Assembly: GCA_965369835.1 (NCBI GenBank)
Contig: CBDUSE010000001.1
Location: 4,393-68,392 of the forward strand
Source of the DNA: an uncultured bacterium
Lineage (GTDB): Bacteria > Auribacterota > JABMQX01 > JAFGEW01
Direction: 5' to 3'
DNA length: 64,000 nucleotides
Below, in pieces: positions 1 through 64,000 of the stretch. The notes under the pieces were generated by a model. The model was given only the letters and a program-made list of their open reading frames with translations, was not told the origin of the DNA and ran no database searches. Positions within the stretch are counted from its first letter, which is position 1. Every line of letters starts with the position of its first letter. A program made the translations under genes and the position numbers.

Positions 1-2330
1 ACAACCGCCTCGAGGCCAAGAAAGGCCACGAGTTTCCTGAGGCAGTTGGTCCGGCGCGGTGCCCGGCCCTCGACGCGGCAGCTCTCTTCAACGTACCGCG
101 TTTGCCTGACAACGCGGGGGCTGAAGATCCAGAAACCTCGGCGTCTTCCTTTCTCGAAGTGCTCCAGGCGCCGGCTGGCATCTTCAAGTAGCCGCTTGTG
201 ATCCGCCTCTGCAGGGACTTGCACTTGCGCCGTGCCAAGCTCCTCGCGGGTCGTGGCCGTTGAGCTCAAGAGGGAATCCACGTCGCGGGCGAGGCGCTTC
301 CAGTGCTCCTGCCTTCCGACAAGCAAGTCCCTCAGGACTTCCTGCGCCAGCTCTCCCAGCGAACGCCTTGCCCGGGCGGCGTGTTCATCCAGAGCCGTGA
401 GAAAAGCCCGGGACTTCTCTAGACCTTCCACAGGGCTATCTCGAAGCACATCCAGCTTCTCGCGGACCACACTCCTCAGAGCCCGCTCTTCCGCGTCCTC
501 CGCAGCCTCGATCGCGCTCACGCTTGCAGCGAAGTCGTCTGGGTCTGCGAGTTGGAACTCGCCTGTCTCCAAGCGAAGCTCCTGGCACCAGTCCTGGGTT
601 GCCTGTGCATGCACTTCGGCAAGAAGCCTAATGTCTTCAAGGCCTAGAGGGAACGACGTGAGGTCATCGTGGAGGTGCGGGAGCCAGCCGAAGCTCTCGC
701 GCTCCTGCTCCAGCCGTCGTGCAATCTGGGCGGTGGTTCCCTGGTAGCCGCCGAGCAGTGTGCAGGAGTGCGTCTCGGCCTCGCGGGATTCGCGCAACTC
801 GCGGTCGATCTCGGCGCGCTTGTCCTCAAGCTGGTTCAACTCCTGCTCGAGCTGCTTGATCTTCTCCTGAGCCCAGTTCGGTCCCTGCCACTCGTTGTGT
901 CTTCGGAGGATGCCGTGAACCCCCTCGTCGAGAAGGCGCTGGTCGTCGCGCGTCGAGCCGAGGGCCGTAACACAGAGGTCGCGCAGATCATCCGGAAGCA
1001 GCCCCCGCAGGACGGTCAACGCCTTGGCAGTATGAGCCGTGACCAGAACGCGCTCACCGGAAGCCAACAGATGGCATATCATATTTGCTATTGTCTGGCT
1101 TTTCCCGGTCCCGGGCGGGCCTTTCACGAGCACGTACGGTTGCGCCCCGAGGCGATGGGCGATCCTGCGCTGCTCGTCGTTTGTCGGGAGAGGGAAGAGA
1201 AGGCGGTCCGCTGCTTGCCGCGTTGGATCGTAATGAGGAGGGCTGATTGTGGGATCAGATGAACCGGGCAATGACTCGCCTTCGCTCACAAACCGGTCCC
1301 ATGGTCCGGTGGTTGCAGGGGGCACATCGCCGTTGAAGCCCTTCAAGAAACCGGCGATGAGCTCCTCATAGGCGGTTGGTCGGCGCTCACGAAGCACAAC
1401 AGCCGGAGCGTACAGCACCCGAACTGTTTCATCGGCCCGATCCGCGGGACGGAGAGCTTTCTCATCCACTTCCGCGCTTGGAGTGGCCCGATTGGCTATC
1501 TCGCTCAGGATCTCACCGACCTTGGCGGTATCCCAAGCTTGGATGTCGAGTTCCTCCAGACGGTCTTCGAGGCCCGCTCCCTCGATCCGCGGCTGCTCGT
1601 GGAGCTCCAGCATGTCGAGCTCGATCCGGAAGCTCTGGAAGGAGGCTGAGGGTAGCACCGTCAGAACGCCACGCGCCGCGTCGAGCGAGATCTCAGCCGG
1701 CGCCGTCAGAAGGTGCCGCTTCACCGTTTTTCCGGTCGAGTCGCGCCACTGCAGAAGTCCGACAGCGAGGAGGAGCTCGTAGCGTTCTTCGGACTCCTCG
1801 AGGCGCCGCCGCATAAGGTCCACCTTCTCGTAAACGCGCTGAACTTCCTCCCACCTACGCAGCTCCTCCGCCCACGGCTCCCACTTGTTCACAAGATAGT
1901 CGAGCCAGGCTTCCTCTACCTCTGGATGATCGCTCAGGTGCTGCAACTCAGGAACCTTCGTAACCATCGTCACTTGTTGCTCAGGCGGGGCGTCAGGATC
2001 TGGCGCCTGTCTTTCGACTAGGAGGGTGATCTCAGGAAGAAGCTCCGGATCGTGTTGCGTCTGGTCCAAATCCTCAGGACGGACCCAATCCAGAACCATT
2101 TCGGGAACTGGCGGGCAGGTCGGCATGCGCTTCTTGCGGACCTCGAGCCAGATCTCGGGGAACTGTTCTGGATTCTCGGACAGAAGAGCAGAGCGGCACT
2201 CGCGCCGGTCCTTGGGGACGTCGGCGAACCACAGAAGCTCGTCGCCGGGCCTGTAGGAGGGGACGCGCTGGCGTCGGAGGGTGGCCGCATCCTTGAGAAA
2301 GGCGAGTAAAGAGGCCCCTTTGCCTAACAC
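1..2330 (-). CDS. Upf1-like superfamily-1 helicase, N-terminal part (partial; gene continues beyond window start). Runs off the window, so it is absent from the ORF track.
   Basis: Minus-strand frame reads without stops from a GTG at 2330 (SD GAGGAAAGG upstream) to position 1. It contains the Walker A motif VLVKGPPGTGKSQTIANMICHLLASGERVLVTAHTAKAL at about 1070-1140, typical of AAA_11/AAA_12 (Upf1/Sen1-like) helicases, preceded by a DUF4011-like N-terminal region of about 400 aa. Confidence 0.6.
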   Translation of the reverse strand, partial: MLGKGASLLAFLKDAATLRRQRVPSYRPGDELLWFADVPKDRRECRSALLSENPEQFPEIWLEVRKKRMPTCPPVPEMVLDWVRPEDLDQTQHDPELLPEITLLVERQAPDPDAPPEQQVTMVTKVPELQHLSDHPEVEEAWLDYLVNKWEPWAEELRRWEEVQRVYEKVDLMRRRLEESEERYELLLAVGLLQWRDSTGKTVKRHLLTAPAEISLDAARGVLTVLPSASFQSFRIELDMLELHEQPRIEGAGLEDRLEELDIQAWDTAKVGEILSEIANRATPSAEVDEKALRPADRADETVRVLYAPAVVLRERRPTAYEELIAGFLKGFNGDVPPATTGPWDRFVSEGESLPGSSDPTISPPHYDPTRQAADRLLFPLPTNDEQRRIAHRLGAQPYVLVKGPPGTGKSQTIANMICHLLASGERVLVTAHTAKALTVLRGLLPDDLRDLCVTALGSTRDDQRLLDEGVHGILRRHNEWQGPNWAQEKIKQLEQELNQLEDKRAEIDRELRESREAETHSCTLLGGYQGTTAQIARRLEQERESFGWLPHLHDDLTSFPLGLEDIRLLAEVHAQATQDWCQELRLETGEFQLADPDDFAASVSAIEAAEDAEERALRSVVREKLDVLRDSPVEGLEKSRAFLTALDEHAARARRSLGELAQEVLRDLLVGRQEHWKRLARDVDSLLSSTATTREELGTAQVQVPAEADHKRLLEDASRRLEHFEKGRRRGFWIFSPRVVRQTRYVEESCRVEGRAPRRTNCLRKLVAFLGLEAV

Positions 2331-2377
2331 GTGCGCACGCCTTTCCTCGGTTGGCCAATGTGCATCCGCCTAGACTC

Positions 2378-2409
2378 ATTATACTAGGGCAAAACCAGCG
2401 CGTTGTCAA
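2378..2409 (-). promoter_or_regulatory. Sigma70-type promoter for the helicase gene: -35 TTGACA, 17-nt spacer, -10 TAGTATAAT.
   Basis: On the minus strand, TTGACA (2409-2404) overlaps the carA stop codon. TAGTAT/TATAAT lies at 2386-2378, about 45 nt upstream of the GTG start at 2330. Confidence 0.5.
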
Positions 2410-3602
2410 TCGCGGACAGGGTGGCGTTCCATGAGCTGGATGAAGCGGGGGAAGAGGTAGGCGGCGTCGTGGGGGCCGGGCGAGGCTTCGGGGTGGTACT
2501 GGACGCTGAAGGCGGGGAGCTTCGTGTGCCGGAGGCCCTCGCTGGTGCGGTCGTTGAGGTTGAGGTGGGTCTGGACGACGGCGTCGGGGAGCGACTCGAT
2601 GTCCACCGCAAAACCGTGGTTCTGTGCGGTGATTTCGATCTTGCCGGTGGTGGTATCGAGCACGGGCTGGTTGGCGCCGCGGTGGCCGAACTTGAGCTTG
2701 TAGGTGGTGCCGCCACAGGCGAGGCCGAGCATCTGATGGCCGAGGCAGATACCGAAGATCGGCACCTTGCCGAGCAGCTTGCGGATGGTCTCAGAGGCGT
2801 ACGGCACGCCGGCGGGGTCGCCCGGGCCGTTGGACAGGAAGACGCCGTCGGGTTTGATTGCAAGCACGTCTCTGGCCTTCGCGTGGGCGGGGAAGACGGT
2901 GACGTCGCACCCCTCCTGGCGCAGGCGGCGGAGGATGTTGGTCTTGATGCCGTAGTCCATCGCCGCGACGCGGAGGCGCGGCTCGGGCAACTCGGCTCGT
3001 TCGGGATCGGTTGTCCACTGGCGGCTCAGCTTGCCGTCGGGGTCCCAGTTGTACGCCTCGGTGCACGTGACGTGCTTGACCAGGTCCTCGCCGACGAGGC
3101 CGACCCAGTCGCGCGCTTTGCGAACGAGCGATTTCTCGTCGAGGTCCACGCTCGAGATGACGCCCTTCATCGCGCCGACGGTGCGGATGTGCTTGGTGAG
3201 CATCCGGGTGTCTATCCCTTGGATGCCGGGGACGTTGCCGGCGACGAGGAACTCGTCGAGCGTGGCGGTGTGGCGCCAGTTCGACGGGATGCGGCTCAGC
3301 TCGCGCACGACGAAGCCCTCGACCCAGATGCGCGCAGACTCGACGTCCTCGCGGTTCACGCCGTAGTTACCGATGAGCGGGTAGGTCATCGTGACGATCT
3401 GGCCGCAGTACGACGGGTCGGTGAGGATTTCCTGATAGCCGGTCATCGAGGTGTTGAAGACGACCTCGCCGACGCGCTCGCCCTCGGCGCCGAACGCGTC
3501 GCCGCGGAAAACCGTGCCGTCCTCGAGCGCCAGGATCGCGGGTTTTCTCTTCGAGGATTGTGTCACGTTTTGTCTGTGTGATCTGTGGCCGGTTACCTTC
3601 AT
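2406..3602 (-). CDS. carA: Carbamoyl-phosphate synthase small (glutaminase) subunit
   Basis: 398 aa. Shows the GATase class-I motifs ([10 protein letters not shown], catalytic Cys-His region) and an N-terminal CPSase small-chain domain ([11 protein letters not shown]). The ATG overlaps the pyrC stop (ATGA). Confidence 0.9.
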
Positions 3603-4906
3603 GCTTTCGCCGCCTCACGCGCGTTCCAGACGACGTGGCCGGCGACGATGGTGGCGACCGGTGCGCCCGTGAGCTGCCATCCGCCGAACGGCGTGTTGCG
3701 GCTCTTGCTGGCGAACTCGTCGGGGTTGACGGTGACCTTGGCGTCGGGGTCGAAGATCGTTACGTCGCCGTCCATGCCAGACTTGAGCGAGCCTTTCTTT
3801 TCGAGGTGCAGAATGCGCGCCGGGGCAAGCGATATCTTCTCGACGAGCTGCCGCAGGCTGAGCACGTTCTTGTGCAGCAGCTCGTTCAGCGCGAGCGAGA
3901 CGGCGGTTTCGAGCCCGATCACGCCGAAGGCGGCGAGCGGGAACTCGACCTGCTTGTCGTTATACGCGTGCGGGGCGTGGTCGGTGGCGATGCAGTCTAT
4001 CGTGCCGTCGCGAAGGCCTTCGAGCAGCGCGAGCCGGTCCTCCTCGCTCCGGAGCGGCGGGTTCATTTTGTAGTTGGCGTCGTAGGTAGCGACGCACGCG
4101 TCGTTGAGCGTGAAGTGGTGCGGCGTCACCTCCGCCGTGATCGGCACGCCGCGTGCCTTCGCCTCGCGCACGATGCGGACCGAGCCGATCGTGCTGATGT
4201 GGGCGATGTGCGAGGGCGTGCCCGTGAGTTCCGAGAGGATCGCGTTGCGCGCCACGTGCACCTCCTCGGCCGCCGACGGGATGCCGCTCAGGCCAAGCAG
4301 CGTCGAGTAGTGGCCCTCGTGCATGACGCCGTCGGCGGCGAGGCGCTTGTCCTCGGCGTGCGAGATGTAGGGCACGCCGAACATGTTGGCGTAGTCGAGC
4401 GCGCGACGGAGCACGTAGTTGTCCTGCGAGCCCACGCCGTCGTCGCTCACGGCCACGGCGCCGGCCTCGACGAGCGAGCCGATGTTGGCGATGTCCTTGC
4501 CCTCGAGGCCGGGACTGATTGCGCCGATCGGGAAGACGTTGACGACGCCGACGGCCTCGGCGCGCATCATGATGAGGTCTATCACGCCCGAGGTGTCAAT
4601 GACGGGATTGGTGTTCGGCATGCAGGCGACCGAGGTGAAGCCGCCGTGCGCAGCGGCCCGCGTGCCGCTCTCGATGTCCTCCTTGTGCTCGAAGCCCGGC
4701 TCGCGCAGGTGCACGTGCATGTCTATGAAGCCGGGTGCGACGACACGCCCCGACGCCTCGAGCACCTCCACGCCGTCGGCGGCGATGCTCTGGCCGATCT
4801 CGGCGACCCGGCCGTCGCGGATGAGCACGTCGGCCGTCTCGTCGAGGTCCTGGGATGGGTCAATGACCCGGCCGCCTCGGATGAGGATTGTTCCGTTTCG
4901 CTTCAT
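3599..4906 (-). CDS. pyrC: Dihydroorotase
   Basis: Internal start [16 protein letters not shown] chosen at 4906; the upstream part of the longer ORF is Arg-rich junk. Metal-binding motifs [10 protein letters not shown] and DHAPH are present. Confidence 0.88.
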
Positions 4907-4917
4907 CGTCGGCTCCC

Positions 4918-5883
<966 letters not shown>

Positions 5884-5927
5884 AGTGCCTCCTCGTGTGG
5901 CTCCGGTCACGCCTGCCGGCCCTCGCC

Positions 5928-6491
5928 TCATGGGCTCTCCCGCTTGAGGAGCACCACCTCGTCTATGCCGTCCACCTCGACGAGGCTCACCTGCACGTCC
6001 TCGCCGCGCATGGTCGGGACATTCTTGCCGACGATGTCGGCGCGGATGGGGAGTTCGCGATGGCCGCGGTCAATGAGCACGGCGAGCATGATGCGGCGCG
6101 GACGGCCGAAGTCCATAATCGCGTCGAGCGCGGCGCGCACGGTGCGGCCGGTAAAAAGCACGTCGTCCACGATGACGAGGTCCCTGTCGGTCAGGTCGAA
6201 GCCGAAGTGGGTGCTTTTGACCTCGGGCTGGTCGAGCCGAGTGCCGAGGTCGTCGCGGTAGAACGTGATGTCGAGTTCGCCCACGGGCGGCTCGAGGTCG
6301 CAGACGGACTGTATGTTGGCCGCAGTGCGCTGCGCGAGCGGCACCCCGCGCACGTGGATGCCAATGAGGCCGAGGGACGCGACGTCGTCGTGTTTCTCCA
6401 CAATCTCGTGCGCCATTCGCATGAGCGTGCGGGACATCTGCGTGGCGTCAACAAGCTGGACGCGCGTCGTGCCGGTATCAGGATTGCCCAT
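5928..6491 (-). CDS. pyrR: Bifunctional pyrimidine operon regulator / uracil phosphoribosyltransferase PyrR
   Basis: 187 aa. Shows the PRTase motif [12 protein letters not shown] and a PyrR-like N-terminus. It is the first gene of the pyrR-pyrB-pyrC-carA operon. Confidence 0.88.
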
Positions 6492-6513
6492 CAGTTCGCC
6501 TCCTGCCCGGCGA

Positions 6514-6600
6514 CGAAAAAAACGCCCCTGCCTGTGCAGCGGGCTTCTTCACTTCGGATGTCGTGTTCATCTCGTGCCCTTCCTCGCCTCACGGGACGAA
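6514..6600 (-). promoter_or_regulatory. PyrR-dependent transcription attenuator (binding loop plus intrinsic terminator) in the pyrR leader
   Basis: The minus-strand RNA contains UCCCGUGAGGCGAGGAAGG, resembling the PyrR binding loop consensus UCCAGAGAGGCU. It is followed by a GC-rich hairpin (CCGCUG...CAGGGG) and a U7 run ending about 23 nt upstream of the pyrR ATG, with a GGAGG SD. Confidence 0.5.
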
Positions 6601-6785
6601 GTTAAAAGGCCTTAGGACAGATTCAGGAAGCACAGCAGTCTTCTAGCGGCGGCGTGGAGACGGTGTCAAGGAAAATCGTGTGGATGCGGCACGCTGGTTG
6701 AGCAGTCGGCAGGCGAGGCGCGGATTGACACCGGTGGCGGCTGTTCGTATTGTGCTTCGGGAGTGGCAAGGAGCGGAGGCGTCCG

Positions 6786-7850
6786 ATGGCCGGCGGAGAG
6801 ATGAAGCGCGTCTACCGAGGCATTACGTTTGGCGTGGCGCTGGTCGGCGGCGTCATCCTGCTCGTGAAGTTGCGGCAGATCGTGCTGATGGCGTTCCTCG
6901 GTGTGACTGTGGCGGTGCTGTTCAACTGGCTCGCGGGACTGCTTCGGCGGGTGGTCCCGAGGCTGGGGCAGGGCGTGGCGCTGGCGATCGTCGTGGTGGC
7001 GGTGCTCGCGGCGGTCGTAGGGCTGGCGAACCTGATCGCCCGTCCCATCGTCAGCGAGTTGAGCGACCTGGTCAAGAACCTGCCGGGTTACCTGGAAGAC
7101 ATCCAGGACCGGTTCGAGGAGTGGAGCGAGACGCACCTTGGGTCCGGCAAGGGGATAGACGTCGGTGGCTTCGCCAACGAGTTGTTCAAGTCGACGGGCA
7201 AGGTGGTCGCTTTCGTCATCGGCCTTCTGTCGGCGACGGGGGACGTTCTGCTCAAGATATTCGTCGTGTTGTCGCTCGGCGTGTTCTTCTCGATCAAACC
7301 GAGCCAATACAACAACCTGCTGCTCAGGTACGTGGGCGACGCGAACCGCGATCGGGCAAAGCGCGCGCTCGACGGGATCGCGGCGAAGCTCCGGGGCTGG
7401 CTTGGCGGGACGCTTTTCTCGGCGCTCTTCATCGCCGTTTTCTCAACGGCCGGGCTATTGCTCATCGGCGTGAAGTATGCCTATGTGTTCGGCCTGATCG
7501 GGGGGTTGATGGCCTTCATTCCGTACTTCGGCTCGATCATTGCCGTAGTACCGCCGGCGCTGTTCGCCCTGCTCGACCCGCACCCGGTCAAGGCGCTGTG
7601 GGTCGTTGTGCTCTTCGTGTGCGTGCAGACGGTCGAGGCGAACATGTTTACGCCGATGGTGATGCAGCGGCGTGTGGACTTGCCGCCGGCCGTCGTCGTG
7701 CTGGCGGTGTTGGTGATGGGCGCGCTGCTGGGGTTTCTCGGCGCGGTGCTCGCGCTGCCGTTGACGCTCGCGATCCAGACGTTCCTCGACGAGTTCGTCT
7801 TGAACAAGCGGGCATCTGTTTCTCTCAAGTCCGCGGCGGGCGGGGCATAA
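6786..7850 (+). CDS. AI-2E family (PerM/YhhT-like, UPF0118) membrane transporter
   Basis: About 8 predicted TM helices and typical AI-2E family topology and length. Start chosen at MAGGEM, with GGAGG 6 nt upstream. Confidence 0.65.
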   Translation: MAGGEMKRVYRGITFGVALVGGVILLVKLRQIVLMAFLGVTVAVLFNWLAGLLRRVVPRLGQGVALAIVVVAVLAAVVGLANLIARPIVSELSDLVKNLPGYLEDIQDRFEEWSETHLGSGKGIDVGGFANELFKSTGKVVAFVIGLLSATGDVLLKIFVVLSLGVFFSIKPSQYNNLLLRYVGDANRDRAKRALDGIAAKLRGWLGGTLFSALFIAVFSTAGLLLIGVKYAYVFGLIGGLMAFIPYFGSIIAVVPPALFALLDPHPVKALWVVVLFVCVQTVEANMFTPMVMQRRVDLPPAVVVLAVLVMGALLGFLGAVLALPLTLAIQTFLDEFVLNKRASVSLKSAAGGA

Positions 7851-7857
7851 GCGCTTG

Positions 7858-9447
7858 CTATTGATCCTCTTTGTGGCCGGCCTCTTCCTTCAGGATGATC
7901 CAGTCGAAGCCGGCTTCCGGCGGGAACTCGACCCAGATCGTGAAGATCGTGAAGCCGTGCTCGGTAAGCACGCGACCGAGCTCGAGCAGGCGGTCGGGCG
8001 CCTCGGGTCGGTGGCGGAAGAACATGACGGAGGCGCAATCGCGGTCGTCCACGACGCGGTACATGAACGCGGGTTCACCTTGGGGGTTGGCAATCATCAG
8101 CTCGGGTGGCGGCTTGATCTTCTCGAGCTTCTCTGCGCGTGCGAGCACCTCGAACAGAACGAGCTCACCCTCAGCCTTGCCGACGTACACTTTCTTGTCG
8201 GCGTCGTGAGCATTGATGTTGCGTGCATGCTCGCTCAGGCGCTCGGACTGCCGCCGGAGCAGCACGGAGCAGGCGTGGAGCCGTCCGCTCGGGAAGCGCG
8301 TCCTGTGGTGGAACGGGAGTGCGAGGAAGCTCACGGCCGCGACCGCGCCGACGATGACGACGCGCACAGCAGTGGCTAGCCGTGGCGGCCTGAACTGCCA
8401 GATTGCGCCCGCCACGAGCATGAAGAGGGTGAAGTAGGCCGGCATGTTGTGCCGAGCGCTGTTGCCGCGGATGACCATCCAGAACAGAATGAGCGGCAGC
8501 GCCCACAGGAGCGCGAATGCGACGAGCCGGCGGCGTTTCTTGACGATCAGGACCACGAGGCCGACAAGTGCGGCGGGCACGGCCGCCACGCCGCCGCCGA
8601 TCAGCAGGGCGCGCACGTTGTAGAGCCACGCCTCACCGTCGAGGCCGATGAAGAAGTGCGACGACCAGTTTCCGACGAATCCCGCCGCCGACGCCTCACC
8701 GCGGGAGAGAAAGAGCTGCGGGAGCAGCGCGCACACGATGCCGGTGGCGAGCCCGATCAGGGCGACCCATCCGGTCCGGCGCCACATCCGGCGCCCGTCG
8801 AGGAGCACGAGGCCAAGCATCGCCCCGCCGCACAGGAGCACGTCGGCCTTGGTCAAGCCGGTGAGCACGAAGAGCAACCACGCGGGCGCGAGCCACGCGA
8901 GTGGCCGTTTCGCCGTAAGCGCCGCGTCGAAGAGCACCAAGCCCCAGAGGAAGAAAGCGTAGGCGGGCATGTGGGGCATGCCGTAGATGCTCCCTTGCCA
9001 GACGGCCGGAGTAAGCAGCGTGAGGCCGACCGCCGCGCCGGCGCCCTCCCAGGGCAGGAACCGCCTCGCCAGCAGGTAGAGCGCCCCCGCGATCGTCGCA
9101 CCCGCTACCGCGCTGAGCCAGTTCATCCACGCGGGCAGTTGCGCAGGGGTCGCAACGCCCGAGCTGATGAGCGTTCTGAGCCACAGCACGTAGAGCGGGC
9201 TTGAACGGACGCGGTAGTCGGCCCAGTCCGAGCCGCTGAGCCGGCCGGTCAGGCGCCAACGGATCGCGTCGTTGGCGAGTCGCGCTGCGTCCGATTCGCC
9301 GAACGAATGGCGCAGCACGTAAGGGGAGTGAACGGCAAAGGTGGCGAGGATCAGCGCGAGCACGATGACTCGGTCGAGCCGGTGCACGCGGCGGCACGCG
9401 GAGATCGGCGCGTGCAGGCTCGGGGCGGCGGTGTCGGCGCTCGTCAC
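7858..9447 (-). CDS. Polytopic membrane protein with GT-C-like (ArnT/PMT-type) glycosyltransferase features and a C-terminal soluble domain
   Basis: 529 aa, more than 10 hydrophobic helices in the N-terminal 400 aa and an acidic first-loop region (FGESDAARLANDAIRW). Family assignment is tentative. Confidence 0.35.
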   Translation of the reverse strand: MTSADTAAPSLHAPISACRRVHRLDRVIVLALILATFAVHSPYVLRHSFGESDAARLANDAIRWRLTGRLSGSDWADYRVRSSPLYVLWLRTLISSGVATPAQLPAWMNWLSAVAGATIAGALYLLARRFLPWEGAGAAVGLTLLTPAVWQGSIYGMPHMPAYAFFLWGLVLFDAALTAKRPLAWLAPAWLLFVLTGLTKADVLLCGGAMLGLVLLDGRRMWRRTGWVALIGLATGIVCALLPQLFLSRGEASAAGFVGNWSSHFFIGLDGEAWLYNVRALLIGGGVAAVPAALVGLVVLIVKKRRRLVAFALLWALPLILFWMVIRGNSARHNMPAYFTLFMLVAGAIWQFRPPRLATAVRVVIVGAVAAVSFLALPFHHRTRFPSGRLHACSVLLRRQSERLSEHARNINAHDADKKVYVGKAEGELVLFEVLARAEKLEKIKPPPELMIANPQGEPAFMYRVVDDRDCASVMFFRHRPEAPDRLLELGRVLTEHGFTIFTIWVEFPPEAGFDWIILKEEAGHKEDQ

Positions 9448-9557
9448 GTTGTCGCTCCGCTCGTCGTGAGGAGTGTCGCGGCGCGTTGCGCGCCGCGAGG
9501 AACAGTAGCCGCTTCATGCTGCGCTGGCAAGAGGCGCGACCGGCAGGATGCGGAAGC

Positions 9558-12020
9558 CTATCGCCGGGAACCGGGCCACTGCGGCCCCTTGCGGGACCGG
9601 CGGAAGAGGCTGAACCGGGTGCCGGGCGGTGGGCTCGACCTCAGTTGCTCGAAGAAGGCGTACTGGAAAGCGTAGAAAGCAAGCATCGCCTCGGCAAACC
9701 TGACCGGGTTTTCCGCGCCGTAGAGCTTGCTTGTCAGCACGTAGATGTACCAGTAGTCGGCGCTCAGCCGTGGCGCGTGCTCGGAGAGCGCCTTGATCGT
9801 CTCGACGAACTGGCGGCGCACGCGCTCGATGTCGGGCTCTCCCTCGTGCAGCTCGTGGGGCGTCACGACGCGCAGCAGCAACATGCACGAGACCTCGAGG
9901 TGCTCGACCGCTTCGCTCCATTCGTGGGCTTGGTAATGCTCGAGGGCCTGGCCGAGGTGAGCGCTCATTTCGACCAGGCAGGCTTTTTCCTGCACGGCGT
10001 CCTCGGTCCTGAAGCGGATCACGCGGGTGTACCGACCCTTCAGCTCGCGGCGGCACGCGCGCACAATCCGCTCAACCTCTTGCGCCTCGACGGCGATCTC
10101 CTTGGTGAGCACCGTGTAGAACTCACCCTCGGTACCGAGCAGGTTGCCGAGCGCGATGGCGAGCTGGCGTTTGACGATTTGATTCCTCGTCCGGCGCAGC
10201 TCGGGCAGGATATGGTGGATCGCCTGGATTTCCCCGAGCCTGGCCAGCGCCTCGACGACGGTCTCGACGGTCGCGGGGTCGTTCTCGGCGGCGAGCAACC
10301 GGAGCAGGTGCTGCGACGCCCGAGGGTCGCGGATCTCGCCGAGGGCGCGCACGATGTCTTTCTTGAGCGCCCGGTCGGTCGTCGGCAGCGTCTCGATGAG
10401 CGCCTCGACGCTGCGCTGGTGACGAATCTTTCCGAGCGCCTTGGCGGACTGCGTCTGGATTTTCGACTCGGGCGACCGCATTTTCTCGATGAGCGGCTCG
10501 ATGGCTCTGGCGTCGGAGATCTTGCCGAGCGCGGTGGCGGCTTCCTCGCGCACCTCGAGGCTCGGGTCGTCGAGTGCCTTGACGAGCTCGTCGGTGGCGA
10601 TCGAGCTGCCGGTCTCGCCGAGCGCCTTGGTGGCCTTGACGCGCCTGGGCTCGTCGGGTGATCCGGCCAGGATCTGGCAGTAGCGGACAACGCGCATCGG
10701 CACGCCGGCGACGAACTGGCGCAGGAAGGCGCCGGTCGGCGCGCCCCTGGTGTCGCGCACAATCATGAGCAGCGGCAGCACGGCCACGCGCAGGACGGCC
10801 GAGAGCAAGAACAGGAGCTTGTAGTTCGAGATCTCGACGACCAGCGAGCCGCGGAACCCGGCGGTGGCTGCAAGGAACAGGCCGCCAAGGACCGGCGCCG
10901 CCGCAGCGACGATGCCAACCACGGAGTTCAGCGCAGCGAGGTAGGTTGAGCGCTGCTGGCGCGGGGCAAGGCCGATTGAGAGCGGGATCGTTGAGACGTT
11001 GATGCCGGCGTTGACGATCCCATCGAGGAACATGAGCCAGGTCAGCATGTACGCGAAGTTGCCGCGGGTGGCGATCACGAAAGCGAGCGGCGCCAGTGGC
11101 TTGAGGTACATACAGAGCGACATGATCGGCTTCGGGCCGAAGCGGTCTACGAGGTAGCCCCAGAACTTCGACGAGACGACGGAGCCGAGGATGTTCAGCC
11201 CCGAGATCGCGGCGATCCAGATGTAGGGAAGCTGTAGCTCTCGGATGAAGAAGACGGCGATGAACGGCACCATGATCCAGCAGGCGAAGTTGAACGCTGA
11301 GATGTAGATAAGGTAACGGACGAACGTGTTTTGGCGAAACGGGGCGGCGAGCATTTTCAGAAACCGGGATGGGCGGTCCGGGGGGCCGATCCGGGGCTCG
11401 GGAATGCGGTAGTGGAGGAGGATCATCGCGACGCCGAAGACGATCGCGATCCCGAAGAGCGCGATGAAGCCGTCGAGACGCTCGCGGCCCACCGAGTCCA
11501 CCAGCAGCGAGGCGCCGACTATGGCGACGAGCATGCTGAGGTTGACGATGCCGTTCCGCCTGCCCCAGAAGGCGCCCTCGGTGCGCTGCGGCACGATCTC
11601 GGCTATCCAAGCCATCCAGACCGGTGCGCTTGCGGCGGCGCACAAGCTGTTGAGAAACACGGCGCTGAGCAGCAGGGCAAGGCGCACGTCCTTGGAGTCG
11701 CCGGGCACGACGATCGGGGTGAGCACGTAGAGGATGACGCTCGCGTACATGGCCCATGCCGCGACGAGCCACAGGCGTTTGCGTATGCCATAGCGTTCCG
11801 CTACGTAGGCCGAGAGGGCGGCCGCCGGAAGCGTGATGAGCGGGAAGGCGCCGAGAAGGCCGATCGTGACCGAGCCGGCGCCGAGCAGCAGCGCGTAGCC
11901 GGTCAGGAAGGTGCCGGTCACCAGCGCGAGCGCGGCCATGCCGAGGCCGCTGGCGACGACGCTCAGGCGCATCGCCTTCTGCGCCTCGAGCGGTGTGAGG
12001 GCGGTCGGGTGGCTTGACAT
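9558..12020 (-). CDS. MFS-type permease fused to a C-terminal cytoplasmic HEAT/PBS-lyase repeat domain
   Basis: 820 aa. The N-terminal ~430 aa have about 12 TM helices with an MFS-like layout. The C-terminal region has repeated motifs DPSLEVREEAATALGKI, SAKALGKI, VRALGEI and VVEALARLG, typical of E-Z type HEAT repeats. Confidence 0.6.
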   Translation of the reverse strand: MSSHPTALTPLEAQKAMRLSVVASGLGMAALALVTGTFLTGYALLLGAGSVTIGLLGAFPLITLPAAALSAYVAERYGIRKRLWLVAAWAMYASVILYVLTPIVVPGDSKDVRLALLLSAVFLNSLCAAASAPVWMAWIAEIVPQRTEGAFWGRRNGIVNLSMLVAIVGASLLVDSVGRERLDGFIALFGIAIVFGVAMILLHYRIPEPRIGPPDRPSRFLKMLAAPFRQNTFVRYLIYISAFNFACWIMVPFIAVFFIRELQLPYIWIAAISGLNILGSVVSSKFWGYLVDRFGPKPIMSLCMYLKPLAPLAFVIATRGNFAYMLTWLMFLDGIVNAGINVSTIPLSIGLAPRQQRSTYLAALNSVVGIVAAAAPVLGGLFLAATAGFRGSLVVEISNYKLLFLLSAVLRVAVLPLLMIVRDTRGAPTGAFLRQFVAGVPMRVVRYCQILAGSPDEPRRVKATKALGETGSSIATDELVKALDDPSLEVREEAATALGKISDARAIEPLIEKMRSPESKIQTQSAKALGKIRHQRSVEALIETLPTTDRALKKDIVRALGEIRDPRASQHLLRLLAAENDPATVETVVEALARLGEIQAIHHILPELRRTRNQIVKRQLAIALGNLLGTEGEFYTVLTKEIAVEAQEVERIVRACRRELKGRYTRVIRFRTEDAVQEKACLVEMSAHLGQALEHYQAHEWSEAVEHLEVSCMLLLRVVTPHELHEGEPDIERVRRQFVETIKALSEHAPRLSADYWYIYVLTSKLYGAENPVRFAEAMLAFYAFQYAFFEQLRSSPPPGTRFSLFRRSRKGPQWPGSRR

Positions 12021-12180
12021 CGTTGGGAGGCTCGGGTCCCCTGCTTCGGCGGAATGTCAGTTCGCAACGAGGGAGTGCGTCACGTGCTGCCCCGCCGGGC
12101 CTTGTCTCATCTCATGACATGAGGACAGGCCGCCACCCGTACCAGGCAGCGGCCCGCGGATAAGCGCGTCTCTACTGTTC

Positions 12181-12861
12181 CTAGAAGGTGGTCACCCAGT
12201 TGAGGCGAATGGTGATCGTGTCTTCGGCGCCGTCCACCGTGGTCCACGTGTACCAGCTCTCGAGCACGAAGTGCAGCGGCAGCCCGTACTCGAAGCCCGC
12301 GCTCACGAGCCACTCGTCCCCGTCGTCGGTCTGGAGCACGTCGAGCCCGACGGTGGCGGGCAGCTCGAGGAAGTCGAAGCTGGTGTCCACGCCGGCGAAG
12401 AAAGCCTCGTCCTCGTCTTGGAAGCTGTAGCCGAGGTGGCCGCGCACGGGGCCGAAGTCGTGCATGGCAACGAGATAGGGATCAATGTTGCCGTTCTTGT
12501 CCTCGTCGTCGGTCACGTTCTGGATGCCGAAGCCGACGTTCGGGAGCCCTTCGCCGAGTGGGTAAACGAGCTTGCCGAAGAAGCGGATGTCGCCCTGGTC
12601 CTCGTCCGTCGGGCCGAGCATGCCGTAGATGCCGACCTCGGCGTAGTCGAGGATGCCGACGTTGACGACGCCCCACCAGTCGGGCTCCTCGCCTTTGCCG
12701 GTGGTGACCCACGTCGAGATCTCGAAGCTCCGCCACGCCAGGACCTCGGCGATCGGTATGTCGTTCAGATTGGTCCCGGGGTTGCCGGGCGCGACCGTCC
12801 ACGCGAGCGCCACGCTCAGGCAGACAGCGACCAGCACCGGGTTGCGAATCGTTCGAGCCAT
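12181..12861 (-). CDS. Small secreted outer-membrane beta-barrel protein
   Basis: Signal peptide MARTIRNPVLVAVCLSVALAWTVAPG, alternating amphipathic strands, Asp/Gly-rich loops and a C-terminal ...NWVTTF ending in Phe. Confidence 0.45.
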   Translation of the reverse strand: MARTIRNPVLVAVCLSVALAWTVAPGNPGTNLNDIPIAEVLAWRSFEISTWVTTGKGEEPDWWGVVNVGILDYAEVGIYGMLGPTDEDQGDIRFFGKLVYPLGEGLPNVGFGIQNVTDDEDKNGNIDPYLVAMHDFGPVRGHLGYSFQDEDEAFFAGVDTSFDFLELPATVGLDVLQTDDGDEWLVSAGFEYGLPLHFVLESWYTWTTVDGAEDTITIRLNWVTTF

Positions 12862-13181
12862 TCCTTACCTCCCTTCGCAGCGGCGGTTCCATACGTTTGT
12901 TCGGGCCGGCACGACCCGATTTCGCAGCGAAAGTAGGTGACCGGCCTGCCCCTGTCAAGCGCGTTTTAGCGAGGAAGGGCGGTGTCCGAGGCTTTGTCCG
13001 CTTCTGACTTGAGCCACGTAATGGACGGCGTTCATGGTTGTCAGGTTTCCAGTGCCGTTCCGTGTAGCGCCGGCATCTTGCCGGCTGTCCGGTGGGCATC
13101 TTGCCCACCGAGGTGATCGGAGCGGCCGGGTACCGCGACGGCGTCCTCAAAGCGATCATCAAGCCCTGAATCCTCCGCATC

Positions 13182-13197
13182 TGGCAACGTCCTTGCT
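13182..13197 (+). promoter_or_regulatory. Sigma54 (-24/-12) promoter TGGCAA-N5-TTGCT
   Basis: GG and GC elements are exactly 10 nt apart, about 100 nt upstream of the PAS-HisKA gene. Confidence 0.5.
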
Positions 13198-13297
13198 GCG
13201 AGACTCGCCCGCGGGCTCTCTGCCGGGCGCACTTCTCTGCGTTCTCGACGAGGGAGCGCCTCGGAGGCCCGGAGCAGGCAACGAAGACGGTGTGGTC

Positions 13298-13996
13298 ATG
13301 GCCATCATGCGGCGTTGGGAAAACCACGAGCAAGACCTGACCAAGTCAGCCCCCGGGCCCGATGCGGAGGCAAAACGCCTGGCCGAGCTCGAGGAAACCG
13401 CGAGGCGTTATCGCGAGCTCAAAAGGGCCATAGGCGACATGATGTTTGTCGTGGACGGCAGGGGACGCTTCCTCGACGTGAACGAGCGCTTCACGCGGCG
13501 CCTTGGGTACGGCGCATCCGAGCTCTTTGAGATGAAGCTCTACGAGGTGGTCGAGGACGAGGCTGAGGATCCCCGCCAGAGGATGATGCCGTTCTTCGCG
13601 CGCAGCGGCGGTCGCCAGACGTTGCGGGCCAAGAACGGCGAGCGAATGCACGTCCTTGTCAGCTCCGTGGGGCGCTACGACGAAGTGGGACAGTTCGCGG
13701 GGGCACTGGTGGTGTGCCGCGACGTTTCGGACGACAAGGGGAACGCCGAAGCGATCGTCGAGGCGGCCCAGGAGATGAACCAGCCGCTCTCGGGGATCTA
13801 CGGGTACTCGGAGCTGCTGAAAGGCAGCGTCGGCCCGCGTGATCCGGCGTATCGGTACGCGAGAAAGATCTACGAGCAGAGTGAACGGCTTGCCTCGCTT
13901 GTCAAGCGGATCAAGGCCGAGCAGGGCGTGCCTCCCAGCGGGCTTGCGTCAGGCAAGCAGCCCAACAAGCGGGAGAAAGAGGAGGACCATCCATGA
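13298..13996 (+). CDS. PAS domain plus HisKA (dimerisation/phosphoacceptor) protein lacking an HATPase domain
   Basis: Start chosen at MAIMRRWENHEQ. A PAS-like segment is followed by the H-box EMNQPLSGIYGYSELL. The ORF ends about 60 aa after the H-box with no N/G1/G2 boxes. Confidence 0.55.
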   Translation: MAIMRRWENHEQDLTKSAPGPDAEAKRLAELEETARRYRELKRAIGDMMFVVDGRGRFLDVNERFTRRLGYGASELFEMKLYEVVEDEAEDPRQRMMPFFARSGGRQTLRAKNGERMHVLVSSVGRYDEVGQFAGALVVCRDVSDDKGNAEAIVEAAQEMNQPLSGIYGYSELLKGSVGPRDPAYRYARKIYEQSERLASLVKRIKAEQGVPPSGLASGKQPNKREKEEDHP

Positions 13997-14385
13997 GTGG
14001 GCGCATCAGGGTGCTAGTGGTTGATGATGAGAAGATCATCCGTGAGATCATCGAGGACATCCTCGCTTGCGAGGGGGACGACGTGGAAGTGGTGGGAGTC
14101 GGCACGTGCGACGAAGCGCTGCAGCAGGTTCGGGAGCAGGAGTTCGATGTGATCTTCCTCGACGTGTGCATGGACGAATGCGACGGCGTCGAGCTGCTTC
14201 GCCGGATCAAGGAGTTTAGGCCGGACCCCCACATCTATATGATCACCGGCTATCAAGTGGATGACCAGATCCGGACCGCCCTCGCCGAGGGTGCCGCCGG
14301 GGCAATTCACAAGCCTTTCAAGGTCAGGGAGATTCTCGCGGTCCTGCCCGGAGCGTCCTCGGAGCCTGCGCCGCTCTCAGAATGA
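13993..14385 (+). CDS. Single-domain CheY-like response regulator receiver
   Basis: 130 aa. Shows VLVVDDE, the phospho-acceptor D in FLDVCMDECDG, and the K box (HKPF). The ATGA start overlaps the upstream stop. Confidence 0.8.
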   Translation: MSGRIRVLVVDDEKIIREIIEDILACEGDDVEVVGVGTCDEALQQVREQEFDVIFLDVCMDECDGVELLRRIKEFRPDPHIYMITGYQVDDQIRTALAEGAAGAIHKPFKVREILAVLPGASSEPAPLSE

Positions 14386-14573
14386 TTGGCGTGTCGCGTT
14401 TTCCTACTATATTGAAAGGCCGATTCCGGGACCGGCTGCTGGTTATGAAACCTGCCGCGCGAACTTCCCTCAGTTCGTGCTCTTCATAAGTCGCTAACAA
14501 GCGGGTGGTTGCGACTGTCGCGCCGGTTGCCGTGCGCCGGGACCGATGCAGTCCGTGTTTCTATCCACATCGG

Positions 14574-14589
14574 TGGCATGTTCTTTGCA
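14574..14589 (+). promoter_or_regulatory. Sigma54 promoter TGGCAT-N5-TTGCA (near-perfect consensus)
   Basis: GG-N10-GC spacing is exact. Located 37 nt upstream of the ATG of the PseG-like gene. Confidence 0.55.
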
Positions 14590-14625
14590 TGACTCGCAGC
14601 CCGTGCGGTACGCATCGCGTGAGGA

Positions 14626-15654
14626 GTGGGGATGCAACGTTCCGTTGTGATTCGGGCAGATGGGGGTCATCAAATCGGCACCGGGCACTTCGCTAGAATG
14701 TTCCGTCTCGCCGATCGCTTCAACCAATCGGGCAGTACGGTGACGTTCGTGTCACAATCGCTCGACGGATGCGCCGGCCTGTTCGAGAGGCGCAGCCACG
14801 AACTTATCCTCCTCCCCCCCATCTCCGAAGGCTCGAGCGCGCAGGCGGCTTCTGCGGTCGGCGCGCTCGAGCCTGATCTTATTCTAAACGACGTCCGGGA
14901 CACTTCGGACGACTACATGCGCGCGCTCCGCGCCGGCGGCGCGCGAATCGTCAACTTTGACGACTGGGGCGCCGGCGCGGCGCTGGCGGACCTGCTGGTG
15001 GACGCCAACCGCCTGCCTGAGGAGACGGACGATGGAGCGAACCCCCGCGTGCTTTTCGGGCCGGACTACATCGTGCTCGACGAGGCGTTCGAGCAGGCGC
15101 ACGGCCGGCCGAAGCCCATCCGCGGGCGGGTCGAGGAGTTCCTGGTTTTCATGGGCGGCAGCGACCCGGCGGGCCTGACGCTCGAGGCGCTGCGGGCGAT
15201 CGAGCTGCTCGAACCGGAGTGGCATACGACCGTCGTGCTCGGCTACGCCTTCCAAGACCGCGCCGAGGTGGAGGCGTTAGCGGCACGCTGCCGGAACGCG
15301 GAGGTCGTCGCCGGGGCGGACGACCTAGCGCCGAGAATGCACGGGGCCGACATGGCGCTCTCATCGGGCGGGATCGCAATGTTCGAGCTCGCGTGCGTGG
15401 GCACACCCTCGATCGTCCGGTGCCAGGTGCCGCACGAGCTCGAGAATGCGCGGCTCTTTGCCGATCGGGGCATCGTCCGATGCCTTGGGCTCGGCAGCGG
15501 TCTGGGGGCCGAGGCGGTGGCGCAAGCGCTCAGCGCGCTGGCGGCCGACGCTGCGGCGCGCCGGGCGATGAGCGAGGCGGGCAAACGGACCGTTGACGGG
15601 CGCGGACTGAGCCGTGTGATGGAGGCAATCGAACAGTGCGTCCAGCAATCATGA
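14626..15654 (+). CDS. PseG-like (MurG/GT28 C-terminal fold) UDP-sugar hydrolase / glycosyltransferase
   Basis: N-terminus VVIRADGGHQIGTGHFARMFRLA matches the PseG/GT28 signature (IRADAS..IG.GH..R). 342 aa. Confidence 0.6.
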   Translation: MGMQRSVVIRADGGHQIGTGHFARMFRLADRFNQSGSTVTFVSQSLDGCAGLFERRSHELILLPPISEGSSAQAASAVGALEPDLILNDVRDTSDDYMRALRAGGARIVNFDDWGAGAALADLLVDANRLPEETDDGANPRVLFGPDYIVLDEAFEQAHGRPKPIRGRVEEFLVFMGGSDPAGLTLEALRAIELLEPEWHTTVVLGYAFQDRAEVEALAARCRNAEVVAGADDLAPRMHGADMALSSGGIAMFELACVGTPSIVRCQVPHELENARLFADRGIVRCLGLGSGLGAEAVAQALSALAADAAARRAMSEAGKRTVDGRGLSRVMEAIEQCVQQS

Positions 15655-16868
15655 TCGTTGGGGCCGGCATCCTTCAGGAGCCGGCCATTCGAATCGCGAA
15701 GTCGCTCGGCTACGTGGTGATCGCCACGGACATCGTTCCCACCGCGCCCGGCCTACGCTGGGCCGACCGTGCCGGCATGGTCAGCAAGTTCGACGTCGAG
15801 GGGCACGTGCGCTTCGCGAAGGCGTGCTGCAAGGAGTTCGACCTGCGCGGCGTGCTCACGATCGGGACCGATGCCTCGTGCGCGGTCGCGGGCGTCGCTT
15901 CGGCGCTCAACCTGCCCGGCGTGGATCCGCGCACCGCGTTTATGGCGACGCACAAGGCGGCGATGCGGCGGCGGCTCAGGCAGTGCGATGTGCCCTGCCC
16001 GGACTTCCGCGAGGTGCGCCAGCTCGGCGAGGCGCTTTCGGCCGCCAAGGCGATCGGCTACCCGCTCGTCATCAAGCCGGTGGACAATATGGGCGCACGC
16101 GGCGTGCGGCGCATTGATACGCCCGAGGAGCTGCGCGACTTTTTCCCCGTCACGATCTTCAACAGCCGGGAGGGGGGCGCCGTTGTCGAACAGTACATGG
16201 AAGGGCCCGAGGTGAGCATTGACACGATCGTCGAGAACGGCGAGGTGCACCTGCTCACGATCGCCGACCGCCACATCACGAACGCGCCGTACTTCATCGA
16301 GGTCGGCCACACGCTTCCCTCGGCGCTGTCGCAGGACGTGCTCGACGACGTGTTCGAGGTGATGCGCCTCGGCATCGAGGCGCTGGGTATCATGACCGGC
16401 GCCTCGAAGGGCGATATCAAGATCACAGCCGGGGGGGCGAAGATCGGGGAGATGACCGCCCGTATGAGCGGCGGCTTCCACTGCCAGTACACCGACCCGC
16501 TGGCGACGGGGATGAACTCGATTAAGGCGGCCATTGACCTCGCGCTCGGCCATCGGCTCGACCTCGCGGACGTCACGCCGCGCTGGCATCGCGCCGCCGC
16601 CGAGCGGGCGATCCTCGCCGGGCCGGGTGTAGTCACGGTGATCGAGGGCGTGGACGAAGCGCTGCAGATCCGGGGCGTCGAGCACGTTTTCCTCAACGTG
16701 AAGGAAGGGAGTGTCGTGGCGCCGTTGACGAGCAACATGGGCAAACCCGGTCACGTGATTACGTCGGGCGAGACGCGCGCTCAGGCGATCGCGGCGGCCA
16801 ACCGTGCGCTGGAAACCATCCGGATCATCACTGCGCCGGTTACCGAGAAGGCGGCGGCCCACTCATGA
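15636..16868 (+). CDS. ATP-grasp domain ligase (sugar or amino-acid ligase in the glycan pathway)
   Basis: A pre-ATP-grasp region is followed by an ATP-grasp core (GYPLVIKPVDNMGARGV, EQYMEGPEVSIDTIV). An alternative start at 15651 (ATGA overlap) is possible. Confidence 0.6.
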   Translation: MRPAIMIVGAGILQEPAIRIAKSLGYVVIATDIVPTAPGLRWADRAGMVSKFDVEGHVRFAKACCKEFDLRGVLTIGTDASCAVAGVASALNLPGVDPRTAFMATHKAAMRRRLRQCDVPCPDFREVRQLGEALSAAKAIGYPLVIKPVDNMGARGVRRIDTPEELRDFFPVTIFNSREGGAVVEQYMEGPEVSIDTIVENGEVHLLTIADRHITNAPYFIEVGHTLPSALSQDVLDDVFEVMRLGIEALGIMTGASKGDIKITAGGAKIGEMTARMSGGFHCQYTDPLATGMNSIKAAIDLALGHRLDLADVTPRWHRAAAERAILAGPGVVTVIEGVDEALQIRGVEHVFLNVKEGSVVAPLTSNMGKPGHVITSGETRAQAIAAANRALETIRIITAPVTEKAAAHS

Positions 16869-16874
16869 GGGCCG

Positions 16875-17885
16875 ATGCGTGAGGGCTCACGTGTGAGCTG
16901 GAAGCGAAAAAGAGTTCTGGTCACCGGCGCCGGCGGCTTCATCGGGAGCCACCTCGTCGAGGCGTTGGTGCGTCGCGGCGCGAGGGTGCGCGCGTTTGTC
17001 CATTACAACTCGCGCAACGACTGGGCGCAGCTCGAGCGTGTGCCCCGCTCCGTGCTCGGGAACATCGAGGTGGTGGCCGGCGACGTGCGCGATCCGTTCT
17101 TTGTGAGGACGGCGGTCGAAGGGTGCGAGGTCGTTTTCCACCTCGCGGCCCTCATTGCGATCCCGTACTCGTACCAGGCGCCGCAGAGCTTCGTCGAGAC
17201 GAACGTGCTCGGCACGCTCAACGTGCTCGAGGCGTGCCGGGCGGTGGGCGTGGTACGGATGGTGCACACCTCGACGAGCGAGACCTACGGCACGGCCGAG
17301 CGCGTGCCGATGGATGAGACCCACCCGTTGCACGCGCAGTCGCCGTACGCGGCGAGCAAGATCGGGGCGGACACGCTCGTCGAGAGCTATGTGCGCTCGT
17401 ACGGCGTGCCGGCGGTGACGGTGCGGCCGTTCAACACCTACGGACCGCGCCAGTCGGCGCGGGCCGTGATCCCGGCGATCGCCACGCAGACGCTCGCTCG
17501 ACGCAAGCGGATTGCACTCGGCTCGCTCACGCCGGTCCGGGACTTCAACTACGTGAGCGACACGGTGCGCGGCTTTCTCAGCGTGGCCGAGCTCGACGAC
17601 GCGTCCGGCGAGGTGTTCAACGTCGGCACGGGCAAGGGGGTGGCGATCGGCGAGGTGGGCCGCGCGATCATTGATCTGTGCGGCAACGGGGCGCGCCTCG
17701 TCCGCGACGAGCAGCGCGTGCGGCCCGATTCGAGCGAGGTAATGCACCTTGTCTGCGACAGCTCGAAGCTGCGGACGTGCACGAGCTGGCAGCCACAGGT
17801 CTCGTTGCACGAGGGGCTCGAGCGCACGGTCGAGTTTGTGGCCCGACACCTCGGCGCATACAAGGCGGACCTCTACAATGTGTAG
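16875..17885 (+). CDS. NAD-dependent NDP-sugar epimerase/4,6-dehydratase (extended SDR family)
   Basis: VLVTGAGGFIGSHLVEAL Rossmann motif and a catalytic YAASK (YxxxK). An alternative GTG start near 16896 is possible. Confidence 0.8.
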   Translation: MREGSRVSWKRKRVLVTGAGGFIGSHLVEALVRRGARVRAFVHYNSRNDWAQLERVPRSVLGNIEVVAGDVRDPFFVRTAVEGCEVVFHLAALIAIPYSYQAPQSFVETNVLGTLNVLEACRAVGVVRMVHTSTSETYGTAERVPMDETHPLHAQSPYAASKIGADTLVESYVRSYGVPAVTVRPFNTYGPRQSARAVIPAIATQTLARRKRIALGSLTPVRDFNYVSDTVRGFLSVAELDDASGEVFNVGTGKGVAIGEVGRAIIDLCGNGARLVRDEQRVRPDSSEVMHLVCDSSKLRTCTSWQPQVSLHEGLERTVEFVARHLGAYKADLYNV

Positions 17886-17894
17886 GCAACGCGT

Positions 17895-18608
17895 ATGAAA
17901 GCGGTTGTGCTCGCCGGTGGCAAGGGAACGCGGCTCCGGCCCTACACGGCCGTGCTGCCGAAGCCGCTTGTGCCTGTTGGCGACACACCGATCCTCGAGA
18001 TCATCCTCTCGCAGCTCAGCCGTGCCGGTATGACCGACGTGACGATCACCGTCGGCCATCTCGCCTCGCTGATCGAGACCTTTTTCGGCGACGGCAGCCG
18101 GTTCGGTCTCCGCATCGAGTACTTCCGCGAAGAGACCCCGTTGAACACCGTCGGCTCCCTGCCGCTTATTGACGAGCTGACCGAGCCGTTCCTCGTCATG
18201 AACGGCGACGTACTGACCGATATTAATCTCGACAAGCTCGTCGCGTTTCACCGCGAGAAGCGGTGCATTGCGACGATCGCCACGGCGCCGCGCGAGCAAA
18301 AGGCGGACTTCGGCGTCGTGCGGTGGGACGGCGACACGCGGATCGTCGAGTTCCTCGAAAAACCGATGTCGCGCTATCACGTGAGCATGGGCGTGTACGT
18401 CTTCTCGCACGCCGTGCTCGAATATATTCCCTCGGGCAAGCCCTTCGGCTTTGACGAGCTGATGCGGGTGATGCTCGAGGCCGGCGAGCGGGTCTTTTCC
18501 TACCCGCACGACGGCTACTGGCTCGACTTGGGCCGGCCCGATGACTACGAACGCGCCATCGAGGATTTCGCTCGGATGCGGGAGCATTTCGTGGGAGCGC
18601 AACCATGA
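17895..18608 (+). CDS. Sugar-1-phosphate nucleotidyltransferase (RfbA/RfbF-like)
   Basis: MKAVVLAGGKGTRLRPYT...LPKPLVPV is the NTP_transferase signature. Confidence 0.8.
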   Translation: MKAVVLAGGKGTRLRPYTAVLPKPLVPVGDTPILEIILSQLSRAGMTDVTITVGHLASLIETFFGDGSRFGLRIEYFREETPLNTVGSLPLIDELTEPFLVMNGDVLTDINLDKLVAFHREKRCIATIATAPREQKADFGVVRWDGDTRIVEFLEKPMSRYHVSMGVYVFSHAVLEYIPSGKPFGFDELMRVMLEAGERVFSYPHDGYWLDLGRPDDYERAIEDFARMREHFVGAQP

Positions 18609-19786
18609 CGTGGGCGGTGCCATTGGCGGGCCTCGACTTCGATGAGGCGGAAGCGCGCGCGGTCCTCGACGTGCTCGAGAGCAAGTGGCTCACGATGGGT
18701 CCGGTGACCGAGCGCTTCGAACACGCGTTCGCCTCGGCCGTTGGCGTGCGCCACGCGGTGGCGGTCTCGAACGGCACGGCCGCCCTGCACCTCGCCTGCC
18801 GCGCGCTGGGAATTGGTCCCGGTGACGAGGTGATTGTGCCGTCGTTGACCTTCGTGGCGACGGCGAACGCGGTGGTCTACTGCGGGGCGACGCCGGTCTT
18901 TGCCGATATCACATCCGAGGACGATTGGACCGTTTCGCCAGACGATATCGAACGGCGCATTACCGATCGGACAGTGGCGATCATCGTGATGCACTACGGT
19001 GGTTACCCGTGCGATATGGCCGCGATCCTCGACGTGGCGCGCCGCCACGGCGTGCCGGTGATCGAGGACTGCGCCCACGCCCCGCTGGCGCGTCTCGATG
19101 GGCGCGTGGCCGGCACGTTCGGCGCGATCGGCTGTTTCAGCTTCTACACGAACAAAAACCTTGCGGTGGGCGAGGGCGGCATGCTGGTGACCGACGCCGC
19201 TGCGCTCGCTTCTCAAGCGCGCCTTATGCGGTGCCACGGCCTGTCGAGCGTGTGCGCCGATCGGCACCGTGGCGCCGGGCCGCTCTACGACGTGACCGAG
19301 CTTGGGTACAACTACCGGCTCGATGAGATGCGCGCGGCGATCGGGCTGGTGCAGCTCGACAAACTCGCCCGGAATAACCGGCGCCGTGGCACGCTCATGG
19401 CGCGATACCGCGAATTGATCTCGGGCATCGAGGGGGTGCGGCTCCCGTTCGCCACGCCGCGAGGCGAGCCGGCGCACCACATCTGTCCTGCGCTGCTCGA
19501 TGAGGATGTGGATCGGCAACGGTGCATCGAGGGGCTGCACGAACGCGGCATCCAGACGAGCGTGCACTACACGCCGGTTCACTTGTTCCGCTACTACCGC
19601 GAGCGGTTCGGCAGCGGCGCGGGCGAGTTGCCGCTGACCGAGGGGGTCGCGGCACGTGAGATTACGTTGCCATTACATCCGCTCCTGACCGAGCAGGAGG
19701 TGAGCGAGGTTGTCCGAGCGCTCGGGGAAGCGCTCGACGCGCGGCGGCACGCGCCGCCGCCACAGGGAGCGGTTGTTGTTGCTTGA
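18605..19786 (+). CDS. DegT/DnrJ/EryC1/StrS-family PLP-dependent sugar aminotransferase
   Basis: Matches the DegT family throughout (AVSNGTAALHLA, FSFYTNKNLAVGEGG with the PLP lysine, GYNYRLDEMRAA). ATGA overlap with the upstream gene. Confidence 0.85.
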   Translation: MTWAVPLAGLDFDEAEARAVLDVLESKWLTMGPVTERFEHAFASAVGVRHAVAVSNGTAALHLACRALGIGPGDEVIVPSLTFVATANAVVYCGATPVFADITSEDDWTVSPDDIERRITDRTVAIIVMHYGGYPCDMAAILDVARRHGVPVIEDCAHAPLARLDGRVAGTFGAIGCFSFYTNKNLAVGEGGMLVTDAAALASQARLMRCHGLSSVCADRHRGAGPLYDVTELGYNYRLDEMRAAIGLVQLDKLARNNRRRGTLMARYRELISGIEGVRLPFATPRGEPAHHICPALLDEDVDRQRCIEGLHERGIQTSVHYTPVHLFRYYRERFGSGAGELPLTEGVAAREITLPLHPLLTEQEVSEVVRALGEALDARRHAPPPQGAVVVA

Positions 19787-19955
19787 GGCCCGAGGGTCGA
19801 GTTGCGCGTGATGCGCCCAGCTTGGCCAGGGGGATTCGATTCCCGAGGGTCGGTCGGAGCAGTTCGGAGGTCAGTTGCGCAGCAGGCATGGGGGGATGCC
19901 GTGTTGATTCTCCGTGCTGGTCTCAGGGTTATTCGTGAAAGAAAAGGGGAACCTG

Positions 19956-20690
19956 ATGACCACGAAGCAGGAGCGTCTCATCGTTCTTGGACGTCTCTCT
20001 TCCGTGCTCGCCCACGAGATCCGAAATCCGCTGGCCGGCATTAGTGCGGCAATACAGGTGCTCGGCGGAAAGATTGCGGAAGCGGATCCGCGGAGGAAGT
20101 ACGTCGGCATGATCCTCAAGGAGGTCGAGCGCGTCAACGACATCGTGAAGAACCTGCTCGACTTCTCGCGCGAGGGCCGGGCGTACATGATGCCGGCGCG
20201 TGTCCGCACGCTCGTCGAGCATGCGCTCGAGCAGTTCGCCCGGCAGTGCGAGCACGCCGGCATCCATGTCGAGACCGATCACGACGACGACCTGCCCGTT
20301 GTCGTGTGCGACGTGGAGCAGATGGGGCGGGTCTTTCGCAATCTCATCGCGAACGCCGTTGACGCGATGCCCCGAGGCGGCACGCTGACGGTGCGGACCG
20401 CGCATAACGCGGCGACGGGGCAGGTCGCCGTCAGCTTCGAGGACACGGGCATCGGCACCGACGTAGCGGATCTGGGCGAGCTCTTCTCACCGTTCTACAC
20501 GACCAAGACGAAGGGGAACGGGCTTGGTCTGCCCGTGGCGCTCAAGTGCATCGAGGAACATGGGGGAACGATCACCGCGCAGCGCGGGGAGCCGTGCGGA
20601 TTGACGATGGTTGTCCAGTGGCCCGTCAAGCCACTCAACGAGGCGGGCACCCCGAACAATGCAGCACAGACGACGCACCTTATCGGCTAG
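19956..20690 (+). CDS. Cytoplasmic sensor histidine kinase core (HisKA + HATPase), FlgS-like
   Basis: H-box LAHEIRNPLAGI lies about 15 aa from the N-terminus. N, G1 and G2 boxes are present (NLIANAVDAM, DTGIG, GNGLGL). No TM or sensor domain. Confidence 0.8.
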   Translation: MTTKQERLIVLGRLSSVLAHEIRNPLAGISAAIQVLGGKIAEADPRRKYVGMILKEVERVNDIVKNLLDFSREGRAYMMPARVRTLVEHALEQFARQCEHAGIHVETDHDDDLPVVVCDVEQMGRVFRNLIANAVDAMPRGGTLTVRTAHNAATGQVAVSFEDTGIGTDVADLGELFSPFYTTKTKGNGLGLPVALKCIEEHGGTITAQRGEPCGLTMVVQWPVKPLNEAGTPNNAAQTTHLIG

Positions 20691-20702
20691 ACAGGGGAGA
20701 GT

Positions 20703-22067
20703 ATGGACACGTCTATTCTTATCGTTGATGATGAAGAGGCGATTCGCCTCTCGCTGACCGAGGCGCTCAGCGACGAGGGATATACGGTCATCGCGGCCGC
20801 CTCAGGCGAGGAGGCGATCGCCCTTGTGCGCCGTAGACGCCCGGACCTTATGTTGCTTGACATGAAGCTGCCGAAAGCGAGCGGCATGGAGGTGCTCAAG
20901 CAGGCGAAGAAGATCCAGAACGACATCGTGGTGATTATCATGACCGCGTTCGCCGACGTCGCCAGCGCGGTCAAGTGCATGAAGCGCGGCGCCTACGACT
21001 ACCTGAACAAGCCGTTCAGTCTCGACGCGCTCAAGCTCGTGGTCCGCAAGGCGCTCGAGACGCTCTCGCTCAAGAAGGAGCTCTCGATCGTGCGCGAGCG
21101 CGCGCAGCGCGATTTTGAGGCCGATTTTATCATCGGTGAGAGCTCGAAGATGCGTAAGGTCTACGAATACGTCAAGCGCGTGGCCCGCAGCAACTCCTCG
21201 ACGGTGCTCGTTCAGGGCGAGAGCGGCACGGGCAAGGAGCTCATCGCGCGGGCGATCCACTACTTGAGCTTTCGGCACGACAAGATGTTCGTTGACTTCA
21301 ACTGCACGGCCGTTCCGGAGGCGCTTGTGGAGAGCGAGCTCTTCGGGTTCGAGAAGGGCGCCTTCACGGATGCGAAGCACCAGAAGACGGGCTTGTTCGA
21401 ACTGGCGGACAAGGGCACGCTGTTCCTCGACGAGATTGGCGACATGAGCTATCACCTCCAGGCGAAGCTCTTGCGGGCGCTGCAGGAGCGTTCGTTCACC
21501 CGCGTCGGTGGCATCTCCAAGATCCACGTGGACATCCGCATCATCGCCTCGACGCACCGCGACCTGAAGGCCGCGATGGCCGCTGCGAAGTTCCGCGAGG
21601 ACCTCTACTACCGACTCAACGTGGTACCGATCTCGCTGCCGCCGCTTCGCGATCGCGGCCCGGACATCCTGCTACTGGCGAAGCACTTCATTGACCGCTT
21701 CAATCGCGAGTTCAAGAAGAACGTCTACAAGATGGCGCCCGAGACAGAGCAGCTCATGCTCGGGTACCATTGGCCGGGCAATGTGCGCGAGCTGCAGAAC
21801 ACCATCGAACGGGCCATCCTGCTCGAGTGTGACGACGTGCTCTTGCCTGAGCACCTGCTGTTCGCCGAAGCTGAGACCACGCCGGCACCGGAGAGCTCGC
21901 CCGTACCAAGGGCCACCGACATGACCCTCGACGATGTTGAGAAGGAGTACATCCTCCGTGTGATCGAGGCGGTCGGCTGGAACAAGAACCGCGCGGCGAA
22001 GAAGCTCGGCATTGATCGCACCACCCTCTATACTAAGATCAAGAAGTACAGTCTCGCGCGCACGTGA
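20703..22067 (+). CDS. Sigma54-dependent response regulator (NtrC family; REC + AAA+ sigma54-activator + Fis-type HTH), FlgR/FleR-like
   Basis: Receiver domain, GESGTGKE Walker A, the GAFTGA-type loop (EKGAFTDA), ESELFGFEKGAFT, and a C-terminal HTH (NKNRAAKKLGIDRTTLYTKI). Confidence 0.9.
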   Translation: MDTSILIVDDEEAIRLSLTEALSDEGYTVIAAASGEEAIALVRRRRPDLMLLDMKLPKASGMEVLKQAKKIQNDIVVIIMTAFADVASAVKCMKRGAYDYLNKPFSLDALKLVVRKALETLSLKKELSIVRERAQRDFEADFIIGESSKMRKVYEYVKRVARSNSSTVLVQGESGTGKELIARAIHYLSFRHDKMFVDFNCTAVPEALVESELFGFEKGAFTDAKHQKTGLFELADKGTLFLDEIGDMSYHLQAKLLRALQERSFTRVGGISKIHVDIRIIASTHRDLKAAMAAAKFREDLYYRLNVVPISLPPLRDRGPDILLLAKHFIDRFNREFKKNVYKMAPETEQLMLGYHWPGNVRELQNTIERAILLECDDVLLPEHLLFAEAETTPAPESSPVPRATDMTLDDVEKEYILRVIEAVGWNKNRAAKKLGIDRTTLYTKIKKYSLART

Positions 22068-22266
22068 TGTCCCGAATCTCGACGGGTTGTCGGAATTGCC
22101 GACAAGCGTGCGACCGTTCAATCACTGAACGTACGCTGGCCGGTTGGACCGACGGTTCTCGTCGAAGAATGCCGCCGGAGTGACCGGTCTCTCTTTCCTG
22201 TGTTGCCCCACCCCATCGCGTCTGCGCTCGGCGTGTGCGTTCGGTCCGAGTGTGTCGCTTGGTGCT

Positions 22267-22282
22267 TGGTACAGAAGTTGCT
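22267..22282 (+). promoter_or_regulatory. Sigma54 promoter TGGTAC-N5-TTGCT
   Basis: GG-N10-GC spacing is exact. The -12 element lies 38 nt upstream of the lipoprotein ATG at 22320. An adjacent 6-bp-stem palindrome GTTGCTCAAAGCAAC overlaps it. Confidence 0.5.
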
Positions 22283-22319
22283 CAAAGCAACCTGCGTAGG
22301 TTCATGTATCAAGGAAAAG

Positions 22320-22760
22320 ATGATGCGAGCTGCCTGGATCGTCGTAGGGATGCTGATCGCCGCAATGCTGGTTGCAATGATGGGGTGCCGGTTCGGCACT
22401 CGCACGCCGACGCGCGAGCAGACTCGCCCGTACGATCTCGTGCCGCAGTCGGGCTATCTTGCCGACGGACCGACGGTGAGTCCGGACTACGCGGCGCCGC
22501 CCGCGTCCGAGGATGACGACAGCGGCACCAACGAAGCGGCGTATCGGGCGGCGATTCAGAAGGACCTCGTGCGCATCAATGTGCTGCTCACGGAGAACGA
22601 ACGGCTGCGTCAGGAGCTTGCGGCCACGAAGCTGATGCTCGACGAGGCCCGAGACGAGATCGAGAAGCTTCGAAAGGCGATCACCACGCTCGAGGCGAAG
22701 CTCGAGCGCGTGAAGGCACGAGCTAAACGCCGCGGGGGAAACGTCCCGGGCGAGGAGTAG
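22320..22760 (+). CDS. Lipoprotein with a coiled-coil C-terminal domain
   Basis: Signal peptide with lipobox (LVAMMGC), then an Ala/Pro-rich linker and a heptad-like ERLRQELAATKLMLDEARDEIEKLRKAITTLEAKLERVKARAKR. Confidence 0.5.
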   Translation: MMRAAWIVVGMLIAAMLVAMMGCRFGTRTPTREQTRPYDLVPQSGYLADGPTVSPDYAAPPASEDDDSGTNEAAYRAAIQKDLVRINVLLTENERLRQELAATKLMLDEARDEIEKLRKAITTLEAKLERVKARAKRRGGNVPGEE

Positions 22761-22850
22761 CAACCTCCGGGAGCCCGAGCGGTTTTGCGCAGCAACGAAG
22801 CCTCCTCCCAGCGAAGCGTCTGTGAACCTGGGCGACGAATCGAGCGGGCA

Positions 22851-24359
22851 ATGAAGGGATCAATCCTGATCGTTGATGACGAGGCCACTCTGGCCGAGAC
22901 GATCCGTGACTATTTCGTCGCGGATGGCCTCGACGCTGCGTGCGTACAGTCGGCCGAAGAGGCCCTGGAGTTCGCTCGTGCGCGGCAGTTCCATGTGGTC
23001 GTCACCGACATGAAGATGCCCGGGATGAGCGGCATTGATTTGCTGCGCGCGCTCGGGGAAGCGCCGGACCCGCCGTCGGTCATCCTAATGACCGCCTACG
23101 GGACAATGGAATCCACTGTTGAAGCATTCCGGCTCGGGCTGTTCGATTTTCTGCAGAAACCGGTCTCACTCGACGAGCTGAGCAAGAGCGTCGAGCGCGC
23201 ACTCAACGCGCGCGCCTCGCGGGTCAACGACACCCCGCTGCCGGTGCCTCTACACGTGTTGCGCGAGCGCTCGCGCCGTGTCGGTGCCGTGCGGGCCGAG
23301 GTGGCGGGCGACTCCTCGGCCGCCCAGGCGACGGCGGTCTGGCGGCTGCGCGCGCTTGATCGGCAGCGGGCGGGCTTTGTGTGGGCACACGTGGCACCAG
23401 GCAGTCGGTTCGCGGTCGCCGCTCGCTTGGTCATCAGGACGCTGGCGGACGCGCTTGACCTCGGTGCGCCCCGCGAAGCGCTCGAGACGATTATGCGTCA
23501 TTTGACGGACCTCGACTGTGGCTCCACGTTGCGCGCGCTTGCTGTCGGCGTGGTTGAGTCGGAACCGAGCCGTCGCCTCTATGGCGCCGCGCTTGGCCAT
23601 GCCGGGCTCTTCCGCCTCGACGCGAGCGGTTCGGCTCCCGAGTCCCTCGCGGGCGGGCCGCGGGACGCCACGCGCACGTGGGAGGCGAGCCTGGCGCCGG
23701 AAGATGTATTGCTGCTCGCCGACCCGCGCTTGGTGTCGGCGGCGGCGGAGCGCTGGTCCGACGTGCTCGCGGCGACCAGGAAGCTGATTGCGGAGGGCGA
23801 GCCGAACCCGGCGCGGCGGGCGCTCGCGATGGTGCCCGAAGTCGCCGGCGAAGCGCCGGTCGTGATCGCGCTTCGCCTCGGCAAAGCGATCCGGCCCGAC
23901 GGGCTGACGCATGTGCGCGTCTCATCGAACCGGGCAAGTCTCGGTCACGTGCGCGACGTGGCGGAGCGGTTCGCGCTTGGCGTGCCGCTCAGTGGGCAGG
24001 CGGCTCACGAGGTGGTGACCGCAGTTCAGGAAGCGGTGCTTAACTGCATGCGCTGGGCCTACGCGGGCGGGGAGGGCCCCGTTTGCCTAACGCTCTCGTG
24101 CGAGGGCGGGCGCATGCGGGCGAGCGTGCGCGACCGCGGTCTCGGCTTCGATGTGGGCGAGACCTTCCGCCGCACGAGCGATCCGTCACAGGACCCGCTG
24201 CGGCGCTCGGGCCGTGGCCTGATGCTGATGCACCGGCTCGCGGACCGGTTCGAACTGACTTCAAGACCGGGCCGCGGCACGAACGTCGTGTTGGAAAAGG
24301 ACTTCGACGCGCCGTTCACCGACGGCGCCGACGAGCGAGAGGCCGAGCAGGTGCGATGA
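22851..24359 (+). CDS. Fusion protein: REC receiver, then a PP2C/SpoIIE-like (apparently degenerate) phosphatase domain, then an RsbW/SpoIIAB-like anti-sigma serine kinase (HATPase_c_2)
   Basis: N-terminal ILIVDDE...VVVTDMKMPGMSG...LQKP is the receiver. The middle region has an RsbU-like layout (LYGAALGHAGLFRL, DVLLLADPRL) but lacks the canonical GD.SGHG metal site. The C-terminus (VTAVQEAVLNCMRWAY...GRGLMLMHRLADRFEL) is RsbW-like. Confidence 0.55.
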   Translation: MKGSILIVDDEATLAETIRDYFVADGLDAACVQSAEEALEFARARQFHVVVTDMKMPGMSGIDLLRALGEAPDPPSVILMTAYGTMESTVEAFRLGLFDFLQKPVSLDELSKSVERALNARASRVNDTPLPVPLHVLRERSRRVGAVRAEVAGDSSAAQATAVWRLRALDRQRAGFVWAHVAPGSRFAVAARLVIRTLADALDLGAPREALETIMRHLTDLDCGSTLRALAVGVVESEPSRRLYGAALGHAGLFRLDASGSAPESLAGGPRDATRTWEASLAPEDVLLLADPRLVSAAAERWSDVLAATRKLIAEGEPNPARRALAMVPEVAGEAPVVIALRLGKAIRPDGLTHVRVSSNRASLGHVRDVAERFALGVPLSGQAAHEVVTAVQEAVLNCMRWAYAGGEGPVCLTLSCEGGRMRASVRDRGLGFDVGETFRRTSDPSQDPLRRSGRGLMLMHRLADRFELTSRPGRGTNVVLEKDFDAPFTDGADEREAEQVR

Positions 24360-24745
24360 ATCGAAGCGCGTTAGGGCACGACGATAAGCCGGTGGTGGTA
24401 GCAGTCATAGACGAGCTGGTGTTCGAGTCGGCCGAGCCGGCGGAGCAACTGCACGAGCTGCTCCGGGCGGGCACGTGCCGCATCGTGCTCGACTTGCGGC
24501 AGGCGACGTATGTCTCGGGCGTTGGTCTTGGCCTTGTGGCGGACGTGGCGAAGCAGGCGCGGCGAGGCGGCGGCGACGTGAAGCTCGTCGTGCACGGCTC
24601 CGAGGTGCGCCGCGTGTTCGAGCTCGGCGAGCTCGATTCGCTACTCGAGTTCTACGATGACATCGAGAGCGCGTGCAACGCCTTCACCGACTCCGTCGGC
24701 GAGGTGGAGCGCACGCTCTTGTGGCGGCAGTTTGACGATGAGTGA
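24356..24745 (+). CDS. STAS-domain anti-sigma-factor antagonist (SpoIIAA/RsbV-like)
   Basis: 129 aa with STAS pattern (VVVAVIDELVFESA...RIVLDLRQATYVSGVGLGLVADVAKQARRGGGDVKLV). The ATGA start overlaps the kinase stop. Confidence 0.7.
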   Translation: MNRSALGHDDKPVVVAVIDELVFESAEPAEQLHELLRAGTCRIVLDLRQATYVSGVGLGLVADVAKQARRGGGDVKLVVHGSEVRRVFELGELDSLLEFYDDIESACNAFTDSVGEVERTLLWRQFDDE

Positions 24746-25520
24746 GACACAAGCAGACAACACCGACGCGCCGGCACAAGTCACTCAGGCGCCCGCGCAA
24801 GTTGGCGGTGGCACACCGGTCGAGGTGATGCCGCTGGAGGCGGCTGAACTGGCCGCCGGCGCGCGGCAGCGTCGTCGCAGGCTTGTGCTGTATTTCGCCG
24901 CGCCCGCGATCGTGATCGGTCTCGTAATCACCGCGACGCAGGTGAAGCTGGGCGGGCGCTCGGGGGCGAGGTCGCCGGTTGTGCGCGACTGGGAATCGGG
25001 CATGGCACTGATCGAAACAGGGCGAATATCGAAGGGGCTCGAAACGCTCGAGAACGTGGTGACGCAGCTTCCGAAAGGGCCGGAACGCATCCGGGCGTAC
25101 GTGCGCCTCGCTGAGGTCTACTGCATGCTCGGTGAGAACGAGCCGCACTACCTGAACTCAGCTATCCGCCACTATGCGACCGTGCTTGATTCGGCCGGCG
25201 ATGCCGCGTCGCTCGATGGCGCTGTGACGGTTGACGAGTTGCTCTACGAGACCGGCCGCTGCTTTGTCGCCCTCGGCTCGTACGAAACGGCGCTCGAGTT
25301 TTTCGAGCAGATTGACGTCGAGTTCCCTGCGAGCCTCTTCAGGCCGCAGGCGCGACTTGAGATCGGTGAGAGCTACCTGGCGATCGGCCAGTACCAGCGG
25401 GCGCGCCGGGTGCTTGCCGAGGTGGCCGAGACGTACCGGGGCGATCCACTTGGCGAGAAGGCCTTCTTCCGTTTCGCCGATTCCTTCGACGAGCAGGCCG
25501 GATTATTGAGGGGAGAGTGA
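24738..25520 (+). CDS. Membrane-anchored TPR-repeat protein
   Basis: One TM helix (LVLYFAAPAIVIGLVITAT) followed by TPR-like repeats. Confidence 0.5.
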   Translation: MSETQADNTDAPAQVTQAPAQVGGGTPVEVMPLEAAELAAGARQRRRRLVLYFAAPAIVIGLVITATQVKLGGRSGARSPVVRDWESGMALIETGRISKGLETLENVVTQLPKGPERIRAYVRLAEVYCMLGENEPHYLNSAIRHYATVLDSAGDAASLDGAVTVDELLYETGRCFVALGSYETALEFFEQIDVEFPASLFRPQARLEIGESYLAIGQYQRARRVLAEVAETYRGDPLGEKAFFRFADSFDEQAGLLRGE

Positions 25521-27385
25521 TGGTGCCGCCGCGCGCGCGTAGCAGGGATCGAACGCGGGTCACCGCGATGCTGATCGCGGCGGCGTTTCTGTGCGCACTT
25601 GCACCACCGGCTCAAGCCGGGCCGTTGCAGTTGGGCGGCGAAGGGCCGCTGCTGCCGCGTTCAAGCGGGCCACGCAGTTCGCGCACCCTGGTGCCGACCG
25701 CCGAGGAGACCGCCGTACCGGCTGAGCGTTCCGAGGTGCTGAAGGCAGCGGGCACCGAGGACGAGCGCGAGGGAGCGGCGCCCGAGGAAGCCACGAGCAC
25801 GCTGCGCGCGTTCCTCAACGAGATGCTCGAGCAGGGTGCCCTGTGGAAGGTGCTCCCGATCCACATGGGCGTCGCGGCGCGCCGCACCTATCTCGAGGAC
25901 CGCAGCATCCGCAGCTATCGTGAAGGCATTTTCCGGTTTCCGGACTCACCGTTCGTGCCGGCGGCGCACTTGAGGATCGCCTCGATCTACGCGCGGCGCG
26001 GCGACCGCCGGGCGGCGCTCCGCGAGTACGCGACGCTGCTCGAGCGTTTCCCGGACCACGACAGCGCCGACGACGCGCGCTTGGCAAGGGCCCAGATGAT
26101 GTTTGCGGCAGGCGACTACGCCGGCGCCAGGGACGAAGGCTACCTGTTGATGGATAGGTACACCGAGAGCGTGCTCGTGGCGGACGCGTACCTGCTTGTG
26201 GCCCACGCGCACGAGCTGCTGGGCGAATTCGAGGAGGGCCAACTGGCCTACATGCACGTGCTGGAGCGAACGGCGGCCGGCGACGAGCGGTCCGTTCGGG
26301 CGTGCGAGGGCCTCGCCTCGCTCGAGCTGGCCGCAGGCAACGCCGAGAGGGGGATCAAGATCTACAAGCAGTTGCTGGAGGAAGCACCGACCCAGGCCGC
26401 GCGGGACGCCCGCGAGTTCAAGCTCGCGAGCGTTTACCTCGACGTGGGCGAGACGGTGCGTGCGCGCACGCTGTTCCGGCGAATTCTCCGCGGCTACGAG
26501 CTCAACGCCTACCGCGCCGCCGCCGCTTTTCTACTCGCGGACTCCTACTACGCCGACGGGGAAATGCCCCAGGCGGCGCAATACTACACGGGCGCCTTGC
26601 TCGACTTTCCGACCTTCGAGGAGCGCATTCCGGCGCTGTTCCGCGCGGCGGACGCCTACAAGGGGCTCGTGCTCTACGAGGAGGCGCTTGCGATGGTGTG
26701 CCAGGTTGCGAAGGCGCGCGATCCGGCGCCGACGCCGCACCAGCGCGCCCGGGCCAAGCTCATCGCGGGGGAGATCCTATTCTTCAACGAGCAGTATGGC
26801 GCGGCACTCGAGGAACTGTACGGGGCGCTCGTCGGGGAGCTGACGACGTCCGAGCGAGAACGGGCGGCCTACCGCATCGGGCAATGCTACTACCGCAGCG
26901 GGTACTACAACGAGGCGCTCGAGGCCTTTGACGCCGCGCTCGGGCAAGCGCCACAGCACGAGCTCGCTTTCGAGGCGTTGCAGGCGGTGGCGGACTGCTA
27001 CGAGAAGAAGGGATGGCTCGACGACGCGCGGCAGCGCTACAAGGCGATCCTCGATGCGGCAAGCGAGGACGACTCGCCCGAGCAGCTCGCCGCGCGATCG
27101 AGCGTCGTCTTCAGGCTGCTCAATACCTATGACGACCGCGGCCTGTACCAGGAGGAGCTCAACGCCGCGAGGGAGCTCCTCGAGCGCAAGTACGCCTTTC
27201 TCGACGAGACGCGGCTGCTCTACCGGATGGCGCGTGCCTACGAGCGTTTGAATAACCCGGTCGAGGCCGAGACGCTCTACGCGCAGGTGCGCTCGCGATT
27301 TCCCGGCAGCACGTGGGCGCAGCAGGCCGATGTCAAGATACGGCATATGCGGATGCTCAAGCAGATCAAGGCGTTATCGAACTAG
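25520..27385 (+). CDS. Secreted multi-TPR repeat protein
   Basis: Signal peptide MLIAAAFLCALAPPAQAG, then more than 12 TPR-like units (AEAYLLVAHAHELLGEFEEGQLAY and similar). The start overlaps the upstream stop. Confidence 0.6.
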   Translation: MVPPRARSRDRTRVTAMLIAAAFLCALAPPAQAGPLQLGGEGPLLPRSSGPRSSRTLVPTAEETAVPAERSEVLKAAGTEDEREGAAPEEATSTLRAFLNEMLEQGALWKVLPIHMGVAARRTYLEDRSIRSYREGIFRFPDSPFVPAAHLRIASIYARRGDRRAALREYATLLERFPDHDSADDARLARAQMMFAAGDYAGARDEGYLLMDRYTESVLVADAYLLVAHAHELLGEFEEGQLAYMHVLERTAAGDERSVRACEGLASLELAAGNAERGIKIYKQLLEEAPTQAARDAREFKLASVYLDVGETVRARTLFRRILRGYELNAYRAAAAFLLADSYYADGEMPQAAQYYTGALLDFPTFEERIPALFRAADAYKGLVLYEEALAMVCQVAKARDPAPTPHQRARAKLIAGEILFFNEQYGAALEELYGALVGELTTSERERAAYRIGQCYYRSGYYNEALEAFDAALGQAPQHELAFEALQAVADCYEKKGWLDDARQRYKAILDAASEDDSPEQLAARSSVVFRLLNTYDDRGLYQEELNAARELLERKYAFLDETRLLYRMARAYERLNNPVEAETLYAQVRSRFPGSTWAQQADVKIRHMRMLKQIKALSN

Positions 27386-27410
27386 ACATGCTCAAGGAGG
27401 TGCGTGAGCG

Positions 27411-27845
27411 ATGGAGAACACGCTGCTCAAAACCCTGCACGACGGGATCCGAGAGGAGATTGCGCACTATGAGCAGCTCCTCGATCTCACGACGCGGGAG
27501 CACGAGATCCTCGCCGAGGAGAGCTACAACACAGAGCTAGCGACGCTGGCGGCCAAGAAGCTCAGGATCATGCGCGAGATCAACGACCTGACCATGCGCA
27601 TCGGCCCGCTCAAGGTGCGCTGGAAGCTCGAGGAGCCGCGCGACGAGGCGAACGAGGATGCCGGGGAGATTTCGCCGCTGCTCGAGGAGCTCGGTGCGCT
27701 GCTCGAGAAGATCCTCGACGTAGACGAGGGGAACCAGCGGATCCTTTCGCGCCTCATCGGGGCCACGGACACCACCGAGGCGAGCAAGAGCCTCAACACG
27801 GCCTCCGCCGCGCGCGCCTATGACCGGACGACGCCAAAGGCATAG
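27411..27845 (+). CDS. FlgN-like putative flagellar export chaperone
   Basis: 144 aa helical protein with FlgN-like heptad pattern (HYEQLLDLTTREHEILAE...LAAKKLRIMREINDL). Confidence 0.35.
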   Translation: MENTLLKTLHDGIREEIAHYEQLLDLTTREHEILAEESYNTELATLAAKKLRIMREINDLTMRIGPLKVRWKLEEPRDEANEDAGEISPLLEELGALLEKILDVDEGNQRILSRLIGATDTTEASKSLNTASAARAYDRTTPKA

Positions 27846-27881
27846 CGCCGGTTCTCGCGCATCGGGCGGAGCAGGAGGACA

Positions 27882-29180
27882 ATGATGGAGAGCACCGTTG
27901 CGTCCGAACAGGCCACGGGTGAGGGCATGTTCGCTGACGCGCTCACGGAACATGGCGTAGGTGGGGCCGGTGATATCGAGCGCCTGGCCGAGGCGTTCGA
28001 GCGCTTCACGAGGAAAGCCGCGAAGCTCCGGGGCGCCTATAACAAGCTCAAGCGACACGTGGGAGCGGTCAACCGCGAGCTCGAGGAAAAGAACGTCGAG
28101 CTACGGCACAAGATCGAGGAGCTCGACTCGACCCGCACGTACCTGAATAACGTGCTCGAGAGCATGGGAAGCGGCGTGATCGCCGTTGATGCGCTCGGAC
28201 GGATCACCACATTCAACGCGGCGGCCGAGCAGATGACCGGCTACAGGCGCAACGAGGTGCTCGGGCGCCCCTACGGCGAGGTCTTCCCCGAGCGGGACGA
28301 CGGCCCGCCGGCGATCCTTCTGTCACTCGAGACGCACAGGCCCCACATCGTCAAGGAGCGCGCCCTGCACCGCCACGACGGTCGGGCCGTACCAGTCGGC
28401 GTGAGCAGCTCGCCGTTTCGCGACTCGAACGGCGCTCTCTCCGGCGCGCTCGAGATCTTCCACGATCTTACTGAGGTGAAGTTGCTCGAAGAGCGCGTGC
28501 GTTGCGCCGATCGGCTCGCTGCGCTCGGTCAGATGGCAGCGACGGTGGCGCACGAGATCCGCAACCCGCTCGGCGGCATCGAGGGGTTCGCGGCGCTGCT
28601 CGAGCGCGATCTGGCGGACCGGCCCGACAAGCGCGAGATGGCGAGCCAGATCGTCCAGGGCGCCCGGGCGCTCAACCGCATCGTTGCCTGCCTGCTTGAT
28701 TTCACGCGCCCGGTCGCGCTCAAGCTGCGCTGGGTGAGTCTGGGCGAGATTGCCGACGCGGCGCTCGCGGTCGTCGAGCAGGAGATGGGCGCGCAGGGCC
28801 CGCGGGTCACCATCGTTCGGGACTACGCCGAGGAGGACATGGCGATCGTTGACCCGGAACAGATGTACGGGGTGGTGCTCAACCTTGCGCGCAACGCGTG
28901 GCAAGCGATGCACGAGGACGGCGAGATCATCGTGAAAATCGGGAGCGACGAGAACACCGTGACGCTCAGCGTGCGCGACACCGGATGCGGCATGACCGAG
29001 GAGGTCCGTGCAAAGCTCTTCTCACCGTTCTTCACGACGAAAGAGACCGGCACGGGCCTGGGACTGAGCATCGTGCGCAAGATTGTGCTCGCGCACGGCG
29101 GCACCATCGAGGTAGAGAGCGCGCCGGGTGCGGGCACCACGTTCACCGTCAAGATCCTTCGGCGCCTGCGAGCGGCCTGA
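27882..29180 (+). CDS. PAS-domain sensor histidine kinase (FlgS/NtrB-like)
   Basis: PAS segment (GSGVIAVDALGRITTFNAAAEQMTGY), H-box VAHEIRNPLGGI, and an HATPase region (RNAWQAM, DTGCGM, GTGLGL). Confidence 0.85.
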   Translation: MMESTVASEQATGEGMFADALTEHGVGGAGDIERLAEAFERFTRKAAKLRGAYNKLKRHVGAVNRELEEKNVELRHKIEELDSTRTYLNNVLESMGSGVIAVDALGRITTFNAAAEQMTGYRRNEVLGRPYGEVFPERDDGPPAILLSLETHRPHIVKERALHRHDGRAVPVGVSSSPFRDSNGALSGALEIFHDLTEVKLLEERVRCADRLAALGQMAATVAHEIRNPLGGIEGFAALLERDLADRPDKREMASQIVQGARALNRIVACLLDFTRPVALKLRWVSLGEIADAALAVVEQEMGAQGPRVTIVRDYAEEDMAIVDPEQMYGVVLNLARNAWQAMHEDGEIIVKIGSDENTVTLSVRDTGCGMTEEVRAKLFSPFFTTKETGTGLGLSIVRKIVLAHGGTIEVESAPGAGTTFTVKILRRLRAA

Positions 29181-29237
29181 GCACGAGACAGCAGGGACAA
29201 CACCAGAGACCACTGGAACACAGAGAGAGGCAAGAGG

Positions 29238-30629
29238 ATGGCCATCCAACACGTCCTCGTCGTTGATGACGAGCCGCTGATCCGCAAGTTCCTCGTCGAG
29301 ACGCTGAAGCGAATGGGCTTTGCCGTCCAGGATGCGTCGGACGGCGCGCAGGCGCTGCGAAAGATCAAGTCCGAAACGTTCGACCTGATCTTTACCGATA
29401 TCAAGATGCCGAGCCTGAGCGGCATGGAGCTGCTGCGCAAGGTGCGCGAGGTGTCGCCCGAGTCGGTCATCGTGATGATGACCGCTTACGCGACCGTCGA
29501 AAGCGCGGTCGAGGCGATGAAGATGGGCGCCTTCGACTACATCATCAAGCCGTTCTCGCCCGACCAGATTGAGATGGTCACCCGTCGGGCGACCGAGCGG
29601 CAGAGCCTCATCGAGGAGAACCAGTACCTGCGCAGCGAGATCCTCAAGGAGTACGGGTTCGGCGAGATCATCGGCAACGCTCCGGTGATGCACAGCATCT
29701 TTGAGGTGATCAAGAAGGTGGCCAACAGCCGGGCCACCATGCTTGTGCAGGGCGAGAGCGGCACCGGCAAGGAGCTGGCCGCGCGAGCGATCCATTTCAG
29801 CAGCGTACGCTCGAACGCACCGTTCATCAAGGTCAATTGCGCCGCTCTGCCGGAGAACCTGCTCGAGAGCGAGCTGTTCGGCCACGAGAAGGGTGCGTTC
29901 ACGGGCGCTGTGACGCGCCGCTTGGGCCGCTTCGAGCTCGCGCACCGCGGGACCCTGTTGCTCGACGAGGTGAGCGAGATCCCGCTCGGGCTCCAGGCGA
30001 AGCTGCTCCGGGTGCTCCAGGAGCGCGAGTTCGAGCGCGTCGGTGGCACCCGGCCGGTCAAGGTTGACGTGCGCATCGTGGCGACGACGAACCGGAACCT
30101 CGATGAGGAGATCGAGGCGAAGCGGTTTCGCGAGGACCTGTTCTTCCGGCTCAACGTCATCCCGATCACGCTGCCGCCACTGCGTGAGCGAGACGGCGAC
30201 GTGCCGTTGCTCGCGCAGCATTTCGTTGATCGCTACTGCCGCGAGAACAACCGGTCGCATAAGCAGATCGTGCCCGAAGCGCTCGAGATGATGTGCCACT
30301 ACGCATGGCCGGGCAACGTGCGCGAGCTGCAGAACGTGATCGAGCGCGCGGTGGTGCTCGATGCCGACGAGGTGATCCGGCCCGAGCACCTCGCGCTTCG
30401 CCCGTCCAGTTCGAGCGAAAGCGACAGCGACGAGATCGTTGATGCGGTCGGCAGGACGGTAGCGGAGATGGAGCGCCGGCTGATTCTCAAGACACTCCAG
30501 GCGCTCGAAGGGAACCGCGGCAGGACGGCCGAGATGCTCCAGATCAGCGTGCGCACGTTGCGCAACAAGCTTAACCAATACCGGGTGCAGGGACAGTTCG
30601 CTGACTCGAAGCCGGCCTGTGCGTCATGA
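29238..30629 (+). CDS. Sigma54-dependent response regulator (NtrC family), second FlgR/FleR-like paralog
   Basis: REC domain, GESGTGKE, ESELFGHEKGAFTGA, and a C-terminal HTH (NRGRTAEMLQISVRTLRNKL). Confidence 0.9.
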   Translation: MAIQHVLVVDDEPLIRKFLVETLKRMGFAVQDASDGAQALRKIKSETFDLIFTDIKMPSLSGMELLRKVREVSPESVIVMMTAYATVESAVEAMKMGAFDYIIKPFSPDQIEMVTRRATERQSLIEENQYLRSEILKEYGFGEIIGNAPVMHSIFEVIKKVANSRATMLVQGESGTGKELAARAIHFSSVRSNAPFIKVNCAALPENLLESELFGHEKGAFTGAVTRRLGRFELAHRGTLLLDEVSEIPLGLQAKLLRVLQEREFERVGGTRPVKVDVRIVATTNRNLDEEIEAKRFREDLFFRLNVIPITLPPLRERDGDVPLLAQHFVDRYCRENNRSHKQIVPEALEMMCHYAWPGNVRELQNVIERAVVLDADEVIRPEHLALRPSSSSESDSDEIVDAVGRTVAEMERRLILKTLQALEGNRGRTAEMLQISVRTLRNKLNQYRVQGQFADSKPACAS

Positions 30630-30672
30630 GCATGCAGGCCGGTTCTCGAGCGGGTTGGCCAGAAAAAACCGG

Positions 30673-30688
30673 TGGCATAGATATTGCT
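30673..30688 (+). promoter_or_regulatory. Sigma54 promoter TGGCAT-N5-TTGCT upstream of flgB
   Basis: Exact GG-N10-GC spacing, about 60 nt upstream of the flgB start. Confidence 0.55.
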
Positions 30689-30747
30689 CAACTCCTATGT
30701 GAATGCGGCAAAAGCTGCAGGTCAGAGCCGTCAGAGGAGCGACGTTC

Positions 30748-31113
30748 GTGAAGACACTGTTCCAGCCGGAAGCGCTCAAGCTGTACGAGAAGATGTTGGA
30801 TTTCGCGGCGCTTCGCCACAAGGTGATCGCCAACAACATCGCCAACATCAACACGCCGAACTTCCGGCGCTCGGATGTCGAGTTCGCCGACGAGCTGGAC
30901 CGCGTGTTGCGCGACAAGGGCATCAAGGGCGTCAAGGACCTGCGCTTTCGCATCACCAAGCCAAACACCACCGCGTTCCGTAACGACAACAACAACGTGA
31001 GCATTGATACCGAGATGGCGGTGCTCGCCGAGAACGCCATCCTTTACCAGGTTTATGCACAGCTCATGGCGCGGCGGTTCCGCAAGCTCCACGACATTAT
31101 CAAGGAGGCCTAA
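30748..31113 (+). CDS. flgB: Flagellar basal-body rod protein FlgB
   Basis: Rod N-terminal motif VIANNIANINTPNFRR. Probable GTG start at 30748; the ORF track ATG is at 30703. Confidence 0.85.
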   Translation: MKTLFQPEALKLYEKMLDFAALRHKVIANNIANINTPNFRRSDVEFADELDRVLRDKGIKGVKDLRFRITKPNTTAFRNDNNNVSIDTEMAVLAENAILYQVYAQLMARRFRKLHDIIKEA

Positions 31114-31115
31114 CG

Positions 31116-31547
31116 ATGGGCGAAGGCATCTTCAGCTCGTTCGACATCAGCGCCTCGGGCATGACGGCCGAACGGCTGCGCATGAACGTGATCGCTTTCA
31201 ACATCGCCAACGCCAACACGACCCGCAGTGCCGACGGCGGGCCGTATCGGAAGCGCTACGTCGTGTTCGAGGAAGTGCTCGCCGATGCGCAGCGCAACCT
31301 CGACGGCTTGATGCGTGACGTCGGCTCGGGCGTTCGTGTCGTCGAGGTCAGTCGCGACAACGAACCGGGCCCGAAGCGCTACCTCCCGGGCCACCCGGAC
31401 GCCGACGAGGACGGCATGGTCGAGATGCCGAACGTCAATCCGGTGATGGAGATGCTCGACATGATTAACGCGTCGCGCGGGTATGAGGCCAACGTCATGG
31501 CGATCAGCGCGGCGAAGCAGATGATCCTCAAGGCGCTTGAGATCTAG
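31116..31547 (+). CDS. flgC: Flagellar basal-body rod protein FlgC
   Basis: SGMTAERLRMNVIAFNIANANTT and a C-terminal GYEANVMAISAAKQM. Confidence 0.9.
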   Translation: MGEGIFSSFDISASGMTAERLRMNVIAFNIANANTTRSADGGPYRKRYVVFEEVLADAQRNLDGLMRDVGSGVRVVEVSRDNEPGPKRYLPGHPDADEDGMVEMPNVNPVMEMLDMINASRGYEANVMAISAAKQMILKALEI

Positions 31548-31579
31548 CCGCGGCACACGCGCAGCGTGGGAATGGAGCA

Positions 31580-31879
31580 ATGACAGAGATTTCGAAGATA
31601 GGGCGACACCTTCCACTGCTCGATCCGGCGCAGGCGGGCCGCGTGCAGCCGCCGGCGGGCGGCTCCTTCAAGGACGTGCTCGGCGGCTTCCTCGAGGAGG
31701 TCAACGACCTGCAGCTCGACATGGATGAGACGATCAAGAAGTTCGCTGCGGGCGAGATCAAGGACGTGCATCAGGTCATGATCGCCGCCGAGGAAGCAGA
31801 CATCGCCTTCCAACTTATGATGAAGATCCGCAGCAAGCTGCTCAAGGCGTACGAAGAAGTGATGAAGATGCAGGTGTAG
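31580..31879 (+). CDS. fliE: Flagellar hook-basal body protein FliE
   Basis: 99 aa, FliE pattern (FKDVLGGFLEEVNDLQ...VMIAAEEADIAFQLMMKIRSKLLKAYEEVMKM). Confidence 0.85.
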   Translation: MTEISKIGRHLPLLDPAQAGRVQPPAGGSFKDVLGGFLEEVNDLQLDMDETIKKFAAGEIKDVHQVMIAAEEADIAFQLMMKIRSKLLKAYEEVMKMQV

Positions 31880-31901
31880 GCCGGACCGGAGAAGCACGGG
31901 C

Positions 31902-33524
31902 ATGGATAAGCTGAACGCGATTGGCAAGCAGCTCGCCGCGATCTGGAAACGGATCGGGTTCAACCAGCGGGTCTCGATTGTGCTCGTGGCCGTTGTCGGA
32001 CTCCTCGGTTTGTGGATGTTCGCCAGGCTCTCGCATCGCCCGTCGAGCGCGCTCCTGTATCCCCAGGCGCTCGACCCAGGCGACGCTGCGGCAATCGCCG
32101 ACATGCTCCGCGACGAGAACGTCAAGTTCGAGGTGCGCAACGGTGGCCGTCGCATCTACGTGCCCGCGCACCGCGTCAACGAGCTCCGCCTGACGATGGC
32201 CGGCGCCGGCCTGCCGGCAAGCACCGGCGGGACCGGATGGGGCGATATCTTCGACAAAGGCGGCCTCGGCGGGCAGTCGGAGACGATGGTCAATATCAAC
32301 AAGCTCCGCGCGTTGCAGGGCGAGCTTGCCCGAACGATCTCGGCACTTGCAGGCGTGCAGAGCGCGCGGGTGCATCTGGTGATGCCGAAGGAACGACTGT
32401 TCAAGCAGGACCAGGAGCCGGCGAAGGCGTCAATCGTGCTCACCCTCAGGCCCGGCTACGGCCTCGGCCCCTCGGAGATCAGCGGTATCCGCTACCTGTG
32501 CGCAAGCGCGATCGAGGGGCTCAAGACGAACAACATCACCATCCTCGACGGGACCGGGCAGATCCTGGCGAAGCCCAGGGGCAAAGATACGATACTCGAC
32601 GTAGGCTCGGAGCAGTTCGCGCTCACTCGCCATGTCGAGAAACAGCTTGCCGAGAAGATCGCGGCCCAGCTCGACCCCGCGATCGGCCCGGGCAACTGGA
32701 CGGCGACAGTGACGGTTGATCTCAACAACGAGAGCCTCGAGACAGAGGAGATCAAGAGCACCGGCGGAGCCGTGATCGAGGAGGAGACCTCCGAGCGTAA
32801 GAGCGACAGCTCGAAGGGGGCCGCAGGCGGCGAGCCGGGAGCGGTGCCGAACGTTGACGTGAGCGCCGCTGGCGGCGGGTCGAGCGGACACTCGACCGAT
32901 GCAACCACAACGATGAGGACGCGGACCATGCCGAACACGACGACCAGGAAGGTCGTTGTGCCGCCGGGCAGCATCAAGAAAGTGAGCGCCTCGGTTATCG
33001 TCAACAAGGATCGTAAACCAACCGCCGCCGACGGCACGACGCTGAGCGTGTCGGACGTTGAGGAGCTCGTCAAAGCGGTCATCATGTACGATCCGACGCG
33101 CAACGATCAGGTCAGCGTCCACGAGGCGTCGTTTGTCAAGGCGGAGACAGGTGATCAGCAGTTGGCGGAGCCGCCGAGCCCGATCATGACCGCCGTTGCC
33201 AAGCACGGGCCGGCGGCCATCGTTTCCATCGCGCTGCTCGGCTTCCTCTGGGTCGTCATGAAGAAGACGAGGTACGCCGATCACGGGCCGGAAGCCACCA
33301 GAACCGTGATCGCGGCGACGGCGGCCGCCGCGCCGGGCGGTGGCGAAAGGGAGACCGTGATCCCAGATGCGGTCACTTCGGACAGGAAGGTCCAGGAGAT
33401 CTTCAACGACATCGTGCTCGAGGATAGCGAGGCGGAACTTCGCGGCCTGCGCGAGGCCATGAACAAGCTGGTGGAGCAGAAGCCGGAGAGCATTGCCGCG
33501 GTGATTCGCCAGTGGATTAGCTAA
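31902..33524 (+). CDS. fliF: Flagellar MS-ring protein FliF
   Basis: 540 aa with an N-terminal TM helix, the YscJ/FliF domain and a C-terminal TM helix. Confidence 0.9.
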   Translation: MDKLNAIGKQLAAIWKRIGFNQRVSIVLVAVVGLLGLWMFARLSHRPSSALLYPQALDPGDAAAIADMLRDENVKFEVRNGGRRIYVPAHRVNELRLTMAGAGLPASTGGTGWGDIFDKGGLGGQSETMVNINKLRALQGELARTISALAGVQSARVHLVMPKERLFKQDQEPAKASIVLTLRPGYGLGPSEISGIRYLCASAIEGLKTNNITILDGTGQILAKPRGKDTILDVGSEQFALTRHVEKQLAEKIAAQLDPAIGPGNWTATVTVDLNNESLETEEIKSTGGAVIEEETSERKSDSSKGAAGGEPGAVPNVDVSAAGGGSSGHSTDATTTMRTRTMPNTTTRKVVVPPGSIKKVSASVIVNKDRKPTAADGTTLSVSDVEELVKAVIMYDPTRNDQVSVHEASFVKAETGDQQLAEPPSPIMTAVAKHGPAAIVSIALLGFLWVVMKKTRYADHGPEATRTVIAATAAAAPGGGERETVIPDAVTSDRKVQEIFNDIVLEDSEAELRGLREAMNKLVEQKPESIAAVIRQWIS

Positions 33525-33570
33525 CACAGCGGGGCTCCGACGACACACCACGCCCCGGGAGATCAACGAG

Positions 33571-34635
33571 ATGGCACAGAAACGTCGGCGTAAAGGCGAC
33601 GAGGAGGAAGAGGCACAGGAGAAGGAAGTGCGGCCGCTTACGGGCAAGCAGAAGGCGGCGATCCTGCTGATCGTGCTCGGCACCTCGAAGGCGGCCAAGG
33701 TCTTCAGGCATCTCGAGGACACCGAGGTCGAGAAGGTGATCGGTTCGCTCGCCGAGGTCCGCAACGTGCCGGCGCCGGCACAGGAGCAGGTGCTCGAGGA
33801 GGCGATCGCCGGTGCCTACAAGGGGGGAACGGCGGCCTCCGGCGGCATCGGCTTTGCCAAGAAGGTGCTTGAGGAGGCGCTGGGCGCGCGCAAGGCGGCC
33901 GACATCATCAACCGCATTGATGTGGTTATGGCCAAGAGCACCTCGTTCGAGGTGTTTCACAAGGTCGGCGCCAGCCAGCTCGTCAACGTGCTCGTCAAGG
34001 AACAACCGCAAACGATTGCGCTGGTCCTCGCGCACCTGCCGCCGTTCCAGGCCGCGCAGATCCTGTCCGGCCTGCCCGAGGAGATGCAGAACGAGGTGAT
34101 CCTGCGCATCGCCAAGATGGACAAGGCGGACCCGGAGGTGGTCGCACAGATCGAGGCCGTGCTGCGCAAGCAGGTTTCGACCTACAAGCAGAACCTGCGC
34201 ACCGTCGGCGGTGCGCGCGCTGTGGCGAGCGTATTGAACCTGATCAACCGCACTATGGAGAAGCACATTCTCGAATCGCTCAAGGAGAAGGAGTGGGAAA
34301 TCGCCGAGGAAGTCAAAAAGCTGATGTTCGTCTTCGAGGACCTCGTGCTCGTCGAGGACAAGTCCATGCAGCGGGTGCTCAAGGAGATTGATATCAAGGA
34401 CGTGACGGTCGCGCTCAAGGCTGCTAGCGACGAGGTGAAGCAGAAGTTCTTCTCGAACCTTTCGAAGCGTGCCGTCGAGATGATCGAGGAGGAGCTCGAG
34501 TACATGGGCCCGGTCAAGCTCAAGACAGTCGAAGAGGCCCAGCAGAAAATCGTCAACGTCGTGCGTACGCTTGACGAGCAGGGCGAGGTTCTGATCGCGG
34601 GCCGCGGCGGCAGGGAGGATGAGGTCCTTGTCTAG
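33571..34635 (+). CDS. fliG: Flagellar motor switch protein FliG
   Basis: FliG N, middle and C domains (LTGKQKAAILLIVLG, EVILRIAKMDKADPEV, and the C-terminal charged helix). Confidence 0.92.
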   Translation: MAQKRRRKGDEEEEAQEKEVRPLTGKQKAAILLIVLGTSKAAKVFRHLEDTEVEKVIGSLAEVRNVPAPAQEQVLEEAIAGAYKGGTAASGGIGFAKKVLEEALGARKAADIINRIDVVMAKSTSFEVFHKVGASQLVNVLVKEQPQTIALVLAHLPPFQAAQILSGLPEEMQNEVILRIAKMDKADPEVVAQIEAVLRKQVSTYKQNLRTVGGARAVASVLNLINRTMEKHILESLKEKEWEIAEEVKKLMFVFEDLVLVEDKSMQRVLKEIDIKDVTVALKAASDEVKQKFFSNLSKRAVEMIEEELEYMGPVKLKTVEEAQQKIVNVVRTLDEQGEVLIAGRGGREDEVLV

Positions 34636-35272
34636 CTCGGTGGTGAAACGAAGCCGTTTGCTCCTCGATCCGTACCAGGTCGGCGGCAAGCCTGAGCGAA
34701 TGATCAGCCAGAGCGAGCTTGACGAGATCCTCGAGCGCAAGAGGGTCGAGGCGTTCGAGGTGGGCTTTGAGCAAGGCTCGGCCAAAGGCTACGAGCTTGG
34801 CGAGCGCGAAGGAAGCCAGCGTGCGGCCGAGGAAGTGGCCGCGCGGTTCAAACAGGAGTTTGCCGAAAGGTTCGCCGCCGTTGACGCGCTCATCAGCGAG
34901 ATCACGGCCGCCCGCGAGCGCCTGATCCGATCGGCCGAGCGCGACGTGGTGGCGCTGGCCATCATGATCGCTTCCCGCGTGCTGGTGAGCGAGGTCAAGG
35001 AGTCGAGCATAACGCCTGAGCTCGTCGAGGAAGCAGTGCGCCAGACGATGGATCGCAAGCACGTGGTGGTCCGGCTCAATCCGGCTGACCGCGAGGCGAT
35101 GACCCAGGACGGCCGGCCGCTCGAGGCGATATTCGAGGGCGCCGCGGCGGTCGAGTTCGTTGACGACGAGTCGGTCGGCCGATGCGGCTGCATTGTCGAG
35201 TCGAACATGGGCATCGTGGACGCCCAGCTCGACAAGCAAATCGAGCAACTCCGCGAGGCGCTGCTCGCGTAG
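34619..35272 (+). CDS. fliH: Flagellar assembly protein FliH
   Basis: 217 aa, FliH-like (EAFEVGFEQGSAKGYELGEREG...). Confidence 0.8.
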   Translation: MRSLSSSVVKRSRLLLDPYQVGGKPERMISQSELDEILERKRVEAFEVGFEQGSAKGYELGEREGSQRAAEEVAARFKQEFAERFAAVDALISEITAARERLIRSAERDVVALAIMIASRVLVSEVKESSITPELVEEAVRQTMDRKHVVVRLNPADREAMTQDGRPLEAIFEGAAAVEFVDDESVGRCGCIVESNMGIVDAQLDKQIEQLREALLA

Positions 35273-35278
35273 CGCCTT

Positions 35279-36661
35279 GTGCGCCGTCCAAGGGGGAGCG
35301 CGGTGACAACTTCTCTCGTGGAGCGATATGCCGAGCGCGTGGCTCGCGCCCGCGCCATGCAGGTGCGTGGGCGCATCACGCACGTGCTCGGTCTCGTTGT
35401 CGAGTCGCAGGGGCCGGCGGTCTCCGTCGGTGAGCTCTGCACGGTGAGCGGCGAGGACGGCGTTCGGATCGTGGCGGAAGTCGTCGGTTTCCGGGACCAG
35501 AAAGTGCTCCTCATGCCGCTCGGCGACATGAAGGGCATTCACCCGGGAAGCGAGGTGGTCGCGGCGGGGCATCAGCTTCTCGTTCCGGCGGGGCGCCAGT
35601 TGCTCGGGCGCATTCTCGACGGGCTGGGCCACCCGATTGACGGGCGGGGGCCGCTCGAGGCCGAGGCGCAGTGCCCGATCGAGCGCGACCCGATCAACCC
35701 GCTCGTGCGCAAGCGCATCACCGAGCCGCTCGGCACCGGCATCCGCGCTATTGACGCTGTGCTCACCTGCGGCCGGGGCCAGCGCGTCGGGATCTTCAGC
35801 GGCAGCGGCCTGGGCAAGAGCGTGCTGCTCGGGATGATCGCTCGCCAAACGGAGGCGGACGTCAACGTCATCGGCCTGATCGGCGAGCGCGGTCGCGAGG
35901 TGCGCGAGTTCCTCGAAAAAGACCTTGGCGAGGAGGGCCTGAAGCGGTCGGTCGTCGTGGTGGCGACCTCGGACCAGCCGGCGCTCGTGCGCGTGAAAGG
36001 CGCGCATACCATGGCGGCCATCGCCGAGTACTTCCGCGACCAGGGGCATGATGTGATGCTTATGATGGACTCGATAACGCGCTACGCCATGGCGCTGCGT
36101 GAGATCGGGCTCTCGATCGGCGAGCCGCCGACGACGAAGGGCTACACACCATCGGTTTTCGCGGCGCTGCCAAGGCTGCTCGAGCGCGCGGGCACCTCGG
36201 ATACCGGCAGCATCACGGGGCTTTATGCCGTGCTCGTCGAGGCGGACGACATGAGCGAGCCGGTTTCCGACGCGGTGCGCGCCATCCTCGACGGGCACAT
36301 AGTGCTCTCGCGCGAGCTTGCGGCACGCAACCACTACCCTGCCATTGATGTGCTCGACAGTATCAGCCGCGTGATGATTGACATCGTGCCGCGCGAGCAC
36401 CTCGACGCGGCGCGGCACTTGCAGCATCACGTCGCGGTTTTCACCCGGGCGCAGGACCTGATCAACATCGGCGCCTATAAACACGGGAGCAACCCGGAGA
36501 TTGATCGCGCGATCGCCATGATCGTCAAGATCGAGACGTTCCTGCGCCAGGAGATTGAAGAGCGAAGCGACTACCGCACCGCCGTGCACGGGCTCATCGA
36601 GCTCATCGGGAGCGAGGCGACGCTCGGGACGGCCGCCACCGGGGCAGGAGAAGAGGCGTGA
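35279..36661 (+). CDS. fliI: Flagellum-specific ATPase FliI
   Basis: Walker A GIFSGSGLGKS, Walker B LMMDSITR, and F1-ATPase beta-like fold. The start may be a downstream GTG near 35303. Confidence 0.92.
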   Translation: MRRPRGSAVTTSLVERYAERVARARAMQVRGRITHVLGLVVESQGPAVSVGELCTVSGEDGVRIVAEVVGFRDQKVLLMPLGDMKGIHPGSEVVAAGHQLLVPAGRQLLGRILDGLGHPIDGRGPLEAEAQCPIERDPINPLVRKRITEPLGTGIRAIDAVLTCGRGQRVGIFSGSGLGKSVLLGMIARQTEADVNVIGLIGERGREVREFLEKDLGEEGLKRSVVVVATSDQPALVRVKGAHTMAAIAEYFRDQGHDVMLMMDSITRYAMALREIGLSIGEPPTTKGYTPSVFAALPRLLERAGTSDTGSITGLYAVLVEADDMSEPVSDAVRAILDGHIVLSRELAARNHYPAIDVLDSISRVMIDIVPREHLDAARHLQHHVAVFTRAQDLINIGAYKHGSNPEIDRAIAMIVKIETFLRQEIEERSDYRTAVHGLIELIGSEATLGTAATGAGEEA

Positions 36662-37119
36662 AACGGTTCGCGTTCAGATTCAGGCGGGTGCTCGAGACGA
36701 AACGCCACCTCGAAGAGATGAAGAAGAACGAGTTGGCCGCGCTCATGGGGCAGCGGCTTCAAGACGAGCGACAGCTCTTCTCGATCCAGGGCGAGCTGCT
36801 CGACCAGCAGCGAGAGCTGGCGGGCCGTGCCGAGGAGCGCGAGACGCTTCCGGACCTCGCACGGCTCACGCGGTACTTCTACAAGCTCGCCGATGACATC
36901 CGGCGCTTCCAGGAGCAGCTTGGCCGGTGGGACGAGCTGATCGAGGCGAAGCGCGCCGAGCTCGTCGAGGCCAAGCGCGAGACACGGATCCTCGAGAAGC
37001 TCGAGGAGACCGACCGCCGAGCCTACGACAAAGCCGTGGCCGATTGGGAGCAGAAGCTCATTGACGAAGTGGCTACCGGTCGCTACGTGCGCCGCATGCA
37101 CGAAGAGGTTCATCAATGA
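36658..37119 (+). CDS. fliJ: Flagellar export protein FliJ
   Basis: 153 aa coiled coil with a FliJ-like N-terminus (FRFRRVLETKRHLEE). Confidence 0.75.
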   Translation: MKRFAFRFRRVLETKRHLEEMKKNELAALMGQRLQDERQLFSIQGELLDQQRELAGRAEERETLPDLARLTRYFYKLADDIRRFQEQLGRWDELIEAKRAELVEAKRETRILEKLEETDRRAYDKAVADWEQKLIDEVATGRYVRRMHEEVHQ

Positions 37120-37751
37120 AAGCGATCAAGCAGTTCCTGTTGACGTTGCTGGGCGCGATTCTCGTCGTGATCGGCGCCGAGGTCGCGATCGTCAAGGCCG
37201 TGGGCAAGGACGGGCTCCGGCAGGTGCCGATCGTGGGCGATCTGTTCACCGTCGTCGAGGCGACCGGTGCGATCGAAGAGCCCCACGACGAACGCTTCGA
37301 CGAGATCGAAAACATCCTTGCCCGGCTCAAGGAGCGCGAGGAGTTGGACGCCCGGCAGGACGATCACCTCGACCAGATGCACAAGATGAAGGCGGACCTC
37401 GAAGCGATCGAGCGGCGCAATCGGCAACTGTTCGACCACATCAGGCAGCTCTATCCCATCATTAGCGAGGCGCGACAGGAGACGCTCAAGGTGCTCGCGA
37501 AGAAGTACGAGAAGGCGTCACCGGAAACGGTCGCGCAGATCTTCGATGGCATGAGCGATCTCGAGTGCGCCGAGTTGCTCCTCGTGATGAACGATCGCTC
37601 GACGGCCAAGGTGCTCGAAGCGTTCACCAAGATGGGCGAGAGCGCAATCGAGCGGGAACGCAACCGCAAACGCACCACGAAGATCAACCAGCTCATGCGC
37701 AACACGCTTCTGCTCTCCGATGAGAAGGCGGCGCTCTTCTCGCCGCCGTAG
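37116..37751 (+). CDS. YlxF-like flagellar protein with an MgtE_N-type domain
   Basis: Sits where ylxF sits in the B. subtilis fla operon (after fliJ). Has an N-terminal TM helix and an MgtE_N-like region (DGMSDLECAELLLVMNDRSTAKVLEAFTKMG). Confidence 0.55.
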   Translation: MKAIKQFLLTLLGAILVVIGAEVAIVKAVGKDGLRQVPIVGDLFTVVEATGAIEEPHDERFDEIENILARLKEREELDARQDDHLDQMHKMKADLEAIERRNRQLFDHIRQLYPIISEARQETLKVLAKKYEKASPETVAQIFDGMSDLECAELLLVMNDRSTAKVLEAFTKMGESAIERERNRKRTTKINQLMRNTLLLSDEKAALFSPP

Positions 37752-37874
37752 CGGCCGCGATCGCGAAAGCGGCAGTTTCTTCCCGTCGGCCGGAACTTCC
37801 TTCCCTTCGACGCCCGCCCGTATGTGTCTCGCGTTTCGCGCAGCCGGGCCCGGTGGCGGGCCTTCTTCCCTGTC

Positions 37875-37890
37875 AGCGTTGCGCAACGCT
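37875..37890 (+). terminator. Perfect 16-bp palindrome AGCGTTGCGCAACGCT followed by a T/C-rich tract; candidate intrinsic terminator or operator
   Basis: Lies in the 276-nt gap between the ylxF-like gene and fliK. Followed by TTTCCCCTTCTTTCC. Confidence 0.3.
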
Positions 37891-37916
37891 TTCCCCTTCT
37901 TTCCGATTTGTGCGCG

Positions 37917-37932
37917 TGGAACGGCAAATGCG
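37917..37932 (+). promoter_or_regulatory. Candidate sigma54 promoter TGGAAC-N5-ATGCG upstream of fliK
   Basis: GG-N10-GC spacing is exact. The -12 element deviates from the consensus. Confidence 0.3.
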
Positions 37933-38027
37933 TCGCACCTTTTCGGGGTGAAAAGAGCGGGTACACAACTTGCTCATCTGCGTTGCACGCCTGTTTGGGA
38001 CACCCATTTATCACAAGGGAAGTCGGG

Positions 38028-40031
38028 ATGGAGAGCGTGCCGAACATCATCGGCGCTTCGGATTCGATCGAGGTCATGGCCCAGGGCCGTCCCGGGCCCG
38101 GCGCCGGTCCGCCGGGAGATTTCCTGGCCGTCTTGCTCCAGAGCCTCCCTGATAAGCCGCATGAGCCGCCGGTACCGACCCGGCCCAAGCGGGAGGGCCG
38201 CTTCTTCGAGGACGACGTGTCGCCCGACCGGCCCTTTGCTCCTACGCGTGAGGCAGTCAGGACGGAATCGCCGATCCGGCCCGAGGAAGTGAGTCGGCCT
38301 GATGAGCTGCTCGCTGAAGCGGAGTTAGCACCCGAGTCGAAAATCGCCGGCCGCATAGCTTTTTCCGACATCCCTTCGACGCAGCCGAAAGAGAAAGGGG
38401 AAGGCCGGGCAGAGACTATTCCGACAAGCACTTCACTCATCAACGCACAAGAGCGCGGCGTGATCGCAGTCGAGGCTCGGATCGTGGTTGGTGAGCTAAA
38501 GACGGACATATCTTCCGAGGCACTCAGGCTTGAGGAAGCGGCCGCGGGTGAGCGAGCCAAGGTCGCGGCCGAGGGCGATCGAGCCGAGACGGCAACCGAG
38601 ACACCCGGCTCCAGTTCATCGGGCGATGCCTCGAGGGGAGGACTTCAGCCGAACGCCGTGCCCGAGCGTGCGGCGCCGGTGCAGCACCTTCCCGAGGGTC
38701 CCGAAGAACCGGATGCTGCTCGCGCATTCCTGCGTGGCGACGGAGGCCCCCCGGCAGACTTGATAGAGGCAGGGGAACGCTCAGACGTCGTCGAGGCCGG
38801 CGAGGCGCCGCCCACCAATGTGCGGGCCACGGTTTCGCTCCAACAGCCGGGCGAGCTTGTGGAGACCATGGAGATCCTCGTCGAGGACTCGCCGGCCGCA
38901 GTCCAACCCTCATCCGGACCGGTCGCTCCAAACGCTTCGCTCGAGCAGACAGCGGCGCGAGTGGTGGTCGCCACGGAGGATGCGCCGCTCGATGAGGCCG
39001 CTGCCGAGGGGAAAGAGACGCCGCATGTTGATGAGGCTCCCACGCCGATCGAGACGAAGCCGCTCGAGCGAGAAGTCCCAGAGAACGCGCGCGAGTTCAC
39101 GCTGCGGCAGATGCCCGATGCCCCGGACGAGGGGGCGCCTGAAGAAGTTCAGCCGCCTCCGGACGAAGCGGGCAGAAACGCGGGACACGTGCTTGCAGAT
39201 TCGCGCGTGCCCCGGCCTGGTGCGGGACACGGGGTGGAGCCCGCAGCGCACGAGAGCGCGGCCCGCGACGTGACGCTCACGAGTGCTGAAGCCGAGGAGA
39301 CTATGCTGCGCGCGCTTGGCCCGCGAGACCAGGCGCCGGCGAATCCATCAACGGCTTCGCCGGACGCCGTGTTGTCCGCCGAATTGTCGTCGGGCGCCGA
39401 CGGCGCCGGCAATGAGGGAAAGCAGGCCGCCCTGCGCGCCTTCGCCTCGAGCGTGAGCACGCCCGAGAGTGCCGGCGCTCCGGAGGGGGAAGCGACTGAG
39501 CGGCTCGACGCGGTGTTCAAGCAGGTGCTTTCGACCGCGGCGTTGCCGCTTGATTTGCGCCAGCGGATCGAGCTTGCCCGTTCGATCGGTCGCCAGGTGA
39601 TTCGCAGCGCGGTGGTCAGCGTCAAGAACGGCCAGACGCACGTTGTGCTGCAGCTCCGGCCGCCCTCGCTCGGCGCGGTACGGATGCAGCTTACCACCGA
39701 GGGTAAGGCGGTTTCAGTGAGGCTCAGCGTCGAGAACGAGCTCGTGCGCGGCGTGGTCGAGCAGCACCTCTCGCAGCTCCGCTCGGTCCTGCTTGAGGAG
39801 GGTTTCAACCTCGAGCGGTTCGAGGTCTCGGTGCGCAGCCAGACCGGTTCCGACGCGTGGGTTTCCGGGCACGCCGAGGGCAATGGACGGCGCGAGGGCC
39901 GCGCCGACGCCGCCGAGCGAGACGAAGCGCACGACAAGCGTGCGTCCGACGAGCGCACCGACGAGGCGCCGCTTAGCGTCGCGGCCGGTTCGGCCTTGGT
40001 CCACGATGGAACTGTTGACTACTTGGCATAG
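38028..40031 (+). CDS. fliK: Flagellar hook-length control protein FliK
   Basis: Long Pro/Ala/Glu-rich region and a C-terminal Flg_hook domain (GQTHVVLQLRPPSLGAVRMQLTTEGKAVSVRLSVENELV). Start at MESVPN, with an AAGGGA SD. Confidence 0.8.
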   Translation: MESVPNIIGASDSIEVMAQGRPGPGAGPPGDFLAVLLQSLPDKPHEPPVPTRPKREGRFFEDDVSPDRPFAPTREAVRTESPIRPEEVSRPDELLAEAELAPESKIAGRIAFSDIPSTQPKEKGEGRAETIPTSTSLINAQERGVIAVEARIVVGELKTDISSEALRLEEAAAGERAKVAAEGDRAETATETPGSSSSGDASRGGLQPNAVPERAAPVQHLPEGPEEPDAARAFLRGDGGPPADLIEAGERSDVVEAGEAPPTNVRATVSLQQPGELVETMEILVEDSPAAVQPSSGPVAPNASLEQTAARVVVATEDAPLDEAAAEGKETPHVDEAPTPIETKPLEREVPENAREFTLRQMPDAPDEGAPEEVQPPPDEAGRNAGHVLADSRVPRPGAGHGVEPAAHESAARDVTLTSAEAEETMLRALGPRDQAPANPSTASPDAVLSAELSSGADGAGNEGKQAALRAFASSVSTPESAGAPEGEATERLDAVFKQVLSTAALPLDLRQRIELARSIGRQVIRSAVVSVKNGQTHVVLQLRPPSLGAVRMQLTTEGKAVSVRLSVENELVRGVVEQHLSQLRSVLLEEGFNLERFEVSVRSQTGSDAWVSGHAEGNGRREGRADAAERDEAHDKRASDERTDEAPLSVAAGSALVHDGTVDYLA

Positions 40032-40045
40032 AGGACGCGCGAACG

Positions 40046-40870
40046 ATGGACTTGCCGGCTTCATATTACGTTCCTCCGGCCGACTCGACCCAGTACGGCA
40101 CGTCGGCCGGATCGAGCGACCCGCGGGCGCTCGGCAAACACGACTTCCTCAAGCTGCTCGTGGCGCAGCTCCGCTACCAGGACCCGATGCAGCCTTTGAA
40201 CAACGCGGAGTTCATGTCGCAGATCGCGCAGTTCAGCACGCTCGAGGAGCTACAGAACCTCAACGCTGCGTTCGAGCGGTCCGCCTTTGTCCAGAAGCTC
40301 ACCCAGGCTGCGGGCATGGTCGGGATGCGCGCACAGGTGCACGACCCGGTCTCGGGCGAGCTCATCACGAGCCCGATCACGGGGCTGACGATCCAGGGCG
40401 GCGACGTGTACTTCATTATCAACGAGATCGCCTACCGGTTCGAGGACCTCGTCGAGATCTACGGGCCGCAGAGCGCGATCGAGGATCAGCTCGAGTACGG
40501 TCTCGGGCTGATCGGCAAGACCGTCACGATCGAGGATGCGGACGGCGTCGAGCACACGGGCACCGTGTGGGCCATCGAGGTGGACGAAGGCAAGGTGTAC
40601 GTCCGCATCTCCGACGACGAGGACCACTACCCGATCGAGGACATCGTGCAGGTGAGCCAGCCCGGGCCCGGCGCGTTGAGCGCCGCTGAGGTCGCCGAGG
40701 CGGCGGGCCTCATCGGCAAGTACGCCAGGGTGGAGCATCCGAATACCGGAGAGATCGTGGAGGGCGTGATCGAGGGGATCGCCTTCAGCAACAACAGCGG
40801 CCTCCACGTCACCATCAACGGCGGCCACTACAGCTACGCGGACATCATCGAGATTGTGTCGAACCCGTAA
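40046..40870 (+). CDS. flgD: Flagellar hook assembly/capping protein FlgD
   Basis: FLKLLVAQLRYQDPMQPLNNAEFMSQIAQFSTLEEL is the canonical FlgD N-terminus. Confidence 0.9.
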   Translation: MDLPASYYVPPADSTQYGTSAGSSDPRALGKHDFLKLLVAQLRYQDPMQPLNNAEFMSQIAQFSTLEELQNLNAAFERSAFVQKLTQAAGMVGMRAQVHDPVSGELITSPITGLTIQGGDVYFIINEIAYRFEDLVEIYGPQSAIEDQLEYGLGLIGKTVTIEDADGVEHTGTVWAIEVDEGKVYVRISDDEDHYPIEDIVQVSQPGPGALSAAEVAEAAGLIGKYARVEHPNTGEIVEGVIEGIAFSNNSGLHVTINGGHYSYADIIEIVSNP

Positions 40871-41036
40871 CAAGAAAACTCGCGGCGCATACCCCACAGG
40901 GAACGAGGGCGATGCGCGGCGGGAGCCGCGGCGCGCGAGTGGCGCACCGCACACAACATCGAAACAGAGTTGGGCGGTCACGGAGAGGCGTCAAACTCGA
41001 GCTGTCGTCGGACAGCACTGAAGGAGGACCTGACAC

Positions 41037-42275
41037 ATGTTGCGCTCATTGTTCACAGGCCTGACGGGTCTCAGGAGCTCCCAACTCGGCATGGATGTCA
41101 TCGGGAACAACATCGCCAACGTCAACACCGTGGGCTACAAGAGCTCTCGCGCCACCTTCAAGGAGATGCTCTTGCAGACCATACGCTCGGCCTCGTCCGG
41201 GGGCACCGGCGTCGGCGGCGTCAACGCCATGCAGGTGGGTCTCGGCGTCGCGGTGGGCAGCATTGACCGCAACCTGCTGCAAGGCGTGCCCATGGTGACC
41301 AACCGGCAGACCGACTTCTGCATCGAGGGCAATGGTTGGTTCATCCTGAGCGACGGGTCGAGCAACTACTACTCGCGGGCGGGCAACTTCGACGTGGACT
41401 ACAACGGTTACCTCGTCTCGCCGTTCAACGGCTACCGCGTGCAGGGCGTGGCGGCGGTCAATGGCCAAATCCCCGCCAACGGCAACATCAGCGACATCCA
41501 GATCCCGTACGACTCCGTTATGGCGCCGGTGGCCAGCAGCCAGCTCGACTTCGGCGGCAACCTGGACGGGCGGGCGGCGGTCGGCGACACTTACTCGACC
41601 CAGGTGGACATCTACGACAGCAGGGGCGGCAGCACGACACTGACGGTCACGTTCCTCAAGACCGACAACAACATGTGGGACGTCTCGCTCGACGTCGCCA
41701 CCGGCACCGATCCGGTCGGCTTCGAGACGCTGCGCTTCAACGGCGACACCGGCTTGATGTCCGGCACGAGCGAGTTCAACTTCACCTGGACCCCGTTTGG
41801 CGCAAGCAGCCCGCTGACGCTCACGCTCGACTTCGGCACCGACGGTTCGGTGGACGGGCTTACGCAGTTCAACAAGGACGCCTCGCCCACGGTGACCAGC
41901 CGCAACGGCTACACCTCCGGGTCGTTGAAACGGTTCCTCGTCGATGAGAGCGGGGTGTTCACCGGCATCTTCTCGAACGGTGAGCAGCAGGCCATCGCGC
42001 AGCTCTACCTCGCGAACTTCAACAACCCGGCCGGGCTCTTCAACCTCGGCGGCGGGCTGTTTATCGAGTCGCCCAACTCGGGGCCGGCGGGGATCGCCGC
42101 GGCCAACGCCGGCTCGAACGGCAAGATCGTTCAGGGCACGCTCGAGATGTCGAACGTGGACCTGGCCGAGGAGTTCACCAACATGATCATCACCCAGCGC
42201 GCCTTTCAAGCCAACGCCCGTGTGATCTCCACTTCCGAGGAGCTGCTGACCGAGCTGCTGAACCTGAAGCGATAA
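41037..42275 (+). CDS. flgE: Flagellar hook protein FlgE
   Basis: MLRSLFTGLTGLRSSQLGMDVIGNNIANVNTVGYK, and the C-terminal ANARVISTSEELLTELLNLKR. Confidence 0.92.
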   Translation: MLRSLFTGLTGLRSSQLGMDVIGNNIANVNTVGYKSSRATFKEMLLQTIRSASSGGTGVGGVNAMQVGLGVAVGSIDRNLLQGVPMVTNRQTDFCIEGNGWFILSDGSSNYYSRAGNFDVDYNGYLVSPFNGYRVQGVAAVNGQIPANGNISDIQIPYDSVMAPVASSQLDFGGNLDGRAAVGDTYSTQVDIYDSRGGSTTLTVTFLKTDNNMWDVSLDVATGTDPVGFETLRFNGDTGLMSGTSEFNFTWTPFGASSPLTLTLDFGTDGSVDGLTQFNKDASPTVTSRNGYTSGSLKRFLVDESGVFTGIFSNGEQQAIAQLYLANFNNPAGLFNLGGGLFIESPNSGPAGIAAANAGSNGKIVQGTLEMSNVDLAEEFTNMIITQRAFQANARVISTSEELLTELLNLKR

Positions 42276-42331
42276 ACTACGGCAGGCTGCGTGAGGGCGC
42301 GGGTGCGCGCGCGTGAAGCACGGAGGGCCGC

Positions 42332-42589
42332 ATGATTAAGCTGACGCGGCTGGACAAGAAAGAACTGTGCATCAACCCGGACCTGATCAAGACGGCCGAG
42401 GCGATCCCGGACACGATCATCACGCTCACTACCGGCGAGCGGATGTACGTGACCGAAACCGTTGAGGAGGTCGTGGCGCGTTTCGTGGCGTACCAGCACA
42501 TGATCCGCGAGCGGCACGCACGGGGCGTGCTCGCGCCGCCCGCCGACGATGGGATCGCCGCCGAGCACGTGGCAGCAGGCTTGCCGTAG
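42332..42589 (+). CDS. flbD: Flagellar protein FlbD
   Basis: MIKLTRLDKKELCINPDLIKTAEAIPDTIITLTTGERMYV matches FlbD. Confidence 0.8.
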   Translation: MIKLTRLDKKELCINPDLIKTAEAIPDTIITLTTGERMYVTETVEEVVARFVAYQHMIRERHARGVLAPPADDGIAAEHVAAGLP

Positions 42590-42609
42590 CCGCAGGGGCG
42601 AGGTAGAGG

Positions 42610-43407
42610 ATGGACATCACCACCGTCATCGGGATCATTCTCGGCTTCGTGCTGGTGAGCAGCGCCATCGCGATGGGCGGCGGTGCGGCCGGGTTCATTC
42701 ATGTCCCCTCGATGCTCATCACGATGGGCGGCACCGTGGCGGCCACGATGATCGCCTTCTCGCTCAAGGAGCTCACGGGCGCCGCCTCGGTGACCCGCAA
42801 GGCGTTCTTTCACAAAGCCGACGACATTCCGGGAATCATCAGGACGATGCTCCGCTTTGCGCTCAAGGCCCGGCGCGAAGGGATCCTCGCACTCGAAGGC
42901 GAGGTGGAGACGGTGGACGACCCGTTTATCGTCAAGAGCCTCCAGCTCGCCATTGACGGCACCTCGCCCGAGATCATGGAGGAGGTCTTGCGCACGGAAG
43001 TGCAGCGCATCGAGGACCGGCACGGTCTTGGCCAGCGTCTCTTCAAAGCGATGGGGTCGTACGCCCCCGCGTTTGGCATGGTTGGCACGCTCATCGGCCT
43101 GGTGAAGATGCTCGGGAATATGGCCGATCCGTCAGCGCTCGGGCCGGGCATGGCGGTTGCGCTGATTACCACGTTCTACGGGGCGTTGACGGCGAACCTG
43201 GTCTTCCTGCCGATCGCGGCGAAGCTCAAGATGCGTTCGGAGCAAGAGCTCCTCGTCAAGGAGGTCATCATCGCCGGCATCCTCTCGATTCAGTCCGGCG
43301 ACAACCCGCGCATCGTCGAGCAGAAGCTCCAGGTCTTCATCGCGCCGAAGCAGCGCACCAACGCGCTCGAGGAGGTCTCCCGTGGCGAGCGGAAAACCTC
43401 CGGCTAA
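42610..43407 (+). CDS. motA: Flagellar stator protein MotA
   Basis: Four TM helices and the conserved plug/loop region. 265 aa. Confidence 0.9.
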   Translation: MDITTVIGIILGFVLVSSAIAMGGGAAGFIHVPSMLITMGGTVAATMIAFSLKELTGAASVTRKAFFHKADDIPGIIRTMLRFALKARREGILALEGEVETVDDPFIVKSLQLAIDGTSPEIMEEVLRTEVQRIEDRHGLGQRLFKAMGSYAPAFGMVGTLIGLVKMLGNMADPSALGPGMAVALITTFYGALTANLVFLPIAAKLKMRSEQELLVKEVIIAGILSIQSGDNPRIVEQKLQVFIAPKQRTNALEEVSRGERKTSG

Positions 43408-44173
43408 GAAGCAGGAAGAGTGCGAGGCGGGGTCGCCGGCGTGGATGACCACGTTCGGTGACATGATGACCCTTCTGCTCACGTTTTTTGTGTTGCTGGT
43501 ATCCATGTCAGTGATCCGCGAGGAGGAGTTCGAGGCGGCCAAGAAGTCGCTGCGGGAGGTGTTCCTGTACGGCTACTGGAAACCGACTCGGACGCCGATC
43601 GAGTCCGAAAAGGAGCAGCTCGAGGCGGAGCGGAGCAGCCCCGAGGCGGGAAGCAAGGGCCCGGACATCTCCGAGGAGACGGCGGTTCAGCGCATCAAGC
43701 AGGAGATTGATTCGCGCCTGGAACAGATCGGCCTGGGCGGCATGATTACCTCGTACATCAACGTGCGGGAGGTGCGTATCCGGATTCCGGACCGGATCCT
43801 GTTCGGTGTGGATTCCGCCGAGCTCAAGGACCTGTTTGCGTTCGAGGTGCTCTACGGGATCGCGCAGGTGCTCAAGGACATGGACTACTGCATCAACATC
43901 GAGGGCCATACCGCCGACAGGGACATCGTTGGCGGGGAGTTCAAAGACCTGTGGGAGCTGTCCGCGGCGCGGGCGATCACCGTGCTGCGCTATTTCGAGG
44001 AGAACGGGATTGATACGAATCGCCTCGCGGCCGTGGGCCACGGTTCGACTCGCTCGGTCGAGGACAACAGCACGTTTCGGGGGCGGGCCCTGAACCGGCG
44101 CGTCGAGATCGTGGTGAGGGACGTCAACCCGAAGGATCTTCAGGAGCGGTCGAAGCCGGACCGTGGGAGGTAA
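43382..44173 (+). CDS. motB: Flagellar stator protein MotB (OmpA-like peptidoglycan-binding C-terminus)
   Basis: WMTTFGDMMTLLLTFFVLL with the conserved Asp, and an OmpA domain (NIEGHTADRD...SAARAITVLRYF). Confidence 0.9.
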   Translation: MASGKPPAKKQEECEAGSPAWMTTFGDMMTLLLTFFVLLVSMSVIREEEFEAAKKSLREVFLYGYWKPTRTPIESEKEQLEAERSSPEAGSKGPDISEETAVQRIKQEIDSRLEQIGLGGMITSYINVREVRIRIPDRILFGVDSAELKDLFAFEVLYGIAQVLKDMDYCINIEGHTADRDIVGGEFKDLWELSAARAITVLRYFEENGIDTNRLAAVGHGSTRSVEDNSTFRGRALNRRVEIVVRDVNPKDLQERSKPDRGR

Positions 44174-44176
44174 CCG

Positions 44177-44704
44177 ATGCCGGTCGAAAAGTTTTCCGAA
44201 GAGGGGGAAACCGCCCAGAGTGGGGCGGCGGAGGCGTCCTCCGATGAGGGAGTTCTCAACACCGGCGGCGGCCGCGCGTTGCTTGGGCGGCTCAAAGTCC
44301 CTGCCGGCGTCGGCGTTGCCCTGGCTCTTGTCGTCCTAGCATACTTCTTGCTCACTGGGCACTGGGGTCGGCCGAAGACCGGCTCGTCCGGAGGCGACGG
44401 CACGTTGGTGCTGCTGGAGCCACAGACGATCAGCCTTGCGGAGCCCGGCACACATCTCGAGGTACGCATCGTGCTCGAAGCGTCCTCAACCGAGTTCTCC
44501 GTGCTCTTGCGGCGGCGCACGGCGCAACTGGCCGACATCGCCATTACGGTCATCAGCACCAAGAAGATCGGCGAGATCGACTCCGAGCTCGAGCGCAACC
44601 GTCTGAAGCGGGAGCTGGCGGACGCGATCGGCCAGCGGCTGCGCTCGGATGATGCGCATATAACAAACGTGTACTTCACGCGTTTCTATTACAGGTCGAA
44701 GTGA
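44177..44704 (+). CDS. fliL: FliL-family flagellar basal-body-associated protein (paralog 1)
   Basis: Single TM helix plus a FliL-like C-terminal domain (HLEVRIVLEASS...RLKRELADAIGQRL...NVYFTRFYY). Confidence 0.55.
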   Translation: MPVEKFSEEGETAQSGAAEASSDEGVLNTGGGRALLGRLKVPAGVGVALALVVLAYFLLTGHWGRPKTGSSGGDGTLVLLEPQTISLAEPGTHLEVRIVLEASSTEFSVLLRRRTAQLADIAITVISTKKIGEIDSELERNRLKRELADAIGQRLRSDDAHITNVYFTRFYYRSK

Positions 44705-45240
44705 TGTGGAAGTCGGCGGACGGTGACAAGGACGCGGGGGGCGACGCCAAGGGTGCGGCCGCCGCCGCGTCGAAAGGCGCTGCGGACGAACCGGCCAAGG
44801 GCGGCCGCTCGCTTCTCGGCAAGAAGCTGATCGTGCTGCTCGTGGGGGGGCTCGTGCTCGCCGGGGGCGGCATCGGCGCCGCCAAGTTCCTTGGCCGCGG
44901 CGGCGGCGAGGAGAAGCCGGAGAAGAAGAAGAAGGTAGTGGCGCCGCTGACATACGAAGTTGCCGACCTCGTGGTCAACATCCTCGATACGCGCGACACG
45001 CGCGTGCTCCGCTTCGTGATCCACCTCGAGGTGGACAATCCTAAGGCGCTCGACGAGCTCAGGTTGCGCGAGGTGGTCTATCGGGACGAGATCCTCGAGA
45101 TTCTCCGGTCGAAAACGCTCGATGACCTCAAGTACCCGGGCGACAATGCGATCAAGCGCCAGATTCGTGATCGCCTGAACCGGATGATGGTCAATGGGAG
45201 CGTGGTCGAAGTGTACTTCAAGGAGTTCCTGATTCACTAG
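44701..45240 (+). CDS. fliL: FliL flagellar basal-body-associated protein (paralog 2, canonical)
   Basis: PLTYEVADLVVNILDTRDTRVLRFVIHLEVDNPKA...LRSKTLDDL...VVEVYFKEFLI. Confidence 0.8.
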   Translation: MMWKSADGDKDAGGDAKGAAAAASKGAADEPAKGGRSLLGKKLIVLLVGGLVLAGGGIGAAKFLGRGGGEEKPEKKKKVVAPLTYEVADLVVNILDTRDTRVLRFVIHLEVDNPKALDELRLREVVYRDEILEILRSKTLDDLKYPGDNAIKRQIRDRLNRMMVNGSVVEVYFKEFLIH

Positions 45241-45263
45241 CGGTCAGGAAAGGCTCGAGGCAC

Positions 45264-46235
45264 GTGTCGGATATCCTTTCACAGGAAGAGATTGATGCCC
45301 TGCTCGGGGCGGTGGCGACCGGCCAGGTCAAGGTCGAGGAGAAAGAGCATATCGTCATCGACAAGGCCTCGATCACGAACTACGACTTCCGCCGGCCCAA
45401 GCTCATCAGCAAGGACCAGATGCGGACCCTGCATATGCTCAACGACACGTTCGCCAAGGCGTTTGCCAACACGCTGTCGCTCTACCTCAGAACGATCGTC
45501 AATGCGAACCTGGCGCTCGTCGAGCAGTTTACCTATGGCGAGTTCATCATGAGCTTGCCGAACCCGACGTGCATCTCGGTCTTCAGCATGCAGCCGCTCG
45601 ACGGGCTGGCGATCCTCGAGATCAACCCGGTGCTCGTGTTCGTCATTGTGGACCGGCTGCTCGGCGGGGGCGGCCAGCCGCCCAAGGAGATCCGTGAGCT
45701 CACCGAGATCGAGAACCAGATCATCCTCACGGTGATCAACATGGCGCTCGACAAGTTCCAGGAGACCTGGAAGCACGTGACCCAGGTGCGCTGCGTGCTC
45801 GAGGGGCGCGAGTCGAACCCGCAGTTTGCGCAGATCACCACGATGACCGACAACGTGCTGCTGATCACGCTCAACGTGGAGATCGCCGACAACACGGGGA
45901 TGGTCAGCCTGTGCATTCCGATCAGTACGCTGGCGCCGGTGCTTGGCAACCTGAGCGCACAGAAGTGGATCTCGTCCGCGCAGCGCACCACCAGCGCGGG
46001 CGGGCAGTGCACGCAGTTCCTGGAGGAGACGGACGTTCAGTTGAGCGCGATCCTTGGGACTTCGGAGATGAAGATCAATGAGCTGATCAATGTGCAGCCG
46101 GGCGATGTGGTGGTGCTCGACAGGCACGCCGAAGAGGATATCGTGTTGAACGTTGAGAACTCGCCGAAATTCTACGCGAGGCCCGGGATCATTACCGGGC
46201 GCCGCGGCGTTCAAATTGTCCGTACATTCGAGTAG
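45264..46235 (+). CDS. fliM: Flagellar motor switch protein FliM
   Basis: N-terminal CheY-P binding motif LSQEEIDALL and the FliM middle domain. Confidence 0.92.
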   Translation: MSDILSQEEIDALLGAVATGQVKVEEKEHIVIDKASITNYDFRRPKLISKDQMRTLHMLNDTFAKAFANTLSLYLRTIVNANLALVEQFTYGEFIMSLPNPTCISVFSMQPLDGLAILEINPVLVFVIVDRLLGGGGQPPKEIRELTEIENQIILTVINMALDKFQETWKHVTQVRCVLEGRESNPQFAQITTMTDNVLLITLNVEIADNTGMVSLCIPISTLAPVLGNLSAQKWISSAQRTTSAGGQCTQFLEETDVQLSAILGTSEMKINELINVQPGDVVVLDRHAEEDIVLNVENSPKFYARPGIITGRRGVQIVRTFE

Positions 46236-46266
46236 CGAACCGGCCGATAGCGAAGGATAGGGGACC

Positions 46267-46824
46267 ATGGGCGACAACGAACTATCCCAGGATGACATTG
46301 ACACGCTGTTCGATAAAACCGGGGCAGCGTCCGGGGAAGGCGCCGGTGGAGAGGACAAGGCCGCCCTTGCCGAGCAGACCGCTCCCGCCGAGCAGGCCGC
46401 CCCCGCAGCGGTCGCGGAGTCGAGTGACGCGGTGCACGTGCGCCAGAAGGCAGGTTTGTCAGAGGTGTCAGTCAGTGTGGCGACGAGTCCCAACGAGAAA
46501 GAACAGGTGGACACGCAGCCGGTCGAGTTCTCGCAGTTGACGGGCCAGGCCGGAGCGGGCGAGGTCCGCAAGATAGACTTCCTGCTCGACGTGCCGGTGA
46601 CGATCACCGTCGAGCTCGGGCGCACCGCTATGGTCATCCGCGACGCGATCAACCTTGGCAGCGGCTCGGTCGTCGAGCTAAACAAGCTCGCCGGTGAGCC
46701 GGTGGACCTGCTCATCAACAACAAGCTCGTGGCGCGCGCCGAGGTCGTCGTGGTCAACGAGAACTTCGGCGTCAAGGTCATCGATATCGTCTCGCCCGAG
46801 GAACGCCTCCGCTACCTCAGGTAG
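46267..46824 (+). CDS. fliN: Flagellar motor switch protein FliN
   Basis: C-terminal SpoA/FliN domain (IDFLLDVPVTITVELGRTAMVIRDAINLGSGSVVELNKLAGEPVDLLINNKLVARAEVVVVNENFGVKVIDIV). Confidence 0.9.
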   Translation: MGDNELSQDDIDTLFDKTGAASGEGAGGEDKAALAEQTAPAEQAAPAAVAESSDAVHVRQKAGLSEVSVSVATSPNEKEQVDTQPVEFSQLTGQAGAGEVRKIDFLLDVPVTITVELGRTAMVIRDAINLGSGSVVELNKLAGEPVDLLINNKLVARAEVVVVNENFGVKVIDIVSPEERLRYLR

Positions 46825-47013
46825 GGCCGGCCCCGCTTCGTCGCGAAACTCGACAAGCGTTCTCGTCGTATCGCATTTCTCGACGGCAAAATCTTCCCGC
46901 CCCCCTCTTCCTCTCCTTTCCCTGGGCCTCTCCTTCGTTGGTATAGGACTTGCTCAATCGTGCCGGTGAGGGGGCAAAAAGGTCCGGGTCGTTTCGAAAG
47001 GAAGGAGAACACG

Positions 47014-47619
47014 ATGCTGCGCACGCTGTCATGCCTGGTCGCCGCGCTGATTGTCGTGTCTGTTGTGCATGCCCCGCTCGCCGCCGGCGTGGACGCCGAA
47101 GCCGCCGGCGTGGACGCCGAAGCCGCCGGCGTGGACGCCGAAACCGCCGGCGCAGACGCCGAAGCCGCCGGCGCGGACGCCGAGACGACTGGCGCTCCCG
47201 AGGTGATCGAAGGCGGCGAGGCGGACGACACGGGCGGGTTCCTCTCCTACGAGGAGCCGCCGGCGCACCCGCGCCGGAGCTTCGCGAGCCTCATACTGCG
47301 GCTCGTGCTCTCGATGGCGGTCATCCTGGGCCTCATCTACGGCGGGCTCATGCTCGTGAGACTGTTGGCGCGCAAGGCCAAGGTGGCGCCCAAGTCCGAG
47401 AAGCTCATCCGCATCGTGGATCGCGCGGCGCTCGACCAGAAGCGAGCCGTCTACCTCATCAAGGTCGTTGATCGCCTCCTTGTGGTGGGCGTCGGGACGA
47501 ACGAGATCCGCACGTTGGCGCAGATCGAGGACGAGACGGCGATCGAGAACGTGCAGGAGACCGAGTTCACGGGCCACTTGCAGTCGTTGCTCGGCCGGCT
47601 TGCCGGCCGCCGGAACTGA
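47014..47619 (+). CDS. fliO: Flagellar biosynthesis protein FliO/FliZ
   Basis: Sits immediately upstream of fliP, with a signal/TM segment and a TM helix (LVLSMAVILGLIYGGLMLV). ATG at 47014 with a GGAGAA SD. Contains an AAGVDAE heptad repeat region. Confidence 0.65.
   Translation: MLRTLSCLVAALIVVSVVHAPLAAGVDAEAAGVDAEAAGVDAETAGADAEAAGADAETTGAPEVIEGGEADDTGGFLSYEEPPAHPRRSFASLILRLVLSMAVILGLIYGGLMLVRLLARKAKVAPKSEKLIRIVDRAALDQKRAVYLIKVVDRLLVVGVGTNEIRTLAQIEDETAIENVQETEFTGHLQSLLGRLAGRRN
47080..47184 (+). repeat. Five tandem copies of a 21-bp in-frame repeat (GCCGCCGGCGTGGACGCCGAA and variants) encoding (AAGVDAE)n inside fliO
   Basis: Direct reading: three identical units and two diverged units. Confidence 0.85.
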
Positions 47620-47628
47620 GGCACGCTC

Positions 47629-48390
47629 ATGAGGCCGAATGCGCGGACATGGTTCGTGGCGATCGCCCTGGTGCTCGGCACGCTCGCTGCTGCACCGGCG
47701 CTCGGCGCCTCGCCCATCAACATCACCATTGACCTGGGCGAGGGCGGTGGTCGCCAACAAGTGAGCACCGGCCTGCAGCTCGTGGCGCTACTCACGGTGC
47801 TCTCGATCGCGCCGGCGCTCCTGGTGCTGCTTACCTCGTTTACCCGCATCGTCATCGTGCTCTCGTTCCTCAAGCGTTCGCTCGGCACCGGCTCGCAGCC
47901 GTCGAATCAGATCCTGGTGAGCCTGGCGCTGTTCCTGACGTTCTTCATCATGGCGCCGGTGTGGCAGAAGGTAAACGCCGAGGCGCTCAAGCCGTACATG
48001 ACCGAGGAGATCGGCCCGCAGGAAGCACTCGGCAAGGGCCTCAAGCCGATTCGCGATTTCATGTGGCGCCAGACGCGCGAGAAGGACCTGGCGCTCTTTG
48101 TTTATGTCTCGAAGATGGAACGGCCCGAGAGCATTGACGACGTGCCGACCCACGTGCTCATCCCGGCGTTCGTCCTGAGCGAGTTGCGCACCGCGTTCAC
48201 TATGGGGTTCGTGTTGTTCCTGCCGTTTTTGGTGATCGACATGGTCGTGGCAAGCGTGCTCCTCTCGATGGGCATGATGATGCTCCCGCCGGTGATGGTC
48301 TCGCTGCCGTTCAAGATCCTGCTCTTCATTATGGTGGACGGGTGGTACCTGATGATGCGCTCGCTCGTGGCGAGCTTCGGCACCGGGTAG
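47629..48390 (+). CDS. fliP: Flagellar biosynthesis protein FliP
   Basis: Signal peptide plus conserved FliP TM core (QLVALLTVLSIAPALLVLLTSFTRIVIVLSFLK). Confidence 0.92.
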   Translation: MRPNARTWFVAIALVLGTLAAAPALGASPINITIDLGEGGGRQQVSTGLQLVALLTVLSIAPALLVLLTSFTRIVIVLSFLKRSLGTGSQPSNQILVSLALFLTFFIMAPVWQKVNAEALKPYMTEEIGPQEALGKGLKPIRDFMWRQTREKDLALFVYVSKMERPESIDDVPTHVLIPAFVLSELRTAFTMGFVLFLPFLVIDMVVASVLLSMGMMMLPPVMVSLPFKILLFIMVDGWYLMMRSLVASFGTG

Positions 48391-48392
48391 CA

Positions 48393-48515
48393 GCCCGATC
48401 GGAATCGGGTCAAAGCCCGATAGGAATCGGGTTAGAGCCCGATCGGAATCGGGTTAGAGCCCGATAGGAATCGGGTCAAAGCCCGATAGGAATCGGGTTA
48501 GAGCCCGAACAGACA
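48393..48515 (+). repeat. About 5.5 tandem copies of a 22-bp unit AGCCCGAT(C/A)GGAATCGGGT(C/T)A(A/G). Each forms a 6-bp-stem hairpin CCCGAU-(C/A)GGA-AUCGGG with a GGA-containing tetraloop.
   Basis: Direct reading of the 143-nt fliP-fliQ intergenic region. The units are perfect, or differ by a single base at two positions. Confidence 0.85.
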
Positions 48516-48533
48516 TGGAGGCGAGAGAAGACG

Positions 48534-48803
48534 ATGACGCCCGAGCTGACGGTGACGTTGATGAAGCAGACGCTCTACACCGTGCTGATGGTTGCCGGCC
48601 CGCTGCTCGCTGCCGGGCTGATCATCGGCGTGCTGGTGAGCATTTTCCAGACGGTGACGCAGATCCGCGAGATGAGCCTGACGTTTGTGCCGAAGATCGT
48701 CGGCGTGCTGTTCGTTCTGGCGATCTTTGCGCCGTGGATGGCCGCCGCGCTCATTGACTTCACGCTCAACATCTTCCGCTATCTGCCTCGGTTCGCGCAC
48801 TAG
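48534..48803 (+). CDS. fliQ: Flagellar biosynthesis protein FliQ
   Basis: 89 aa, two TM helices, conserved FliQ sequence. Confidence 0.9.
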   Translation: MTPELTVTLMKQTLYTVLMVAGPLLAAGLIIGVLVSIFQTVTQIREMSLTFVPKIVGVLFVLAIFAPWMAAALIDFTLNIFRYLPRFAH

Positions 48804-48844
48804 GCGCGGCCGGCGACGAAAGCACCTCAAGGGCGCAGCGATGC

Positions 48845-49624
48845 ATGAAGCTCGACGAGTGGCTTACAGCGCACGTTCAGATGTTCGCCCTGATCTTTTT
48901 CAGGGTGATGAGCCTGTGTCTCATTGCGCCGATCTTCGGCAACAGGGCGGTGAGCCCGCGGCTCAAGGTCGGGTTGGGGTTCTTCCTGACGCTCATGCTG
49001 ATGCCGCTGATGATGCGCACGCAGTCGGTGGCGCTACGCCCGTGGTCGCACCTGCCGCTGCTGATCCTCGAGGAATGCTCCGTGGGCTTCATGATCGGGC
49101 TGATATCGAGCCTGCTGTTTGCCGTCACGCACCTGTCGGGCGAAATCCTCGGGCGGCACATGGGCTTCGGCATGGCCAAGGTGATCGACCCGACCTTCGG
49201 CGGCCAGACGTCGGTGGTGGCGCAGTTCGAGAACCTGATGGCCCTCATGCTCTTTCTCGCGATCAGCGGCCATCATCTGCTCGTGCTGGCGCTCTGCGAC
49301 AGCTTCGAGATCGTGCCGATCGGCGGCGTGCAGTGCGACTCGGGGATGGCGATGGAGGTGATCCGCGTGACCGGGCGCATCTTTCCCTTAGCGATCAAGA
49401 TCACGGCGCCCGCCTTTGTGATGCTGATGGTGACGACCGTCGTGATCGGGCTCGTGGCGCGCTGCGTGCCGCAGATGAACGTGCTGATTGTCGGGCTGCC
49501 GCTCAAGATCGGCGTGGGGCTGATCGGGCTGGCGGCTTGCGTACCGATGTTCTCGTACATCTTCGAGAAGATGCTGCGGGTGACCGCCGCGGATATCTAC
49601 ACCATGCTCGAACAGATGCACTAA
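48845..49624 (+). CDS. fliR: Flagellar biosynthesis protein FliR
   Basis: 259 aa polytopic protein with FliR topology. Confidence 0.88.
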   Translation: MKLDEWLTAHVQMFALIFFRVMSLCLIAPIFGNRAVSPRLKVGLGFFLTLMLMPLMMRTQSVALRPWSHLPLLILEECSVGFMIGLISSLLFAVTHLSGEILGRHMGFGMAKVIDPTFGGQTSVVAQFENLMALMLFLAISGHHLLVLALCDSFEIVPIGGVQCDSGMAMEVIRVTGRIFPLAIKITAPAFVMLMVTTVVIGLVARCVPQMNVLIVGLPLKIGVGLIGLAACVPMFSYIFEKMLRVTAADIYTMLEQMH

Positions 49625-49639
49625 CGCGTGGGCTGAGCG

Positions 49640-50731
49640 ATGCCGGACGAGGACAAAGAAGCACGAACAGAGAAAGCGACGCCGAAGCGCCGCAGCGAAA
49701 CGCGCGAGAAGGGCAACGTCGCCCAGAGCCCCGAGGTGGGCTCGGTGGTCGTGCTGTTCCTCGGCATCGTGTCTATCTGGTTTGCCGGGTCGTTCATCAG
49801 CGGGCGGTTTCAGGAATTGATGCGGACGACCTTTACCACGTACACGAGCGTCGAGCTGACGCCCTCGAGCGTGCAGCAGCTCCTCGTCGGGACCGTGGCG
49901 CGGATGGCGGTCATGATCGCGCCCATTATGCTCGTGTTGGTGCTGGCGGCGTTCGCGGCCTCGGCCATGCAGTTCGGTTTTCTCTGGGCGCCGCAGGCGC
50001 TCAAGCCGAAGCTGAGCCAGATCCAGCCGAAGCTGAGCCGGCTCAACTTCCTCAGCAAGGACAAGCTGATAGACCTGGCCGTCGCGGTCGGCAAGATCAC
50101 CTTGATCAGCCTCGTGGCGTATTGGTCGCTCAAGGCGTACCTGCCCCGCTTCCTGCCGCTGATGGACCAGACGGTGCCGCAGATTGCCGACTTCACCGTC
50201 GGGATCGCCTTCCGGATAGTAATCCGCATCATTGTGCTGCTCATCGTGCTGGCGGCGCTCGACTATCTGTGGAAGCGGCACCGCTACGAGGACAAGATCA
50301 AGATGACCAAGCAGCAGGTCAAGGACGAGCGCAAGAACGTCGAGGGCGACCCGATGATCAAGGGCCACATCCGCGGCCTGCAGCTCAAGGCCAGCATGCA
50401 GCGCATGATGCAGGATGTGCCCAAGGCGGACGTGGTGATTACCAACCCGACGCACTACGCGATCGCGCTTCGCTACGAGCCGGAAACGATGCCGGCGCCC
50501 AAGGTCGTCGCCAAGGGCGCCCGCCTGTTGGCCGAGCGGATCATCGAGCTGGCAAAGATGCACCACGTGCCGATTGTCGAGAACGCGCCGCTCGTGCAGG
50601 CGCTCTACAAGGTGGTCGAGGTCGGTGGCTACGTGCCGGTGGCCTTCTATCACGCCGTGGCCGAGGTGCTTGCCTATGTCTTTGCGATCGGCCGTGCACG
50701 TCGGGGAGTGCCGGTCGGGTCGCCATCGTAG
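49640..50731 (+). CDS. flhB: Flagellar export apparatus protein FlhB
   Basis: N-terminal EKTEKATPKRR, four TM helices, and the NPTH autocleavage motif (ITNPTHYAIAL). Confidence 0.92.
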   Translation: MPDEDKEARTEKATPKRRSETREKGNVAQSPEVGSVVVLFLGIVSIWFAGSFISGRFQELMRTTFTTYTSVELTPSSVQQLLVGTVARMAVMIAPIMLVLVLAAFAASAMQFGFLWAPQALKPKLSQIQPKLSRLNFLSKDKLIDLAVAVGKITLISLVAYWSLKAYLPRFLPLMDQTVPQIADFTVGIAFRIVIRIIVLLIVLAALDYLWKRHRYEDKIKMTKQQVKDERKNVEGDPMIKGHIRGLQLKASMQRMMQDVPKADVVITNPTHYAIALRYEPETMPAPKVVAKGARLLAERIIELAKMHHVPIVENAPLVQALYKVVEVGGYVPVAFYHAVAEVLAYVFAIGRARRGVPVGSPS

Positions 50732-50763
50732 AAGCGCACGCAACGCACTGTTCGTAGAGGGAC

Positions 50764-52866
50764 ATGATGCTGGGAGCGGGCCGGGAGACAAAACTCGCGA
50801 GGTTCGGCAACATCGGGCTTGCCGTGGCGATCGTCGGCGTGCTGGTCGCCATCATCATCCCACTGCCGAGCAACGTCCTCGACGTCCTGCTCACTGTAAA
50901 CATTACCCTCTCGGTGCTCATTCTGCTCGTTGTGATCTACACCGAGAGAAGCCTCGACCTGGCGGTCTTTCCCTCGCTCCTGCTGTTCACGACGCTCTTT
51001 AGGCTTTCGCTCAACGTGGCGACAACGCGCCGCATCCTGCTCGACGGCGAGGCGGGCCGCGTGATCGAGGCGTTCGGCAACTTCGTCGTGGGCGGCAACT
51101 TCGTCGTCGGCGCGGTCATCTTCCTGATCCTGATCATCATCCAGTTCGTCGTCATCACTAAGGGTACTACTCGCATCGCCGAGGTGACGGCGCGCTTTAC
51201 ACTCGATGCGATGCCCGGCAAGCAGATGGCGATTGATGCGGACCTCAACACGGGCCTCATCACCGAGGAGGAGGCGCGCGCGCGGCGGCAGCAGATCGGG
51301 CGCGAGGCGGATTTTTACGGCGCCATGGACGGCGCGAGCAAGTTCGTGCGCGGCGACGCGATGGCGGGCCTCCTTATTACCGTGATCAACGTGCTCGGCG
51401 GCCTCTCAATCGGCGTCTTCCAGCGCGGCATGGCGGTCGGCGTGGCCGCGCAGCACTACACGCTGCTCACGATCGGCGACGGGCTGGTCGCGCAGATCCC
51501 CTCGCTCATCGTCGCCACCGCGGCCGGCGTGCTCGTGAGCCGCGCCGGCTCGACGGAGAAAAGCATCGGCGAGGACCTTGCCTCGCAGCTCCTCAAGAAG
51601 CCGCACGCGCTGCTCGTGACAGCGTGCATGCTCGGCTTCTTCGCGATCATGCCCGGCCTGCCGGCGCTGCCGTTCCTGCTGCTCGGGGCCGTCACGGGCA
51701 CGGTCGGCTACCTGACCATGCGGGCCACGAAGCACAAGGAGGAGGCGATCGAGGCCGAGGAGGCGGAGAAGGTCGAGGTGCCTGAGCCGGAACGCGTCAA
51801 GCGGCTGCTGCACGTGGACCCGATGGAGCTCGAGATCGGCTATGGCCTCATCCCGCTCGTGGACGCCTCGCAGGGCGGTGACATTCTGGACCGGATCACG
51901 ATGCTGCGCCGCGAGTTCGCCACGGAGCTGGGCCTGGTGGTGCCGCCGATTCGCATCCGCGACAACCTCGAGCTCGAGCCGAACAACTACCGGCTCAAGA
52001 TCGAGGGGACGCGGGTCGCCGGCGGCGAGCTGATGGTCGGCATGTACATGGCGCTCAACACCGCCGCCGCGGCCGGGGAGCTGCAGGGCATCCCGACCAC
52101 GGAGCCGTCCTTCGGCCTGCCCGCGGTGTGGATCAGCGACGCGCAGAAGGATCGCGCCGAGGCGCTCGGCTACACCGTGGTGGACACCTCGAGCGTGCTG
52201 GCGACGCACCTGTCCGAGACGATCCGGCAGCACGCGGCCGAGCTGCTGAGCCGGCAGGCAGTGCAGGAGCTGCTCGACAGCGTCAAGAAGAACTACCCGG
52301 TGCTCGTCGAGGAGCTGGTGCCCAACGTGCTCGGCGTCGGGCAGGTCCAGCGCGTGCTACAGAACCTGCTCGGCGAGCGCGTCAGCATCCGCCAGTTGCC
52401 GACGATTCTCGAGACGCTTTCCGACTACGGCACGATGACCAAGGACGTTGACGTGCTCAGCGAGTACGTGCGCCACGCGCTGGCCCGCGTGATCACGACG
52501 CAGTACGCCGACGCCGAGGGCAAGGTCAACGCGGTGCTGATTGATCCGCAGCTCGAGCCGCAGCTCGTCAATTCGGTCCAGAAGACCGCGCACGGCTCGG
52601 CGCTCGTGCTCGATCCGAACACCGGTCGCCAGCTCACTGAGGCGATCAGCCGGACCGTGCAGGAGGCGACGGCCGTGGCGCCCAACCCGGTCGTGCTCTG
52701 CTCGCCCACGCTGCGGCTTGCGCTCAAGCGCTTCCTCGGGCGCGAGCTGTCCAAGCTGGCCGTGCTCTCGTATAGCGACATCACCTCCGAGGCGGAGATT
52801 CAGTCGGTGGGCCTGGTGCGGCTCGAGCCGCAGGCCGAGCCCGCGGCCGAGCCGGCGGGGGTTTGA
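50764..52866 (+). CDS. flhA: Flagellar export apparatus protein FlhA
   Basis: 700 aa with the FHIPEP signature and conserved TM and cytoplasmic domains. Confidence 0.93.
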   Translation: MMLGAGRETKLARFGNIGLAVAIVGVLVAIIIPLPSNVLDVLLTVNITLSVLILLVVIYTERSLDLAVFPSLLLFTTLFRLSLNVATTRRILLDGEAGRVIEAFGNFVVGGNFVVGAVIFLILIIIQFVVITKGTTRIAEVTARFTLDAMPGKQMAIDADLNTGLITEEEARARRQQIGREADFYGAMDGASKFVRGDAMAGLLITVINVLGGLSIGVFQRGMAVGVAAQHYTLLTIGDGLVAQIPSLIVATAAGVLVSRAGSTEKSIGEDLASQLLKKPHALLVTACMLGFFAIMPGLPALPFLLLGAVTGTVGYLTMRATKHKEEAIEAEEAEKVEVPEPERVKRLLHVDPMELEIGYGLIPLVDASQGGDILDRITMLRREFATELGLVVPPIRIRDNLELEPNNYRLKIEGTRVAGGELMVGMYMALNTAAAAGELQGIPTTEPSFGLPAVWISDAQKDRAEALGYTVVDTSSVLATHLSETIRQHAAELLSRQAVQELLDSVKKNYPVLVEELVPNVLGVGQVQRVLQNLLGERVSIRQLPTILETLSDYGTMTKDVDVLSEYVRHALARVITTQYADAEGKVNAVLIDPQLEPQLVNSVQKTAHGSALVLDPNTGRQLTEAISRTVQEATAVAPNPVVLCSPTLRLALKRFLGRELSKLAVLSYSDITSEAEIQSVGLVRLEPQAEPAAEPAGV

Positions 52867-54074
52867 CGCGGGCGCTCGCGTGTAAACGGCAACACAACGC
52901 AAGGGGACAGACAGGGTGAAGGTCAAACGATACACAGCGGGGACAATGCAGGAGGCGATTGATCAGATCCGTCACGACCTCGGGCCGAACGCCGTGATCC
53001 TGCACTCGCGCAAGGTCGGCCGTGGCGGGGTGCTCAGCCTGCTCGGCAAACCGGTCATCGAGGTCACGGCCGCCGTGGACGCCGAGGCCGCGCTGCACCA
53101 CGAGCCGGAACCGGCGCCTCGCGTCGAGAGCGGCAGCGGCGCGAGCGAGCCGGGTATGGACCCCCGTCTCGCGGCCTACCTCAACTCGCCGCGGCCCGAG
53201 CACGGACCGATCGGGTCGCCCATGGCCCCCGAGGCGGTCGGGCCGACGGGTGTCGTCGAGAGCATCCGCCGCCAGCTCGTCGGCAACGACGTGGACGAGC
53301 TGCTCGCCGAGGCGCTGCTGCGCTCTGCGGTCGAAGACCTGCATACGACGGACAACGAGGGCCTTATTAAGGAATACATCGAGAAGCGGATCGAGCGCTT
53401 CATCCGTGTGACCGGGCCGATCACGTGTGAGCCGGGCAAGGCGAAGATCGTCGCGCTCGTCGGGCCGACCGGTGTCGGCAAGACCACCACCGTCGCCAAG
53501 CTCGCCGCTCACTTCTCCGTGTTCGAGCGCAAGAACGTGGCGATCATCACCGTGGACGTGTTCCGGGTCGCCGCCATCGAGCAGATGCGCGTCTACGCTA
53601 GGCTGCTCAAGGTCCCGATCGAGGTAGTGCTCACCCCGACCGACCTGAAGAGCACGATCGCCGCTCACCGCGACAAGGACCTGGTCCTTGTAGATTCGGG
53701 TGGGCGCAGCCAGTACAACTGGATGCAAGTGCTTGAACTGACAAGCTTTCTCAAGGAACTCAGCGAGGCCGAGGTGCATCTGGCCCTCAGCGCCACCACG
53801 CGCTGCAAGGAGAACCTGGCCGTGGTTGAGCGATTCTCCTCGATGCGTATTCACAGTCTCCTCTTCACGAAGCTCGATGAGACGAGGGACTACGGGTCGC
53901 TTCTGACCCTGGCGGTCAAGTCGAAGCGGCCGATTTCGTATCTGACGACGGGGCAAAACATTCCCGAGAACATCGAGCCTGCCTCCGCCACGAAGTTGGC
54001 ACGAATGATTCTACGCACAGAGGTCGAACGGAAGGTCGGGCCGCCGGAACTGCCCGATATGCAAGAAGAGGAAG

Positions 54075-54963
<889 letters not shown>

Positions 54964-54983
<20 letters not shown>

Positions 54984-55245
54984 ATTGGCGCTCGGCCTGG
55001 CCGTGATGGCGTTTGTGGTGGTGGCGGTCTCGTCGTCGTTGGCGGGGGCCTCGCCGATGAGCGTCATCTCGCGCGGGGTCGTCGCGTTCGTGGTCTTCGG
55101 GGTCTTCGGCCTCGTCGCGCTGCGCGGTGTGGTCTACAGCGTGATCAGCGATCTCGCCAGGCAGGCCGAGGAGAAGAGGCGCAAGGAGGAAGAAGAGAAG
55201 CAGGCCCAGAAGGAACAGGAGCAGAACTTCTCGCTCCCGGAGTAA
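54964..55245 (+). CDS. Small two-TM membrane protein with a Lys/Glu-rich C-terminal tail
   Basis: 93 aa ORF between flhG and fliA with two hydrophobic helices and an EEKRRKEEEEKQAQKEQEQ tail. Confidence 0.3.
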
Positions 55246-55270
55246 GCGGTGAGCAGAGGGCAGCGACCAG

Positions 55271-56080
55271 ATGAGCGACACCATCGAGACAGTGTGGCAG
55301 CAGTACCTCGCGGACCGCACTCACGCGGCCGCTAAGGACAAGCTCGTTCTCAACTACCTGCCGCTGGTCAAGTACGTGGCCGGGCGGCTCGCGATCACCC
55401 TGCCGTCCCATGTGGACATCAACGACCTGATTAGCTCGGGCGTGATTGGGCTGATCAGCGCCCTGGAGAATTTCGAACCGAAGTTCAAGACCAAGTTTGA
55501 GACCTACGCGATCATTCGCATCCGGGGCGCCATGCTCGATGAGCTCCGCTCGCTCGACTGGGTGCCGCGCTCGATGCGCGAGAAGTTCTGTGCGCTCCAG
55601 CGGGCGCACGTGAGCCTCGAGCAGGAGCTCGGCCGTCCCGCACGCGACGACGAGGTGGCGGCGAGGCTCAACATCGGCGTGAGCGATCTCGATGCCCTGA
55701 TGAATGAGGAGCGTTCGGTGGCGTTCCTCTCGCTCAACGAGCTGCTGAACCCCGACGACGGTGATCGTAAGGCGGTGAGCATGATTGACTCGGTCCACGA
55801 CGAGAACCAGCCGTCGCCGCTTACCGCGGCGGACACGAAGGAGAAGAGGGCGATCCTGGCGCAGGCGATCCAGGAGCTACCCGAGCAGGAGCGGATCGTC
55901 ATCGCGCTCTACTACTACGAACGGCTCATGCTCAAGGAGATCGGCGCGGTGCTCGGCATTTCCGAGTCTCGCGTCTCGCAGGTACACACCAAGGCATTGA
56001 CCCGGCTTGGCGGAAAACTACGGCGCTGCGATTCGCCCGTCCGAGCCCTGGCCCGTGCCGGCCACTCCGGCGACGAGTAG
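55271..56080 (+). CDS. fliA: Flagellar sigma factor sigma28 (FliA/SigD)
   Basis: Sigma70 regions 2, 3 and 4 are present (YLPLVKYVAGRL, region 4 ERIVIALYYYERLMLKEIGAVLGISESRVSQVHTKAL). Confidence 0.9.
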   Translation: MSDTIETVWQQYLADRTHAAAKDKLVLNYLPLVKYVAGRLAITLPSHVDINDLISSGVIGLISALENFEPKFKTKFETYAIIRIRGAMLDELRSLDWVPRSMREKFCALQRAHVSLEQELGRPARDDEVAARLNIGVSDLDALMNEERSVAFLSLNELLNPDDGDRKAVSMIDSVHDENQPSPLTAADTKEKRAILAQAIQELPEQERIVIALYYYERLMLKEIGAVLGISESRVSQVHTKALTRLGGKLRRCDSPVRALARAGHSGDE

Positions 56081-56128
56081 TCGCCGGGCGGCGTGTCGCG
56101 CCGCCGGTCGCGCCGCGAGGGGGCCGAA

Positions 56129-56449
56129 ATGGTCGAACCGGTCAACTACCAACACACGCTCGCGCGCACTCAGATCGCCGAACAGATGCAGGAGACGGCG
56201 AAGCAGCAGCACATCGGCGACGAGCAGGCGTTCGCCGACGAGCTGACCAAGCTCGAGAAGGCGCGTGAAAAGCAGGTCCAGCACACGGAGCAGGATCAGG
56301 AAGGCGTCAAGGTGCGCGAGGAGGAGCAGCAGAAAAAAGGTCACGAGGAAGGCAAGGAGCGAGGGGAACATGGACCTGAAAAGGAACCACATGCCCCACC
56401 CGACGAGATCACGGACGATCCAGACCATCACATTGACATCACCGTCTAG
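56129..56449 (+). CDS. Acidic, low-complexity small protein downstream of fliA
   Basis: ATG with a GAGGGGG SD. 106 aa, Glu/Lys/Gln-rich. No recognisable domain. Confidence 0.3.
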   Translation: MVEPVNYQHTLARTQIAEQMQETAKQQHIGDEQAFADELTKLEKAREKQVQHTEQDQEGVKVREEEQQKKGHEEGKERGEHGPEKEPHAPPDEITDDPDHHIDITV

Positions 56450-56485
56450 GCAGCCATCGCTGCCCGGCGGCCGGGAGGAAGTCGC

Positions 56486-57196
56486 ATGAAACAACGAGCA
56501 TTCTGGATCGTTCTGATCGCCCTGGCATGCCTGCAGGCAGGCTGCGGGACGATGAGGAAGCGAGCGAGGCTGCACTTCGCGCCGCAGCATGCCATCACCA
56601 ACTGGTCGCGCGATCCCCGGTTCGAGCGGCTCGGCATCCGGCGCGTCGCCGTGCTGCCTTTTGTTGACCGGAGCCGGTACGCCGAGGCGTCCGCGCGCCT
56701 GACCGAGGCGTTCACGCTCGAGCTCAGGAAGACGAGGAAGTTCGACGTGATGGCGTGCCGGCGCGAGATGCCGCTGGCGCACCTGGCCGCCTCGCGCTCG
56801 AAGTTCGATGCGGTCGAGGCGCGGCTGCTCGGCGAGACACTCAATGTGGACGCCGTGATCCTGGGCGAAATCGTTGAGTACGAGCCGTACAGGCCGATCG
56901 CTATCGGCCTGCGCGTCGTCATGATTGACGCGCGCAGCGGGCGCGTGGTGTGGACCGTGGACGAGATGCTCGACACCGGCGAGCTCGCCGTGGCGAACCT
57001 GGCGCGGCAGTACTACTACGATGTGGTGGACCCGAAGGCGTCGGAGTTCCTCGACGACCGCGTGCTGCTCAGCATGCGGACGTTCGCGCGTTGTGTCTGC
57101 TACCACTTAGTCAGAACGCTCGACCGTCCGCTCTCGGTGAAGGTCGAGGCCCCGGCGAGCGCTGGGGCGACCGGAGCTGTTTCAGGCGGTCTCTGA
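56486..57196 (+). CDS. Outer-membrane-type lipoprotein (FlgP/LpoB/CsgG-N-like fold), possibly flagellum-associated
   Basis: Lipobox LQAGC, then the VAVLPFVDRS...LTEAFTLEL...VDAVILGEIVEYEP pattern. Confidence 0.4.
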   Translation: MKQRAFWIVLIALACLQAGCGTMRKRARLHFAPQHAITNWSRDPRFERLGIRRVAVLPFVDRSRYAEASARLTEAFTLELRKTRKFDVMACRREMPLAHLAASRSKFDAVEARLLGETLNVDAVILGEIVEYEPYRPIAIGLRVVMIDARSGRVVWTVDEMLDTGELAVANLARQYYYDVVDPKASEFLDDRVLLSMRTFARCVCYHLVRTLDRPLSVKVEAPASAGATGAVSGGL

Positions 57197-59069
57197 CCAC
57201 CTCGGCGTGTGGCCCGTCGGGCGCGGTGCGAAGATAGTTTGCGTAGTCCGCCTTGGCTTTGTCGAAGACGGCCGCTCGGTCGTAGGCAAGGCCGCGGCGA
57301 TAGAAGTTTTCGGGATTCTCGGGCTCGAGCTTGATGGCTTCGGCGTACGCCTCGATGGCGCGGCGGTACTCCTTCTTCGCCATGTACGCGGCGCCGAGGT
57401 TCTTCCAGGCTGGAAGGTATCGAGCGTTGAGCTCCAGGGCTCTTTGGTAAGACGTGATTGCCGTGTCCGTGCGGCCGGCCATAAGCAGGGCGTTCGCGAG
57501 GCTGTTACGTGCCGCAGCGGTCTCGGAGAGCTTGACCGCCTCGACGAGCTGGGCCACCGCGTCCTTGTAGCGTTCCTGGTCGTAGCAGAGCAGGCCGTAG
57601 TTGTAGCGCGCGTCAAACAGCTTGGGGTCTTTGGCGATAGCCGTCTCGAAGACCTTGGCCGCCGCGTCGAGCTTCTTGGCGTGGTAGAGCGCGGTGGCGA
57701 GGTTCGAGCGAAACAGCGCGTCGTCGGGCGCGTGCTTGATGGCGAGCTTGTACGCCTCGATCGCATCGGCGAGCCGGCCCTGCATGAAGTGCAGGTTGCC
57801 GAGGTTGTTGTGGGCGCGTGCGTCGTCGGGGCTGTGGCGGATCGCTTCGGCGAGCCGTTCGAGTGCTTCGTCGTAGCGGCCCGCCTCGAGCAGCGCCGTC
57901 CCGAGGTTGTAGAGAGCGCCCGCGTAGGCGGGGTTGACCTCGAGTGCGCGCCCGTAGGTCTCGATCGCGCGGTCGGTGTCGTGCTGCCTCAGGTAGACGT
58001 TGCCGAGGTTCGTATAGGCCGTCGCCGAGTCCGGTCGCATCATGAGCACCTGCTTGTAGGCCGCCTCGGCTTCGGTGAACTGGCCGAGTTGCTCGTTGAG
58101 GTAGCCGATGTGGAAGCGGACGTCCGCGGCCTCGGGCCGGAGCGAGGCGAGGCGCTCGAGCGCGCGTACGGCGTAGTCGTAATCGCCGGCGAGCTCGCAG
58201 GCGTGGCCGAGGCGCGAGTAGCCGAAGGTGGCGTCGGGCCGGAGCTCGACGACCTTGGCGAACGCCTCGATCGCCTCACGGTATCGGCCCTCGCTCTCGC
58301 GCACGCAGCCGAGGTTGTGCCAGCCGAGCGGCGAGTTCGGGCGCAGCGTTGTGACCTTGGCGAAAGCGCGCACCGCCTCGTCGAGCTTGCCCTGCTGGAA
58401 GGCGAGGCAGCCGAGGTTGTTATGCGGCGAGGCGAACCATGGCCGCTCGTCTATCGCCTGGCGGTACCGGAGCGCTGCCTTGTCGGTCTTACCGTCGAGG
58501 GCAAGGAGGCAACCAAGGTTGTAGAGCGCGACGGCGTCGTGCGGGTGCTTTGCGACGAAACTCTCGAGGAGGGCGAGTGCGTCGGCGCGCTTGTCCTGCG
58601 CGTTGAGCACGATGGCGAGGCTGTTGGCCGAGAGCGAGTGGTCCGGATCAATCTCGAGGCCCTTGCGGTACCAGGCCGTGGCGGTGTTCGAGTCGCCGGT
58701 GGCGAAGGCGATTTTGCCCTCGAGGTACGCCTGGTTGGCGGTGCCCTCGATGAGCCCGTCGAGCTTCTCGGCGAGCTGCTTGGCCTTGTAGAGATCGGCC
58801 GACCGTTCCTCGAGGAGGTATCGCTCGAGGTGCGAACGTGCGAGCAGCAGCAGCGCATCGGCGTTCTCCGGTTCGGCCTCGACGAGCTTGTCGAGCACGG
58901 CGATCGCTTCGGCGTACTCGTCGAGCTTGAAGTGCTCGACGGCCTGCTCGTGAAGTTCGGCGGCGCCGGTGGTGCCATCGTCCGCCGCGTTCGCGGGCGG
59001 CGTGAGCACAACGGCGACCAAAGAGATGACCGCAGCCAGGACAACTGTAAGGAGATCTTTAAGGTTCAT
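57111..59069 (-). CDS. Secreted multi-TPR repeat protein
   Basis: Signal peptide MNLKDLLTVVLAAVISLVAVVLTPPANA, followed by about 15 TPR units. An alternative start at 59084 is possible. Confidence 0.7.
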   Translation of the reverse strand: MNLKDLLTVVLAAVISLVAVVLTPPANAADDGTTGAAELHEQAVEHFKLDEYAEAIAVLDKLVEAEPENADALLLLARSHLERYLLEERSADLYKAKQLAEKLDGLIEGTANQAYLEGKIAFATGDSNTATAWYRKGLEIDPDHSLSANSLAIVLNAQDKRADALALLESFVAKHPHDAVALYNLGCLLALDGKTDKAALRYRQAIDERPWFASPHNNLGCLAFQQGKLDEAVRAFAKVTTLRPNSPLGWHNLGCVRESEGRYREAIEAFAKVVELRPDATFGYSRLGHACELAGDYDYAVRALERLASLRPEAADVRFHIGYLNEQLGQFTEAEAAYKQVLMMRPDSATAYTNLGNVYLRQHDTDRAIETYGRALEVNPAYAGALYNLGTALLEAGRYDEALERLAEAIRHSPDDARAHNNLGNLHFMQGRLADAIEAYKLAIKHAPDDALFRSNLATALYHAKKLDAAAKVFETAIAKDPKLFDARYNYGLLCYDQERYKDAVAQLVEAVKLSETAAARNSLANALLMAGRTDTAITSYQRALELNARYLPAWKNLGAAYMAKKEYRRAIEAYAEAIKLEPENPENFYRRGLAYDRAAVFDKAKADYANYLRTAPDGPHAEVVRDRLKQLRSPQRSPGPRPSPRADGRAF

Positions 59070-59212
59070 CGGTCCGGTCCTCATTGAATTGCTGACCGAT
59101 GTGCGCGGCGAAAACCGTTCCTCGACGAGAAACGTGCGCCGCATCCGGTACTGCTAGCACATGGCAGGCGCCGAGTCAAACCGAATGTCAGCGCGGCGAG
59201 AGGAGAGTCGCA

Positions 59213-60331
59213 GTGAAATCGTACGACATTGTCTGTATTGCACAGAGTTCGTGGAACGGCGTGTGGGCGCGACCGCAGCAGCTCATGAGCCGCTTCGCGC
59301 GCGACCACCGGGTGCTCTTCGTGCGACCGATCTCGGTCGCCCACCTCTTGAGCAACCCGAGCGAGCGTAACTGGAAGGCGTTCCGGTGGGTCGAGAGCAA
59401 TCTGTGGGTCTATTCACCGCTCGTGCTTCCGTTTGGGCGGGCGGTGCCCGGTGTGCGCCTGATCAACGAGGCGCGGATCCGCCGGCTTGTGCGCCGCACG
59501 GTCCGCCGGCTCGGCTTCCGGGAGTTCGTGCTCTGGTTCTACGCGCCGATGTCGGAGTACCTCGTCGGGCGTCTCGGTGAGACCGCCGTCGTGTATGACT
59601 GCACCGACGCCTGGGAGCAGTTCGAGAAGACGCCGCAGTTCTGCATCACGCGCGACCGCGCGCTCTCGAGCGAGGCGGACGTGCTCTTTGCGGGCACGCA
59701 CAAGGTGCACGAGACACGCCGCGAGTGGAACCCGAACTGCCACCTGTTTACCTGCGGCGTTGACTACGGCCACTTCGCTGAGCCGCCGCCGGCGCCGCCC
59801 GAGGACATGGCGGACATTCCGCGTCCGATCATCGGCTACGCCGGGCTTGTTGACGAGGCGCGCATGGACTGCAAGCTGCTCGAGCGCATGGCGTGCGAAC
59901 ATCCCGAGTGGTCCATCGTGCTCGTGGGCCCCGTGCAGGAGGATCTGCTGATCCGCACGCTGCGTCACCCGAACATCCGTTTCCTCGGGCTGAAGCCGTA
60001 CGCCGAGCTGCCTCGCTACGTCGCCGCCTTCGACGTGGCGATCGTGCCCTACAAGGTGGACGAGGCGACGCACAGCATCAATCCGACGAAGCTGCTCGAG
60101 TACATGGCGGCCGGCAAGCCGATCGTCTCGAGTGCGCTCGACGAGGTGAAGAGCTGCTACCTCGACCGCCTCTCGATCGCCGAGGGCCGCGACGACTTTA
60201 TCCGCAGCATCGAGCGGCTGCTCGGCGGCGAGGCGACGCTCCCGATCGAGGCGAACCAGGCGCTGGCGGCCGAGCAGTCGTGGGAGCGCGTCACGACCCA
60301 AATGCTGGACCTTGTGGAGGCGACGTTATGA
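59213..60331 (+). CDS. Glycosyltransferase family 4 (GT-B, GT1 clan)
   Basis: GTG start with an AGGAGAG SD. C-terminal GT4 motifs (FLGLKPYAELPRYVAAFDVAIVPY, NPTKLLEYMAAGKPIV). Confidence 0.75.
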   Translation: MKSYDIVCIAQSSWNGVWARPQQLMSRFARDHRVLFVRPISVAHLLSNPSERNWKAFRWVESNLWVYSPLVLPFGRAVPGVRLINEARIRRLVRRTVRRLGFREFVLWFYAPMSEYLVGRLGETAVVYDCTDAWEQFEKTPQFCITRDRALSSEADVLFAGTHKVHETRREWNPNCHLFTCGVDYGHFAEPPPAPPEDMADIPRPIIGYAGLVDEARMDCKLLERMACEHPEWSIVLVGPVQEDLLIRTLRHPNIRFLGLKPYAELPRYVAAFDVAIVPYKVDEATHSINPTKLLEYMAAGKPIVSSALDEVKSCYLDRLSIAEGRDDFIRSIERLLGGEATLPIEANQALAAEQSWERVTTQMLDLVEATL

Positions 60332-61320
60332 ACATGCCGTTTGCCCAGATCGAACCGACCACGGTGTGCAACCTGCGCTGCGCGATGTGCGAGCGCGACC
60401 GCCTCGACTCGGTCGGCCACATGCGGCTTGATCAGTTCGAGCATATCCTCGACGAGCTTGACGGCCTCAGCGCGGTCAAGCTCCAGGGGCTCGGCGAACC
60501 GATGCTCAATCCAGACTTCGTCCCGATGATGCAGGCGCTGAGGGCGCGCGGCATCCGTGCTTACTCGGCGCTCAACGCGACGCTGATCAACGCGGACAAC
60601 GCCGAGTCGCTCGCGTCGGTGGCCGACCGGATCGAGCTCTCGCTCGACAGCGCCGACCCGGCCCAGTTCAGCGCGATCCGGCGCGGCGCGTGCCTGGACG
60701 ACGTGCTGGACCGGATTCGCGTGCTCGTCGAGGCGCGCAACCGCCGGGGCCAGTTCCTCGAGTTGAGCGCCAACGCCGTCGTACACACCGCCGACCGGGG
60801 CGCGCTCAAGGCGCTTTTCGAGCTGATAAGTCGCCTGGGGCTCGACCGGCTCAACCTCAACGTGGTGCAGTTCTGGGACATCGGCGAGGGCGACGAGCCG
60901 GCCCCGAAAGGCGGCGCCGTGCTCGATGCCGAGGACCTCGACCGGATTCGGGCCGAGGTGGACTCGCTCTCATGGGACTGGAGCCTGCCTGCACGGATGA
61001 TGGGCCCCACGGAGGGCTACGAGAACTGCTCGTGGTATCGCGGCGGCATCTACGTCTCGTGGGAGGGCTACGTCACTCCGTGCTGCCAGCGACCTGACCC
61101 GCGCACGATCAACTTCGGCAACATCCTCGAGCAGTCTTTTGGGGCGATCTGGAACAGCGACGCGTACCGGCGCTTCCGCGAGGCGCTTGCCGCGGGCCGA
61201 CCGCCGGAGACGTGCCGCACCTGCACGATGTACTACACGCACGGCGAGGGAAAATGGACATCATCTACCTCTCGGGCTACGACCTCCGGGGCTTTGTCCG
61301 GTTCCGACCCCAACACCTGA
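60328..61320 (+). CDS. Radical SAM enzyme with a C-terminal SPASM/twitch domain
   Basis: CNLRCAMC (CX3CX2C) near the N-terminus, and C-terminal Cys clusters (CSWYRG...TPCCQR...CRTCTMYY). The ATGA start overlaps the GT4 stop. Confidence 0.75.
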   Translation: MNMPFAQIEPTTVCNLRCAMCERDRLDSVGHMRLDQFEHILDELDGLSAVKLQGLGEPMLNPDFVPMMQALRARGIRAYSALNATLINADNAESLASVADRIELSLDSADPAQFSAIRRGACLDDVLDRIRVLVEARNRRGQFLELSANAVVHTADRGALKALFELISRLGLDRLNLNVVQFWDIGEGDEPAPKGGAVLDAEDLDRIRAEVDSLSWDWSLPARMMGPTEGYENCSWYRGGIYVSWEGYVTPCCQRPDPRTINFGNILEQSFGAIWNSDAYRRFREALAAGRPPETCRTCTMYYTHGEGKWTSSTSRATTSGALSGSDPNT

Positions 61321-62435
61321 TGACGCGGCTGGCGCAGCGCCATCGGGTCCTCTACGTCGAGCCGACGCGCGCGGGCAAGTGGCGGCGGCCGTGGCGTTGG
61401 GGCCGCCTGCGCCGCGAGAGCGCCGGCCTGCTGATTCTTGAGCCGCCCGTGCTGCCCGGTTTGCGGTGGAGCCGTGCGGTCAGGGCGCTCAACGAAGCGC
61501 TGCTGCACCGGCGGATCAAGACTGTCATGCACCGCCTCAAGTTCCGTGACGCCGTGACCATTATCGGCACGCCTTTTGCAGCAAAAATTGCCGGTTCCCT
61601 GGGGGAGCGCCTCGTCGTCTACGACTGCAATGATGACTGGGCCGCGATCCCCAGGCTGCCCTCGGCGTACCTGCGGCGGCAGGAGGAGCAGCTTGCCCGG
61701 CGGGCCGACCTCGTGTTCGCCACGAGCCGGCGGCTCTTCGAGCGGTTGGCGCGCCTCAACGAGCGGACCCGGCTCCTACCGTCCGGCGTGGACGTGGAGC
61801 ACTTCGCTCGCGCCGGCGAGCCGGAGGAAGTGCCCGAGGAAATGCGCGGACTCGCGTCGCCGGTGATCGGCTCGATCGGGTCGGTCAACGCGACCAAGGA
61901 CGACCTCGACCTGCTCGAGGCGGTCGCCGCGCGGCGGCCAGCGTGGTCGTTCGTGTTCGTCGGGCCGGTCATGGCGGACGTGGACCTCGGGAAGTACCCG
62001 GCGCTACGCCAATGCGCGCGGTTCCTCGGCTCGCGACCATACGAGGCATTGCCGGCGTATGTGCGGGCGATGGACGTGTGCGTGCTCGCGTACAAGCGCA
62101 ACGCGTTCACCGCGTCGGCGAACCCGACGAAGGTGTTCGAGTACCTGAGCGCGGGCAAGCCGGTCGTAGCCACGCCGCTCGAGGACCTGGCGGAACTCGA
62201 CCGGTTCGTGGCGCTGGCCCGTGATACCGATGAGTTCGTCACCGCGATCGAGGCCGCGCTCGAGCGGGGTGATGACGACGCGATACGCAAGGCGCGCATC
62301 GAGCGCAGCCGGCAGCGGTCCTGGGAGACGATCGTGAGCGCCTTCGAGGCGCAGATTGAGCACCACCTGATGGAGAGAGGCAATGTATCGAATCGCGCTG
62401 TGCATCATTTCATACAACAGGCGGCCGTACACTGA
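61254..62435 (+). CDS. Glycosyltransferase family 4, paralog of the gene at 59213
   Basis: The N-terminus (DIIYLSGYDLRGFVRFRPQHLMTRLAQRHRVLYVEP) aligns with that of the first GT4, and the same C-terminal NPTKVFEYLSAGKPVV motif is present. It overlaps the three-prime end of the rSAM gene by 67 nt. Confidence 0.7.
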   Translation: MDIIYLSGYDLRGFVRFRPQHLMTRLAQRHRVLYVEPTRAGKWRRPWRWGRLRRESAGLLILEPPVLPGLRWSRAVRALNEALLHRRIKTVMHRLKFRDAVTIIGTPFAAKIAGSLGERLVVYDCNDDWAAIPRLPSAYLRRQEEQLARRADLVFATSRRLFERLARLNERTRLLPSGVDVEHFARAGEPEEVPEEMRGLASPVIGSIGSVNATKDDLDLLEAVAARRPAWSFVFVGPVMADVDLGKYPALRQCARFLGSRPYEALPAYVRAMDVCVLAYKRNAFTASANPTKVFEYLSAGKPVVATPLEDLAELDRFVALARDTDEFVTAIEAALERGDDDAIRKARIERSRQRSWETIVSAFEAQIEHHLMERGNVSNRAVHHFIQQAAVH

Positions 62436-63144
62436 GCGGACGCTCACGCCGCTGCTCGAGCAGCTCGAGAGCCCTGAACACGACCTGCACATCTTCATCT
62501 ATGACAACGCCAGCAGCGACTCGACGCCCGAGTACCTTCGCGAGATCGAGGCCCGTCACGAGAAGCTCACCGTGGTGTTCGGCGAGGAAAACATCGGGGT
62601 CACGAACGCCACGAAGCACCTGCTCGAGGACCTCGTTTACGACCACGGGTTTGACTTCATCGCCAAGAACGACGACGACGAGCTGCTGCCCGAGGACTGG
62701 ATGGGCGTGTGCGACTACTGGAGCCGGTTCGAGGCGGCGGGCGGCATCGTCCTCGGCTTCAAGCGGCAGGGGCTCGAGGACTATTTTGCGGGCCTCGAGT
62801 GGGTCAGTCGCCGGCGCGAGAACCTGACGCCGATCGTGGCGGGCCCCTATATCGGCTTCCTGAGCTACATCGTCCCCGGCTTCCAGATGACGACCGAGGC
62901 GTGGTGGCGCCGGATCGTGCCGCACCTGAGCGACTTCGGCCAGTCGCTCGGCGGCTGGGACCCCTCGATGGCGATGACCGTGCGCGACGTGCTCGGCAAG
63001 CAGTGTCTCGTCATCTTCAACCGTCTCTCGATCCACTTCCAGCGCGACGAGGATTACCCCGAATACTCGGCCTCGAAGAAGGAGCAGGTGGACAACGTCC
63101 GCGAGGCGGTCTTTGACCTGCGTCGTCAGGGCGCGCTCAAGTGA
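62383..63144 (+). CDS. Glycosyltransferase family 2 (GT-A fold)
   Basis: IALCIISYNRRPYTERTL...IFIYDNASSD...DDDE is a GT2 signature (DXD-like). Confidence 0.7.
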   Translation: MYRIALCIISYNRRPYTERTLTPLLEQLESPEHDLHIFIYDNASSDSTPEYLREIEARHEKLTVVFGEENIGVTNATKHLLEDLVYDHGFDFIAKNDDDELLPEDWMGVCDYWSRFEAAGGIVLGFKRQGLEDYFAGLEWVSRRRENLTPIVAGPYIGFLSYIVPGFQMTTEAWWRRIVPHLSDFGQSLGGWDPSMAMTVRDVLGKQCLVIFNRLSIHFQRDEDYPEYSASKKEQVDNVREAVFDLRRQGALK

Positions 63145-63175
63145 GCAAGGGCGCCCGAGCGAGGAGAACGACACG

Positions 63176-64000
63176 ATGGACAGGCGCTGCTTCTGCGACG
63201 AGTACATCCCCGGGGCGAAGTTCCTCGAGCTGACCGAGCGGCCGGTCCGGACACGCGAGGGCTATCTCTCGACGCTGGAGGCCTGCTACAATTTCAGGGC
63301 GGTCAGGCCGTTCCCGCTCAAGGTGATGGTCGAGTCGTCGAACCGCTGCATGCTTCACTGCTCGATGTGCCCGCGCGACCGCATGACGCGGGCGCAGGGC
63401 GACATGCCGTTCGAGTTGTTTGCGAAAGTGATTGACGAGGCCGCCGCCGGTGGGCTATATCACCTTTCGATGCACCAGCACGGCGAGCCGCTGATGAACG
63501 AGCGGCTGCCCGAGATGGTCCAAGCCGCCAAGACCCGCGGCATCCCCGTTGTCAATCTGACCACGAATGGGATTCTCCTGGACGAAACCGCGTCGCGCGC
63601 GCTCATCGAGGCGCGGCTCGACACGCTCGTCGTCTCGTTCGACGGCATCACGCGGGACGCCTACACGTTGCTGCGGGGCGTCGAGCGGTTCTACGACCGC
63701 GTGCGGGACAACATGCTTCGCTTCGTGCGGTTGCGGCGCGCCTACGGTTTCTCGAAGCCGTTCTTCCGCATCCACGCGCTGCGGCCGCCGGGCGTGACCG
63801 ACGAGGAGGTCGAAGCGTTCCGCGCCGAGTGGGACGGCGTGGCGGACGACGTCGGCATCGGCGAGATCGCCTCGTACGGCGAAGGCAACGAGATGTTCCA
63901 CCACGAGCGCGGTGTATCGGTGGCGCGAGTGCCGTGCCGCCACCTGTGGCAGCAGCTCATCGTGCTGCGCTCGGGTGATGTGGTCCCGTGCTGTGTGGAC
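63176..64000 (+). CDS. Second radical SAM/SPASM-domain enzyme (partial; runs off the window end). Not in the ORF track because it has no stop codon.
   Basis: CMLHCSMCPRD (CX3CX2C), then a radical-SAM core (GEPLMNERLPEMV, NLTTNG). The C-terminal PCRHLWQQLIVLRSGDVVPCCVD begins a SPASM domain. Confidence 0.7.
   Translation, partial: MDRRCFCDEYIPGAKFLELTERPVRTREGYLSTLEACYNFRAVRPFPLKVMVESSNRCMLHCSMCPRDRMTRAQGDMPFELFAKVIDEAAAGGLYHLSMHQHGEPLMNERLPEMVQAAKTRGIPVVNLTTNGILLDETASRALIEARLDTLVVSFDGITRDAYTLLRGVERFYDRVRDNMLRFVRLRRAYGFSKPFFRIHALRPPGVTDEEVEAFRAEWDGVADDVGIGEIASYGEGNEMFHHERGVSVARVPCRHLWQQLIVLRSGDVVPCCVD

Follow-up and report, generated by a model that had tools for sequence, protein, structure and literature searches.

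A candidate HsbR/CrsR-type partner-switching regulator with a probable pseudophosphatase domain in a sigma-54-driven flagellar operon of uncultured Verrucomicrobiota

In a clade of uncultured Verrucomicrobiota, we describe here a regulatory module that is best explained as part of a middle-class flagellar operon expressed from a sigma-54 promoter. We judge it, with confidence somewhat better than even, to be a fused partner-switching regulator of the HsbR/CrsR type with its cognate STAS protein, in which an inactive PP2C domain would serve as a relay and the receiver would drive control of a flagellar sigma factor. Partner switching is a regulatory motif in which an opposing kinase and phosphatase act on a STAS protein. 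The regulator carries a receiver, a PP2C-fold domain and an RsbW/SpoIIAB-type ATP-binding kinase/anti-sigma domain. Two properties of the family described here are new: the apparent loss of at least three of the four PP2C metal-binding aspartates in a domain still under purifying selection, and the replacement of the canonical phospho-Ser of the STAS protein by Gly, Ala or Cys with an invariant Ser one residue upstream in 30/30 orthologues. The features of the module and its surroundings within the 64-kb stretch of DNA that was analysed (hereafter the window) are collected in Table 1.

Table 1. Features of the module and its flagellar surroundings, in window coordinates
Feature	Position	Strand	Basis
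Histidine kinase/NtrC-type pair, upstream (kinase at 19914-20690)	19914-22067		
Sigma-54 (-24/-12) promoter CTTGGTACAGAAGTTGCTCAA	22265..22285	+	Sequence match, conservation in L001-L005
Lipoprotein, 145 aa, C-terminal coiled coil, first operon gene	22323..22760	+	Lipobox, weak Pfam coiled-coil matches
Fused regulator: REC, degenerate PP2C fold, RsbW/SpoIIAB-type kinase/anti-sigma	22851..24359	+	Pfam, AF2 model
REC domain, residues 1-120	22851..23210	+	Pfam Response_reg E 4e-26
PP2C-fold domain with degenerate metal site, probable pseudophosphatase, residues ~140-345	23268..23885	+	
RsbW/SpoIIAB-type Ser kinase/anti-sigma domain (HATPase_c_2), residues ~355-485	23913..24305	+	Pfam, NCBIfam
STAS anti-sigma-factor antagonist, 129 aa	24356..24745	+	Pfam STAS E 6e-13; ATGA overlap with regulator
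TPR protein 1, N-terminal membrane anchor, 8-nt overlap with STAS stop	24738..25520	+	Pfam TPR
TPR protein 2, signal peptide, YbgF/CpoB-like TPRs, 4-nt overlap with TPR protein 1	25517..27385	+	Pfam and NCBIfam TPR
FlgN-family flagellar export chaperone	27411..27845	+	Pfam FlgN E 1.6e-8, over curated cut-off
Histidine kinase/NtrC-type pair, downstream (PAS kinase at 27882-29180)	27882-30629		
fliA	55271-56080		TIGR02479, 258 bits

The consensus TGGYAC-N5-TTGCW has a single exact match in the window, TGGTACAGAAGTTGCT at 22267-22282 (with one mismatch allowed there are 10 sites, against 1.8 expected), and the 21 nucleotides of the promoter element are identical at 21/21 positions in five diverged loci, where they stand upstream of the orthologous lipoprotein gene between flanks that have diverged. 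An earlier, sequence-only reading of this DNA had placed a sigma-54 promoter ahead of the module, and the exact match and the conservation bear it out. The stretch covered by that reading stops at 24745, but the transcription unit most likely runs on to 27845 and takes in two TPR genes and flgN. The operon thereby most likely comprises six genes, encoding the lipoprotein, the fused regulator, the STAS protein, two TPR proteins and FlgN, with the FlgN gene probably the last. Scans for terminators and sigma-70 promoters around the operon gave nothing above chance. The description of the first gene as a lipoprotein with a coiled coil held up, since the lipobox Cys is conserved and a coiled coil is present; the signal peptide, the lipobox Cys and the motifs RPYDLVPQSGYL and AAYRAAIQKDLVRIN are kept in five orthologues, which share 55-64% identity and lie at the equivalent position. 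TPR protein 1 likewise has an orthologue at the equivalent position in four of the loci (L001-L004), and the positions of the genes for TPR protein 2 and FlgN are conserved across related loci.

The module sits within a flagellar gene cluster whose last gene is fliA. As had been proposed, it lies between two flagellar histidine kinase/NtrC-type pairs and upstream of the genes from flgB to fliA; the export genes fliH/I/J and flhA/B are also downstream. The order HK-NtrC-lipoprotein-regulator-STAS-TPR-TPR-FlgN-PAS HK-NtrC-flgB recurs in every locus with enough flanking sequence. FliA matches the SigB/F/G model with an E value of 2e-33, and this group of sigma factors supplies the usual binding partners of RsbW/SpoIIAB-type proteins. 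FlgM gave no Pfam match among the open reading frames scanned in the window, and a six-frame phmmer search of the window with approximate enterobacterial FlgM queries, an insensitive one, had a best E value of 2.8. A gene for FlgM, or for a separate PP2C phosphatase, could lie elsewhere in the genome, beyond the window. No gene for an Hpt protein was seen in the window, and the neighbours are classical histidine kinases.

At 502 aa, the regulator is one residue shorter than the 503 aa first given to it. Two parts of the fusion proposed at that time are recognised by Pfam, namely the REC domain (residues 6-115, E 4e-26) and HATPase_c_2 (residues 360-483, E 2e-21), with no match between them, and the PP2C part is seen from the predicted fold only. 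Thirteen full-length homologues were found, all from metagenomes or metagenome-assembled genomes; beyond these family members the homology searches gave REC-only matches, and an exact-sequence look-up of the window's regulator protein gave no record. The AF2 model of the regulator has a pLDDT of 77.8, and the structure models rest on shallow alignments of 12-13 sequences. When the full-length model was searched with Foldseek, the top matches were Pseudomonas aeruginosa RssB (REC and PP2C) and Rv1364c (RsbU and RsbW), with Escherichia coli RssB among the best RssB matches. The active site of the receiver is intact, with D9, D10, D53, T81 and K103 conserved, and by these residues the receiver is predicted to be phosphorylatable. 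At the other end of the protein, the kinase domain matches HATPase_c_2 and the NCBIfam anti-sigma F factor model (E 3e-15) and aligns with residues 25-137 of SpoIIAB, with the E..N, DxGxG, RSGxG and GT motifs all present and most positions of the ATP-binding motifs invariant or nearly so across the family.

These matches bear on whether the protein might instead be an ordinary hybrid histidine kinase whose HisKA domain, ahead of the ATPase domain, had escaped recognition. A weak secondary Pfam match to HATPase_c (E 7e-8) would fit such a protein, but HATPase_c_2 is far stronger, the ATPase domain aligns over its full length with SpoIIAB, the adjoining gene encodes a STAS protein, and the preceding 220 residues are predicted to form the alpha/beta sandwich of a PP2C fold and not a helical DHp hairpin. 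We reject this candidate, to which we give a negligible probability, on the strength of the PP2C fold ahead of the ATPase domain and the SpoIIAB-type character of that domain; no HisKA was found, and the original assignment to the RsbW type is upheld.

The middle domain owes its PP2C identity to the predicted fold and is not recognisable from sequence. Alone, it matched nothing in Pfam or NCBIfam even at E<=10, the SpoIIE/PP2C model (PF07228) included; its profile found a chance match alone among PDB sequences (E 1.1), and only its own family and two fragments among 1.84 billion representative proteins. The model nevertheless predicts a PP2C fold for the region and not a GAF domain or an unrelated linker, in agreement with the initial description of it as PP2C-like. 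That description had also noted the apparent loss of the GD.SGHG metal-binding signature and called for a profile alignment to PP2C/SpoIIE, which was run by aligning the family profile with hhalign to the SpoIIE-type domains of a Streptomyces plasmid protein, Rv1364c and P. aeruginosa RssB. The resulting probabilities of 0.2-3.9% are so low that the alignments were used only as a rough guide to register, and the map of catalytic residues combines them (<4%) with predicted secondary structure. In this map the signature is lost: the GDxxGxG position reads AHVAPGS, with the bridging Asp (D2) replaced by H180, invariant in 12 sequences; the yTDG position reads ADP, AEP or VDA, with D3 replaced by P/A292; and the DD position reads AP, SP or AA-V, with a non-acidic residue for D4. 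The GGD position falls on T161 in the hhalign register, and D1 is either replaced by T161 or possibly retained as D154. At least three of the four metal-binding aspartates, D2, D3 and D4, would thus be replaced in 12/12 aligned family sequences in this low-probability register.

The degenerate domain is under purifying selection. For the unsaturated pair L004/L005 its dN/dS is 0.18, and other comparisons give 0.26-0.36; the REC and kinase domains have similar values. Its best-conserved stretch is the zone around the one-time active site, where D154 and H180 are invariant and residue 291, which adjoins the lost third Asp, is always Asp or Glu. From the alignments and the predicted secondary structure we infer that the domain lacks the binuclear metal site and is a pseudophosphatase, kept by selection as an allosteric relay or a docking module that links receiver and kinase.

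The STAS protein is coupled to the regulator by an ATGA overlap at 24356, as had been noticed from the sequence, and the adjacency of the two genes is conserved in all loci. It scores 49 bits against Pfam STAS (cut-off 22.6) and 50.1 bits against TIGR00377, slightly under the cut-off of 53.45, and its PDB matches include TM1442 and SpoIIAA. Canonical anti-sigma-factor antagonists carry the acceptor motif D-S-x-G-L. Here the motif is Y[VIL]S[GAC]xGLG, and HMMER aligns the protein to TM1442 and SpoIIAA with high confidence and no gaps, setting Gly55 opposite the phospho-Ser (SpoIIAA S58, TM1442 S59); in five independent HMMER alignments Ser54 falls one residue off the acceptor position. That position is G, A or C in 30/30 orthologues and never Ser or Thr, Ser54 is invariant in the same 30/30, and the C-terminal tail VGEVERTLLW is also conserved. 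The protein thus appears, by alignment, to have no Ser/Thr at the canonical acceptor position. If the loop is slightly shifted, the invariant Ser54 may itself accept the phosphate, and the kinase side of the STAS cycle would then be conventional.

The domain fusion had been called uncommon, but the combination of a REC-PP2C-kinase protein with a STAS protein is that of HsbR/HsbA and CrsR/CrsA and is reported to be widespread among Proteobacteria (PMC6482189). Both the Pseudomonas pair HsbR/HsbA (PA3346/PA3347) and the Shewanella oneidensis pair CrsR/CrsA have, as here, the domain order REC, PP2C, RsbW-type with an adjoining STAS gene, and it is by this architecture that we liken them. RpoS is bound directly by CrsR and is, along with FlgM/FliA, a target of HsbR/HsbA (PMC6482189); in both CrsR and HsbR it is the kinase domain that binds this group-2/3 sigma factor (PMC6482189; bioRxiv 10.1101/2021.08.29.457346). 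The hsbAR genes lie in the Pseudomonas flagellar cluster, in the operon hsbAR-hptB-fliK...flhB, and act on FlgM/FliA, which makes HsbR/HsbA a closer analogue than the Bordetella BtrU/W/V system first suggested (bioRxiv 10.1101/2021.08.29.457346). A sigma-70-like motif has been reported upstream of P. putida hsbA (bioRxiv 10.1101/2021.08.29.457346), whereas the module described here has a sigma-54 promoter. It also differs from HsbR/HsbA and CrsR/CrsA in that the regulator gene precedes the STAS gene and that classical histidine kinases adjoin it, with no Hpt gene seen in the window, and further in a PP2C domain with no detectable SpoIIE/PP2C similarity and apparently no metal-binding aspartates, in a STAS protein with no Ser/Thr at the canonical acceptor, and in a lineage that is Verrucomicrobiota and not Proteobacteria.

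Other systems share parts of the design. Rv1364c of Mycobacterium tuberculosis is a PAS-RsbU-RsbW-STAS fusion (PDB 3ke6). Unlike the present regulator, it has a canonical active PP2C domain (GGDWFD, GDVVGHG, YTDG, DD), a PAS sensor where the present regulator has REC, and a STAS domain that is part of the same polypeptide. The RssB proteins of E. coli and P. aeruginosa have, as here, a receiver followed by a PP2C fold, which in E. coli RssB, a ClpXP adaptor, has degenerated catalytically and serves protein binding instead; RssB differs in having no kinase/anti-sigma domain, and E. coli RssB also has no STAS partner. A receiver controls an RsbW-type domain in SypE/SypA of Vibrio fischeri, TciR of Vogesella and LvrC of Leptospira (PMC12826045; PDB 9qih). 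SypE shares a PP2C domain and a STAS target with the module (PMC12826045) but has the order kinase-REC-PP2C and both activities, whereas TciR and LvrC have no PP2C fold and TciR also has no STAS partner. Bordetella BtrU/BtrW/BtrV, a PP2C, kinase and STAS partner-switching set tied to type III secretion (PMC8256260), is split over three proteins, has an active phosphatase but lacks a receiver, and serves an injectisome and not a flagellum.

We propose that a neighbouring flagellar histidine kinase would phosphorylate Asp53 of the receiver, and that a conformational change, relayed through the one-time 'switch' helices of the dead PP2C domain, would select what the kinase/anti-sigma domain holds, either the STAS protein or another partner. 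This other partner would most likely be sigma-28 (FliA) itself or, via the freed STAS protein, a FlgM-like factor, and late flagellar gene expression would be coupled to the sigma-54 stage. Gene context and precedent point to sigma-28 or its regulators as the putative target of the module. In the classical cycle of Ser phosphorylation a phosphatase forms one half, for which two-component phosphotransfer would here stand in, and the kinase may phosphorylate the shifted Ser54 one-way or bind ATP just for partner recognition. In a bolder version, which we hold to be rather unlikely, the Ser phosphorylation cycle would be dispensed with altogether: with the dead PP2C domain as relay and the STAS protein unphosphorylated at the canonical site, phosphorylation of the receiver Asp by a flagellar histidine kinase would alone set the partner, and the RsbW-type domain would be an anti-sigma-28 factor that replaces or supplements secreted FlgM. 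If true, the sigma-54 to sigma-28 checkpoint would be read via two-component signalling and not via anti-sigma export.

Three further readings differ in what they ask of the PP2C fold and in the target. The module could be a fully functional HsbR orthologue, with a divergent but active PP2C domain that uses atypical ligands (D154, H180, D/E291), a kinase that acts on Ser54 and a receiver that toggles kinase and phosphatase as in Pseudomonas. The architecture and the adjoining STAS gene are those of HsbR/CrsR, Ser54 is invariant and the one-time active-site zone is the best conserved of its domain; D154 and H180 are invariant and residue 291 is always acidic, so an unusual yet functional metal site is conceivable. 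We nevertheless consider this unlikely, as the SpoIIE/PP2C Pfam model found no match, the Asp of GDxxGxG is His, that of TDG is Pro or Ala and the DD pair is absent in 12/12 sequences, and the five HMMER alignments put Ser54 off the acceptor position. To our knowledge, no characterised PPM functions without the bridging Asp of GDxxGxG, the TDG Asp and the DD pair.

Control of flagellar type III export in the manner of BtrU/W/V, with the STAS protein or the kinase contacting the export gate or a chaperone such as FlgN, would suit a module that shares its operon with flgN and lies upstream of fliH/I/J and flhA/B, and there is documented precedent for a partner switch that governs type III secretion (PMC8256260). 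We hold it quite improbable, given that the three Btr proteins are separate and their phosphatase is active, and that the closer architectural relatives HsbR and CrsR act on sigma/anti-sigma factors. Very unlikely, in our view, is an adaptor like RssB, in which REC and the dead PP2C domain would bring a sigma factor that is bound to the C-terminal anti-sigma domain to ClpXP or another protease, with the STAS protein as anti-adaptor. Such a role matches the RssB layout of REC and pseudo-PP2C and the RssB proteins, that of E. coli included, as best Foldseek matches of the full model, but an RsbW-type kinase domain is absent from RssB, the present protein has this domain with conserved ATP-binding motifs, and the operon has no protease gene.

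The family retains the three-domain scaffold of HsbR/CrsR in full, with its phosphatase apparently inactivated and its acceptor Ser apparently moved or removed. The retained scaffold, the apparent loss of the phosphatase and the purifying selection on the dead domain make the family a natural test case for two questions, namely what non-catalytic role (allosteric relay, docking) the PP2C fold has in such fusions, and whether phosphorylation of the receiver suffices to determine the partner, which bears on how REC-PP2C proteins like E. coli RssB turned pseudo-enzyme. Because the family is small and its organisms are uncultured, its practical impact is limited. By analogy, the link between partner switching and flagellar sigma-28, known so far from Pseudomonas, may extend to a sigma-54-driven hierarchy in uncultured Verrucomicrobiota.

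Among receivers, the nearest to that of the regulator are the REC domains of NtrC-type regulators. When the kinase domain was searched by itself, it recovered four fragments of the regulator's own family, and so no relatives with an intact PP2C domain were retrieved, while a tblastn search of plasmids with the same domain gave six weak matches, one of which provided a canonical SpoIIE and HATPase_c_2 reference protein.

The interval at 22267-24745, which a sequence-only reading had described as a partner-switching module, holds an HsbR/CrsR-like module whose phosphatase domain is degenerate and whose STAS partner has a noncanonical acceptor site; the module is limited to one small clade of uncultured bacteria. 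The observation itself is confirmed, as we found the coiled-coil lipoprotein, the receiver (REC) and RsbW-like kinase fused in one protein (the regulator, of 502 rather than 503 aa as first given), and the STAS gene with its ATGA overlap. GC3 values of 0.78-0.81 together with conserved orthologues mark the open reading frames of the interval as real genes, and given the tight packing or overlap of the two TPR genes and flgN behind the STAS gene, the transcription unit probably comprises six genes.

Features of the regulator operon and its flagellar surroundings
Feature	Window position	Strand	Remarks
Histidine kinase and NtrC-type activator	19914-22067		before the operon
Sigma-54 promoter TGGTACAGAAGTTGCT	22267-22282	+	sole exact TGGYAC-N5-TTGCW match in the 64-kb window
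Lipoprotein, 145 aa	22323-22760	+	signal peptide, lipobox Cys, C-terminal coiled coil
Regulator, 502 aa	22851-24359	+	Pfam Response_reg, residues 6-115 (E 4e-26); HATPase_c_2, 360-483 (E 2e-21)
STAS protein, 129 aa	24356-24745	+	Pfam STAS (E 6e-13); own ATG overlaps regulator TGA
TPR1	24738-25520		packed/overlapping after STAS
TPR2	25517-27385		packed/overlapping after TPR1
flgN	27411-27845		tightly packed after TPR2
PAS histidine kinase and second NtrC-type activator	27882-30629		after the operon
fliA	55271-56080		TIGR02479, 258 bits

The domain fusion had been considered uncommon and Bordetella BtrU/W/V its nearest analogue, neither of which held. HsbR of Pseudomonas aeruginosa and CrsR of Shewanella, whose homologues reportedly occur widely in Proteobacteria, have exactly the same REC-PP2C-kinase/anti-sigma layout with an adjacent STAS protein, HsbA or CrsA (PMC6482189; PMC8256260), and are architecturally closer to the regulator than BtrU/W/V. 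SypE/SypA, TciR, and LvrC (REC with an RsbW-like domain), Rv1364c, and RssB (REC with PP2C, the latter degenerate in E. coli) also resemble the regulator in design. With the fusion already known, the novelty lies in the phosphatase domain and the STAS acceptor site, where the module departs from HsbR/CrsR.

Sequence searches with the middle domain (residues ~125-358) came back empty: Pfam returned no match even at E<=10, a profile built from the 12 available family sequences found nothing among PDB sequences and only its own family plus two fragments among 1.84 billion representative proteins, and profile-profile comparison with canonical SpoIIE-type domains gave probabilities <4%, so that the proposed PP2C likeness could not be verified by sequence. 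Structure prediction settles the fold as PP2C. The isolated domain was modeled with a mean pLDDT of 85.8 and pTM of 0.85, and its Foldseek matches agree with PP2C (TM 0.57-0.66); alignments of the full-length model (pLDDT 77.8) with the two-domain crystal structures of RssB (REC+PP2C) and Rv1364c (PP2C+RsbW) extend over ~380-395 columns. The predicted fold rules out both readings that had been named as fatal to the proposal, namely a GAF domain or unrelated linker, and an ordinary hybrid kinase with an unrecognized HisKA, since no HisKA is present and the PP2C fold precedes the kinase domain.

The suspected absence of the PP2C metal-binding signature also appears to be borne out. In the reference sequences, a SpoIIE+HATPase_c_2 protein from a Streptomyces plasmid and the aligned Rv1364c and Pa RssB, the four metal-binding motifs are GGDWYD, GDxVGxG, YTDG, and DDV. 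Mapping by the hhalign register against canonical SpoIIE-type domains (at those same low probabilities) and by predicted strands and helices places the bridging Asp of GDxVGxG at His180 of WAHVAPGS (invariant in 12/12), the Asp of YTDG at Pro/Ala292 of ADP, AEP, or VDA, with an acidic residue one position before, the DD before the last strand at nonacidic residues (A/S-P-V), and the GGD before strand 2 at Thr161 of an invariant ATAVW. Seven residues upstream of Thr161 lies an invariant G153-D154 that could be an alternative equivalent of the GGD motif, so that the map leaves at most one of the four aspartates in place, apparently throughout the family. The domain is not decaying, as shown by Nei-Gojobori dN/dS values of 0.18 for L004/L005, an unsaturated pair of related loci (REC, 0.13; kinase, 0.27), and 0.26-0.36 for more distant pairs. 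Its invariant residues cluster where the active site used to be, in the N-terminal sheet. It is conceivable that the domain is an active phosphatase of an unusual kind, with D154/H180/D-E291 as a possible atypical metal site in place of the missing signature.

The C-terminal domain, which can be aligned with residues 25-137 of SpoIIAB, carries the N-box Glu/Asn (QEAVLN), DxGxG box (VRDRGLGF), lid (RRSGRGL), and GT motif, most positions being invariant or nearly so in the family; the best non-REC NCBIfam match of the regulator is "anti-sigma F factor." The receiver retains D9, D10, D53, T81, and K103, and its nearest relatives are NtrC-type receivers at <=50% identity. With only 258 aa, the histidine kinase encoded before the first NtrC-type activator (19914-20690) has HisKA and HATPase_c and no sensor or membrane segment, like FlgS-type kinases, which are cytoplasmic, and it may serve as phosphodonor to the receiver.

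The STAS partner adds a point absent from the sequence-only reading. HMMER aligned it without gaps and at high posterior probability to TM1442 and to SpoIIAA of two species, and in every alignment the phospho-acceptor Ser (TM1442 S59; SpoIIAA S58 in MDSSGLG) stands opposite Gly55 of YVSGVGLG, with Ser54 opposite the preceding Asp. Across 30 orthologues the motif reads Y[VIL]-S-[GAC]-x-G-L-G, Ser54 being invariant and position 55 never Ser or Thr (0/30). Either the neighboring residue has taken over as acceptor or the protein is unphosphorylated. A 15-residue C-terminal tail (VGEVERTLLW) past the STAS domain is conserved among orthologues and may be a family-specific interaction motif; in VGEVERTLLWRQF (residues 114-129; window 24695-24745), E118, R119, L121, L122, and W123 are invariant (n = 30).

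The proposed sigma-54 promoter matches the consensus exactly, and the 21-mer CTTGGTACAGAAGTTGCTCAA upstream of the lipoprotein gene is 100% conserved across related loci while adjacent bases vary, a strong footprint of a functional promoter. Sites with no more than one mismatch number 10 in the window against 1.8 expected, a count reached by no shuffle; together with the two kinase/NtrC-type pairs, this suggests a flagellar hierarchy with two sigma-54 tiers and FliA after them. Other genes directly preceded by such -24/-12 sites are a pseG-like gene (site at 14574-14589), flgB (30673-30688), and fliO (46939-46954). As had been read, the operon sits between the two pairs and upstream of flagellar genes ending in fliA; this cluster dominates the window and continues as flgBC, fliEFGHIJ, fliK, flgDE, flbD, motAB, fliL (x2), fliMNOPQR, flhBAFG, and fliA. 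In 5.8 billion clustered proteins the regulator has only 13 full-length homologues, each of metagenomic or MAG origin, and three species-level genomes, all labeled uncultured Verrucomicrobiota, carry the gene. Every locus with sufficient flank has the same order: HK, NtrC, lipoprotein, regulator, STAS, TPR, TPR, FlgN, PAS-HK, NtrC, flgB.

The domain set, the intact receiver and ATP-binding motifs, the STAS coupling, the sigma-54 promoter, and the flagellar synteny are most economically read as a partner switch driven by receiver phosphorylation. A neighboring flagellar kinase would phosphorylate the receiver, the apparently inactive PP2C domain would act as a relay or docking surface, leaving no classical phosphatase step in cis, and the output would be the partner choice of the RsbW-type domain and STAS protein. 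Context and precedent point to sigma-28 or a FlgM-like factor as the likely target: FliA (TIGR02980, E 2e-33) belongs to the sigma group of SigB/SigF, the usual RsbW/SpoIIAB clients, and unphosphorylated HsbA binds the anti-sigma-28 factor FlgM, while the kinase domains of HsbR and CrsR bind RpoS (PMC6482189; PMC8256260). In P. putida, the operon hsbAR-hptB-fliKLMNOPQR-flhB lies within the flagellar cluster (bioRxiv 10.1101/2021.08.29.457346). An insensitive search of the 64-kb window found no flgM. The regulator might instead act as an RssB-like proteolytic adaptor, RssB sharing its REC and PP2C folds, or control export rather than transcription. Overall, the original interpretation stands as to the PP2C fold, the idea of a pseudophosphatase, and the flagellar setting, and falls as to rarity and the nearest analogue.

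Among the remaining genes, TPR1 and TPR2 (24738-27385), probably cotranscribed with the switch genes and flgN, encode one protein with an N-terminal membrane anchor and one with a signal peptide and YbgF/CpoB-like repeats. PflA, PflB, and FlgP are periplasmic motor-scaffold components in Campylobacterota, and by analogy the two TPR proteins and the lipoprotein could be such components. Directly after fliA (56093-57196) follow a very acidic, probably disordered 118-aa ORF and a 236-aa lipoprotein (LACLQAGC lipobox), neither of which has a family match or, in the tests run, resembles FlgM. The gene fliL is present as two tandem paralogues (175 and 179 aa) at 44177-45240, and a 211-aa ORF between fliJ and fliK (37116-37751) has no family match. 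A PAS+HisKA protein lacking HATPase_c and an overlapping single-domain receiver (13034-14385), a pair kept in the related locus L001 (622-1625), might be a module, for phosphotransfer or as a phosphatase, that feeds into the flagellar regulators. The block at 14626-19786 looks like a pseudaminic-acid-type sugar pathway, probably with a role in flagellin glycosylation: it encodes a DegT-type aminotransferase and a PseG-like hydrolase (E 2e-42, just below cut-off), and ATP-grasp, epimerase/dehydratase, and nucleotidyltransferase domains occur as well in the syntenic genes of L001.

Follow-up and report, generated by a model that had tools for sequence, protein, structure and literature searches.

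MIRU minisatellites, with units of 46-101 bp, are among the repeats described from the spaces between operon genes. They are intercistronic tandem repeats, presumed to be co-transcribed with their neighbors, whose copy number varies between strains (PMC3635867); there are some 40 loci per genome, with small ORFs that overlap the neighboring genes. The REP and BIME elements of Enterobacteria and Pseudomonads are short extragenic palindromes that form RNA hairpins within operons. They occur as hundreds of scattered copies, mostly solitary or in inverted pairs, affect mRNA stability, and lower translation of the upstream gene when they lie <16 nt from its stop codon (PMC12306157).

A further point of comparison is provided by RNAs that bind CsrA. 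CsrB, CsrC, RsmX, RsmY, and RsmZ are separate genes with promoters and terminators of their own, whose RNAs expose GGA in serial stem-loops, in diverse loops of 5-8 nt, at spacings fit for CsrA dimers. In published CsrA consensus sites, an A is found two bases upstream of the GG. A CsrA dimer can bridge sites 10-63 nt apart, with an optimum at >18 nt (PMC7652899). In C. jejuni, where CsrA is partnered by FliW, it binds mainly flagellar mRNAs, including the flaA leader, but also intercistronic sites (Cj0310c-Cj0309c, Cj0805-dapA), where it represses the downstream cistron; the flaA mRNA in turn titrates CsrA in a sponge-like manner (PMC4894983). The binding sites there comprise a single GGA motif or two, located in an abundant flagellin mRNA or at a Shine-Dalgarno sequence.

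The DNA analyzed here (the window) is a 64-kb stretch, with a G+C content of 65%, from an uncultured lineage, and the spacer between its fliP and fliQ genes contains a tandem array with features of each of these systems. Like the MIRUs, the array is a strain-polymorphic tandem repeat between genes of an operon with which it is presumably co-transcribed, but its unit is of 22 bp, forms a perfect hairpin, contains stop codons in every frame, and has a single known locus. Like a REP, the unit is a short extragenic stem-loop palindrome in an operon, and the first hairpin begins 3 nt past the fliP stop codon, within the distance at which REPs act on upstream translation; in contrast to REPs, it is arranged head-to-tail, and no further copy was found in 84 kb of the source genome. 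The array shares with the Csr and Rsm RNAs a series of stem-loops that each expose GGA at suitable spacing, but its hairpins are identical and have 4-nt loops, no promoter or terminator marks it as a separate gene, it matches no Rfam Csr/Rsm family, its copy number is unstable, and the CsrA of its lineage is antagonized by FliW. With C. jejuni it has in common a FliW-partnered CsrA focused on flagellar mRNAs; it differs in that its candidate binding sites are tandem GGA hairpins in an export-gate mRNA expected to be of low abundance.

The fliP-fliQ spacer and its operon

The window carries a single long flagellar operon on the + strand (~30.7-56.1 kb; Pfam scans and the called genes of an overlapping contig), with sigma-54 regulators upstream. 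In its 5' part the order is flgB, flgC, fliE, and fliF, then, beyond further ORFs, a FliK-like gene, flgD, flgE, flbD, motA, motB, fliL, and fliL; in its 3' part, fliM, fliN, fliO, fliP, fliQ, fliR, flhB, flhA, flhF, flhG, an unknown ORF, and fliA. In relatives, fliI and fliJ occupy the position between fliF and the FliK-like gene. The product of the latter, a Flg_hook protein with homologues in loci L001, L002, L005, and L006, differs greatly in length from one close relative to another (735 or 667, 545, 343, and 425-435 aa), and the L002 gene contains many short tandem repeats. On either side of the flagellar cluster lie genes for sugar nucleotides and glycosylation (ATP-grasp, dehydratase, nucleotidyltransferase, DegT aminotransferase, radical-SAM/SPASM, glycosyltransferases, NeuB, and CMP-sugar synthetase); together with a Maf-like gene in a relative, these suggest flagellin glycosylation.

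Table 1. Positions of the fliP-fliQ array, its neighbors, and related features. Positions are those of the window unless another locus is named.
Feature	Position	Strand	Description
Glycosylation genes	15636-19786; 59893-63144; L163 10794-14127		Flank the flagellar cluster
FliK-like gene	37824-40031		Flg_hook protein
fliO	46960-47619	+	
fliO tandem repeat	47080-47195		21 bp, in frame; five AAGVDAE-like heptads
fliP	47629-48390	+	253 aa; Pfam FliP E 2.6e-80; stop TAG 48388-48390
Tandem-repeat call (TRF)	48384-48508		22-bp period, 5.7 copies, score 192, 87% matches
Perfect cores (n = 5), first positions	48394, 48416, 48438, 48460, 48482	+	Pattern search
Unit 1	48393-48414	+	GCCCGAT-CGGA-ATCGGGT, linker CAAA
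Unit 2	48415-48436	+	Loop AGGA, linker TAGA
Unit 3	48437-48458	+	Loop CGGA, linker TAGA
Unit 4	48459-48480	+	Loop AGGA, linker CAAA
Unit 5	48481-48502	+	Loop AGGA, linker TAGA
3' half unit	48503-48508		GCCCGA
Ancestral spacer part	48503-48533	+	GCCCGAACAGACATGGAGGCGAGAGAAGACG; colinear with the 30-38 nt spacers of relatives
fliQ Shine-Dalgarno	48517-48521	+	GGAGG, inside the ancestral spacer part
fliQ	48534-48803	+	89 aa; Pfam Bac_export_3 E 2.6e-26
fliW	L167 12733-13197		Pfam FliW E 1e-37
csrA	L167 13191-13415		74 aa; Pfam CsrA E 8e-21
Composite hairpin element	L167 13470-13565		After csrA, source strain
Composite hairpin element	L059 3800-4000		Enlarged flhB-flhA spacer, both orientations
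18-bp hairpin array	L002 18387-18518		7.4 copies; spacer between fliA and the next gene
fliW, csrA, and third flagellin gene	L169 12729-14602		Relative

The spacer holds five perfect copies of GCCCGAT[A/C]GGAATCGGGT on the sense strand, with 4-nt linkers and a period of 22 (Table 1). The description in the initial annotation of a 143-nt gap with tandem 22-bp GGA-hairpin units is borne out by the tandem-repeat call, by a pattern search for perfect CCCGAT[A/C]GGAATCGGG cores, and by the ORF borders. Its count of "about 5.5" units holds as far as the five perfect copies go, but the half unit at the 3' end is part of the ancestral spacer and not a decayed repeat. Within the array there is also a higher-order period of 66 bp (units 1-3 versus 4-6, 92%). 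The C-terminus of FliP, ASFGTG followed by the stop codon, is the same in relatives.

Neither a sigma-70-like promoter nor an intrinsic terminator is predicted in or beside the spacer, and because of this the array would be transcribed as part of the flgB-to-fliA operon mRNA; no sigma-28 promoter match was seen in the spacer by eye. Of the other identities considered for the unit, the closest approach to a sigma-28 promoter is GCCCGATA, which is like the -10 element GCCGATA of flgM and fla3 but has an extra base and no suitably spaced TAAA. An intrinsic terminator within the array is ruled out by the absence of a U-tract; a small ORF or translational-coupling peptide of the MIRU kind, by the stop codons in the units and by a unit length, 22, that is not a multiple of 3; and a CRISPR array, by the lack of unique spacers, the units abutting with only the 4-nt linker.

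A single unit taken alone is predicted to form a 7-bp stem with a 4-nt AGGA or CGGA loop (-9.1 to -9.4 kcal/mol), which agrees with the 6-bp stem first described, extended by one G-U pair beyond its six Watson-Crick pairs. The array region is much more stable in predicted folding than shuffled versions of it (z = -6.1). The five independent hairpins expected from the first inspection are not, however, its equilibrium prediction: at minimum energy the whole array nests into a single long rod of -67.7 kcal/mol, whereas a fold into local hairpins reaches -56.3 kcal/mol at best, and five simple 7-bp hairpins come to -49.9 kcal/mol. The G-U pairs make the fold of the antisense strand less stable (-57.8 kcal/mol). 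The predicted folds leave the GGA triplets largely unpaired (mean unpaired probability 0.57-0.99, in a -30/+20 mRNA context). Masking of the fliQ ribosome-binding site in a manner dependent on copy number was also considered, but folding gives it no support: the predicted accessibility of the fliQ Shine-Dalgarno sequence is the same whatever the number of copies.

Copy number within the species and spacers of its relatives

An exact look-up of the FliQ protein returned nine contigs from other datasets; the species is represented by ~10 datasets. FliQ is identical in all of the array-bearing strains, the flanking DNA of the same-species contigs is 98-100% identical to the window, and the array is present in every strain of the species sampled. 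Its length differs among them. The spacer is 55 nt long with one unit in GCA_030669985.1 (L173), where the assembly may be collapsed; 77 nt with two units in ERZ23498673 (L178); 143 nt with five units in the window and in L171; 209 nt with eight units in ERZ23498683 (L174); and 376 nt with at least 11 units in ERZ23498719 (L172), a scaffold with an N gap. All of these are copy numbers from short-read assemblies, possibly collapsed and hence lower bounds, and the single-unit allele is especially uncertain. Four Logan contigs begin or end within the array, as would be expected where a repeat interrupts a short-read assembly. The composition of the units is strain-dependent as well, with a linker TCAGA and a loop AAGA in other alleles that are not found in that of the window; the polymorphism is therefore real even if the exact counts are uncertain. 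A second VNTR is present 1.3 kb upstream, in the periplasmic or N-terminal part of FliO, with five heptads in the window and three in L173 of the same species.

Of the 22 positions of the unit, 18 are invariant across 30 complete copies. Those that vary are the first loop position (C in 19, A in 11), the second (G in 28, A in two), and two positions of the linker, so that variation affects none of the 14 stem positions and four of the eight unpaired ones (hypergeometric p ~0.01). GGA is kept in 28 of the 30 units; the other two, each first in its array, have the loop AAGA. Extra constraint on the GGA positions was not measurable in this set, one of the three being variable compared to three of the five other unpaired positions.

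The nearest relatives were reached via FliP homologues, at 12 loci (L002-L009 and L059-L061) that include the NCBI MAG GCA_016931415.1, labelled "Verrucomicrobia bacterium." Their FliP proteins are 84-92% identical to that of the window, and their DNA ~82-84%. The array unit is missing from the fliP-fliQ spacer at all 12 of these sister-species loci, where gene order is unchanged and the spacer is only 30-38 nt long, and comparison of the orthologous spacers thus gives no sign that a sponge-like module is conserved across species. The expectation that fliP and fliQ should be adjacent or overlapping also needs revision for this clade, in which the ancestral spacer is ~33 nt. Subtraction of five 22-bp units (110 bp) from the spacer of the window leaves CAGCCCGAACAGACATGGAGGCGAGAGAAGACG, 33 nt, which is colinear with CGCCCCGAAGCGACGCGGAGGCATGAGACGACA of L006-L009; L002-L005 and L059-L061 have similar spacers. 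The array is therefore an exact 110-bp addition, with AGCCCGA at either border.

A head-to-tail unit of 22 bp is within the 10-100 bp range of VNTRs and minisatellites, and its copy number is polymorphic within the species. A minisatellite was one of the alternatives raised in the initial annotation, and it is the best fit to the data (copy numbers of 1, 2, 5, 8, and at least 11; sister species without the array). The array is probably a young, species-specific, copy-number-variable hairpin minisatellite that has grown in the ancestral 33-nt fliP-fliQ spacer, where it is tolerated and perhaps mildly used. It may have originated from a single 22-bp hairpin-forming insertion beside a pre-existing GCCCGA, with later expansion and contraction by replication slippage or unequal recombination, aided by the hairpin. 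In the RNA, five units would form stable hairpins or a rod (predicted at -56 to -68 kcal/mol) extending from 3 nt past the fliP stop codon to 14 nt before the fliQ ribosome-binding site, which should still be accessible. The most likely effect would be structural and modest, each unit adding 22 nt to the distance between fliP termination and fliQ initiation. The array may also act as a barrier to 3'-to-5' exonucleases, or slightly lower the output of FliP, like REP hairpins <16 nt from a stop codon. Selection for function, rather than recency, could account for the invariance of the stem and for the persistence of the array in every strain.

Other hairpin repeats were found in flagellar spacers of the clade. 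In L002 (JGI 3300017989), the spacer that follows fliA is filled by copies of an 18-bp unit, GGGGCCGCAGGGCGGCAA; each forms a hairpin (GCCGC-AGG-GCGGC) without GGA, and the region is predicted to fold into a rod of -90.6 kcal/mol. This second intercistronic hairpin minisatellite, in the same operon but in a sister species, is independent of the first. A composite hairpin element, AGTCCCCGCAGGGGAC..GCCACGGGCGTCAGCCCGTGG..AGCCCCCGCAGGGGGC, is found after csrA in the source strain and in an enlarged flhB-flhA spacer of L059 (Table 1). It is 88-96% identical between species and spacers, and two assemblies of the source break off there; its appearance is that of a REP/MITE-like family dispersed in the clade. 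Hairpin repeats in flagellar intercistronic spacers are thus recurrent in this clade irrespective of GGA.

CsrA and FliW as possible partners

The initial annotation compared the array to a CsrB/RsmZ-type sponge, for which there should be a CsrA in the same genome. No csrA was found in the window or the first contig extension by tblastn with E. coli and B. subtilis CsrA as queries; it was located, together with fliW and on the contig of the array, by walking the contig of a second assembly past the window via FlgM and FlgK homologues. The genes downstream on this contig are flgM, two flagellin genes, flgF, flgG, flgA, flgH, flgI, flgJ, flgN, flgK, flgL, fliW, and csrA, with the last two right after flgL, overlapping by 7 nt, ~35 kb downstream of fliP. 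The CsrA protein (MLVLDRKVNQSIMIGNIEVIVTEVRGDHVKIGVQAPRCVPVHRKEIYEIIRSQNIRAAESQPVDLDEVRGLLQI) keeps the LVL-RK and VHRKEIY motifs and has the C-terminal extension that is typical of FliW-partnered CsrA.

The relative GCA_016931415.1 has the same csrA-fliW module, followed by a third flagellin gene, fliD, and fliS. The leader of this third flagellin gene (fla3) has a sigma-28-type promoter, TAAA-N15-GCCGATAC, then a hairpin CCCGGCA-AGGA-UGCCGGG, and ~22 nt past the hairpin a GGA-containing Shine-Dalgarno sequence, which is the textbook layout of a two-site CsrA target. The fla1 leader of the source genome has a hairpin GUCCAG-AAGGA-CUGGAC. These two leaders are presumed to be native CsrA targets, of the same design as the array unit.

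If CsrA is bound by the array, dimers could occupy neighboring pairs of GGA hairpins, and copy number would be a heritable dial. Several lines of evidence point this way. The CsrA encoded on the contig is of the flagellum-dedicated, FliW-partnered type, and the array sits in a flagellar operon. The GGA is unpaired in most predicted folds, and its spacing is 22 nt within the array and 28 nt from the last loop to the Shine-Dalgarno GGA of fliQ, in both cases inside the range bridged by a dimer (PMC7652899). The flagellin leaders of the clade supply GC-stem AGGA or AAGGA hairpins at a comparable ~22 nt from a Shine-Dalgarno GGA, and the FliW-type CsrA of C. jejuni is a precedent for intercistronic binding and for titration by an mRNA (PMC4894983). 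The pattern of loop variation, with GGA nearly always kept while the N of NGGA is freely A or C, is as a CsrA site would show. The unpaired GGA in each unit plausibly makes the array a credible extra binding platform for FliW-partnered CsrA.

There is also much that argues against this. No Rfam Csr or Rsm family matches at gathering thresholds in the whole window, or even at E <= 10 in 48300-48620, a permissive search returning only spurious miRNA-like hairpin matches far below threshold. In the loop context, U[A/C]GGAA, the second base before the GG is not the A found there in the flagellin leaders of the clade (AAGGA); the two AAGA loops lack GGA; and the GGA positions are no less variable than other unpaired ones. 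At least one sister species with csrA and fliW (GCA_016931415.1) does without the array, whose copy number is itself unstable, from about 1 to at least 11, and the analogous hairpin array of L002 has no GGA. Chance alone yields a GGA-loop hairpin about once in every 10 kb of a strand, and the flagellar context is partly a matter of ascertainment, the window consisting mostly of flagellar genes. For global titration in particular, the fliPQR message is expected to be scarce: export-gate proteins are needed in few copies per cell, and the mRNA that carries the array would therefore be a poor titrator. Among the features of a sponge, then, the five GGA hairpins, the presence of csrA and fliW, and the suitable spacing are seen here, while a family match, conservation, a stable copy number, and a transcription unit of its own are not.

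On this balance, CsrA binding as the explanation of the array is a serious but doubtful proposition. In one possible variant, acting in cis, CsrA would bridge the last hairpin and the GGA of the fliQ Shine-Dalgarno sequence, so that free CsrA represses fliQ and the genes downstream; in another, which is more sponge-like and likewise possible, local uptake of CsrA would shift a near-equimolar balance among flagellin, FliW, and CsrA. It is rather unlikely that the array is, more specifically, a heritable, copy-number-tunable CsrA-binding module recently evolved in the export-gate operon, with slippage serving as a contingency switch for the assembly of flagella and the translation of flagellin.

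Dispersed repeats, operators, and significance

The array might instead be one locus of a dispersed REP- or MITE-like family of mobile hairpins, landed in the spacer and then amplified. Like REPs, the unit is a short extragenic palindrome (PMC12306157); other flagellar spacers of the clade contain a dispersed composite hairpin element; and the insertion is flanked by a 7-bp direct repeat, AGCCCGA. This direct repeat is, however, simply the first 6-7 nt of the unit itself, and, apart from the stem of the unit, the 110-bp insert has no inverted repeats at its ends. A MITE would have terminal inverted repeats and target-site duplications, and would have them at several loci; only one locus is known in this case.

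Searches for the unit elsewhere also speak against dispersal. The rest of the 64-kb window yielded only one match, with three mismatches, which is at chance level, and the 84 kb of source genome (the window plus L163 and L167, from ENA ERZ25748669 NODE_25, a second assembly of the same strain) has no second locus above chance at up to three mismatches, which leaves room for a few distant copies. The 18-mer unit has 49 single matches in 185,579 species genomes, 47 of them inside long ORFs, and 54 in a metagenome collection of 241 million records, the source genome not being among these; by our estimate roughly 35 or more would be expected by chance, so that the counts are at about that level. 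In viral contigs the 16-mer core has 47 matching stretches, all single except for one with two matches ~540 bp apart. No arrays of the unit were found in the genome, metagenome, or viral collections, and there was no blastn match in plasmids. The initial annotation named scattering over many unrelated loci as a refutation; in the sequences scanned the unit is not so scattered. On the evidence of these scans it is not an abundant REP or MITE, and membership in a dispersed family seems very improbable.

Least likely of all is a role at the DNA level, as phased operators for a dimeric DNA-binding protein, a roadblock or iteron-like series in which a pair of inverted 6-bp half-sites 4 bp apart recurs every 22 bp (~two helical turns): the half-sites are invariant, the centers and linkers variable, and the phasing suitable, but no candidate for the binding protein is encoded nearby, nor any replication or partition gene, the copy number is highly variable, the invariant G and T beside the palindrome add to the helix in sense RNA alone, as a G-U pair, without continuing the DNA symmetry, and the sense RNA is more stable than the antisense.

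The hairpin minisatellite remains the preferred reading. If the array is this and nothing more, it is a clean case of an essential, tightly packed operon tolerating a fast-evolving structured insert between export-gate genes, and it could serve to tell strains of this uncultured lineage apart. If its GGA hairpins do bind CsrA, it would be a regulatory RNA element born within one species, linking tandem-repeat instability to post-transcriptional control of flagellar assembly. Should the tunable module prove true, each extra 22-nt GGA hairpin would alter the amount of CsrA held on the fliPQR-flhBA message, or the repression of fliQ, and the array would have no described precedent, either as an RNA array antagonist or cis-target of a FliW-type CsrA or as one in the form of a VNTR.

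Follow-up and report, generated by a model that had tools for sequence, protein, structure and literature searches.

Organization of the gene block

The window (the entire 64,000-nucleotide stretch that was analyzed) ends in a block of five tightly packed genes, all on the + strand. The first, GT-A (59213–60331), has a GTG start codon preceded by the ribosome-binding site GAGAGGAGAG and encodes a soluble, TuaH-like glycosyltransferase of the GT4 type (GT-B fold; 372 aa). It is followed by rSAM1 (60328–61320; 330 aa), a radical SAM enzyme with a truncated SPASM (“twitch”-like) C-terminal domain; GT-B (61254–62435; 393 aa), an ancient paralog of GT-A; GT2 (62383–63144; 253 aa), a small, soluble family-2 glycosyltransferase; and rSAM2 (63176–64000), a second twitch-type radical SAM enzyme. 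The end of the window cuts the last gene, which is complete in the related contig L001 (12849–13835), where it encodes 328 aa. The order GT4, rSAM, GT4, GT2, rSAM given in an earlier note on this DNA was confirmed, and the translational coupling that it had proposed from an ATGA overlap between GT-A and rSAM1 (60328–60331) is real. The remaining junctions are equally tight: the 3′ end of rSAM1 overlaps the start of GT-B by 67 nt, the next overlap, of GT-B with GT2, is 53 nt long, and 31 nt separate GT2 from rSAM2. As had been claimed, no precursor-peptide gene is present in the block; the overlapping genes leave no room for one. A membrane-segment check returned no such segment in any of the seven island proteins.

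Flagellar setting and related contigs

Flagellar genes adjoin the block directly upstream, as previously noted. The cluster identified with Pfam (30751–55245, + strand) extends from flgB to flhG, followed by a gene for an 86-aa membrane protein. The gene for sigma-28, fliA (55271–56080, + strand; Sigma70_r2/r3/r4, conserved synteny), forms the upstream border of the island. Two conserved + strand genes follow it. One encodes a small acidic protein (56129–56449; 106 aa) with the C-terminal motif DDxxHxIDIxA, no Cys and no Pfam match; the other encodes a 236-aa lipoprotein (56486–57196; lipobox LQAGC) whose position between fliA and GT-A is kept in L002, L004 (29%), L009, L010 and L095 (35%, weak TolB_N match). 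The divergent secreted TPR protein of the earlier note was also found (57111–59144, − strand; TPR Pfam match). It is periplasmic, carries a Sec-type signal peptide whose last residues are ANA (max KD19 2.65), and starts at 59069 (ENA call) or 59144 (longest ORF). It is absent at the corresponding position in L004 and L095 and lies outside the conserved core. Hexuronate-metabolism genes are inserted in the island stretch.

In related contigs, the block is followed by genes for a CMP-sugar synthetase (cytidylyltransferase), a NeuB-type nonulosonic-acid synthase (366 bits against an NCBIfam cutoff of 400), flgM and two short Ser/Thr-rich flagellins. The earlier note had suggested that a precursor peptide or flagellin genes might lie past position 64000. 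The first gene there is the cytidylyltransferase, and no precursor was found in the extended sequence; flagellin genes were, after flgM, in L097, a 78%-identical relative rather than the window's own contig. In L097, the stretch of about 5 kb after NeuB contains flgM and genes for two flagellins, both 273 aa long, with centers rich in Ser and Thr and without Cys.

Rather than lying merely beside the flagellar cluster, the island occupies a place within it, between fliA and flgM. Contigs of the window clade (L001, L002, L009, L010, L015) share this position, and so do two distant lineages, L004 (56% G+C) and L095 (50% G+C); the three lineages keep it even though the proteins are only 39–59% identical and the G+C content ranges from 50% to 66%. 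In both distant lineages, GT-A comes after the fliA-lipoprotein genes in the same orientation, with gaps of 0–64 nt. In L095, GT-A, GT-B, the synthetase and NeuB occur without an rSAM. GT2 and rSAM2 are missing together in L008, L015, L004 and L095; in L008 and L015, GT2 has been lost and rSAM2 persists only as remnants of 70–87 aa. The rSAM genes are optional modules.

A legionaminic-acid-type precursor cluster (14632–19786, + strand) is situated on the opposite side of the flagellar genes. Every NCBIfam match of these sugar-pathway enzymes is below the curated cutoff. The cluster comprises a PseG-like nucleotide-sugar hydrolase (14632–15654; PseG 146 bits, cutoff 153.6); an ATP-grasp ligase (15651–16868; Pfam ATP-grasp, with only weak generic NCBIfam matches); a LegB-like NAD-dependent 4,6-dehydratase (16875–17885; TIGR04180 LegB 438 bits, cutoff 475); a sugar-1-phosphate nucleotidyltransferase in a PtmE/LegX-like position (17895–18608; Pfam NTP_transferase; NCBIfam mannose-1-P guanylyltransferase-like, 182 bits); and a PseC/LegC-like aminotransferase (18605–19786; PseC 342 bits, cutoff 423; LegC 248 bits, cutoff 420). 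LegX is described as a Leg-pathway marker (bioRxiv 10.1101/2022.03.25.485807). The ATP-grasp ligase is possibly an N-acylating enzyme that replaces the acetyltransferase.

The glycosyltransferases

GT-A and GT-B matched Pfam Glyco_trans_1_4 (E 3.6e-11 and 4e-13, respectively), and GT2, which has no TM segment, matched Glycos_transf_2 (E 2.5e-12). The two GT4 genes are paralogs, as the earlier note held, with a full-length match of 36% identity (E 4e-66). This alignment includes the N-terminus of GT-A, which fixes the start of GT-B at 61254. The in-situ duplication that had been proposed is not supported: separate orthologs of GT-A and of GT-B (47–54% identity) exist in lineages with G+C contents of 50% and 56%, whereas cross-matches reach only 32–37%. 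For GT-B, orthologs were found in L004 (54%) and L095 (43%). The duplication is ancient.

Of the named NCBIfam models, GT-A and GT-B best fit the one for TuaH, a Bacillus subtilis glycosyltransferase that acts in teichuronic acid synthesis (about 280 residues covered), and all three proteins share the GT-B fold. Because the scores are 104–106 bits against a cutoff of 550, the two are not TuaH orthologs; the other tua genes are absent here, and the context of the island is flagellar. Both proteins resemble ordinary NDP-hexose GT4 enzymes, and neither resembles the nonulosonic-acid flagellin transferases Maf (a GT-A fold) or FlmG (TPR plus GT-B).

The radical SAM enzymes

For rSAM1, Pfam matches to Radical_SAM (E 3e-15) and SPASM (E 4e-16) were obtained; rSAM2 matched Radical_SAM (E 1.5e-15) and is only 26% identical to rSAM1. 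The CX3CX2C motif of rSAM1 (C14/C18/C21) begins 13 residues after the start of the protein, which has no N-terminal extension. No RRE/PqqD domain was found in either enzyme, and no such gene in the neighborhood.

The earlier note had regarded both as SPASM enzymes of the peptide-maturase kind. That assignment is not upheld: the auxiliary domain is truncated and twitch-like, as in BtrN and SpeY, with five conserved Cys in place of a seven- or eight-Cys SPASM motif. In rSAM1, only C234, C252, C253, C296 and C299 are conserved. Among 136 single-domain representatives of the rSAM1 family, CX9-16GX4C plus CX2C was present in 130 and CX2CX5CX3C in none. The C-terminal domain of rSAM2 best matched the twitch domain of BtrN (E 7e-10), with Tes and DesII as the next matches, and the sole PDB sequence match of rSAM1 was the twitch sugar dehydrogenase SpeY (7wzv). 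In a fold search, SuiB, SkfB and anSME scored as high as BlsE and DesII; such a search therefore cannot separate peptide-acting from sugar-acting radical SAM enzymes.

BtrN (2-deoxy-scyllo-inosamine dehydrogenase), SpeY, BlsE and DesII are carbohydrate-acting twitch radical SAM enzymes, just 15–22% identical to rSAM1 and rSAM2. They serve antibiotic biosynthesis, acting on small glycosides or nucleotide sugars, and not protein- or cell-surface-glycan loci. By comparison with them, rSAM1 and rSAM2 have an extra conserved Cys beside the second ligand (a CC pair, C252-C253 in rSAM1).

Genomic contexts of the rSAM1 family

The rSAM1 family is large (2774 clusters at E<=1e-30), unnamed and glycan-associated; its members recur beside GT2, GT4, Glf, RmlD, Wzx and Wza genes. 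The rSAM-GT pairing is also found elsewhere: homologs of rSAM1 are flanked by glycosyltransferase genes in L012 (GT2-rSAM-GT9) and L011. In 44 metagenome loci of rSAM1 homologs, a census dominated by one clade (33 loci share >=50% rSAM identity), GT2 made up 24 of the 96 operonic neighbors, and carbamoyltransferases (10), Glf (5), RmlC/RmlD and Wzx were also present. In five of the family's seven minor sequence clusters, glycan genes are likewise adjacent; the L005 homolog (32% identity) is without glycan context.

Two fusions were encountered. P0103 joins a radical SAM enzyme of this family to a GT4. In P0085, such an enzyme is fused to a cytidylyltransferase-like N-terminal domain similar to the island cytidylyltransferase (E 1e-7), so that activities that the island keeps as separate proteins are united. 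The spiro-SPASM model (TIGR04321), whose proteins have no assigned function, also aligned with P0085, covering the N-terminal domain and the rSAM core at 96 bits against a cutoff of 250; rSAM1 and rSAM2 themselves scored just 38–46 bits. By annotation alone, the uncharacterized radical SAM genes CjjRM3420_1441 and CjjRM3420_1449, beside glycosyltransferase genes in the Campylobacter jejuni HS:19 capsule locus, may be likened to those of the island (PMC8743553).

Interpretation

The five genes probably represent the portion that varies within an island, located between fliA and flgM, for glycosylation of the flagellum and most likely of flagellin; the radical SAM enzymes would tailor the sugar. 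From sequence, we infer flagellin as the target and a sugar as the rSAM substrate. GT-A, GT-B, the cytidylyltransferase and the NeuB-type synthase (the last two just past the window's end) form the conserved core, and the LegB/aminotransferase/nucleotidyltransferase/ATP-grasp/PseG-like cluster would supply a nine-carbon sugar precursor. Assembly of the glycan would take place in the cytoplasm, on the short Ser/Thr-rich flagellins themselves and prior to export, because the enzymes lack membrane segments and the locus lacks a flippase, polymerase, priming phosphoglycosyltransferase and oligosaccharyltransferase. The domain listings of the compared loci contain no Wzx, Wzy, PGT or OTase, and neither an exporter nor a chain-length regulator was seen in them.

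Each radical SAM enzyme is predicted from its motifs to bind the SAM cluster and one auxiliary [4Fe-4S] cluster of the twitch type, like BtrN and SpeY. As optional tailoring enzymes, they would modify a sugar by hydrogen abstraction with the 5′-deoxyadenosyl radical, acting on the nucleotide-activated donor of the neighboring transferase or on the already attached sugar. rSAM1 would be the partner of GT-A and GT-B; rSAM2 would accompany GT2 as a separate add-on, or accessory, module. The earlier proposal of radical chemistry on a sugar or glycan is supported by context (the nonulosonic-acid genes, the glycan loci of rSAM1 homologs, the fusions); as to the reaction type, which we infer, oxygen-independent oxidation to a keto sugar, epimerization or dehydration would be likeliest.

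Nonulosonic-acid flagellin islands are known from Campylobacter, Helicobacter and Aeromonas (with Maf) and from Caulobacter and Brevundimonas (with FlmG). As here, a synthase, a CMP-activating enzyme and a dehydratase/aminotransferase are found among flagellar genes, and the transferases are soluble and cytoplasmic. Caulobacter has short flagellins, like the 273-aa ones here, and in Leg pathways a PtmE/LegX-like nucleotidyltransferase is located beside LegB, again as here. The present island differs in having two GT4-type paralogs without TPR, plus a GT2, in place of Maf (MAF_flag10, GT-A fold) or the TPR-GT-B protein FlmG; an ATP-grasp ligase where an N-acetyltransferase is expected; and two radical SAM genes. 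Transferases of the Maf or FlmG type were not seen in the vicinity of the island, and the nine-carbon sugar could be transferred by an enzyme encoded at another genomic site.

It is unlikely that the genes instead serve a cell-surface polysaccharide, LPS decoration or a general protein glycan, with the flagellar position a historical accident. Capsule and O-antigen loci typically contain genes for GT4, GT2, NeuB and cytidylyltransferase enzymes, the transferases here are TuaH-like, related radical SAM enzymes occur in LPS-core-like and EPS-like loci, no flagellin-specific transferase was recognized, and the inserted hexuronate-metabolism genes would also fit. Against this stand the retention of the fliA-flgM position across three divergent lineages, the close same-strand spacing of GT-A in L004 and L095, and a set of entirely soluble enzymes with no flippase, polymerase, exporter, priming transferase or chain-length regulator.

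The radical SAM enzymes could act on a protein (flagellin or another flagellar protein), oxidizing or cross-linking Ser, Thr or Cys in the manner of anSME or sactisynthases and either creating the site for the glycosyltransferases or working independently of them. This is improbable. Neither an RRE/PqqD domain or gene nor an N-terminal extension of rSAM1 is present, relatives occur in LPS-core-like and polysaccharide loci with no candidate protein substrate identified, and family members are fused to GT4 and cytidylyltransferase-like domains; thioether chemistry on flagellin is excluded because the L097 flagellins contain no Cys.

A glycosylated RiPP or RiPP-derived cofactor, similar to mycofactocin or a glycocin, with its precursor outside the window, was the alternative raised by the earlier note and is very improbable. 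SPASM-related radical SAM enzymes are best known as peptide maturases, GT2 adjoins an rSAM gene as in mft operons (MftC and MftF), and the ORF at 56129–56449, 3 kb upstream, is small and conserved with an invariant C-terminal motif. That ORF, however, lacks Cys, is present in rSAM-less L095, and lies two or three genes from an rSAM. MftA (the precursor), MftB (RRE), MftD and MftE are absent here; MftC, unlike rSAM1 and rSAM2, has a full two-cluster SPASM domain; the mycofactocin model TIGR03962 scored 34–44 bits against a cutoff of 265; and no mycofactocin, PQQ or sactipeptide NCBIfam model came near its cutoff. The short lead of rSAM1, the missing RRE/PqqD, the twitch-like domain and the overlapping genes argue likewise, and past the window the genes are those for the cytidylyltransferase, NeuB, sugar-acid enzymes, flgM and flagellins, with no precursor, protease, RRE or transporter.

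That the enzymes are cofactor or metalloenzyme maturases unrelated to the surrounding glycosyltransferases is scarcely credible, since the top NCBIfam matches (TIGR04317 and TIGR04311, E 1e-27 to 1e-30; a tungsten-oxidoreductase maturase and a Geobacter metalloenzyme maturase) reach about 100 bits, far short of cutoffs of 380–400, the neighborhood holds no oxidoreductase, PQQ, heme or molybdopterin gene, and the rSAM genes are translationally coupled to glycosyltransferase genes within a glycan-related family context.

No papers describing such a system were found, nor any radical SAM precedent in papers on flagellin glycosylation. The locus is best read as a flagellin glycosylation island, a type of system already known, here made unusual by two oxygen-sensitive radical SAM enzymes wedged among its sugar transferases.

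Gene organization and flagellar setting

The island genes were located by means of an ORF listing and a direct reading of positions 58950-64000. All lie on the + strand: a GT4-type glycosyltransferase (GT-A, 59213-60331), a radical SAM protein (rSAM1, 60328-61320), a second GT4-type glycosyltransferase (GT-B, 61254-62435), a family-2 glycosyltransferase (GT2, 62383-63144), and a second radical SAM protein (rSAM2, 63176 to the window end; 328 aa at full length in the near-identical contig L001). All domain assignments were above the curated Pfam cutoffs except the SPASM match of rSAM2, which fell below because the protein is cut by the window end. The start of GT-B was set at 61254 because its N-terminus is homologous to that of GT-A (the proteins are 36% identical end to end, E 4e-66), and this start is consistent with the NCBI gene call in L002, a relative from the window clade. 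GT-A and rSAM1 share an ATGA overlap (60328-60331), the rSAM1/GT-B and GT-B/GT2 overlaps are 67 and 53 nt, and a 31-nt gap separates GT2 from rSAM2. The ORFs, Pfam matches, and overlaps thus bear out the gene order GT4, rSAM, GT4, GT2, rSAM and the ATGA coupling described in the earlier note. An Rfam scan of the window returned zero matches.

The source organism was placed in a clade of uncultured Verrucomicrobiota MAGs. Upstream of the island, the flagellar run from flgB to flhG is followed by genes for a membrane protein of 86 aa, FliA, an acidic protein of 106 aa, and a lipoprotein. L001 and the relatives L002/L097, L009, L010, and L015 reach beyond the end of the window. There, rSAM2 is followed by a CTP_transf_3 cytidylyltransferase and a NeuB+SAF synthase, then by a D-mannonate-oxidoreductase-like SDR, a Zn-ADH, UxaE, KduI, and an HDOD protein, and finally by flgM, two 273-aa flagellins, flgF, flgG, flgA, flgH, flgI, flgJ, flgN, and flgK. 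Flagellin genes beyond position 64000, which the earlier note had proposed to look for, were accordingly found in the relatives, past flgM. With the fliA side upstream and the flgM/flagellin side downstream, the block is thus part of the flagellar cluster. The flagellins of a 78%-identical relative are short, have a Ser/Thr-rich center, and contain zero Cys; glycosylated Caulobacter flagellins are likewise short and Ser/Thr-rich.

Several small genes in this setting were noted. The flagellar cluster includes a tandem fliL pair (44177-45240; 175 and 178 aa). The conserved 86-aa membrane protein (54985-55245) has a Lys/Glu-rich tail, and a similar-sized gene (92-101 aa) occupies the same flhG-fliA slot in L002 and in the distant lineages L004 and L095. 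The 106-aa protein after fliA (56129-56449) is small, highly acidic, and Cys-free; it has no Pfam match and presumably resembles the YjfB-type “putative motility protein”. Its counterparts (L002 5701-6015, L004 8013-8204, L095 8856-9212) are conserved N-terminally and have DDxxH(H/E)ID(I/L) as an invariant C-terminal motif.

A conserved non-coding block (TTCCTCGACGAGAAA ... GCTAGCACA ... GCCGAGTCAAACCGAATGT; in a second rendering, GCTAGCACA...GCCGAGTCAAAC) is located between the divergently oriented TPR and GT-A genes, within their promoter region (59070-59212), and is also present in the orthologous regions of L002, L009, L010, and L015. A search for sigma-28 and sigma-54 consensus sequences upstream of GT-A gave no convincing match within the conserved block. 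By eye, promoter-like sigma-54 motifs were seen in L097 only (11700-12560), with GGCAC-N5-TTGCA before flgM and TGGCAT-N5-TTGCT before the first flagellin. Two sigma-54 activators, both of them response regulators accompanied by kinases, are encoded in the window as well (19956-22067 and 27882-30629), suggesting that the flagellar cascade is sigma-54-driven.

Conserved core and optional modules

The distant lineage L004 (56% G+C) has the order fliPQR-flhBAFG-fliA-small ORF-lipoprotein-GT-A-rSAM1-GT-B-cytidylyltransferase-CgeB-like GT-NeuB-KduI-flgM, and its proteins are 51, 39, 54, 55, and 59% identical to their window counterparts. In L095 (50% G+C), the order is fliA-small ORF-lipoprotein-GT-A-GT-B-cytidylyltransferase-NeuB, and neither an rSAM gene nor a remnant of one was found in the island. 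Within the window clade, L008 and L015 are without GT2, and a 70-87 aa remnant of rSAM2 (L008 2771-3031; L015 8035-8244) marks where GT2 and rSAM2 were deleted. From the gene contents of these loci, the island divides into a core (GT-A, GT-B, cytidylyltransferase, and synthase), an optional insertion of rSAM1 between GT-A and GT-B, and a second optional module, GT2 plus rSAM2, that is gained or lost jointly.

The earlier note had attributed the two GT4 genes to duplication in situ, a view that these comparisons do not uphold. In the divergent lineages, each of the two paralogs has an ortholog of its own (47-54% identity vs. 32-37% for cross-matches), and the duplication is therefore old and not a recent local event.

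Glycosyltransferases

No membrane segments were found in any island protein, and no flippase, polymerase, exporter, priming transferase, or oligosaccharyltransferase was found among the genes of the loci examined. Because the enzymes are soluble and genes for lipid-linked export are missing, cytoplasmic glycosylation of a secreted protein fits better than lipid-linked polysaccharide synthesis. A surface polysaccharide with no flagellar link is the alternative to be weighed here; the absent export genes count against it, as does a flagellar placement kept in three divergent lineages, and we consider it unlikely.

Two types of transferase, Maf and FlmG, are the only ones described for flagellin glycosylation with nonulosonic acids (bioRxiv 10.1101/2022.03.25.485807). 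Neither PF01973 (Maf) matches nor TPR-GT fusions of the FlmG type were present in the window, L001, L002, L004, L095, or L097, and TPRs were absent from GT-A, GT-B, and their listed homologs. Two other assignments were rejected: GT-A resembles GT4 hexosyltransferases and not sialyltransferase-like GT-B-fold enzymes, and neither GT-A nor GT-B is TuaH (NCBIfam NF047676; 104 and 106 bits vs. an equivalog cutoff of 550). In L004, a CgeB-like GT (13471-14472; DUF3880 plus Glyco_trans_1_2) lies between the cytidylyltransferase and NeuB; its counterpart is absent from the window, and it is a candidate nonulosonic-acid transferase.

Nonulosonic-acid genes

A second sugar cluster (14632-19786) occurs at the opposite end of the flagellar genes, where a histidine kinase/sigma-54 activator pair immediately follows it. 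It encodes a PseG-like hydrolase (NCBIfam 146 vs. a cutoff of 153.6 bits), an ATP-grasp ligase (weak generic NCBIfam matches only), a LegB-like 4,6-dehydratase (438 vs. 475), a sugar-1-P nucleotidyltransferase (mannose-1-P guanylyltransferase-like, 182), and a PseC/LegC-like aminotransferase (342 vs. 423). Together with the NeuB synthase (366 vs. 400) and the cytidylyltransferase, these genes make up a complete-looking route, as judged from their predicted products, to a CMP-activated nine-carbon sugar of the legionaminic/pseudaminic type. A PtmE/LegX-like nucleotidyltransferase is a marker of legionaminic-acid pathways (bioRxiv 10.1101/2022.03.25.485807). The NeuB+SAF gene, whose product is below its NCBIfam cutoff, and the CTP_transf_3 gene sit between fliA and flgM/flagellins, as expected of a flagellin glycosylation island of the nonulosonic-acid type. 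Since no N-acetyltransferase was found in the 14632-19786 cluster, N-acylation of the sugar may fall to the ATP-grasp enzyme, with an amino acid or an organic acid as the acyl donor.

Hexuronate-type genes (D-mannonate oxidoreductase-like SDR, Zn-ADH, UxaE, KduI) occur between NeuB and flgM (L001 16505-20993; L097 7466-10822; L004 15531-16325). Because KduI stays beside NeuB even in the distant L004, the KduI-like isomerase may be part of the glycan pathway rather than of catabolism. The cytidylyltransferase (L001 13863-15044) has a catalytic domain of ca. 250 aa followed by an acidic, low-complexity, E/A/P-rich tail of ca. 140 aa, the length of which varies by lineage (total protein length 261 aa in L095 vs. 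428 aa in L004). Elsewhere in the window, a 528-aa ORF on the - strand (7858-9447) has a weak, below-cutoff match to PMT_2 (GT-C, an ArnT-like membrane glycosyltransferase; E 6e-5).

Domain type of the radical SAM proteins

Both rSAM1 and rSAM2 carry the CX3CX2C motif, which in this superfamily holds the SAM [4Fe-4S] cluster within a partial TIM barrel, and belong to the radical SAM superfamily; they are 26% identical to one another. When rSAM1 was aligned with 32 homologs, the only cysteines conserved C-terminally were C234, C252, C253, C296, and C299, in the pattern CX12GX4CC ... CX2C, and the protein terminates ca. 30 aa past the CX2C. The latter part of the SPASM motif (CX5CX3C ... C) is missing from this alignment; among single-domain relatives, the truncated pattern occurs in 130/136 and CX2CX5CX3C in 0/136. 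A full SPASM domain, with two auxiliary clusters and seven or eight Cys (CX9-15GX4C ... CX2CX5CX3C ... C), was therefore rejected. Pfam PF13186 still matches because the model spans the first half that SPASM and twitch domains share. The twitch domain is known from the structure of BtrN to bind one auxiliary cluster. Both proteins match the twitch pattern, in which four Cys ligands (C ... C, then CX2C) of a short beta-hairpin domain at the C-terminus would hold one predicted auxiliary cluster. The C-terminus of rSAM2 was best matched by the BtrN twitch domain (E 7e-10), then by Tes and DesII, and the sole PDB sequence match of rSAM1 was 7wzv, the twitch dehydrogenase SpeY. In PDB sequence and fold searches, peptide-acting and sugar-acting rSAM structures scored alike.

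Membership in a known non-glycan family, which the earlier note had regarded as fatal to a glycan role, was not observed in NCBIfam: both proteins are far below every family cutoff, the best matches being tungsten-enzyme maturase and Geobacter maturase models (ca. 100 bits vs. cutoffs of 380-400). Maturases for mycofactocin (MftC 34-44 vs. 265), PQQ (PqqE 51-56 vs. 381), and heme d1/b (NirJ/AhbD 31-51 vs. cutoffs of at least 500) were rejected on these scores, and their cognate genes are absent. An anaerobic sulfatase-maturating enzyme, which has three [4Fe-4S] clusters and a client, was rejected as well, given the truncated SPASM domain and the absence of a sulfatase gene nearby.

Features of RiPP systems were also sought. 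No RRE or PqqD domain was matched by Pfam in any island protein, and no separate gene for one was found; rSAM1 lacks an N-terminal extension, and in rSAM2 the CX3CX2C motif is preceded by only 57 residues. No precursor peptide was found in the intergenic spaces (the island genes overlap or sit at most 31 nt apart), among the small ORFs after flhG and fliA, or beyond position 64000, where the earlier note had supposed one might lie and where the extension read in L001 and L097 shows no candidate. The 106-aa ORF was rejected as a precursor, being Cys-free and kept in the rSAM-less L095.

The wider rSAM1 family

Among 1.84 billion cluster representatives, a profile search picked out 2774 rSAM1-family members with E<=1e-30 and 32464 with E<=1e-10, mostly of 310-370 aa. 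Orthologs with 75% identity or more were rare and restricted to the Verrucomicrobiota clade. More distant homologs were found in the glycan loci L012 (36% identity; GT4-SDR-HAD-GT9-carbamoyltransferase-GT2-rSAM-GT9-GT1), L011, from Omnitrophota (31% identity; with a polysaccharide pyruvyl transferase, a B12-rSAM, another rSAM/SPASM protein, and a GT2-rSAM fusion), and L096 (GT2-ORF-rSAM/SPASM-ATP-grasp, with two GT4 genes close by); the homolog in L005 has an unrelated gene context.

A neighbor census was drawn from 80 metagenome loci, 44 of which had usable flanks. The 96 operonic neighbors included 10 carbamoyltransferases, 5 UDP-galactopyranose mutases, 4 GT1, 3 RmlC, 2 RmlD, 2 Wzx, and 24 GT2, a count (24/96) that overstates independence, as 33/44 loci form one clade with at least 50% identity; GT2 was immediately adjacent to the rSAM in 18 loci. 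For the same reason, the minor clades were examined separately, and in 5/7 of them glycan genes adjoin the rSAM (Wzx; RmlD and Glf; Wza and GT4; a nucleotidyltransferase; GT2).

Fusions that tie the family physically to glycan enzymes were found in two members. In P0103, a GT1/GT4 domain comes after an rSAM part that is 30% identical to rSAM1 (E 6e-39). In P0085, a cytidylyltransferase-like domain (27% identical to the island cytidylyltransferase, E 1e-7; spiro-SPASM model match of 96 bits) precedes the rSAM part (31% identical to rSAM1, E 1e-47). The L011 GT2-rSAM fusion was rejected as a Rosetta stone, because BLAST detected no similarity between its rSAM part and either rSAM1 or rSAM2; it is evidence only that GT2 and rSAM enzymes can be coupled in general. 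Giant rSAM1-related proteins (P0089, of 1927 aa, P0130, P0160, P0117, and P0141) contain two to four tandem rSAM/SPASM-like units, and one of them carries an N-terminal B12-binding rSAM.

Proposed mechanism and alternatives

From the observed gene content, synteny, cluster-binding motifs, optional occurrence of the rSAMs, and glycan context of their family, we infer that the island would act in the cytoplasm, where it would glycosylate a protein of the flagellum, with flagellin the most likely target. GT-A and GT-B would assemble the conserved part of the glycan, and the split biosynthetic pathway would provide the nine-carbon sugar. The rSAMs would alter a sugar through hydrogen abstraction, with the one auxiliary cluster acting as an electron acceptor or a structural element. 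By analogy to BtrN, SpeY, DesII, and related enzymes, the reaction would most likely be an oxidation to a ketone, an epimerization, or a dehydration. The substrate could be the activated donor or an already attached residue. We lean towards action at the nucleotide-sugar level because of the nucleotidyltransferase-like fusion and the neighbors RmlD, Glf, and nucleotidyltransferase; the rSAM-GT4 fusion is compatible with either substrate.

The rSAMs might instead modify the flagellin protein itself, a reading with which the fold data are compatible. The family context, the fusions, the missing RRE, and the Cys-free flagellins all disfavor this reading, and it seems to us quite improbable. A glycosylated RiPP is very doubtful and a cofactor maturase scarcely credible, as no specific feature supports either.

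Glycosylation of flagellin with rSAM-tailored sugars remains the preferred reading. Whether it amounts to a third type of flagellin glycosylation, in which plain GT4 enzymes serve without Maf or FlmG and the rSAMs confer an O2-independent modification of the glycan sugar, is put forward tentatively, as a real possibility that falls somewhat short of an expectation.

Novelty and significance

Flagellin glycosylation islands that include nonulosonic-acid genes are an already known kind of system. A literature search returned no description of such an island without Maf or FlmG, with a GT4 paralog pair, or with an ATP-grasp ligase in the sugar pathway, nor did searches linking radical SAM to flagellin glycosylation, nonulosonic acids, polysaccharide, or twitch turn up a relevant paper. 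Above all, no description of the two twitch radical SAM modules was found. Of still greater interest is the glycan-associated rSAM family, which is unstudied. The nearest mention in the literature is of uncharacterized rSAM genes in a Campylobacter capsule locus (PMC8743553).

Flagellin glycosylation governs filament assembly, motility, and immune recognition, and an island that has neither Maf nor FlmG, in a phylum about which little is known, suggests additional machinery. To our knowledge, the sugar-acting radical SAM enzymes known to date come from antibiotic pathways. The natural variants (rSAM1; rSAM1 with GT2 and rSAM2; rSAM-less) make the question directly testable. If the proposal is true, a radical SAM step would be known for the first time from protein-glycan biosynthesis, and rSAM1 would offer the first way into a very large and still unnamed family of twitch rSAM enzymes that tailor bacterial surface glycans, comprising thousands of 50%-identity clusters beside GT2 and GT4 enzymes. 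The glycan rSAM family, with its LPS, EPS, and flagellar loci and its GT fusions, would then be a new source of unusual sugars (keto, deoxy, epimerized, or branched) in anaerobes.
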